Assembly (NCBI GenBank): GCA_012295275.1
Contig: CM022677.1
Span: 1,736,001-1,800,000, forward strand
Direction of reading: 5' to 3'
DNA length: 64,000 bases
Source: Chrysomallon squamiferum
Taxonomy: Eukaryota > Animalia > Mollusca
Part shown: piece after piece, positions 1-64,000 of the stretch
Position numbering within the stretch: position 1 is the first letter of the stretch
How the letters are laid out: every line of letters begins with the position of its first letter
Program-made: the position numbers and the translations under genes
The notes under the pieces: model-generated
The model's database searches: none
Seen by the model: only the letters and a program-made list of their open reading frames with translations
What the model was told of the DNA's origin: nothing

Positions 1-673
1 GAAACAGATAACGTGTTTTCAGTTTAGTTAGGTAGTTAACGTGATTCAGTACTTTTATTATTTTTCGCAGTACTGTTAATTTTTATTTAGAAACATAATA
101 AAATAAATATTAGTATTTTTCCTTGTACTGCCACCACTACTACTTCTGTTTCTGTTACTGTTTTTATTATTCTTGTCGTTGTTATTTCTTTCTTTATTTA
201 TTTGTTAACTTGTTTATTTGCTTTCAATTTTTTTTTTTTTTTTTTTTTTACTTTTTATTAATAGGTTTATTTATTTATCTTAATATATTTTGTTTCATTT
301 ACTTTTTTGTTCATTTGTTTACTTATTTATCTTTTCTATGCTTTATAAATGTTTTATTTATTAAAAAGTTGTACTATTTATCTCCCTCTCTGTCATTAAG
401 TTGACTTTGTACTAAAGTAATCTTTATCTGTGGGTAATCAATCTGAGACAACTGAGTAAACTTTAGTCTTGGCAAAACAGATTAGTAGGTCATGTTATCA
501 CTAACACGTGTTTCAATAACAAGCTCAACAGAGACGACAAAAATTTGTACACGGGTCTTAGTAGTATTCCAACTTTCAGTACAGAATCCAGTTATTCATA
601 TGCAAAGAAATTTAAATAGATGAAACACAGGACATTGACAATATCAAACATAGAAAAATTTGATAATAAAGGA

Positions 674-708
<35 letters not shown>

Positions 709-1072
709 ATGAATTTTATTTCAAATATTGCTCCGTACCTAGTGTTATCTTGAATACAACAAAGGTTAAAGATTTATTTTAAGAAGTGTTTTATCTGGGT
801 CAGTCACGCGGTCAGCAGATTGTTGGAGAGAGAAATATTTGATATCAGGTCTGTACTCTTATTAAATCACTGAATTGTCAGAAAATTAGTTACAACAGGG
901 AAATTTTACTATTAGACATTCTGATTATTTTCTGTTGTCGCATAAGCCATACAGACCCGAATATTACTTTTTCTTATAAACAGTAACATTCAACTATGTT
1001 CATGATGTTTTCGCAGTCTGTAATAATTTTAGAATCTGGAAGAGGGGGAAGAGATAACGGCTGCTTGACTAC

Positions 1073-1106
<34 letters not shown>

Positions 1107-1517
1107 CGTGTGTGTGTGTGTGTGTCTGAATTCATATTAAAATGACACACACAAAAAACATACCTATACATACATGTATAAATGCAAGAAAAAAATATAT
1201 TGTGTGTGTGTGCGTGCGTATTTGATTTAATATGAATTCTTAGGTTCAGTAAAGTAAATCGCTGTCAAGATATATGTAAGATAAAAATCACAAACGCACT
1301 GATTTGACCCGAAGTGAAAAAAACGTCGACTGCTAGCTTATGGTTCTAATTTACCTTAGAAAATGAAAACAAATAAATAAATAGACAGAGATATATAAAG
1401 CAGATCGACTGTTAGGAACTAATAATAATAATAATAATACTACTACTACTAATAATAATAATAATAATAATAATAGGAGTAATAATAAAAATCGAGAAGT
1501 TATAAAGAAGTAATAAA

Positions 1518-1629
<112 letters not shown>

Positions 1630-2216
1630 AACATATATACAGTAAAAATGTTTGTCTCCAGGTTATAAAGCTGAGATAACTTTGGCCGTGACAAAACAGA
1701 TTAGTAGGTCTTGTTTCGCTCACTCAAGTTTTAATAATAAGTTAATTGTAAACAAACTGAACACAGATAACAAATATTTCAAATGGTGGTCATAGAACTT
1801 TTCGAATTTACAATAATACTATAATTAATTCAATGCAACTAAATTTTATTAGATTAAAATAATGACTCGGGTAACTTCAGACGATAAACATTTTTATTAC
1901 AATAAAATTAGAATTTACAGAACAATTTAGCTTTTACATACAGCCATAGCAATAGTATTTGTATTAACATAGTAAGTTTTGCTTCAGTAACAAATAAAAT
2001 GTTATCTGAACCAGATTCAAAATAGGTTATGCGGTGAATGGATACTTGAAAAGCTATATAAATGAAAAAAAATATAATAATAAGTATGGAAAGGGAGAAG
2101 CACAAGAAGAAAAATCTCCTTTGTTCTTCAGTGAAACAAAATCTTATCTTAATCTCCTAAGATCTTTTTTTTTCTTCTCTGGACGGTGTTAACTGAACAA
2201 AAGACGGATATTTGAC

Positions 2217-2301
2217 TTTGTCATTTCGACCGTTTCTTTCCTGGGAAAAACTATATGTGTGTATAAATTTTCCACAGGAAAGAAACGGTCGAAATGACAA
2301 A
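2217..2301. repeat. Perfect 27-bp inverted repeat forming an ~85-nt hairpin
   Basis: TTTGTCATTTCGACCGTTTCTTTCCTG (2217-2243) is the exact reverse complement of 2275-2301; the inner GGAAAA/TTTTCC extends the stem. Confidence 0.9.
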
Positions 2302-2511
2302 TAACAGAAAGTAGCGGCAACCTATGTTAAAATAATTTACGTTTATTTTTGTAAATTTATTGACAAGCACATTATCACCACATTTCATATAATAATTAAT
2401 ATCGGGAAATCAATTTAATTATACTGTCATAAAATAATAATTTTACTCAGTTGTATTTGTTTCACACACACACTCACACACACATACACACACACGTATG
2501 TGCAGGTGTAT

Positions 2512-2575
<64 letters not shown>

Positions 2576-3050
2576 ACACACATCAATTATATTTATAGGT
2601 TCTGATCTGGAATCCTGTCTCACAACATCTTTATGTATTACACGCAGAAAAGAAAAATATTACAGAAACTAAATAATAAAACTTGATATTTGTCTACATA
2701 ATTTTTCTGTTTACATTCTAAACACAAACTAAATGCAAAAATAAATGAAGTGGAAATTTATGATACAAAACAAATTTATTTGCATTTTGTTTATATACAT
2801 AAACAAACAAACAGTAAATTCGAAACATAATCTAATTTACTAACATATTTAATATAAATCTGAATGAAAGAAAATTGATAAATAAATCAAATAACAGTTC
2901 TTGTATTTCATGTCCAACAGTCAGTAAGTACATATATAATTTATCTACATTTTATTTTATATACATTTTAAAGCGAAATAAAAAAGTACAAATGAAGCAA
3001 GAAATAGTTAATAATATTACGTTTTATATACAAACAACAAACATTAGAAA

Positions 3051-3086
<36 letters not shown>

Positions 3087-3294
3087 AAAGCAATGAGATG
3101 TATCTGTTTGACACAAATCAGTCCATTATAAAATTTCAAATCAAAGGAACTGTCTATGACGTCATCGCCGCTGTCTGACGTCATCAGAAAAACATAAACA
3201 AATCAATAAATCAATAAGTAAACAAATAAATAAATAAATACAAATATTAGGCCAGTGATGACTAAAAGTGACAGTGTTTGAACGATGTTGTTTT

Positions 3295-4342
3295 TTACAC
3301 TAAAAATAACAAAGCACGTATTTGTCCGCGTGTCACACATGTACGAAGTCGTCTGTCACTGTGTTTAGATTTGTGTGACTCAGAAAATCTACAAACAAAA
3401 GAGTCTACAACAATTTCTGATTCACCTTCAAATCCACAACATGTGTCACCTCCCTTAACATTAACAAACAAGCTGTACTCAGTGTCTTTAGTAATCTTCA
3501 CTGGACGTCTGAACACGACGTCGTACCAGTAATACACGTGTTCATATCTCTGTGTCAGTGTAGACCCGTCCAGTATTTCGTCTGTTCTTGTGTCAGTGAC
3601 GAAGGCGCTGACGTCGTAGTTTTGTGGTTCATCGTCACCGTATAACTGAAATCAGCGAAGTAAAGCGTTTTTGTTGACAGAGAAAGTAATGGATTCATCT
3701 TCTTCACCAGAATATGACCAGTAACTACACGAACCAAACCTGTCTATTGTAATCTGTGTTTTACGAATCACTGCAGTTCTCATGTTTGAGTTGAAAGGTG
3801 AAACATCTTCATCTCTGCTCACCAGGTGTCTCAAAATCTTGAATCCTTCAGTCTCAGTGAGTATGTGAGTGGGTGTCACTTGTTTTACAAAATAAGTCTG
3901 ATCGAGTAATGGATAACGCACGTGCTTCACGACCTCTCCCAGTGCTTCGCGCATGTTTTTTTCATTCGTCTGTCTTCCTTGCTTCCTGCACGCGCTGTCA
4001 GCCCACTTCACAGCGGCTTCAAAAACATTTTTCTCGTCTGCTGTCAGTTCGTCTGATCGTATGATCTCAACCAGACATTCGTGACAAAGATCGGTGACTT
4101 CATCTGACTTCAGAACTTCGTCGCCATTTTCCAAAATGAAGTTCAGAGTTTTTTTCCTTAGATGATGTTCATCAAACAGGTGAGCTTGTTCCAGCACGAC
4201 GCACGCATTCCGTGACGACAACGACGACTCCAAATAGTTGACGCACTGTTCTTCCAGTGTTGTGACGATGTACTTTCTCGATAGATACAGCAGACCGGTG
4301 ACGTTGTCGCCTGTTAGGACGACGTCATCCGTGTAAAGATAT
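3295..4342 (-). pseudogene. BTB-BACK-PHR gene copy 1, coding exon 2 with premature TGA at 3652-3654 in the PHR domain
   Basis: Acceptor CAG|ATAT gives KYLYTDDVVLTGDNV; BACK motifs (VFEAAVKWA, VRYPLL) are present. GGA in copies 2/3 is TGA here (LLR*FQLYG), and the frame continues unbroken to GQIRALLFLV*. Confidence 0.82.
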
Positions 4343-4530
4343 CTGTGTAAAAGAAGTAGAGTAAGACTTCAAAATGTGAGATAACAATGTGAGATCAGTT
4401 AATAAAGATATCTGTGTAAAAGAAGTAGAGTAAGACTTCAAAATGTGAGATAACAATGTGAGATCAGTTAATAAAGATATCTGTGTAAAATAAGTAGAGT
4501 AAGACTTCAAACGAGAGATAATTATGTGAG
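4333..4530 (-). repeat. 69-bp minisatellite containing the 3' splice acceptor (3 acceptors: exon starts at 4480, 4411, 4342)
   Basis: The unit AAGTCTTACTCTACTTCTTTTACACAG|ATATCTTTATTAACTGATCTCAC.. recurs at 69-bp spacing on the minus strand. Confidence 0.9.
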
Positions 4531-4747
4531 ATTATTCAATTAGAAAATAATTATATTACTAACAAAAACTGTATTGTTATCAACGTTCGTGTCGGTTTGT
4601 ATGTTTCGTTACTCACTATGTTCGTACCTCTGTCTGTGTGTGTCTGTGTGTATGTTTGTGTGTGTGTGTGTTTGTGTATGTGTGTGTGTGTCTGTGTATT
4701 TGTGTCTCTCTCTAGGTGTGTGGCTGTGTATGAGTTTGTTAACATAC

Positions 4748-5004
4748 TTTAAAAACTCGGTAAAAATATCTGCCTGAACATCAGGCAAGATGATGCTGTT
4801 TTGTTCGCGAAGTTCTCCCATAATCATTTTGTGGAAGACATCGCTTCTGATCATCAGGATGAAGCGATGTGCTTCTACAATTTTTTCTTCTTCCCCAACA
4901 ATAAATCTGACGTCGCTGTCTGTTCTCGTACGAAAAACGTGTTCAATACACTCCGTTAGTGTTTTCCCTGTCTGCCAACTTGAAACTTCTGCTGAGGTGG
5001 CCAT
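4748..5004 (-). CDS. BTB-BACK-PHR gene copy 1, coding exon 1 (N-terminal BTB/POZ part)
   Basis: MATSAEVSSWQTGKTL..SDVRFIVGEE..AHRFILMIRSDVFHKM..LPDVQADIFTEFLK is a canonical BTB start. Phase-2 donor AA|GTATGT after 4748; 257 nt, as in the other copies. Confidence 0.9.
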
Positions 5005-5020
5005 GTTTTCACTAAAAACA

Positions 5021-5074
<54 letters not shown>

Positions 5075-5644
5075 TAACCTCATATGAAATATAATTTTAA
5101 AATGTTTCTAATACGCAGCCTCACATTGCAGTGATCAGTTTTCTATATTCGCATCTAGCTATGACCTGTACATAGAAATATTTCAAATACTAAACATTTT
5201 TATGTAAAAAAATAATCAACCTGAGATAATTTCTAACAATCGAGTACTTTCTGTTTAAGGCCTGTACTGTTCAACACTGAGATCAGAAATCTAAAAACAA
5301 ATAAATAAATAAAAGATAATGAAAGAAAGAAAACAAATCAGATAAATATATACCAAATCGATAAAAGATAAAAAGAAGTACATTATGCTTACACTAGTGA
5401 TTATTATGATGACGACAACAACAATAATTATTATTATACACAGACATATTTAACTGTGGGAGATACGGTTTTCAAATCGCAATGTACATATGGTCATTTA
5501 TACCAACTTACTCCTCGAAAAGACAAAATAATTAACCGACAATAACAAATCTAAAAGAAACACGATATAAGAAAAAAGAATAATAAGTGAGGAAAATCAA
5601 GAAAAAGATGTGAAACTTTTGAAATATAAAACAATATAAAATAC

Positions 5645-5729
5645 CTTGTAATTTCAACTTCCTGATCGACAATTTCTTATAAGCGACTATTTTCTATCAA
5701 CTCAGTTATAGATCACAGATGTCACCGAT
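5645..5729 (-). other. Putative 85-nt non-coding 5' UTR exon of BTB copy 1
   Basis: Bounded by TTCTTAG| and AAG|GTATTT and has no ATG. An identical-length copy lies at 42728-42812 and a diverged 84-nt paralog with intact splice sites at 15368-15451. A matching acceptor TTTTTAG| lies 7 nt before the ATG. Confidence 0.5.
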
Positions 5730-6255
5730 CTAAGAATAAATTAAATAAAATAAAATAATATAAAGTAAGCGATATATTGCAAAAGGCGTTAATAAAAAAA
5801 AAAAAAAAAAAGAAAAAGAGATATAATAGGATAGCAGTAGTAATAATAATAGCAATAATAATAATAATAACAGCATATTAAAGTCAGGATATACATAACT
5901 TTTTTCATTTCAATTTAAAACACCTGACACTTAAGTAATCTATTTGTTAGAGAACTAACTCTGATATATTTATAATAAATTAAGAACAGTGGAAGCGTCA
6001 ACACATAATAAAATATAAAATGTTATACACGTTCAATATGGCCGACTGCTGTCAGTTCTGCTTTGTGTTCTTTTAGTTAGGAAACCATCCACTGATAAAC
6101 ACGCGACTGACGTCAAATATCTTATACGTCATCAAGTGTTACGTTTCAGTTTCAGATTAAAATAGACAAATCGTGATATGTACATAAATCTTCTTTACAA
6201 TAAATTACATTAATTCTAATTCAATAAATTAAATACTACTAGATGCCATTGCTTA

Positions 6256-15217
<8,962 letters not shown>

Positions 15218-15249
15218 GCAAATAAATAAATAAATAAATAAATTAATTA

Positions 15250-15299
<50 letters not shown>

Positions 15300-15719
15300 A
15301 ATTAAATAAATTTGAATAAAATTAAAAACAATATACACTACTTTATAGGTTCAAAATAGTTACCTACCTGAAAAACTTCCTGATCGATAATTTCTTAGAA
15401 ATGAGTTATTTCTGTTTAACGACTCTACTATTGATCACATAGATCAGGAATCTATAAATAAATAAATAAAATGAAATAAAGTAAAAGACTGATGAATATA
15501 TAGCATAAGCTGTCAACGATATATTGAACTATACTTAGGTGCTAACATTACAACTAGTACTGCTGCTACTACTAGGACCAGTACTACTACTACTGTTACT
15601 AGTCCCACTACTACTACTACTACTACTACTACTGCTAATAGAATAATAATTATTATTATAAGGACGATAGCATTATTATTATTACTATTAAATAAGTTTA
15701 TCGATGTTTCTCATAAAGT

Positions 15720-15773
<54 letters not shown>

Positions 15774-15897
15774 CGCCTTTACCAAAATTCCCACACAAAT
15801 TTATAGTTAATACAAAATAGATTACAAGTTGAATATGTCTGATTTGTTTTAAGCAAAGCAATAGTACGGCATATATTAAATCAAAATAAAATACAAA

Positions 15898-16119
15898 TAC
15901 CTTCAAATTTCAAAATGGCCGACTACTTCTGAATAATGCGTCTTGTTTGTGAGTGGTTTTCCTAGAACTGACTCCTTCCTGCTTGACAAGGTCACTGAAA
16001 TATTTTCTGTGTGTCGCTGTTTACTAAGTCGTCTGCTGATAAGCACGTGATAGAAACCACATATCGCACAAGTCACACCACGTATAGCGATAGATACATA
16101 CAAAGATTTTGTGTGTGTG

Positions 16120-16164
<45 letters not shown>

Positions 16165-16723
16165 TTTGTCTGTAAAATATTAATATTTATTTCTCACTCA
16201 GTATATCGATGAAAAAGTTATGTTAACAAGTGTCTATTAAGTAGGTCAGATAAGAATAGCGTGTCAGTTGTGTTGGCGACAAGAAACGTTATACTACGAT
16301 CGTGAAATATGCAATGTAATGGTGAATCAGAGTACACGGGACACTCATTTATTTGTAAGTGTTATGAGTCAGAGCGATCTAAACACAGGGGTGACAAATA
16401 CCAGCTTTATTATGTTTAGTATAACAAAATAGCATTGTTCAAACAGTAACAGTTGTACTCATTATTGGTGTGATATATTTATAGATATATTTATTTATTT
16501 ATATCACTTTTTCCTTTTTTATTTATCTGTTGGTATTTTTCTTTACAAATGATACATGATACAACTAATATACGCTAATAAAAAAAGAGTAAATTAATGT
16601 ATTAAAATACAGAAGACTCCATAGCATCTGTAAAAACAACAACAACAACAACAATAATAATAATAAGAAGAAGAAGACGAAGAAGAAGACGAAGAAGAAG
16701 AAGAAGAAGAAGACGAAGAAGAA

Positions 16724-16758
<35 letters not shown>

Positions 16759-17780
16759 AGAAGAAGAAGAAGACGAAGAAGAAGAAGAAGAAGAAGAACA
16801 AGAACAAGACGAAGAAGAAGAGGAAGAATTAACATGTTTTAGAGATATAAATGTTTCTTCATATAAATAAAAGTACACATTATTGTAAGAAACATACAAA
16901 ATGGCATGACAGAAAAATAAATTAAAACTTTGTATATTTTTGCATATTCTATCCTTGAATATTTATCTCATATTTACAGAATGTCTGAACTTATTTACAT
17001 GAAGCGCATTAAATTTCACTAAACATATTTATATTTATCTCAGTCTTTCTTCTACCATATAATATGCAATGCTTACTAGTTGACATGATAACTAACAAGA
17101 TCTTACACTGATATTATCTAAGCTCTGTGTCTGAAGTTACCTTTGGGTGAAAGAAGATTTCCACTTGTCCACCATTTGTCACAGACCTCTGTACCAAAAT
17201 ATTCTGCCATTTAGCTTTCTTATATTTTTTATAAAAACAGTTTACACTAGTTATTGACAGCTAGCATCACGCCTTTGTGAACTGTAAATAGTCTAAAGTT
17301 ATATTTTCTTTTCTACAAAATGCAATGCATGAAAGCCAGGTGGCATTAACAAAATGTTATTTTAGAACTAAAATTCCTTTCTTTGCCAGTGTCTTATAAT
17401 AATCAGATTTATAATCAGTTTTAATATGAACGTTATACTAAATCTACTGACATAGTATTTTTATCTTGTCCCTTATCGTTGCACATTTCTCTAGAAAGTT
17501 TAACCCTATATACAATTCATTTTTAGAAAAGGAATTTGTGCGTTTCAGCAATTTTGCTTCACTGTCGGCTGACCCTAAAACTAGTGTCAGTGAAACTCAA
17601 GATAAAGCATCGGCAATCTTTTTCTAGAAGCGGACCACATAACACATGGCTCATCTTCAGGGGGGCCAAATACACTGAAAGAGTTTCTGCTAGTTTAAAG
17701 AAATAGTTTGTTGGATTTGTCAGTGAAGAAAAAACAAACAACTTTCGATAAAAAATAACTTTTGATTGCAGTAATTTTTC
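15898..17780 (+). repeat. Older, diverged copy of most of the 2.7-kb unit
   Basis: Colinear but visibly substituted match to ~7152-9015, including an expanded (GAA)n tract at 16665-16825. Confidence 0.85.
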
Positions 17781-19908
17781 CTAGAGGTGAGAAAGAACAT
17801 TTTGACCATTGTTCAAGAAGCGGTTTAACCTCATTCAACTTTGCATTAAAGTTTAATTCTGGTATTTGGCACAGATCCGTGGAAAACCGTACCCGAAGTA
17901 TTGTGAATTCTGTAGTCCATTTTAATTTTTGTTTTGAACACTTTTTTTATGAACAAATTTGTCGTTGGCTAATTTTATTATATTTGTTTTATATGTATTA
18001 ACTTTGAGACCTGATATATCAGTAAACTAGTTTAATGTTTCCACAGATGCTCACAGAGTTTTATCGTCGGCGAACTGTGAAATTTTAAATTCGCTGCCGT
18101 TTATCTCAATCCCGTATATACGTTTCTTATTTCTTACCAAGATTCCAAGAATCTCAACATAAAAGATGGAAACACAGTGAAATAACAGATCCCTTGTCTA
18201 TCTCCTGTTTCTCGTTTTAAGCGTTTAGCAATCTTACCATTTATGTATGAACACGTATCTGTTTATTTGAAAGTCCAAAGTAAGAACATGGATTTTTTTG
18301 TTAATTTTTTTTATTAAACGATGTTTTATGAAAAGCTTTTATTCCAAAGCTACAATTAATTAAGAATAACTTGAAACACTAAGGGGAAATAACTCAAGCT
18401 TTATCTTTATGCAAGTGGTAAAGGAATTATCTCCCACTGTATCAGTAAACACTTTTGTTGTCTGCTAAATGAAGACTGTGAAACACGGAGTGTTTGTTAC
18501 TCGACATTTGCTGTGAGTGGTGATCATTAAATAACAGGAGTATTGTTATTATTATTATTATTGTTGTTATTATGACTATGATTATGATTATTATTGATTT
18601 ACTAATAGGAATTAGTCTGTATGATCATGGTCTATGTTAACAAACTGTTGAAACAGAATAAACTGTATATAATATACACCGATATGCTATATTCCATTTG
18701 TAGTAGATACTTATGAAAGGTTGATTTAGAAAAAGCTAATAACAAACTCAGATGGAAGGCGGAGATCTGGATACTCAGAGCTCACGAATCTACTTTTATA
18801 TGTAGCCTCGCAGCTGTACGCGTTGTTGTCTGTGTCTGTCTCTCTGTGTGTGTAATTTAGGACTGATTATTTTTTATGTGCCTTTCATTAGACTTTTGAT
18901 AATAGTACGGCGCTACCACAGGAAGACAAAGTCCGATCACGACCTCACAAACCCCGTCAGATACCGCTGACAACGTTACCGTTCGGCCATGAAGACAACC
19001 TTGAAACGCCTGCCCAGTAACTGAGGTAATCACTGCTTTCCACAAAGCACGGCGTGTTTTGACTTTCGTTATTTCTGTGTGTATCTGTGTTTTCCTGGAA
19101 ACATGGCAATGACAAGTGTGTATTTAGAGTTGAATATTCCATTTCTGTTTGTGTCGTCTGCATAATAATTAAGCAGAGTTAGAGACAGAAGGTCTTAAGT
19201 GCATATATTAATAAGTTATTTTTACGTGTTTACATGTGTACATATCCGAGTGTCTGAGTATGTCGGTCTGTCTGTCCCTCTCTCTGTATTTCTCTCAGAA
19301 TGTTATATTTATTTATTTATTTTATATTTACTTTTTCAAAAGTAGTAAGTTATTTATGTATAACTTTGTATATATGTGTATGAAAGTTACATTTGATTGT
19401 TAATAAATGTTTCATTGTTATAAATCGGTTTAGTATTACGGTTAGGGTTAAGGTCAAGATCAAGGCTGGTATAAAATTTATCTTAATATCAGTTATCTTT
19501 CAAGATGATTTTATTTTGTTGCCAAATGTTACTAAACTTCTTAAGTCATTCCGGTTGTAAAAAATAAATATAGTTATTATTATTAAAACTTTAAAAGAAG
19601 TCTGTTATATTAACATTCATATTCATTGCAGTCTTTTTTCAGTTCATTCTGTACGTAAAGTATATAATTCAGAAATACTATGGCCAAAACGAAGACGTTT
19701 ATTACTTATAACATAAGAATACAAAAGTCTTGTTTTATTATAAAAATGTAAACCATGCCTTATACAGATTAGATATTGCTAGACATGAAATATGATTACA
19801 ACGAAGATAAAGAACTTAGATCATTTAATATGGAGCTGATGGCACTATTTCATTTTTTCTTCTTCTTCTTCTTCTTATTGTTATTGTTATTATTATTATT
19901 ATTGTTAT

Positions 19909-19973
<65 letters not shown>

Positions 19974-20230
19974 TTACTGAATCTTTATTTATTATTATAT
20001 TTTAATTCATTTATTTAATTTTATCATTCCAATACATATAGCTTTTTATTATAATTTTTATTTATTTATTTAGAAGAGGATTGATACCAGCTCATTACTG
20101 TATTTATTCTTTGTATCTTATTCTGTTCAAACATGTGGTGAGTCAGATTTATTTTATTTAAGGGTACACCAACCCTAGCACGTGACAAATACAAAGCGTA
20201 TTCAACAGCCCAGGCTGCAGGCAAGTTATC

Positions 20231-20610
20231 TAAATTTTCTTTCTTTTGTGTTTTCTTATTAACTGTCTCTCTGTCTTTTCTCTCCAGATTCACAGAAGTC
20301 TCACCTTATTAATTTATATCTTTATTTAAACTTTCTTTCTTTTGTGTTTTCTTATTAACTGTCTCTCTGTCTTTTCTCTCCAGATTCACATAAGTCTCAC
20401 CTTATTAATTTAAATCTTTATTTAAACTTTCTTTCTTTTGTGTTTTCTTATTAACTGTCTCTCTCTTTCTTTTCTCTCCAGATTCACAGAAGTCTCACCT
20501 TATTAATTTAAATCTTTATTTAAACTTTCTTTCTTTTGTGTTTTCTTATTAACTGTCTCTCTGTCTTTTCTCTCCAGATTCACATAAATCTCACCTTATT
20601 AATTTAAATC
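20231..20610 (+). repeat. ~96-bp tandem repeat, 4 copies, pyrimidine-rich, each containing CTCTCCAG
   Basis: TTTTCTCTCCAGATTCAC recurs with the G at 20287, 20383, 20481 and 20577. Confidence 0.9.
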
Positions 20611-22220
20611 GTTTGATGTTGCTTTGGTTATTTTTATTTTTGTACTTCTTTTATTTATTTTTTTATTTACTTACTTACTTACTTTATTTATTGAATTTTT
20701 TTATATTTCTTTCTTTCTTTCTTTTTTTTTTTCATTCTTTCTCTCTCTCATGTATCCATTTGTTTATAATTAGACTGAACGAGTATTAATGTTACACAGC
20801 ATATCTGCAATTATTATGAAATAAATTAGTCAATAATAATAATCCCTAAAAAAAAATAGAAAAAAAACAATTTTTTTTTACTTTCATTGATAATTTTTGA
20901 TAGAATAGGAAACAAACATACATAAATACATACATAATATACACACACACACGTACATACACATAATATTCAAAATCCTAAACTACATACTTGCGAATGC
21001 CCAGTTTCCAACAAAAAAATAGATTCACGCAGAAATGACGAAAGACAAAGAACGGCGTGCTTCGTGGGAAGCGATGATTACCTCGGTTACTGAGCAACTT
21101 TTTTTTACGGTTCTCTTGGTGGCCGAACGGTAACATCGTCTGCCTTCGGAGTGCTGGCGAATGAGTGTCATACGTTCGAGTCTCGTCAGCGGCATCTGAA
21201 GGATTTGTGAGGTCGTGATTGGACTTTGTCCTCATGCGCCAGTGCGTTCCCGAATATTGTCTGTGTGCAGAGTCTAATCAGACGTACACAAACAGAGAAC
21301 ATTCAAAATGCTAAACTACATACATAGTTGAATCTAACAGACCGTAAATAAATTTTATAACTATCACAGAAGAAACCCACAGGAACATAATAAAAGTGGT
21401 GACGCAGATCTCGTTTCTGATTTCGAAAGCTTCTCATAAAAGTTGAAGCTTTAGGGCGCCAAAGATTTAGTTCTGCCGATCAGCGATAAAAAGATTCTTA
21501 TCGAATAAATGAAGGGAGAGAACTCTACCGGTACTGTCAAAGAGTTATCTGGTTTAGTTTAGACACTGCAGACGATCGTCGACTCGCGACCTTTCGAATT
21601 TACGTCTGCCCGAGTTAAAAAGCTACGTTAACATTTCCACTGGTGCAAGACGTTTCTCGTCCTTTTAAATAAAAATTAAAAATTTAAAAAAAAGAAGAAG
21701 AAAAAGAAAAACTGAGACTGAACATCTCTACCAGCTATTCAAGTCTTTGAACTAACTGGTCAATTTCCGTGCGTCTGTGATCAAATAATAATTTAGCAGT
21801 AAGAAAGTAAACGGTAATAATAGTAATTTGCACTGACATCGTTTATTTTTAACTATCATACACACAGAATATTTAAACAACAGATTAATACTTCTGACAG
21901 CTCTGTTTATACTTCATGTTAATAATCCGATAGCTGTGACAGTTATTCCACCATGAAAGGTTTAAGCACGTATTTCTTTGTAAGAATTTGTAGTCCTGTT
22001 CAAGATGTATACAGAGAAATGAGGTGTGTGTACATTCGTCATTTATTTCCTGCATCCTGAATTATCACAGTCTTAAAATACCTGTATTTTTTTATTATTT
22101 ATTTATTTATTTATTTGTTATTATTATTATTACTACTACTACTACTACTACTACTACTATTATACATACATACATACATATACACACACACATATATATT
22201 TTTTTATTTGTATTTATTTT

Positions 22221-22420
22221 NNNNNNNNNNNNNNNNNNNNNNNNNNNNNNNNNNNNNNNNNNNNNNNNNNNNNNNNNNNNNNNNNNNNNNNNNNNNNNNN
22301 NNNNNNNNNNNNNNNNNNNNNNNNNNNNNNNNNNNNNNNNNNNNNNNNNNNNNNNNNNNNNNNNNNNNNNNNNNNNNNNNNNNNNNNNNNNNNNNNNNNN
22401 NNNNNNNNNNNNNNNNNNNN
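22221..22420. other. Assembly gap (200 N)
   Basis: Run of N. Confidence 1.
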
Positions 22421-22828
22421 CATCAACTGATAAAATAAAATACGAGTAATTATCTTTTGCAACGTTTTTGTTTTGTTTTAACAGTAACACGTCCTGCACG
22501 CAATGACACACCAAACACTCAAAAACACACACCTACACACAAAACACACACCGACACACAAACACAAACTGATACATACAAAGACACACACCAACATACA
22601 CAAGTACACAGTGACACACACAAGTACACAGTGAAATACACAAATACACAAATACGCGCCTTTCCTCTTTCTTACAATTTATTTCTTCATCAGAATCGTT
22701 TCTGTAAAAACACGCTTGTCGAAGAAGGTGATTTAAATTTAAATCTGATAATATATTATAAAATAGGTAAAACAGATTAAAAGTAAATTCATTTTAATAA
22801 AAAAAAACCCAGCAATATCATAATATTG

Positions 22829-22903
<75 letters not shown>

Positions 22904-23084
22904 TAATATTAATTTCATCACATTATGATATAAAAGTTCTCAAAGCTGTATGTAACATTGAAGATTAGTAAATAAATCTGACTGTAATTTAAAACAAACG
23001 TGTTGTTATTTCTTCCTTTCAGCCTTCTTTTGTAACAACTGATTGTTAACATTGCACAACTACCAGCTGGCTTAGTATTACTAG

Positions 23085-26000
23085 AAACATTGTCACTACA
23101 GTTTATAAACTTTCTTAGTGTGCTACTACTAAAAACATTGTCACTACACATTTATAAACTTTCTTAGTGTGCTACTACTAAAAACATTGTCACTACACAT
23201 TTATAAACTTTCTTAGTGTGCTACTACTAAAAACATTGTCACTACACATTTATAAACTTTCTTAGTGTGCTACTACTAAAACATTGTCACTACACATTTA
23301 TAAACTTTCTTAGTGTGCTACTACTAAAAACATTGTCACTACACATTTATAAACTTTCTTAGTGTGCTACTACTAAAAACATTGTCACTACACATTTATA
23401 AACTTTCTTAGTGTGCTACTACTAAAAACATTGTCACTACACATTTTATAAACTTTCTTAGTGTTAGTTGTCACTACACATTTATAAACTTTCTTAGTGT
23501 GCTACTAAAAAAAATTGTCACTACACATTTATAAACTTTCTTAGTGTGCTACTACTAAAAAAACATTGTCACTACACATTTATAAACTTTCTTAGTGTGC
23601 TACTACTAAAACATTGTCACTACACATTTATAAACTTTCTTAGTGTGCTACTACTAAAAACATTGTCACTACACATTTATAAACTTTCTTAGTGTGCTAC
23701 TACTAAAAAACATTGTCACTACACATTTATAAACTTTCTTAGTGTGCTACTACTAAAAAACATTGTCACTACACATTTATAAACTTTCTTAGTGTGCTAC
23801 TACTAAAAACATTGTCACTACACATTTATAAACTTTCTTAGTGTGCTACTACTAAAAACATTGTCACTACACATTTATAAACTTTCTTAGTGTGCTACTA
23901 CTAAAAACATTGTCACTACACATTTATAAACTTTCTTAGTGTGCTACTACTAAAAACATTGTCACTACACATTTATAAACTTTCTTAGTGTGCTACTACT
24001 AAAAACATTGTCACTACACATTTATAAACTTTCTTAGTGTGCTACTACTAAAAACATTGTCACTACACATTTATAAACTTTCTTAGTGTGCTACTACTAA
24101 AAACATTGTCACTACACATTTATAAACTTTCTTAGTGTGCTACTACTAAAAACATTGTCACTACACATTTATAAACTTTCTTAGTGTGCTACTACTAAAA
24201 ACATTGTCACTACACATTTATAAACTTTCTTAGTGTGCTACTACTAAAAACTAAAAACATTGTCACTACACATTTATAAACTTTCTTAGTGTGCTACTAC
24301 TAAAACATTGTCACTACACATTTATAAACTTTCTTAGTGTGCTACTACTAAAAACATTGTCACTACAAAAACATTGTCACTACACATTGTCATAAACTTT
24401 ATAAACTTAGTAGTGCTACTACTAAAAAACATTGTCACTACACATTTATAAACTTTCTTAGTGTGCTACTACTAAAAAACATTGTCACTACACATTTATA
24501 AACTTTCTTAGTGTGCTACTACTAAAAACATTGTCACTACACATTTATAAACTTTCTTAGTGTGCTACTACTAAAACATTGTCACTACACATTTATAAAC
24601 TTTCTTAGTGTGCTACTACTAAAAACATTGTCACTACACATTTATAAACTTTCTTAGTGTGCTACTAAAAACTTGTCACTAACATTTATAAACTTTCTTA
24701 GTGTGCTAACTAAAAACATAAACTTTCTTAGTTGTCACTACACATTTATAAACTTTCTTAGTGTGCTACTACTAAAAACATTGTCACTACACATTTATAA
24801 ACTTTCTTTAGTGTGTGCTACTACTAAAAAAAACATTGTCACTACACATTTATAAACTTTTCTTAGTGTGCTACTACTAAAAAAACATTGTCACTACACA
24901 TTTATAAACTTTCTTAGTGTGCTACTAAACTACTTTATAAACTTAGTGTGCTACTACTAAAAAACATTGTCACTACACATTTATAAACTTTCTTAGTGTG
25001 CTACTATAAAAAACATTGTCACTACACATTTATAAACTTTCTTAGTGTGCTACTACTAAAAAAACATTGTCACTACACATTTATAAACTTTCTTAGTGTG
25101 CTACTACTAAAAACATTGTCACTACACATTTATAAACTTTCTTAGTGTGCTACTACTAAAACATTGTCACTACACATTTATAAACTTTCTTAGTGTGCTA
25201 CTACTAAAACATTGTAAAACATTTACATACACACTTTTAGTAGTGTGCTACTACTAAAAACATTGTCACTACACATTTATAAACTTTCTTAGTGTGCTAC
25301 TACTAAAAACATTGTCACTACACATTTATAAACTTTCTTAGTGTGCTACTACTAAAAACATTGTCACTACACATTTATAAACTTTCTTAGTGTGCTACTA
25401 CTAAAAACATTGTCACTACACATTTATAAACTTTCTTAGTGTGCTACTACTAAAAAAACTTTCTTAGTTGTCACTCACACATTTATAAACTTTCTTAGTG
25501 TGCTACTACTAAAAACATTGTCACTACACATTTATAAACTTTCTTAGTGTGCTACTACTAAAAACATTGTCACTATAAACTTTCTTAGTGTTAGTTTGTC
25601 ACTATAAACTTTCTTAGTGTGCTACTACTAAAAACATTGTCACTACACATTTATAAACTTTCTTAGTGTGCTACTACTAAAAACATTGTCACTACACATT
25701 TATAAACTTTCTTAGTGTGCTAAAAAAACATTGTCACTACACATTTATAAACTTTCTTAGTGTGCTACTACTAAAAACATTGTCACTACACATTTATAAA
25801 CTTTCTTAGTGTGCTACTACTAAAAACATTGTCACTACACATTTATAAACTTTCTTAGTGTGCTACTACTAAAAACATTGTCACTACAAAAACATTGTCA
25901 CTACACATTTATAAACTTTCTTAGTGTGTCTAAAACATTGTCACTACACATTTATAAACTTTCTTAGTGTGCTACTACTAAAAACATTGTCACTACACAT

Positions 26001-29000
26001 TTATAAACTTTTAGTAGTGCTACTACTAAAACATTGTCAAACATTTATAAACTTTCTTAGTCACTACTAAAACATTGTCACTACACATTTATAAACTTTC
26101 TTAGTGTGCTACTACTAAAAAACACATTGTCACTACACATTTTTCTTAAACTTTCTTAGTTTCTTAGTGTGCTACTACTAAAAACATTGTCACTACACAT
26201 TTATAAACTTTCTTAGTGTGCTACTACTAAAAAACATTGTCACTACACATTTATAAACTTTCTAGTGTGCTACTACTTGTCACTACACAAAAAACATTGT
26301 CACTACACATTGTCACTTTTATAAACTTTCTTAGTGTGCTACTACTAAAAACATTGTCACTACACATTTATAAACTTTCTTAGTGTGCTACTACTAAAAA
26401 CATTGTCACTACACATTTATAAACTTTCTTAGTGTGCTACTACTAAAACATTGTCACTACACATTTATAAACTTTCTTAGTGTGCTACTACTAAAAACAT
26501 TGTCACTACACATTTATAAACTTTCTTAGTGTGCTACTACTAAAAACATTGTCACTACACATTTATAAACTTTCTTAGTGTGCTACTACTAAAAACATTG
26601 TCACTACACATTTATAAACTTTCTTAGTGTGCTACTACTAAAAACATTGTCACTACACATTTATAAACTTTCTTAGTGTGCTACTACTAAAACATTGTCA
26701 CTACACATTTATAAACTTTCTTAGTGTGCTACTACTAAAAACATTGTCACTACACATTTATAAACTTTCTTAGTGTGCTACTACTAAAAACATTGTCACT
26801 ACACATTTATAAACTTTCTTAGTGTGCTACTACTAAAAACATTGTCACTACACATTTATAAACTTTCTTAGTGTGCTACTACTAAAAAACATTGTCACTA
26901 CACATTTATAAACTTTCTTAGTGTGCTACTACTAAAAACATTGTCACTACACATTTATAAACTTTCTTAGTGTGCTACTACTAAAAACATTGTCACTACA
27001 CATTTATAAACTTTCTTAGTGTGCTACTACTAAAAACATTGTCACTACACATTTATAAACTTTCTTAGTGTGCTACTACTAAAAAAACATTGTCACTACA
27101 CATTTATAAACTTTCTTAGTGTGCTACTACTAAAAACATTGTCACTACACATTTATAAACTTTCTTAGTGTGCTACTACTAAAAACATTGTCACTACACA
27201 TTTATAAACTTTCTTAGTGTGCTACTACTTTACACATTTAGTGTGTGCTACTACTAAAAACATTGTCACTACACATTTATAAACTTTCTTAGTGTGCTAC
27301 TACTAAAAACATTGTCACTACACATTTATAAACTTTCTTAGTGTGCTACTACTAAAAACATTGTCACTACACATTTATAAACTACTAAAAACATTGTCTT
27401 TATAAACTTTCTTAGTGTGCTACTACTAAAAACATTGTCACTACACATTTATAAACTTTCTTAGTGTGCTACTACTAAAAATTGTCACATTGTCACTACA
27501 CATTTATAAACTTTATAAACTTAGTGTGCTACTACTAAAAAACATTGTCACTACACATTTATAAACTTTTTAGTGTGCTACTACTAAAAACATTGTCACT
27601 ACACATTTATAAACTTTCTTAGTGTGCTACTACTAAAAACATTGTCACTACACATTTATAAACTTTCTTAGTGTGCTACTACTAAAAACATTGTCACTAC
27701 ACATTTATAAACTTTCTTAGTGTGCTACTACTAAAACATTGTCACTACACATTTATAAACTTTCTTAGTGTGCTACTACTAAAAACATTGTCACTACACA
27801 TTTATAAACTTTCTTAGTGTGCTACTACTAAAAACATTGTCACTACACATTTATAAACTTTCTTAGTGTGCTACTACTAAAAAAACATTGTCACTACACA
27901 TTTATAAACTTTCTTAGTGTGCTACTACTAAAAAAACATTGTCACTACACATTTATAAACTTTCTTAGTGTGCTACTACTAAAAACATTGTCACTACACA
28001 TTTATAAACTTTTTAGTGTGCTACTACTAAAAACATTGTCACTACACATTTATAAACTTTCTTAGTGTGCTACTACTAAAAAAACATTGTCACTACACAT
28101 TTATAAACTTTCTTAGTGTGCTACTACTAAAAACATTGTCACTACACATTTTATAAACTTTCTTAGTGTGCTACTACTAAAAACATTGTCACTACACATA
28201 AACTTTATAAACTACTAAAAATTTGTCACTACACATTTATAAACTTAAAAACATTGTGCTACTACTAAAAACATTGTCACTACACATTTATAAACTTTCT
28301 TAGTGTGCTACTACTAAAAACATTGTCACTACACATTTATAAACTTTCTTAGTGTGCTACTACTAAAAACATTGTCACTACACATTTATAAACTTTCTTA
28401 GTGTGCTACTACTAAAAACATTGTCACTACACATTTATAAACTTTCTTAGTGTGCTACTACTAAAAAAACATTGTCACTACACATTTATAAACTTTCTTA
28501 GTGTGCTACTACTAAAAACATTGTCACTACACATTTATAAACTTTCTTAGTGTGCTACTACTAAAAACATTGTCACTACACATTTATAAACTTTCTTAGT
28601 GTGCTACTACTTAGTGTGCTACTACTAAAAACATTGTCACTACACATTTATAAACTTTCTTAGTGTGCTACTACTAAAAAAAAAACATTGTCACTACACA
28701 TTTATAAACTTTCTTAGTGTGCTACTACTAAAAACATTGTCACTACACATTTATAAACTTTCTTAGTAGTGTGCTACTACTAAAAACATTGTCACTACAC
28801 ATTTATAAACTTTCTTAGTGTGCTACTACTAAAAAAAAAACATTGTCACTACACATTTATAAACTTTCTTAGTGTGCTACTACTAAAAACATTGTCACTA
28901 CACATTTATAAACTTTCTTAGTGTGCTACTACTAAAAACATTGTCACTACACATTTATAAACTTTCTTAGTGTGCTACTACTAAAAACATTGTCACTACA

Positions 29001-32000
29001 CATTTATAAACTTTCTTAGTGTGTCACTAAAAACATTGTCACTACACATTTATAAACTTTCTTAGTGTGCTACTACTAAAAAACATTGTCACTACTACAT
29101 TTATAAACTTTTTCTTAGTGTGCTACTACTAAAAACATTGTCACTACACATTTATAAACTACTACTAAAAAACATTGTCACTACACATTTATAAACTTTC
29201 TTAGTGTGCTACTACTAAAAACATTGTCACTACACATTTATAAACTTTCTTAGTGTGCTTGTCACTACTAAAAACATTGTCACTAAAAACATTGTCACAC
29301 ATTTTATAAACTTTCTTAGTGTGCTACTACTAAAAACATTGTCACTACACATTTATAAACTTTCTTAGTGTGCTACTACTAAAAACATTGTCACTACACA
29401 TTTATAAACTTTCTTAGTGTGCTACTACTAAAAACATTGTCACTACACATTTATAAACTTTCTTAGTGTGCTACTACTAAAAACATTGTCACTACACATT
29501 TATAAACTTTCTTAGTGTGCTACTACTAAAAACATTGTCACTACACATTTATAAACTTTCTTAGTGTGCTACTACTAAAAACATTGTCACTACACATTTA
29601 TAAACTTTCTTAGTGTGCTACTACTAAAAACATTGTCACTTTATAAACTTTATAAACTTTTGTCACTACACATTTATAAACTTAGTGTGTCACTACACAT
29701 TTATAAACTTTCTTAGTGTGCTACTACTAAAAACATTGTCACTACACATTTATAAACTTTCTTAGTGTGCTTACTAAAAAAAATTGTCACTACTAAAAAC
29801 ATTGTTACTACACTACTATTTTGTCACTACAAACTAAACTTTTTAGTGTGCTACTACTAAAAACATTGTCACTACACATTTATAAACTTTTTAGTGTGTG
29901 TACTACTACTAAAAAACATTGTCACTACACATTTATAAACTTTCTTAGTGTGCTACTACTAAAAACATTGTCACTACACATTTATAAACTTTCTTAGTGT
30001 GCTACTACTAAAAACATTGTCACTACACATTTATAAAGTGTGCATTGTCACTTGTCACATTTATAAACTTTTTCTTAGTGTGCTACTACTAAAAAAAAAC
30101 ATTGTCACTACACATTTATAAACTTTCTTAGTGTGCTACTACTAAAAACATTGTCACTACACATTTATAAACTTTCTTAGTGTGCTACTACTAAAAACAT
30201 TGTCACTACACATTTATAAACTTTCTTAGTGTGCTACTACTAAAAACATTGTCACTACACATTTATAAACTTTCTTAGTGTGCTACTACTAAAAACATTG
30301 TCACTACACATTTATAAACTTTCTTAGTGTGCTACTACTAAAAACATTGTCACTACACATTTATAAACTTTCTTAGTGTGCTACTACTAAAACATTGTCA
30401 CTACACATTTATAAACTTTCTTAGTGTGCTACTACTAAAAACATTGTCACTACAGATTTATAAACTTTCTTAGTGTGCTACTACACATTTATAAACTTTC
30501 TTAGTGTGCTACTACTAAAAACATTGTCACTACACATTTATAAACTTTCTTAGTGTGCTACTACTAAAAACATTGTCACTACACATTTATAAACTTTCTT
30601 AGTGTGTGCTACTACTAAAAACATTGTCACTACACATTTATAAACTTTCTTAGTGTGCTACTACTAAAAACATTGTCACTACACATTTATAAACTTTCTT
30701 AGTGTGCTACTACTAAAAACATTGTCACTACACATTTATAAACTTTCTTAGTGTGCTACTACTAAAAACATTGTCACTACACATTTATAAACTTTCTTAG
30801 TGTGTACTACTACTAAAAAACATTGTCACTAAAAACATTGTCACTACACATTTATAAACTTTCTTAGTGTGCTACTACTAAAAACATTGTCACTACACAT
30901 TTATAAACTTTCTTAGTGTGCTACTACTAAAAACATTGTCACTACACATTTATAAACTTTCTTAGTGTGCTACTACTAAAAACATTGTCACTACACATTT
31001 ATAAACTTTCTTAGTGTGCTACTACTAAAAACATTGTCACTACACATTTATAAACTTTCTTAGTGTGCTACTACTAAAAACATTGTCACTACACATTTAT
31101 AAACTTTCTTAGTGTGCTACTACTAAAAACATTGTCACTACACATTTATAAACTTTCTTAGTGTGCTACTACTAAAAACATTGTCACTACACATTTATAA
31201 ACTTTCTTAGTGTGCTACTACTAAAAACATTGTCACTACACATTTATAAACTAGTAAAAACTAAAAACATTGTCACTACACATTTATAAACTTTCTTAGT
31301 GTGCTACTACTAAAAAAACATTGTCACTACACATTTATAAACTTTCTTAGTGTGCTACTACTAAAAACATTGTCACTACACATTTATAAACTTTCTTAGT
31401 GTGCTACTACTAAAAACATTGTCACTACACATTTATAAACTTTCTTAGTGTGCTACTACTAAAAACATTGTCACTACACATTTATAAACTTTCTTAGTGT
31501 GCTACTACTAAAAACATTGTCACTACACATTTATAAACTTTCTTAGTTTATAAACTTTCTTAGTGTGCTACTACTAAAAACATTGTCACTACACATTTAT
31601 AAACTTTCTTAGTGTGCTACTACTAAAAACATTGTCACTACACATTTATAAACTTTCTTAGTGTGCTACTACTAAAAACATTGTCACTACACATTTATAA
31701 ACTTTCTTAGTGTGCTACTACTAAAAACATTGTCACTACACATTTATAAACTTTCTTAGTGTGCTTACTACTAAAAACATTGTCTAAAAACATTTATAAA
31801 CTATAAACTTTCTTAGTGTGCTACTACTAAAAACATTGTCACTACACATTTATAAACTTTCTTAGTGTGCTACTACTAAAAACATTGTCACTACACATTT
31901 ATAAACTTTCTTAGTGTGCTACTACTAAAAAAATTGTCACTACACATTTATAAACTTTTCTTAGTGTGCTACTACTAAAAAAATTGTCACTACACATTTA

Positions 32001-35000
32001 TAAACTTTCTTAGTGTGCTACTACTAAAAACATTGTCACTACACATTTATAAACTTTCTTAGTGTGCTACTACTAAAAACATTGTCACTACACATTTATA
32101 AACTTTCTTAGTGTGCTACTACTAAAAACATTGTCACTACACATTTATACACTTTCTTAGTGTGCTACTACTAAAAACATTGTCACTACACATTTATAAA
32201 CTTTCTTAGTGTGCTACTACTAAAAACATTGTCACTACACATTTATAAACTTTCTTAGTGTGCTACTACACATTGTACTACTAAAAAAAACATTGTCACT
32301 ACACATTTATAAACTTTCTTAGTGTGCTACTACTAAAAAAAAAAACATTGTCACTACACATTTATAAACTTTCTTAGTGTGCTACTACTAAAAACATTGT
32401 CACTACACATTTATAAACTTTCTTAGTGTGCTACTACTAAAAACATTGTCACTACACATTTATAAACTTTCTTAGTGTGCTACTACTAAAAACATTGTCA
32501 CTACACATTTATAAACTTTCTTAGTGTGCTACTACTAAAAACATTGTCACTACACATTTATAAACTTTCTTAGTGTGTGCTACTACTAAAAACATTGTCA
32601 CTACACATTTATAAACTTTCTTAGTGTGCTACTACTAAAAACATTGTCACTACACATTTATAAACTTTCTTAGTGTGCTACTACTAAAAACATTGTCACT
32701 ACACATTTATAAACTTTCTTAGTGTGCTACTACTAAAAACATTGTCACTACACATTTATAAACTTTCTTAGTGTGCTACTACTAGAAACATTGTCACTAC
32801 ACATTTATAAACTTTCTTAGTGTGCTACTACTAAAAACATTGTCACTACACATTTATAAACTTTCTTAGTGTGCTACTACTAAAACATTGTCACTACTTT
32901 AAAAACATTGTCACTACTACTAAAACATTGTCACTTTCTTAGTGTGCTACTACTAAAAACATTGTCACTACACATTTATAAACTTTCTTAGTGTGCTACT
33001 ACTAAAAAAACATTGTCACTACACATTTATAAACTTTCTTAGTGTGCTACTACTAAAAACATTGTCACTACACATTTATAAACTTTCTTAGTGTGCTACT
33101 ACTAAAACATTGTCACTACACATTTATAAACTTTCTTAGTGTGCTACTACTAAAAACATTGTCACTACACATTTATAAACTTTCTTAGTGTGCTACTACT
33201 AAAAAAATTGTTGTCACTACACATTTATAAACTTTCTTAGTGTGCTACTACTAAAAAACACACATTGTCACTTTCTTACATTGTCATTTTATAAACTTTC
33301 TTAGTGTGCTACTACTAAAAACATTGTCACTACACATTTATATAAACTTTCTTAGTGTGCTACTACTAAAAACATTGTCACTACACATTTATAAACTTTC
33401 TTAGTGTGCTACTACTAAAAACATTGTCACTACACATTTATAAACTTTCTTAGTGTGCTACTACTAAAAAAAACATTGTCACTACACATTTATAAACTTT
33501 CTTAGTGTGCTACTACTAAAAACATTGTCACTACACATTTATAAACTTTCTTAGTGTGCTACTATAAAAACATTGTCACTACACATTTATAAACTTTCTT
33601 AGTGTGCTACTACTAAAAACATTGTCACTACACATTTATAAACTTTCTTAGTGTGCTACTACTAAAAACATTGTCACTACACATTTATAAACTTTCTTAG
33701 TGTGCTACTACTAAAAACATTGTCACTACACATTTATAAACTTTCTTAGTGTGCTACTACTAAAAACATTGTCACTACACATTTATAAACTTTCTTAGTG
33801 TGCTACTACTAAAAACATTGTCACTACACATTTATAAACTTTCTTAGTGTGCTACTACTAAAAACATTGTCACTACACATTTATAAACTTTCTTAGTGTG
33901 CTACTACTAAAAACATTGTCACTACACATTTATAAACTTTCTTAGTGTGCTACTACTAAAAAAAACATTGTCACTACACATTTATAAACTTTCTTAGTGT
34001 GCTACTACTAAAAACATTGTCACTACACATTTATAAACTTTCTTAGTGTGCTACTACTAAAAAAAAACATTGTCACTACACATTTATAAACTTTCTTAGT
34101 GTGCTACTACTAAAAACATTGTCACTACACATTTATAAACTTTCTTAGTGTGCTACTACTAAAAACATTGTCACTACACACATTTATAAACTTTCTTTAG
34201 TGTGCTACTACTAAAAAACATTGTCACTACACATTTATAAACTTTCTTAGTGTGCTACTACTAAAAACATTGTCACTACACATTTATAAACTTTCTTAGT
34301 GTGCTACTACTAAAAAACATTGTCACTACACATTTATAAACTTTCTTAGTGTGCTACTACTAAAAACATTGTCACTACACATTTATAAACTTTCTTAGTG
34401 TGCTACTACTAAAAAACATTGTCACTACACATTTATAAACTTTCTTAGTGTGCTACTACTAAAAACATTGTCACTACACATTTATAAACTTTCTTAGTGT
34501 GCTACTACTAAAAAAACATTGTCACTACACATTTATAAACTTTCTTAGTGTGCTACTACTAAAAACATTGTCACTACACATTTATAAACTTTCTTAGTGT
34601 GCTACTACTAAAAACATTGTCACTACACATTTATAAACTTTCTTAGTGTGCTACTACTAAAAACATTGTCACTACACATTTATAAACTTTCTTAGTGTGC
34701 TACTACTAAAAAACATTGTCACTACACATTTATAAACTTTCTTAGTGTGTGCTACTACTAAAAACATTGTCACTACACATTTATAAACTTTCTTAGTGTG
34801 CTACTACTAAAAAACATTGTCACTACACATTTATAAACTTTCTTAGTGTGCTACTACTAAAAAAACATTGTCACTACACATTTATAAACTTTCTTAGTGT
34901 GCTACTACTAAAAACATTGTCACTACACATTTATAAACTTTCTTAGTGTGCTACTACTAAAAACATTGTCACTACACATTTATAAACTTTCTTAGTGTGC

Positions 35001-36920
35001 TACTACTAAAAACATTGTCACTACACATTTATAAACTTTCTTAGTGTGCTACTACTAAAAACATTGTCACTACACATTTATAAACTTTCTTAGTGTGTGC
35101 TACTACTAAAAACATTGTCACTACACATTTTATAAACTTTTAGTGTACACACATTTATAAACTTTCTTAGTGTACTACTACTAAAAACATTGTCACTACA
35201 CATTTATAAACTTTCTTAGTGTGCTACTACTAAAAACATTGTCACTACACATTTATAAACTTTCTTAGTGTGCTACTACTAAAAACATTGTCACTACACA
35301 TTTATAAACTTTCTTAGTGTGCTACTACTAAAAACATTGTCACTACACTTTTATAAACTTTCTTAGTGTGCTACTACTAAAAACATTGTCACTACACATT
35401 TATAAACTTTCTTAGTGTGCTACTACTAAAAACATTGTCACTACACATTTATAAACTTTCTTAGTGTGCTACTACTAAAAACATTGTCTACACAAAAAAT
35501 TGTCTTACTACTAAAAACATTGTCACTACACATTTATAAACTTTCTTAGTGTGCTACTACTAAAAACATTGTCACTACACATTTATAAACTTTCTTAGTG
35601 TGCTACTACTAAAAACATTGTCACTACACATTTATAAACTTTCTTAGTGTGCTACTACTAAAAACATTGTCACTACACATTTATAAACTTTCTTAGTGTG
35701 CTACTACTAAAAACATTGTCACTACACATTTATAAACTTTCTTAGTGTGCTACTACTAAAAAACATTGTCACTACACATTTATAAACTTTCTTAGTGTGC
35801 TACTACTAAAAACATTGTCACTACACATTTATAAACTTTCTTAGTGTGCTACTACTAAAAACATTGTCACTACACATTTATAAACTTTCTTAGTGTGCTA
35901 CTACTAAAAAAAAATTGTCACTACACATTTATAAACTTTCTTAGTGTGCTACTACTAAAAACATTGTCACTACACATTTATAAACTTTCTTAGTGTGCTA
36001 CTACTAAAACATTGTCACTACACATTTATGTCACTGTGCTACTACTAAAACACACATTTTATAAACTTTCTTAGTGTGCTACTACTAAAAACATTGTCAC
36101 TACACATTTATATAAACTTTCTTAGTGTGCTACTACTAAAAAAACATTGTCACTACACATTTATAAACTTTCTTAGTGTGCTACTACTAAAAAACATTGT
36201 CACTACACATTTATAAACTTTCTTAGTGTGCTACTACTAAAAAACATTGTCACTACACATTTATAAACTTTCTTTAGTGTGCTACTACTAAAAACATTGT
36301 CACTACACATTTATAAACTTTCTTAGTGTGCTACTACTAAAACATTGTCACTACACATTTATAAACTTTCTTAGTGTGCTACTACTAAAAACATTGTCAC
36401 TACACATTTATAAACTTTCTTAGTGTGCTACTACTAAAAACATTGTCACTACACATTTATAAACTTTCTTAGTGTGCTACTACTAAAAACATTGTCACTA
36501 CACATTTATAAACTTTCTTAGTGTGCTACTACTAAAACATTGTCACTACACATTTATAAACTTTCTTAGTGTGCTACTACTAAAAACATTGTCACTACAC
36601 ATTTATAAACTTTCTTAGTGTGCTACTACTAAAAACATTGTCACTACACATTTATAAACTTTCTTAGTGTGCTACTACTAAAAACATTGTCACTACACAT
36701 TTATAAACTTTCTTAGTGTGCTACTACTAAAAACATTGTCACTACACATTTATAAACTTTCTTAGTGTGCTACTACTAAAAACATTGTCACTACACATTT
36801 ATAAACTTTCTTAGTGTGCTACTACTAAAAACATTGTCACTACACATTTATAAACTTTCTTAGTGTGCTACTACTAAAACATTGTCACTACACATTATGT
36901 TTATAAACTTTCTTAGTGTA
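23085..36920 (+). repeat. 49-bp satellite DNA array, ~13.8 kb, roughly 280 monomers
   Basis: Monomer ACATTGTCACTACACATTTATAAACTTTCTTAGTGTGCTACTACTAAAA. Very homogeneous, with variable A-run length and local scrambles. Confidence 0.98.
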
Positions 36921-36949
36921 TGTTTATATGTACTAATTGTCACTAATAG

Positions 36950-37377
36950 TTTATCATGTTTGTATGTATGTGTATGTATGTTGACATGTATGTTGTATGT
37001 TTCTGTGTGTATGTATGTATGTTTCTATGTATGTATGTATGTTCTATGTTTGTATGTATGTTTCTATATGTATGTATGTATGTTTATGTATGTATTCTAT
37101 GTATGTATGTTTGTATGTATGTATGTATGTATGTTTCTATGTATGTTTCTGTGTATGTATGTATGTTTGTATGTATGTATGTATGTTTCTATATGTTTGT
37201 ATGTATGTATGTATGTTTGTATGTGTGTTATGTATGTGTGAGTATGTATGTATGTGTGTTCTGTGTATGTATGTATATATGTATGTATGTATGTATGCAT
37301 ACACAAATGTTATGTGTGATTAGATGTGTGAGTATCTATCTCTCTCTGTCTCTCCTTGTATATAGTGTACAGATGTG

Positions 37378-37429
<52 letters not shown>

Positions 37430-37434
37430 GTGTG

Positions 37435-37490
<56 letters not shown>

Positions 37491-37500
37491 TCCTGTGTGT
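36950..37500 (+). repeat. Compound (TATG)n/(TG)n microsatellite at the satellite border
   Basis: Direct inspection. Confidence 0.9.
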
Positions 37501-37711
37501 GTTTGCTTATCCTGCAAGTAGCTTACCTAATGGCAATCTTACAGACTATAAATCCATTTTCTTTGTTTTGAGAAAAATGACTATTTCTGCACTGGAGTTT
37601 ATAACGTTATGAAACGAACGTCTACAGTCTACTGCGTAGATCAGTGGCGGATATAGAATTTTGGGGAATATACATACATTGATACAGAGATAGATAAACA
37701 GACAGATATTG

Positions 37712-37752
<41 letters not shown>

Positions 37753-37841
37753 TGTGTGTTTAAGAAAGACATTTAGATATGTGTGTGTTTGAGCGTATTT
37801 ATATGTTTAAGAACGTTTGAATACATGTATTTGTGTGTGTG

Positions 37842-37889
<48 letters not shown>

Positions 37890-37900
37890 CGGGTGTACGT

Positions 37901-38946
37901 ATATAGTGGACTCTGTCAAAAGTGGATTCATTTGGGACCAACCATAAGTGACGTTTTAGACACAGAGCCGGCATACAAAAATTAAATATATGTACTTATA
38001 AAAATTAAAATAACACGAAATATATTTTATTCCTAATGTTATTGTTAAGCGTCTATCAAGTGTCAACTCAGAAACAGTCTGTCATCGATGACTGCGTTTT
38101 TTTCTTGTTTTTTTTTCTACTTTTTTTTCATATTTCTCTCAAAAACAAACTTCTCTGTCATGACCTCCATATTTAAAATTCTGGTTTCGGTAGCAGCAAC
38201 GAAAGATTTAATTTGTTTTATCATTTTAAGAATATCAGTGTAAGAAATTTCGATCACTGGGTTACTGTGTGTGTCATCAGTCCATTGAGATTTTTTGATT
38301 TGTCGGTCGTCACTCTTTGCCAAAATATCAGTTTCGTACAACTGTTGGTAATGGTCACTAAGTTTTATAATATCAAATATTTCCTGTCTTCATATTTTAA
38401 ATTTCATTGCCAGGGTCTTAGTATTGACCCGCGGAAAAGTTTAGTCTCTTCTATTTATTTATTTATTTATTTATTTATTATTTGAAACACATTACCTGAA
38501 AGTTGAATCTATCGATACATTTTGCCTCCATTTTGTCCAACGATCTCCAGAAAACATTCTGCGATCAATCAGTGGACTTTTGTTATTTCTGTCAAATGTA
38601 TTGTTTACTGTTGTGATTAGAGTTTGACAATAAACACAGTTCTTCTAAACATGTATACAAATTAATTTAATTGAGATTCACACGATAAATGACATAATGG
38701 CTTTAACAAGGTCTGTATACAGTACTTTGCTAACAGCGCTTTTGTATTAGAAACAAAACATCGATGTATGTAATTTGATGTTTAATTTTATGTTTGTGAC
38801 AATAGCGTGGCATTTGAAAGTTCGATACTTTGCCGTTTTTTAGGTCGCTTTGCGATGAATTCAATAAAAGAAAGCATATGTGCGTCATACATATTTATAT
38901 AGACCTCTGCTTTTGACACTTACTCTAAATGAGTGAATTCACTTAG
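37901..38946 (-). mobile_element. Degenerate pogo/Tigger-like DNA transposon relic
   Basis: Minus-strand remnant ends ..ISYTDILKMIKQIKSFV..KKKTQSSMTDCF*, resembling the KQxSITDFF C-terminus of Tigger transposases. A TATAGTGGACTCTG TIR-like end lies at ~37902, and 38860-38946 has a diverged inverted copy at ~63194-63285. Confidence 0.45.
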
Positions 38947-38993
38947 GTGTTAACAGACTAATAATGTTCTTGTTCATTTAGCTGTGTAAAGGG

Positions 38994-39301
38994 CATAGGT
39001 TTTCAACCTAAGGGTCATGACCTCTAGAGGGCTCGCCAGACTTTTTTCTGGGGGTCGCGAGATCGTTCTTGAGCAATGGTATGTTTTAGTTTTTTTCAAC
39101 TTGACTTGGAAGGAGGAATAAATAAAAACGTGTAGATTGGTTTGGGACCCGTCATAGTGAATATAGATTCCTTTTGTACTGACTTTGGTTGATGAAAATA
39201 TGGTAACACTACATATTATTGAATCAAACATTTTAAAGGGGTCTTCGCTCATACTGAGTTCCTCATAAGGGTCAAGGTATGATAAAGGTTGAAAACCAGT
39301 G
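38994..39301. mobile_element. Non-autonomous hAT (Charlie-like) MITE, 308 bp
   Basis: TIRs CATAGGTTTTCAACCT / AGGTTGAAAACCAGTG (14/16 match), internal GGGGTCGC-type motifs, and 8-bp flanks GTAAAGGG / GTATAGAG (6/8 match). Confidence 0.7.
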
Positions 39302-39522
39302 GTATAGAGTTACCTCCCATTAGTCATAGGCTTATTTGTCATACAGTGGCTAATTGTTGGCATTGAATTGATCGTATTTTATTCTTGAATTTACACCAGA
39401 TATCCGAAGTAGAGTGATACAGATTTTTCAAAGTTTTGTTCATAATAGATTATAGTCAGCTTGGGAAATCTCTCCCCATTTTCAAAACTCTTTTATAAAG
39501 TATATTTTTATCTTTATTTTAC

Positions 39523-39665
<143 letters not shown>

Positions 39666-40170
39666 ACACACATCAATTATATTTATAGGTTCTGATCTGG
39701 AATCCTGTCTCACAACATCTTTATGTATTACACGCTGTATGCAGAAAAGAAAAATATTACAGAAACTAAATAATAAAACTTGATATTTGTCTACATAATT
39801 TTTCTGTTTACATTCTAAACACAAACTAAATGCAAAAATAAATGAAGTGGAAATTTATGATACAAAACAAATTTATTTGCATTTTGTTTATATACATAAA
39901 CAAACAAACAAACAGTAAATTCGAAACATAATCTAATTTACTAACATATTTAATATAAATCTGAATGAAAGAAAATTGATAAATAAATCAAATAACAGTT
40001 CTTGTATTTCATGTCCAACAGTCAGTAAGTACATATATAATTTATCTACATTTTATTTTATATACATTTTAAAGCGAAATAAAAAAGTACAAATGAAGCA
40101 AGAAATAGTTAATAATATTACGTTTTATATACAAACAACAAACATTAGAAATACTTAAATAAATAAATAA

Positions 40171-40233
<63 letters not shown>

Positions 40234-40449
40234 AAAGCAATGAGATGTATCTGTTTGACACAAATCAGTCCATTATAAAATTTCAAATCAAAGGAACTGT
40301 CTATGACGTCATCACCGCTGTCTGACGTCATCAGAAAAACATAAACAAATCAATAAATCAATAAGTAAACAAATAAATAAATAAATAAATACAAATATTA
40401 GGCCAGTGATGACTAAAAGTGACAGTGTTTGAACGATGTTGTTTTTACA

Positions 40450-41520
40450 CTAAAAAAATAACAAAGCAGGTATTTGTCCGTCTGTCACACATGTACGAAG
40501 TTGTCTGTCACTGTGTTTAGATTTGTGTGACTCAGAAAATCTACAAACAAAAGAGTCTACAACAATTTCTGATTTACCTTTAACTCCACACAATGAGTCT
40601 CCTCCCTTAACATTAACAAACAAGCTGTACTCAGTGTCTTTAGTAATCTTCACTGGACGTCTGAACACGACGTGTCATACACGTCAGACACGACGTTTCA
40701 TATCTCTGTGTCAGTGTAGACCCGTCCAGTATTTCGTCTGTTCTTGTGTCAGTGACGAAGGCGCTGACGTCGTAGTTTCGTGGTTCAGGGTAACCGTACA
40801 ACTGAAATCCGCGAAGTAAAGCGTTTTTGTTGACAGAGAAAGTAATGGCTTCATCTTCTTTACCAGAACATGTCCAGGAAGCAAACAATCCAACATCATA
40901 CCACTATACATACCAAAAACCTGTTTATTGTAATCTGTGTTTTCATCATTGCAGTTCTCTTGTTTGAGTTGAAAGGTGAAACATCTTCATCACTGCTCAC
41001 CAGGTGTCTCAAAATCTTGAGTTCTTCTGTGTCAGTGAGTATGTGAGTGGGTGTCACGTGTTTTACAAAATACGTCTGATCGAGTAATGGATAACGCACG
41101 TGCTTCACGACCTCTCCCAGTGCATCGCGCATGTTTTTTTCATTCGTCTGTCTCCCTTGCTTCCTGCACGCGCTGTCAGCCCACTTCACAGCGGCTTCAA
41201 AAACATTTTTCTCGTCTGCTGTCAGTTCGTCTGATCGTACGATCTCAACCAGACATTCGTGACAAAGATCGGTGACTTCATCTGACTTCAGAACTTCGTC
41301 GCCATTTTTCAAAATGTAGTCCAGAGATTTTTTCCTTAGATCATGTTCATCAAACCGGTGAGCTTGTTCCAGCACGACGCACGCATTCCGTGACGACAAC
41401 GACGACTCCAAATATTTCACGCACTGTTCTTCCAGTGTCGTGACGATGTACTTCCTCGATAGATACAGCAGACCGGTGACGTTGTCGCCTGTTAGGACGA
41501 CGTCATCCGTGTAAAGATAT
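40450..41520 (-). pseudogene. BTB-BACK-PHR gene copy 2, coding exon 2 with frameshifts (~40900-40920, ~40670-40700) and an altered C-terminus
   Basis: Homology is split over three ORFs (40896-41420, 40640-40888, 40450-40668); single acceptor CAG|ATAT at 41520. Either a true pseudogene or consensus indel errors. Confidence 0.75.
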
Positions 41521-41696
41521 CTGTGTAAAAGAAGTAGAGTAAGACTTCAAAATGTGAGATAATTATGTGAGATTATTCAATTAGAAAATAATTATATTAC
41601 TAACAAAAACTGTATTGTTATCAACGTTCGTGTCGGTTTGTATGTTTCGTTACTCACTATGTTCGTACCTGTGTCGCTGTGTGTGTCTGTGTGTTT

Positions 41697-41774
<78 letters not shown>

Positions 41775-41835
41775 TCTGTGTGTGTGTGTGTGTGTGGCTG
41801 TGTGTGTGTGTGTGTGTATGTGTTTGTTAACATAC

Positions 41836-42092
41836 TTTAAAAACTCGGTAAAAATATCTGCCTCAACATCAGGCAAGATGATGCTGTTTTGTTCGCGAAG
41901 TTCTCCCATAAACATTTTGTGGAAGACATCGCTTCTGATCATCAGGATGAAGCGATGTGCTTCTACAATTTTTTCTTCTTCCCCAACAACAAATCTGACG
42001 TCGCTGTCTGTTCTCGTACGAAAAACGTGTTCAATACACTCCGTTAGTGTTTTCCCTGTCTGCCAACTTGAAACTTCTGCTGAGGTGGCCAT
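41836..42092 (-). CDS. BTB-BACK-PHR gene copy 2, coding exon 1
   Basis: Same 257-nt exon and AA|GTATGT donor as copies 1 and 3. Confidence 0.88.
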
Positions 42093-42108
42093 GTTTTCAC
42101 TAAAAACA

Positions 42109-42162
<54 letters not shown>

Positions 42163-42875
42163 CTCATGTGAATATAATTTTAAAATGTTTCTAATACGCA
42201 GCCTCACATTGCAGTGATCAGTTTTCTATATTCACATCTAGCTATGACCTGTACATAGAAATATTTCAAATACTAAACATTTTTATGTAAAAAAATAATC
42301 AACCTGAGATAATTTCTAACAATCGAGTACTTTCTGTTTAAGGCCTGTACTGTTCAACACTGAGATCAGAAATCTAAAAACAAATAAATAAATAAAAGAT
42401 AATGAAAGAAAGAAAACAAATCAGATAAATATATACCAAATCGATAAAAGATAAAAAGAAGTACATTATGCTTACACTAGTGATTATTATGATGACGACA
42501 ACAACAATAATTATTATTATACACAGACATATTTAACTGTGGGAGATACGGTTTTCAAATCGCAATGTACATATGGTCATTTATACCAACTTACTCCTCG
42601 AAAAGACAAAATAATTAACCGACAATAACAAATCTAAAAGAAACACGATATAAGAAAAAGAATAATAAGTGAGGAAAATCAAGGCAAAAGATGTGAAACT
42701 TTTGAAATATAAAACAATATAAAATACCTTGTAATTTCAACTTCCTGATCGACAATTTCTTATAAGCGACTATTTTCTATCAACTCAGTTATAGATCACA
42801 GATGTCACCGATCTAAGAATAAATTAAATAAAAAAAAAATAATATAAAGTAAGCGATATATATAAAAGGCGTTAA

Positions 42876-42906
<31 letters not shown>

Positions 42907-42938
42907 TATAATAGGATAGCAGTAGTAATAGTAATAGC

Positions 42939-43011
<73 letters not shown>

Positions 43012-43430
43012 TTATTAAAGTCAGGATATACATAACTTTTTTCATTTCAATTTAAAACACCTGACACTTAAGTAATCTATTTGTTAGAGAACTAACTCTG
43101 ATATATTTATAATAAATTAAGAACAGTGGAAGCGTCAACACATAATAAAATATAAAATTTTATACACACGTTCAATATGGCCGACTGCTGTCAGTTCTGC
43201 TTTGTGTTCTTTTAGTTAGGAAACCCTCCACTGATAAACACGCGACTGACGTCAAATATCTTATACGTCATCAAGTGTTACGTTTCAGTTTCAGATTAAA
43301 ATAGACAAATCGTGCTACGAGATATATGTACACTGATCTTACATAAATCTTCTTTACAATAAATTACATTAATTCTAATTCAATAAATTAAATACTACTA
43401 GATGCCATTGCTTATACGTAAGTTATAAAC

Positions 43431-43479
<49 letters not shown>

Positions 43480-43828
43480 CAATATAAACAACAACAACAT
43501 CAACATGATCAACAACAACAATAATAATAATAACAAATATTTTTACAGTATACTGAATATAAGTGTACATGTCTTATTTCTCTGACGAGGCTTGCATGAC
43601 CAGTTTCAATGTAATCTAACACTGACTTTTGTTTGTTATGTAGGTCATATAAAAACAGCGTGTCACTGCTACATGAAACACACAAAGGTATACTCGGGTG
43701 TTATTTACAGCGATCTGACAAGTTAATTGTTAATACACAATCTGTCCATAAGTGTAGAAATAACCCGTGAAAATAAGAAATTATTTACATTTGTCAGCGT
43801 TGTGAGAAGATAAACAATTTCAATAAAG

Positions 43829-43892
<64 letters not shown>

Positions 43893-44249
43893 CATCCCTA
43901 CGGCTGATTTTGCTGAAGCCTGGAGCCCATGTGATCTGTTTTGTTTTTGTTTGAGTGCTAAAAGTTAACACTATGTATACCACAATCGCTCCATGTGCGT
44001 CACTCAAATGAATTTGGTGTCCGCCCGGGAAGTCGACAAATCTATTTTGTTTGGTACGTAGAATAATAAAAGTCCCGGGACGTGGACATTTCTAATTGTT
44101 TGTAAGTTCTGCTTTGCAGTTACGAAACGCCTTTTTTGTTAACAACCAGATGAGAACCCTGAAGTAGACTGTTGTGTGATTACTGTCCTTTGTAGATTCG
44201 TAATTCGGCTTCCATTAATTGAGTCGGTACCTGAGTCTTTTAGTTATTT

Positions 44250-49056
<4,807 letters not shown>

Positions 49057-49256
49057 NNNNNNNNNNNNNNNNNNNNNNNNNNNNNNNNNNNNNNNNNNNN
49101 NNNNNNNNNNNNNNNNNNNNNNNNNNNNNNNNNNNNNNNNNNNNNNNNNNNNNNNNNNNNNNNNNNNNNNNNNNNNNNNNNNNNNNNNNNNNNNNNNNNN
49201 NNNNNNNNNNNNNNNNNNNNNNNNNNNNNNNNNNNNNNNNNNNNNNNNNNNNNNNN
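49057..49256. other. Assembly gap (200 N)
   Basis: Run of N. Confidence 1.
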
Positions 49257-49569
49257 ATGACTGCATAATATAACATTTGAACTTTATTACACACAGTCAG
49301 AGAGGTGAGCATTTCATTTTATATCAAAAACAGAGTACAATGATCACTATCTTCACGTGTGTGAAAGTGACTGAAGGAAATGCAGTGTTATGTAAATAAA
49401 TGATTCATGTTCAGAATAGAATCTGTCGCTTCAATTCAGAGAGAGATAAAACCTGAATTACATAAGTCTAAAAATATCGTATTCATAACAATTGTGGCGT
49501 TTATACAAGAACAGTTGTGTTTAACAGAGACGATTATTTCAATGTGTCTGTTGGACTGAGGCAATTTAA

Positions 49570-49617
<48 letters not shown>

Positions 49618-50315
49618 TATTATTATTATTATTATCATCATCATCATCATCATCATCATCATGATAATGACGTTTAAGAGTTGTAAAATTAAAATGAACT
49701 CAAATAGGTCACCGCTAGGTGTCATGGGAAAAAGTTAAAGTGATCTGATCTCGATTCTATAGCACTTCTTCTTTTAGAAAATAAAGGTAATAAATGATAA
49801 TTTCACACGTCATAAAACATGGTATAGTAAAAGTTCTGTTCACATTTAAGCTGATCTTTGATCTCTGGCTGAAAAGTAGAGAAAACTAGTGAAAATGTTC
49901 ACACAGACAGACAGACTGTATTTCAAATTTGTCTCATATTCGACACAATACAAAATATTGGTGGATTATAGAATATTCCAGGTAATAAATGTGGTTAATT
50001 GCTGATGATTTTTTAATTTAATAAACTGTTTAAAAAAAAGAGAGAAAAAAAAAAAAAAAAAACACATAAATAAATAAATTAATAAATAAATAAATCAAAC
50101 ATATATCTATTCACATTTATCAGCAATGTCAGTTTAAAATTGAGGAGTTCAAAGAAATTTTAAAAATTTGAAGTAATCACAAGAACAAGAAAGATCAGAC
50201 AAGTTCTCGGCTCACTTGAACAAATGCAACAAAAAAACTAATTGTTTGACTGAGAGGATCTGGCACATTAAACAGCAACCAGTATGTTCGATTAATGGTA
50301 AATTAATGATGAGAA

Positions 50316-54830
<4,515 letters not shown>

Positions 54831-55055
54831 GAAAGTAATCGATTGTTAGAAATTATCTCAGGTTGATTATTTTTTTACATAAAAATGTTTAGTATTTGAA
54901 ATATTTCTATGTACAGGTCATAGCTAGATGTGAATATAGAAAACTGATCACTGCAATGTGAGGCTGCGTATTAGAAACATTTTAAAATTATATTTCGTAT
55001 GAGGTTATTATCATTATTATTATTATTATCATTATTATTTGTTTTTACTGAAAAC

Positions 55056-55312
55056 ATGGCCACCTCAGCAGAAGTTTCAAGTTGGCAGACAGGGAAAACA
55101 CTAACGGAGTGTATTGAACACGTTTTTCGTACGAGAACAGACAGCGACGTCAGATTTGTAGTTGGGGAAGAAGAAAAAATTGTAGAAGCACATCGCTTCA
55201 TCCTGATGATCAGAAGCGATGTCTTCCACAGAATGATTATGGGAGAACTTCGCGAACAAAACAGCATCATCTTGCCTGATGTTGAGGCAGATATATTTAC
55301 AGAGTTTTTAAA
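55056..55312 (+). CDS. BTB-BACK-PHR gene copy 3, coding exon 1
   Basis: ATG at 55056 (AACATGG); BTB N-terminal part; donor AA|GTATGT at 55312/55313. Confidence 0.92.
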
Positions 55313-55318
55313 GTATGT

Positions 55319-55353
<35 letters not shown>

Positions 55354-55499
55354 TGGAAATACATGTACACACACACACACGCACACGCACACAGAAACAC
55401 AGACACACACAGAGACACAGGTACGAATATACAAACCGACACGAACGTTGATAACAATACAGGCTTTGTTAATAATTTAATTATTTTCTAATTAAATAA

Positions 55500-55974
55500 T
55501 CTCACATAATTATCTCTCGTTTGAAGTCTTACTCTACTTCTTTTACACAGATATCTTTATTAACTGATCTCACATAGTTATCTCACATTTTAAAGTCTTA
55601 CTCTACTTCTTTTACACAGATATCTTTATTAACTGATCTCACATAGTTATCTCACATTTTAAAGTCTTACTCTACTTCTTTTACACAGATATCTTTATTA
55701 ACTGATCTCACATAGTTATCTCACATTTTATAGTCTTACTCTACTTCTTTTACACAGATATCTTTATTAACTGATCTCACATTGTTATCTCTCGTTTTAA
55801 AGTCTTACTCTACTTCTTTTACACAGATATCTTTATTAACTGATCTCACATTGTTATCTCTCGTTTTAAAGTCTTACTCTACTTCTTTTACACAGATATC
55901 TTTATTAACTAATCTCACATAGTTATCTCACATTTTAAAGTCTTACTCTACTTCTTTTACACAGATATCTTTAC
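55500..55974 (+). repeat. 69-bp minisatellite containing the 3' splice acceptor (7 acceptors)
   Basis: The G of ACACAG falls at 55550, 55619, 55688, 55757, 55826, 55895 and 55964. Confidence 0.95.
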
Positions 55975-57012
55975 ACGGATGACGTCGTTCTAACAGGCGA
56001 CAACGTCACCAGTCTGCTGTATCTATCGAGGAAGTACATCATCACGACACTGGAAGAACAGTGCGTCAACTATTTGGAGTCGTCGTTGTCGTCACGGAAT
56101 ACGTGCGTCGTGCTGGAACAAGCTCACCTATTTGATGAACATCATCTAAGGAAAAAAACTCTGGACTTCATTTTGAAAAATGGCGACGAAGTTCTGAAGT
56201 CGGATGAAGTCACCGATCTTTGTCACGAATGTCTGGTTGAGATCGTACGATCAGACGAACTGATAGCAGACGAGAAAAATGTTTTCGAAGCCACTGTGAA
56301 GTGGGCTGACAGCGCGTGCAGGAAGCAAGGAAAACAGACGAGTGAAAAAAACATGCGCGAAGCACTGGGAGAGGTCGTGAAGCACGTGCGTTATCCATTA
56401 CTCGATCAGACGTATTTTGTAAAACACGTGACACCCACTCACATACTCACTGAGGCTGAAGGATTCAAGATTTTGAGACACCTGGAGAGCAGTGAGGAAG
56501 ATGTTTCACCTTTTAACTCAAACAAGAGAACTGCAATGATTACACAGATTACAATAGACAGGCTTGGTTCGTACGATGATTTTCTTTGTGACTGGACATA
56601 TTCTGGTGAAGAAGATGACGCCATTACTTTCTCTGTCAACAAAAACGCTTTACTTCGCGGATTTCAGTTGTACGGTCACAACACAAACTACGACGTCAGC
56701 GCCTTCGTCACTGTCACAAGAACAGACGAAATACTGGACAGGTCTACACTGACACAGAGATATGAACACGTGTCTGGCATGTATGACGTCCTGTTCAGAC
56801 GTCCAGTGAAGATTACTAAAGACACTGAGTACAGCTTGTTTGTTAATGTTAAGGGAGGATACTCATGGAGTGGACGTGAAGGTAAATCAGAAATTGTTGT
56901 AGACTCTTTTGTTTGTAGATTTTCTGAGTCACACAAATCTAAACACAGTGACAGACAACTTCGTACACGTGTGACAGACGGACAAATAGGTGCTTTGTTA
57001 TTTTTAGTGTAA
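55965..57012 (+). CDS. BTB-BACK-PHR gene copy 3, coding exon 2; spliced product 434 aa, BTBD1/2/3/6-like Cullin-3 substrate adaptor
   Basis: Splicing gives LKYLYTDDVVLTGDNV, then a BACK domain and PHR motifs (W-T-Y-S-G..DAITFSVNK, GFQLYG, FRRPVKI, GQIGALLF). 257+1048=1305 nt, open. Confidence 0.92.
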
Positions 57013-58281
57013 AAAACAAGATCGGTCAAACATTGTCACTTTTAGTCATCACTGGGATCACATTTTCATTTATTTATTTATTTATTTATTTATTTGTTTA
57101 TTTATTTATTTATTTATTTATTTGTTTGTTTGTTTATTTATTTATGTTTGTTTACGATGTGTATTTCTGATGACGTCAGACAGCAGTGATGACGTCATAC
57201 ACTTTTTGATTTTTGAATTTTTTGATTTCTAATGAACTGATTTCTGTCAAACACGTGCATGATGTATATAAACATCTCATTTCTTGATTATTGTTATTAC
57301 TGTTATTGTTTATTTATTTATTTACTTATTTATTTATGCATTTTGCTTTTTGTATATAAAACATAATATCTGGAGACATTATGTATGTATTTCCTGGTTG
57401 TTACACATGTAAATAAGAACTGTCACTTGATTTATTTGTCCATTTTCTTTTTACTAAGACTAGCAACTCTTTGTTTATTTGTACGAGATATAAATAAACG
57501 AAAAACAGATAAATACATTTGTATTTTTATTATGAATTTTCACTTCGTTTATTCTTATATTTGATTTGTGTTTAAAATGTAAACAGGTGAATTACAAAGA
57601 TATAGAAATAAGTGTATCAGATATTATTATTTACTTTTGTTATTTATTTATTTGTTTTTTTCTGCAAACATTGACTAATAGCATATGTATATGCATGTGT
57701 ATAAGTGCAAGTGTATACACACACACAAATAATACATACATAAACACACACACATACACACATATATTAGCTTGCCTTAGGTTTCACCAACACTGATCAT
57801 TAGTTAATTTTAAAAAATAAACAATAAATAAATACACTGTTTTAAACATAAAACTTATATACAAAAAGAAGGAACATATATAATTGTATGTGTGTGTGTG
57901 TGTGCGTGTGTATATATATATATAGTAAACATTATAGCATTAAAAAAAATAAAAAACAAAGGTTAGACAAGTCTCTTACCAGATGTCGCCGCGAAACGCT
58001 TATCAAAGCAAGACCTGAGTTTGAAATTCTCTAAGGTGATCTGTGTTGTGTGTGTGTGTTAAAATGAATTTACAGAATTTATAGAATACATATCGTGTTT
58101 CACACATTAACACAACATATGTAAAACTAAAGAGAGCCCTTGGAAACAATAGACAACTTTTCTTTCATTATCTTAATACTGTTTTGTTTTCTATAGATTT
58201 ACACCGTTTATCGATATCTTGAATGAATGTTTTGTCGAACCAGACTATCTGAAAATCATGACTATACAAACATCCTACAAG

Positions 58282-58455
58282 ATAATACAAGCTATCATAG
58301 ACGTGCTTCACAACAGCTTGCTCTGATTAGCACGTTCATTTTTTCACATTCACAGTATGAATAATACAAGTTATCATAGACTTGCTTCACAACAGCTTGC
58401 TCTGATTAGCACGTTAATTTTTTCACATTCACAGTATGAATAATACAAGTTATCG
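58282..58455 (+). repeat. 79-bp tandem repeat, ~2.2 copies
   Basis: ATAATACAAG recurs at 58282, 58361 and 58440. Confidence 0.85.
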
Positions 58456-58612
58456 CTTCGCTGTTTTTCATAATCTTGTTCAAAATAGATCTTGTTCAAA
58501 ATTGTATAGTTACATACAGACTATTATCTATCCTTTGTTATCAGATGTATAAATAATCAATAGCAATGAAAAACAGGATATACAAATAACATAAGCTTTT
58601 AGGCACGTACAC

Positions 58613-58653
<41 letters not shown>

Positions 58654-59285
58654 TCATCCATTTTCCCTCTAAATATTACATACCTTTGTTTCTTATTGTT
58701 AACACACACACATACACACTGGCACATACACAAACACAGATATAGATTAATTCAGTATATTACAGTATATATTTCATGAGTTGAATAATCTAAATATAGA
58801 CAGTTTGTTTCTGTGCGTGAATGAGAGCGTCCACACACTATAGGTATGACGCAAATCTTTTAAGTATCACCTTTTTATTATTTTAATACCTGTAATTAAT
58901 CTAATATAATCTCTCTCTCTCTCACTTTTTTTTTTTTCACAACAAATTTCGCTTGGTTAAGATTTACACAGAATATCATGTAAGCATCAACAGGGCAGAA
59001 AAATGCAAAACTGTTAGGAAAATTTTAGTTGTCATTTAGCGACAGTGGATTCGTACCAATCACCACTGAAGTAAAGTTGATCCGAGGCAGGTTCCAGTAG
59101 CGAAACGGTCCTGGCTTCTGTTTCCAGTACGCTCTGTTTTTAAATTTATTTATTTATTTATTACGTAGATTTTAAGTAGATTTTAATTATTTTCGTTACA
59201 TGAAATTCTGTCTGGTATACACCACAACCCATACAACTAACAGTCGGGGAAAACAACGAAAATGAGTTTCAAAATGTATTACAGG

Positions 59286-59406
<121 letters not shown>

Positions 59407-60226
59407 ATACACCTACTGATACATGTGTGATTTTGTGTGTGTGTGTGTGTGTGTGAGTGTGTGTGTGCACACAGTCGAAATATATTTTATCTTCCGCCTT
59501 GTCACTTATGTGATGAAAAGCCGAGGAACTGCGGGATTAACTGTCACCTTGGCAGTGCTTGGTGTTACGGACTTTTGTCTCGCAGAACGATCTGCCGAGT
59601 TTTTCTTATTAGGTGAGAAAGGTGGAACGATCGCTGTGGATTGAACGCGCTGGGTAACTGACTAATCACACACACACACAGACACACACACAGACAAACA
59701 CATACACACACATACACACACACACAGACACATACAAACACATACACACACAATGATGATGTTGGTAATAATAAACTTTGATGTTACTCCAAAGCAACCA
59801 TCTAGTCTTCTATAAATCTGTTTTAAAGGACGTTTTTCTAAAACAATGTATTGATACAAACTACTGTGATGCATCGCTTAACGTTTCATGTACACGCCCT
59901 TTGCCCATAAAAATAACAAGAAAATAACGGTAATAATGATGCTGCAGCTGCTGCTGATGATGATGATGCGGAAGATAATGACAAACAAATACATAAAAGA
60001 AGAAAAAACAAAAACAACATCAACAACAAATTAGCTATTGGGACAATTCAGAAAACCAACTCTTATAAATTAAAAAGGCGATAATATAGATTTTTAATTC
60101 CTATCGATTATCATTATACAAATAAATTACTATTTCCTTCAGATGTATTGTTGCTCTTTAAGGAAAAGCACAGAAGGGCAGGTAAGTCTGGAGTCATATG
60201 ATTTAAAAACGAAATAGAAAGTCGAG

Positions 60227-60681
60227 ATGTCTTTTGCAGTTGTGATTGTGTTTTTCTCGTCACTTGATTTATCTTTCTCCAAACTACTGGCCGGGTTCGT
60301 TCTGCCGCACGGCGGAATTGCTCTGGATCCGAAACATTTCAATACAACCAACCACACAGCAAAACAAGAAGCGTGGAAAATTCACGAAACCTGCAAAACT
60401 GTCGATCAGACGATTCTGTCTTTATCGCCCGATATACTTTTTCTGAGCACGCCCCATGGTATTTCTGACATAAATAACTTTGTGTTCTATTTAAATCCCA
60501 CAGGAGAAGGCTTTGCAGATACTGATAATTGCAACTGTCCTCCTTGTTGTTATAAAGTAACCGCTAATCTTTCTAGCCAACTTTTGGAAGACATCGTAAA
60601 TAAATTTGGCTCTGCTCGGAATATTTCGGGATTAAGCGGTTATGGTCCACCCGGTAAAAGCGATGAAGCATTTCCACTGAG
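60227..60681 (+). CDS. Coding exon 1 of a LigB/class III extradiol dioxygenase (Memo/LigB-fold)-like protein with possible signal peptide
   Basis: GFVLPHGG and PDILFLSTPHG match the two N-terminal His motifs of LigB-type proteins; hydrophobic N-terminus; donor AG|GTGAGA. Confidence 0.78.
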
Positions 60682-61081
60682 GTGAGAAAAAACATGCATG
60701 TAAAAATTAGCATAAACACTTCTTTTTTAAATTAGCATAGACTAATAATACTGACAGGAAGGAAACATTATCCTATAAAAATATAGTTATTGATAAACCA
60801 ATTTCTGTTTTCGTTTAATGCAAAGTTTCACAAAAGACTGAGGACCCACAATATGCCGTTTTCGAAACGTACTGTACATAAAAAATATATATTTATTTCC
60901 AATCCTATTTATAATATATTATATAGAAATGTTTTTATATATTTTATCACAAAACTGACATTATTTATAAATACTCTTGTAAAGTAGAGTCATACATTAT
61001 TTTCTTTTTTAAAATTTCGTTTTCTTGTATTCATTTTGTTACATATTTATTTATTTATTTATTTATTTGGCACATATTAAG

Positions 61082-61206
61082 ATGGGGTGAAGTGATCCCA
61101 GGTCATTTGATACCAGATCTGGAAAACACAAAAGTTGTAATTCTCTCGCAGCCCAGCAGACGATATACACATGATGTTGCCATGATACCAGAACTTCTCC
61201 ATTTAG
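61082..61206 (+). CDS. Coding exon 2 of the LigB-like gene (gene continues downstream)
   Basis: TTAAG|A restores frame: (PL)RWGEVIPGHLIPDLENTKVVILSQPSRRYTHDVAMIPELLHLG; donor G|GTATTT. The LxWGxxIP motif fits the family. Confidence 0.78.
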
Positions 61207-62740
61207 GTATTTCACTGTTTGTCTGTATGTGTGTAAAAATTACATACGATTTGTAAACATTAGTTTATTGGTTACGTAAAATGCCCTCGTCGCAGATTTG
61301 AGCTTCCTTTTAATAATTTTTTTTTGACTTTATCAATATTTTAGAACAGCAAATGGATTATCGAAACGAGTTAAATCGAACAAAGAAACAACAACACAGA
61401 CAATACATAATAATAAGGAACAAATTAAAATAAATATATAAATAAAAATAAAAATAAAAATCTGGAATGACATCATTTTACAGGAAGATGTTATTAGAAT
61501 GTATTTTCTTGAAGAGATAAAGTAGATGGTTATTAATAATAAAAAGTATTTATGTGCTGGCATGTCTTTACGGACGAGTATGGTAAAGAGTTGTCTATTC
61601 TTGTTTTTATAGGGTGTAATGTTCAATTAACCTGTGTCAGTAACATTTATTGTAGGTTTTTAATGTCCTCCGTGCAGATTCTTATTTTGTCTTCGTTCCC
61701 TTTATAACCTTAGTCGTATCATTAATCAAAATTACTGAAACGTGTGTTTTATGATTGTATAGTGTATTATTATCAAGTCACCTGTATATCATAATTAAAT
61801 AATTAATGTAAACCTTAACTTGTATTGTGGATAGGTAGACTTACTGATTTATATAGTTTGCTGTCATTTTAGCGTTTATATTCCTTGTTAGGTGGCCATT
61901 AAAGCACCTTGTTACCCTACACTGAACCTTAATAAAACATCCAATGTGTTTAAAGGTGTGAGCCCCGTGACAGTCGTCTCTTTATAACACTCCACAGTGA
62001 ACCATCATAACACATTTGTGAACAGCAGTATTTAAACATACTCTAATTAATACGCATTGGAAAATTACCCGATTTATACCATCAGCCAGTTTCCTTCATC
62101 TGCAGTCATAAAGCAAACCAGTTTTCATTTTGTGTCGTATTTCATCAGTAAAGTTTTTATTTTCTATGTAGCTATATTTAAAAAAAACTGAAATAAAAAA
62201 AACTTTCACTGCTATTCAGCTTGGTACGGTGTGACAACTTCATTAGTGCCTCTTTGCCAGACTTGTTTTTAATTGTAATTTTGTTTTCTTTGAAGTGAAT
62301 TATAGAATATTAACTAAATCTTTATTTTTATATGCCCCTTAAAGCAGAATGTCTGCTACATTTTATCTTAAATATCTTATTATATTACCATAATATTTAT
62401 TTAGTTATGTTGTATAATCATGTTTATAATTTATATTTTTACAGTCCTTAACTCTTTACGTGATTAATGACAGAAAATAGGGTTAAATACACAAAAACTA
62501 AATAGCAGAGCCTAAATCTATTACTGTTGAATTTTTCATAGTGTTATTCTATTACATTTATAAAAACAAAGATAACGTATTTTAATAATTAAAATATTAT
62601 TTAGAACGATCAAGTAACCAACTGGGCTGAATTAGTTTTGTATTATTTGTCAACGCTATTTGCTTTGATAACGTATCGTCGAATCGTGCGATTTAACTAT
62701 GTAACCATATATTACCCTTGAGGGTTAATTTGTGTAAACA

Positions 62741-62778
<38 letters not shown>

Positions 62779-63189
62779 ATTATCCATACTGAATTCGTGT
62801 TTGTGGTATTGTTCTCTTGTGGATACAGAATAGTCATTTAATAGTTAAGCTGTCTGAGATAATTAACACCTTGTCACGTGATGCTATTATAGTCTGCTGC
62901 CCTTTCAGGTACTAATACCACTCAGACTAGTCACATGACATATGCACTACCTTCTGATTTCGAGTGAAAATTCCACAGCAAAAGAACGTATACATATCAG
63001 CTATGTCTCTGCAGGAACTCAATTTTAGAAGTAGTTTCACTTGTTAAACAATGGCAGCAATTTGCATGTAATTAGACCACAGTGTGAGAAGAAATGATCA
63101 CACTTCTTTGAAGGATTAATAAACAATGATCCCATGTCTTGTAATAATATCTGCAGCTAGATGAATGAGACTATTTTCATTGTGTTGTG

Positions 63190-63620
63190 ATACTTAAGTA
63201 AATTCACTCATTTACATTTAGTGTGAAAAGTAGAATCTGCATAAATACATGTGAGCACATTTTGTGTTGTTTATTGGATTCATAATGGTCAGAGTGATCT
63301 AAAAGATGACAATGCATTTTAAAGTGAAATTAATAGAAGAGATTTCATCAGATCCATTGTGCAAACAAAAAGATAAGTCACTTAATACAGAAAAACAGAG
63401 ACTAGCTGTCATTCTATCACATAATGACTATCACCAGACAGTGTGCAAAACCAAGATTTTGGCAGAGAGAAAATGAATAAATACTAGCAAGTTAACAAAA
63501 CCTGAACTGATGGTTGCATCAATGCTTTCAGCAAGAAACAAACAACATATCATCCATTTGCAATCTGATTTTAGTTTTTTTATATACAACATGAGAAAAA
63601 TAGAAAAGTTTTTTGTTAAA
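63190..63620 (+). mobile_element. Probable second decayed copy of the Tigger-like relic
   Basis: TAAGTAAATTCACTCATTTA..GTGTGAAAAGTAGA..TTTATTGGATTCAT matches the reverse complement of 38860-38946; extent uncertain. Confidence 0.33.
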
Positions 63621-64000
63621 GCTTTGGTAGGAGAGTACTGTGTTTATGTCTTGTGTTACAAGTTATCTTACACTTTGATGTAATTTAACACATTTTATTT
63701 GTAAACAGTGAATCAAACTGATCTTCCTTTTGTGGCACTAAATTTAAAACAGTATTTATGTTAATGTTACAAAGCCACATTTACTAATAAACTTTGTCTT
63801 TCTTGTTTCTAGAAAATTCAGTGAATACACTTTAACTGATTTTAAAATCCTGGTATTTTTCAGACTGAACTAATAAAAAATTACTGATAACACTGCTTAC
63901 ATTTACACTTTTGTAAATAAACAAAGCTAAGCAAGGCTTTAGCATTCAAGAACTGTTAATAAAAACTATAAATGAAAATATTTTAAAAAATGACTCTTAT

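Follow-up and report, generated by a model that had tools for sequence, protein, structure and literature searches.

The window, the whole 64-kb stretch of DNA that was analysed, contains three copies of one gene with two coding exons, whose product carries a BTB, a BACK and a PHR domain; a translated search of the 64 kb found no fourth copy. Copy 3, on the forward strand, is the sole intact copy of the three and encodes 434 aa. Its coding exon 1 (55056..55312), which specifies the N-terminal part of BTB, starts with an ATG at 55056 and is followed by a GT donor at 55313. A phase 2 intron (55313..55964) separates it from coding exon 2 (55965..57012), which specifies the end of BTB, BACK and PHR. 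The preliminary description of this DNA, made by reading the sequence, had proposed this architecture, and the Pfam matches agree with it (PF00651, E 1.8e-10; PF07707, E 1.1e-15; PF08005, E 7.4e-21). The intron contains a CA microsatellite and a 69-bp tandem repeat of 6.9 copies that ends at the acceptor; the repeat spans 55491-55973 in copy 3 and recurs at 4334-4540 in copy 1 (2.6 units). Since the repeat unit includes the splice acceptor and the first exon bases, several look-alike acceptors lie ahead of the real one. In an RNA run, one contig from a family member has the end of exon 1 fused to position 55965, which shows that the modelled splicing takes place in at least one member of the family.

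The other two copies lie on the reverse strand and are broken. Copy 1 (coding exon 1, 4748..5004; coding exon 2, 3295..4342) has an in-frame TGA at 3652-3654. This stop codon, which had been overlooked when copy 1 was treated as a usable copy, lies inside PHR, so that copy 1 is no intact comparator. Copy 2 (coding exon 1, 41836..42092; coding exon 2, 40445..41520) is frameshifted at three places within exon 2: at the third of the variable PHR patches described below (V3), as had been recognized before, and also at the first (V1) and at the 3' end, which had been missed.

Copies 2 and 3 are set head to head by an inverted duplication (44247..54833), whose arms, at 44247-49056 and 50316-54833, are about 4.5 kb long and 97.65% identical over 4475 aligned bases. 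With repeats masked, the arms, as the upstream flank of copies 2 and 3, differ at 48 of 3474 positions (1.38%). An assembly gap of 200 N (49057-49256) lies near the centre, and the duplication could be either a true palindrome, permitting arm-to-arm conversion, or a mis-join. Kilobases of near-identical flank had previously been noted for copies 1 and 2 and are present, with differences of 0.17% downstream and 1.45% upstream when simple repeats are masked; the inverted upstream flank of copies 2 and 3 has to be added to them, and the upstream flank of copy 2 is common to both of the other copies. The short downstream flank of copy 3 is about 15% different from those of copies 1 and 2. Much of the identity among the copies is explained by recent duplication. 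The further suggestion that conversion homogenises everything outside the patches is unsupported, since copies 1 and 2 differ more in their coding sequence beyond the patches than in their non-coding sequence (32/1158 vs 20/1990 differences, p 0.0004, the two counts being masked differently). Because of this excess, and because copy 2 shares its upstream flank with both of the others, we infer from the sequence that exons have probably been exchanged with other family members, rather than simply homogenised.

Elsewhere in the window, a 49-bp satellite with a strong GC skew forms an array of about 14 kb (23079-36919); indels between its units amount to about 10%, and the array has the look of unpolished long-read sequence. 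At 6647-15217 there are three tandem units of about 2.7 kb that are 98-99% identical, and a partial fourth, more diverged, follows at 15893-17783; a convincing coding frame was not seen. A 155-residue open frame (P0102) at 60218-60682 on the forward strand contains PHG motifs and weakly resembles a subunit of a LigB-type dioxygenase (E 0.5); it has no Pfam match and is likely an exon of a neighbouring gene. On the reverse strand, the frame at 52744-53190 has Cys/His-rich, knuckle-like motifs and also lacks a Pfam match; it resembles a retroelement gag remnant.

The differences among the three gene copies are concentrated in five short patches of the PHR domain. In copy 3, V1 (56560..56601, forward strand, as are all five) is the first PHR loop, which varies in both length and sequence. 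V2 (56671..56691) is the turn after a conserved YG, V3 occupies 56767..56793, V4 (56854..56886) consists of variable residues among three conserved glycines, and V5 (56965..56991) consists of variable residues around a conserved T..GQ. The same patches, V1 to V5, are found on the reverse strand at 3712-3741, 3616-3642, 3514-3540, 3421-3453 and 3316-3342 in copy 1, and at 40868-40900, 40772-40798, about 40670-40700, 40573-40605 and 40468-40494 in copy 2. All 14 patch peptides quoted in the preliminary description occur where it placed them. In pairwise comparisons of the three copies, nucleotide differences amount to 1.9-2.9% in BTB, 3.8-4.9% in BACK, 1.8-2.4% in the PHR framework and 19-23% in the patches, which contain 18-27 gap columns besides these substitutions. 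Thus, the reported contrast between near-identical BTB and BACK regions (95-99% identity) and radically different patches is real, with the correction that identity is lower in BACK than in the PHR framework. Copies 1 and 3 are separated by three indels, of -2, +4 and -2 codons, which were also as reported and all keep the frame.

The clustering of variable columns can be tested by permutation. Four segments of 30 nt, at V1-V4, hold at least 8 variable columns each, a result reached in 0/5000 permutations; at a threshold of 6 columns the excess is weak (234/5000), and V5 is too sparse for a peak at any threshold. All five columns in which the three copies have three different bases lie inside patches. 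Between the patches, the PHR signature residues (W, D, YG, three G, T and GQ) are retained. The transition/transversion ratio of the patches is not different from that of the rest (p 0.14-0.49), and there is therefore no sign of a special mutator.

Family-wide variability can be seen in public read sets. Nine public runs of one organism contain 26-44% of the sampled words of the exon; runs with a word share of 0.05 or less (X10-X13) were left out of contig placement. In four runs, 1405, 712, 428 and 227 contigs match copy 3, and 996, 713, 397 and 196 match 601 bases of the copy 2 PHR exon; these counts show only that the family is large, and summed contig depth is not usable as copy number. 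Along the PHR exon the summed depth falls to an interior minimum at exactly five places, V5, V4, V3, V2 and V1, in 4/4 runs, most deeply at V1, although such a dip could also arise if the sequence of the reference copy is merely private. However, alternative letters at the patch sites are carried by many short-read contigs from seven runs, and the loose ends at V1 agree at only 0.60-0.74 when contigs of the DNA runs are compared. The five patches vary family-wide.

These observations bear directly on the possibility that consensus or polishing errors in a long-read assembly created the differences among the patches, a counter-explanation that the preliminary description itself had raised. The window does contain indel-rich repeat arrays, and the frameshifts of copy 2 resemble errors of this kind; the bases inserted at V3 and at the 3' end are absent from many family contigs, and these two frameshifts are therefore either private to copy 2 or errors. 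However, copies 1 and 3 differ by substitutions and in-frame indels, contigs from the seven runs vary at the same places, and the depth dips at all five patches in 4/4 runs imply that the patches are not assembly errors. We consider it highly improbable that the patches arose in this way; assembly error may instead hold for the frameshifts and the stop codon. Several of the private bases of copy 3 are found in no contig of four runs, and V1 of copy 2 is likewise apparently absent. Since the contigs were filtered, this is only a weak hint that individuals may hold different repertoires and that others may lack copies 2 and 3.

Each domain of the predicted protein has solved relatives. The BTB match (PF00651) on exon 1 is above the gathering score, and the best solved match is the BTB domain of BTBD6 (2vkp). 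The modelled BACK region aligns to the BTB-BACK of KLHL11 (Z 14.0, rmsd 2.9, 169 aligned). BTB-BACK-PHR (BBP) proteins bind Cullin-3 through BTB plus the 3-box helices. In the predicted protein, an L-x-E stretch, a kind of motif with a role in Cullin-3 docking, can be aligned with that of BTBD6, and the model has helices following BTB, so far as a putative docking site is concerned. The PHR model, built on 77 sequences, has a mean pLDDT of 95 and aligns with human BTBD2 PHR (3no8; Z 22.5, rmsd 1.4, 145 residues aligned) and, at Z 21, with both MYCBP2 PHR domains (3gbw, 3hwj). The next structural matches, which include lectin-like sandwiches, have Z scores of 9.2 or less. Because antiparallel strands alternate along the PHR model, V1-V5 are predicted to lie together at the end of the sandwich that is remote from the termini leading to BACK. 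Four turns that hardly vary between copies 1 and 3 (residues 37-39, 63-73, 96-100 and 125-126) would lie at the opposite end. W22, D30, G49, G109, G115, G118, T146, G151 and Q152 are kept in 84-100% of 65 distant PHR domains. The interleaving of variable residues with these kept ones in the sequence suggests a variable rim around a kept core.

Other PHR proteins offer comparisons for this end of the domain. In PHR1 of RPM-1/MYCBP2, a flat conserved surface is made of apical loops. The PHR domains of MYCBP2, Highwire and RPM-1 have the same fold as the PHR of the window (Z 21); however, their surface is conserved, whereas the loops of the window that probably correspond are diversified. A review describes a flat conserved surface of PHR1 as a likely protein-interaction site (PMC4806438). 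Human BTBD1, BTBD2, BTBD3 and BTBD6, members of the BBP family, have the same three domains in the same order, and their signature residues are kept in the window. A survey of this family gives four to seven genes per metazoan genome and proposes PHR as the substrate module (PMC1257465); in contrast, the family of the window is large, loop-variable and subject to fast turnover. For vertebrate Btbd6, a preprint reports that BTB-BACK binds Cullin-3 while PHR points away from the cullin, that Plzf is recruited through BTB and not PHR, and that the protein acts in neural differentiation (bioRxiv 10.1101/575910). Consequently, the premise of the preliminary description that substrates are recruited through the C-terminal domain is weaker than stated, Plzf, the best-studied substrate of Btbd6, being taken by BTB.

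Whether selection has shaped the patches was examined from codon changes. When copies 1 and 3 are compared, the differences in PHR number 33 nonsynonymous and 4 synonymous, vs 19 and 11 in BTB plus BACK (Fisher p 0.018); pN vs pS over the whole PHR, taken alone, is not significant (p 0.062). For the same pair, the patches have a dN of 0.30 vs a dS of 0.11, with borders drawn after the differences were seen. In a site-wise codon model of the three copies, M2a was compared with M1a, and a signal was obtained in PHR: over 434 codons M2a is favoured at p 1e-4, and over 410 codons, without V1, V2 and the linker indel, at p 0.007. About 2% of the codons are assigned to a class whose omega is far above 1, and 7/7 flagged codons lie within V2-V5, including codon 390 in V4 (posterior 0.99). 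Positive selection in PHR is thus supported by a site model, one that has three sequences, two of them broken, and in which conversion and multi-base changes are uncorrected and could inflate the signal. BTB plus BACK contains no positively selected class; its omega across the three copies is 0.72, and constraint there is therefore weak.

Neutral birth-and-death could produce part of this pattern. In a redundant, partly pseudogenised family, loops would drift and gain multi-base changes or conversion tracts, and patches, once diverged, would resist homogenisation. Multi-base codon changes and conversion can mislead site models, and multi-base changes are in fact enriched in the patches (7/23 vs 1/37, p 0.004). 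That two of the three copies are broken, that BTB plus BACK has so high an omega, that dS between copies 1 and 3 is 0.11 in the patches and 0.014 in the framework, and that coding sequence is more diverged than the flanks all agree with such a history. However, the divergence of the patches, 19-23%, is far above that of local non-coding sequence (0.2-1.5% in the three longer flank comparisons), the indels between copies 1 and 3 keep the frame in 3/3 cases, the signature residues are kept, and the loops at the opposite end of the sandwich do not drift. Neutral drift would also have to account for the recurrence of the same sites in separately expanded clades and for their conservation in an orthologue control, as described next. 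Overall, neutral birth-and-death seems an unlikely, though not a negligible, explanation.

Patch borders were fixed from the window before other lineages were compared; the Gigantopelta and abalone groups were picked by eye from match lists, of which they are a subset, and the cluster representatives are at least 10% different by construction. In 11 Gigantopelta paralogues the difference is 0.56 in the patches vs 0.31 in the framework (p 4e-7; 3/156 shifted masks as high), and in 16 abalone paralogues it is 0.63 vs 0.38 (p 4e-7; 0/160 shifted masks as high). An abalone group of 10 (0.29 vs 0.21, p 0.15) and another of 6 (0.42 vs 0.33, p 0.069) give no significant excess. Among three abalone orthologues, apparently one per species, the patches are instead the better conserved part (0.087 vs 0.197 in the framework); a second orthologue set from abalone, a pair of sequences, has a patch excess (0.30 vs 0.13) that comes mostly from a long V1 insertion. 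Per-site variability is correlated among the four expanded sets (rho 0.22-0.40, 6/6 pairs, p below 0.01) and uncorrelated between these sets and the small three-orthologue control (rho -0.15 to 0.02, 0/4 pairs). V3 is variable in the window and in some clades and not in others, the latter including Gigantopelta clade A and abalone clade H1.

The closest named proteins are Gigantopelta aegis paralogues called "BTBD2/3/6-like", with about 50% identity (10/11 matches); the database names of the relatives are mixed, being BTBD2-, BTBD3- or BTBD6-like. In a quick tree of 35 rows, none of them vertebrate, the window copies nest inside the Gigantopelta radiation with a support of 100, apart from the abalone clades; the animal is therefore likely a peltospirid or a related vent snail. 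Close family members were not found in the protein collection, where the best matches are 37-56% identical, nor by a PHR-only search of proteins of 88-280 aa; the JGI metagenomes yielded no relative, by protein search or by a 32-base pattern. Of 111 matches to one abalone protein, most are Haliotis paralogues; abalones have BTB-BACK-PHR clusters of their own, and the expansion is therefore not vent-specific. Many of the abalone BTB-BACK paralogues (P0159-P0197) are full-length yet have no precomputed PHR match, and their C-terminal domain may have diverged past Pfam detection or been replaced. A 1790-residue protein (P0017) carries three tandem PHR-like domains with loop motifs that are nearly the same in each repeat. 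Birth-and-death expansion is apparent in the window, with three copies in 64 kb, two of them broken, and beyond it in the hundreds of variant contigs and in separate peltospirid and abalone radiations.

The window genes very likely belong to the published peltospirid "BTBD6" expansion. One genome paper counts 56 copies in Chrysomallon squamiferum and 35 in G. aegis and reads them as a nervous-system adaptation (PMC7736800), a reading of adaptation that a later preprint repeats (10.1101/2025.10.31.685756); section 8 of a G. aegis paper lists the family among immunity-related expansions, without a test (PMC7895826). The duplicates described there are clustered, as in the window, and the passages of these two papers (PMC7736800, PMC7895826) cover copy number and tandem layout, with no mention in them of hypervariability, selection or broken copies. 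The literature searched, mostly outside subscription journals and genome-paper supplements, yielded nothing on hypervariable PHR loops or on selection in PHR. A BTBD6-named gene appears in a table of the differentially expressed genes of a Biomphalaria-Schistosoma study (PMC13619432), which is too slight to count. What appears to be new is the five-patch hypervariability and the signal of selection in PHR; the BBP family and the snail expansion were already known.

Selection could be real and yet be directed at proteins of the animal itself, such as those of nerve, biomineral or stress pathways, with one endogenous substrate for each paralogue. The published neural reading of the peltospirid expansion (PMC7736800) and the role of vertebrate Btbd6 in neural differentiation speak for own-protein targets. 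However, stable endogenous targets would favour long-lived orthologues; the radiations are instead species-specific, copies are broken, and there is the hint that other individuals lack copies 2 and 3. Shallow-water abalones have expanded the family too, so that the pattern is neither vent- nor nerve-specific, and the one untested listing of the family as immunity-related (PMC7895826, section 8) also points elsewhere. Own-protein targets are, in our judgement, improbable.

The reading that we prefer, with a probability of roughly 0.55, is that these genes encode predicted Cullin-3 adaptors of a large, recently duplicating family, in which the five PHR patches are the target-binding face and have been diversified by selection so as to recognise foreign or selfish proteins and send them to ubiquitin-mediated destruction. 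The process begins with duplication, which creates near-identical copies, some of which break (one of three is intact in the window). BTB, BACK and the PHR framework change slowly, while the five patches gain substitutions and in-frame indels and the signature residues are kept. By analogy with vertebrate Btbd6, the BTB-BACK half may dimerise and dock on Cullin-3. In the model, a conserved pocket at the β-sandwich end distal to BACK would be rimmed by the patches, such that each variant paralogue could present its own binding face and take its own peptide. Family members may reshuffle the patches by exchanging exon segments, and intracellular microbes, viruses or mobile elements would drive the diversification through an arms race. 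The diversifying repertoire of the preliminary description has held up as far as family-wide patch variability, recurrence in gastropod expansions and an amino-acid excess in PHR are concerned. Its label for the patches, "CDR-like", is no more than an analogy; it is germline-type gene copies that encode them, and the variants that were seen are separate genomic copies.

Similar repertoires are known among other cullin adaptors. The primary study of nematode and plant F-box and MATH-BTB adaptors reportedly found that the half which binds targets evolves fast and the half which binds the cullin is steadier. These families are birth-and-death expansions of cullin adaptors for which pathogen defence is hypothesised (PMC1866355). 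Unlike them, the window genes use a PHR β-sandwich, belong to a different phylum and confine their change to five short patches; for both, the link to defence is indirect.

A bolder proposal is that gastropods, and perhaps other invertebrates, have repeatedly made PHR into an intracellular antibody-like scaffold. The germline would then hold well over a hundred Cullin-3 adaptors, each with a conserved pocket ringed by five hypervariable loops, and this repertoire would be reshuffled by gene conversion, differ between individuals and mark proteins of intracellular symbionts, pathogens or mobile elements for destruction. We put this forward tentatively, as a possibility that is open to considerable doubt.

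The vent-snail "BTBD6" expansion owes its published interpretation, a nervous-system adaptation, to its name. A recognition arms race fits the sequence pattern better than the neural reading does, and abalones share the pattern, so that it is no vent speciality. The natural variation marks the likely ligand-binding face of the PHR domain, and the existence of near-identical paralogues that differ in five patches makes loop-swap and pull-down tests straightforward. If the recognition reading is true, the PHR domain of these snails would be a new receptor scaffold for invertebrate intracellular immunity.
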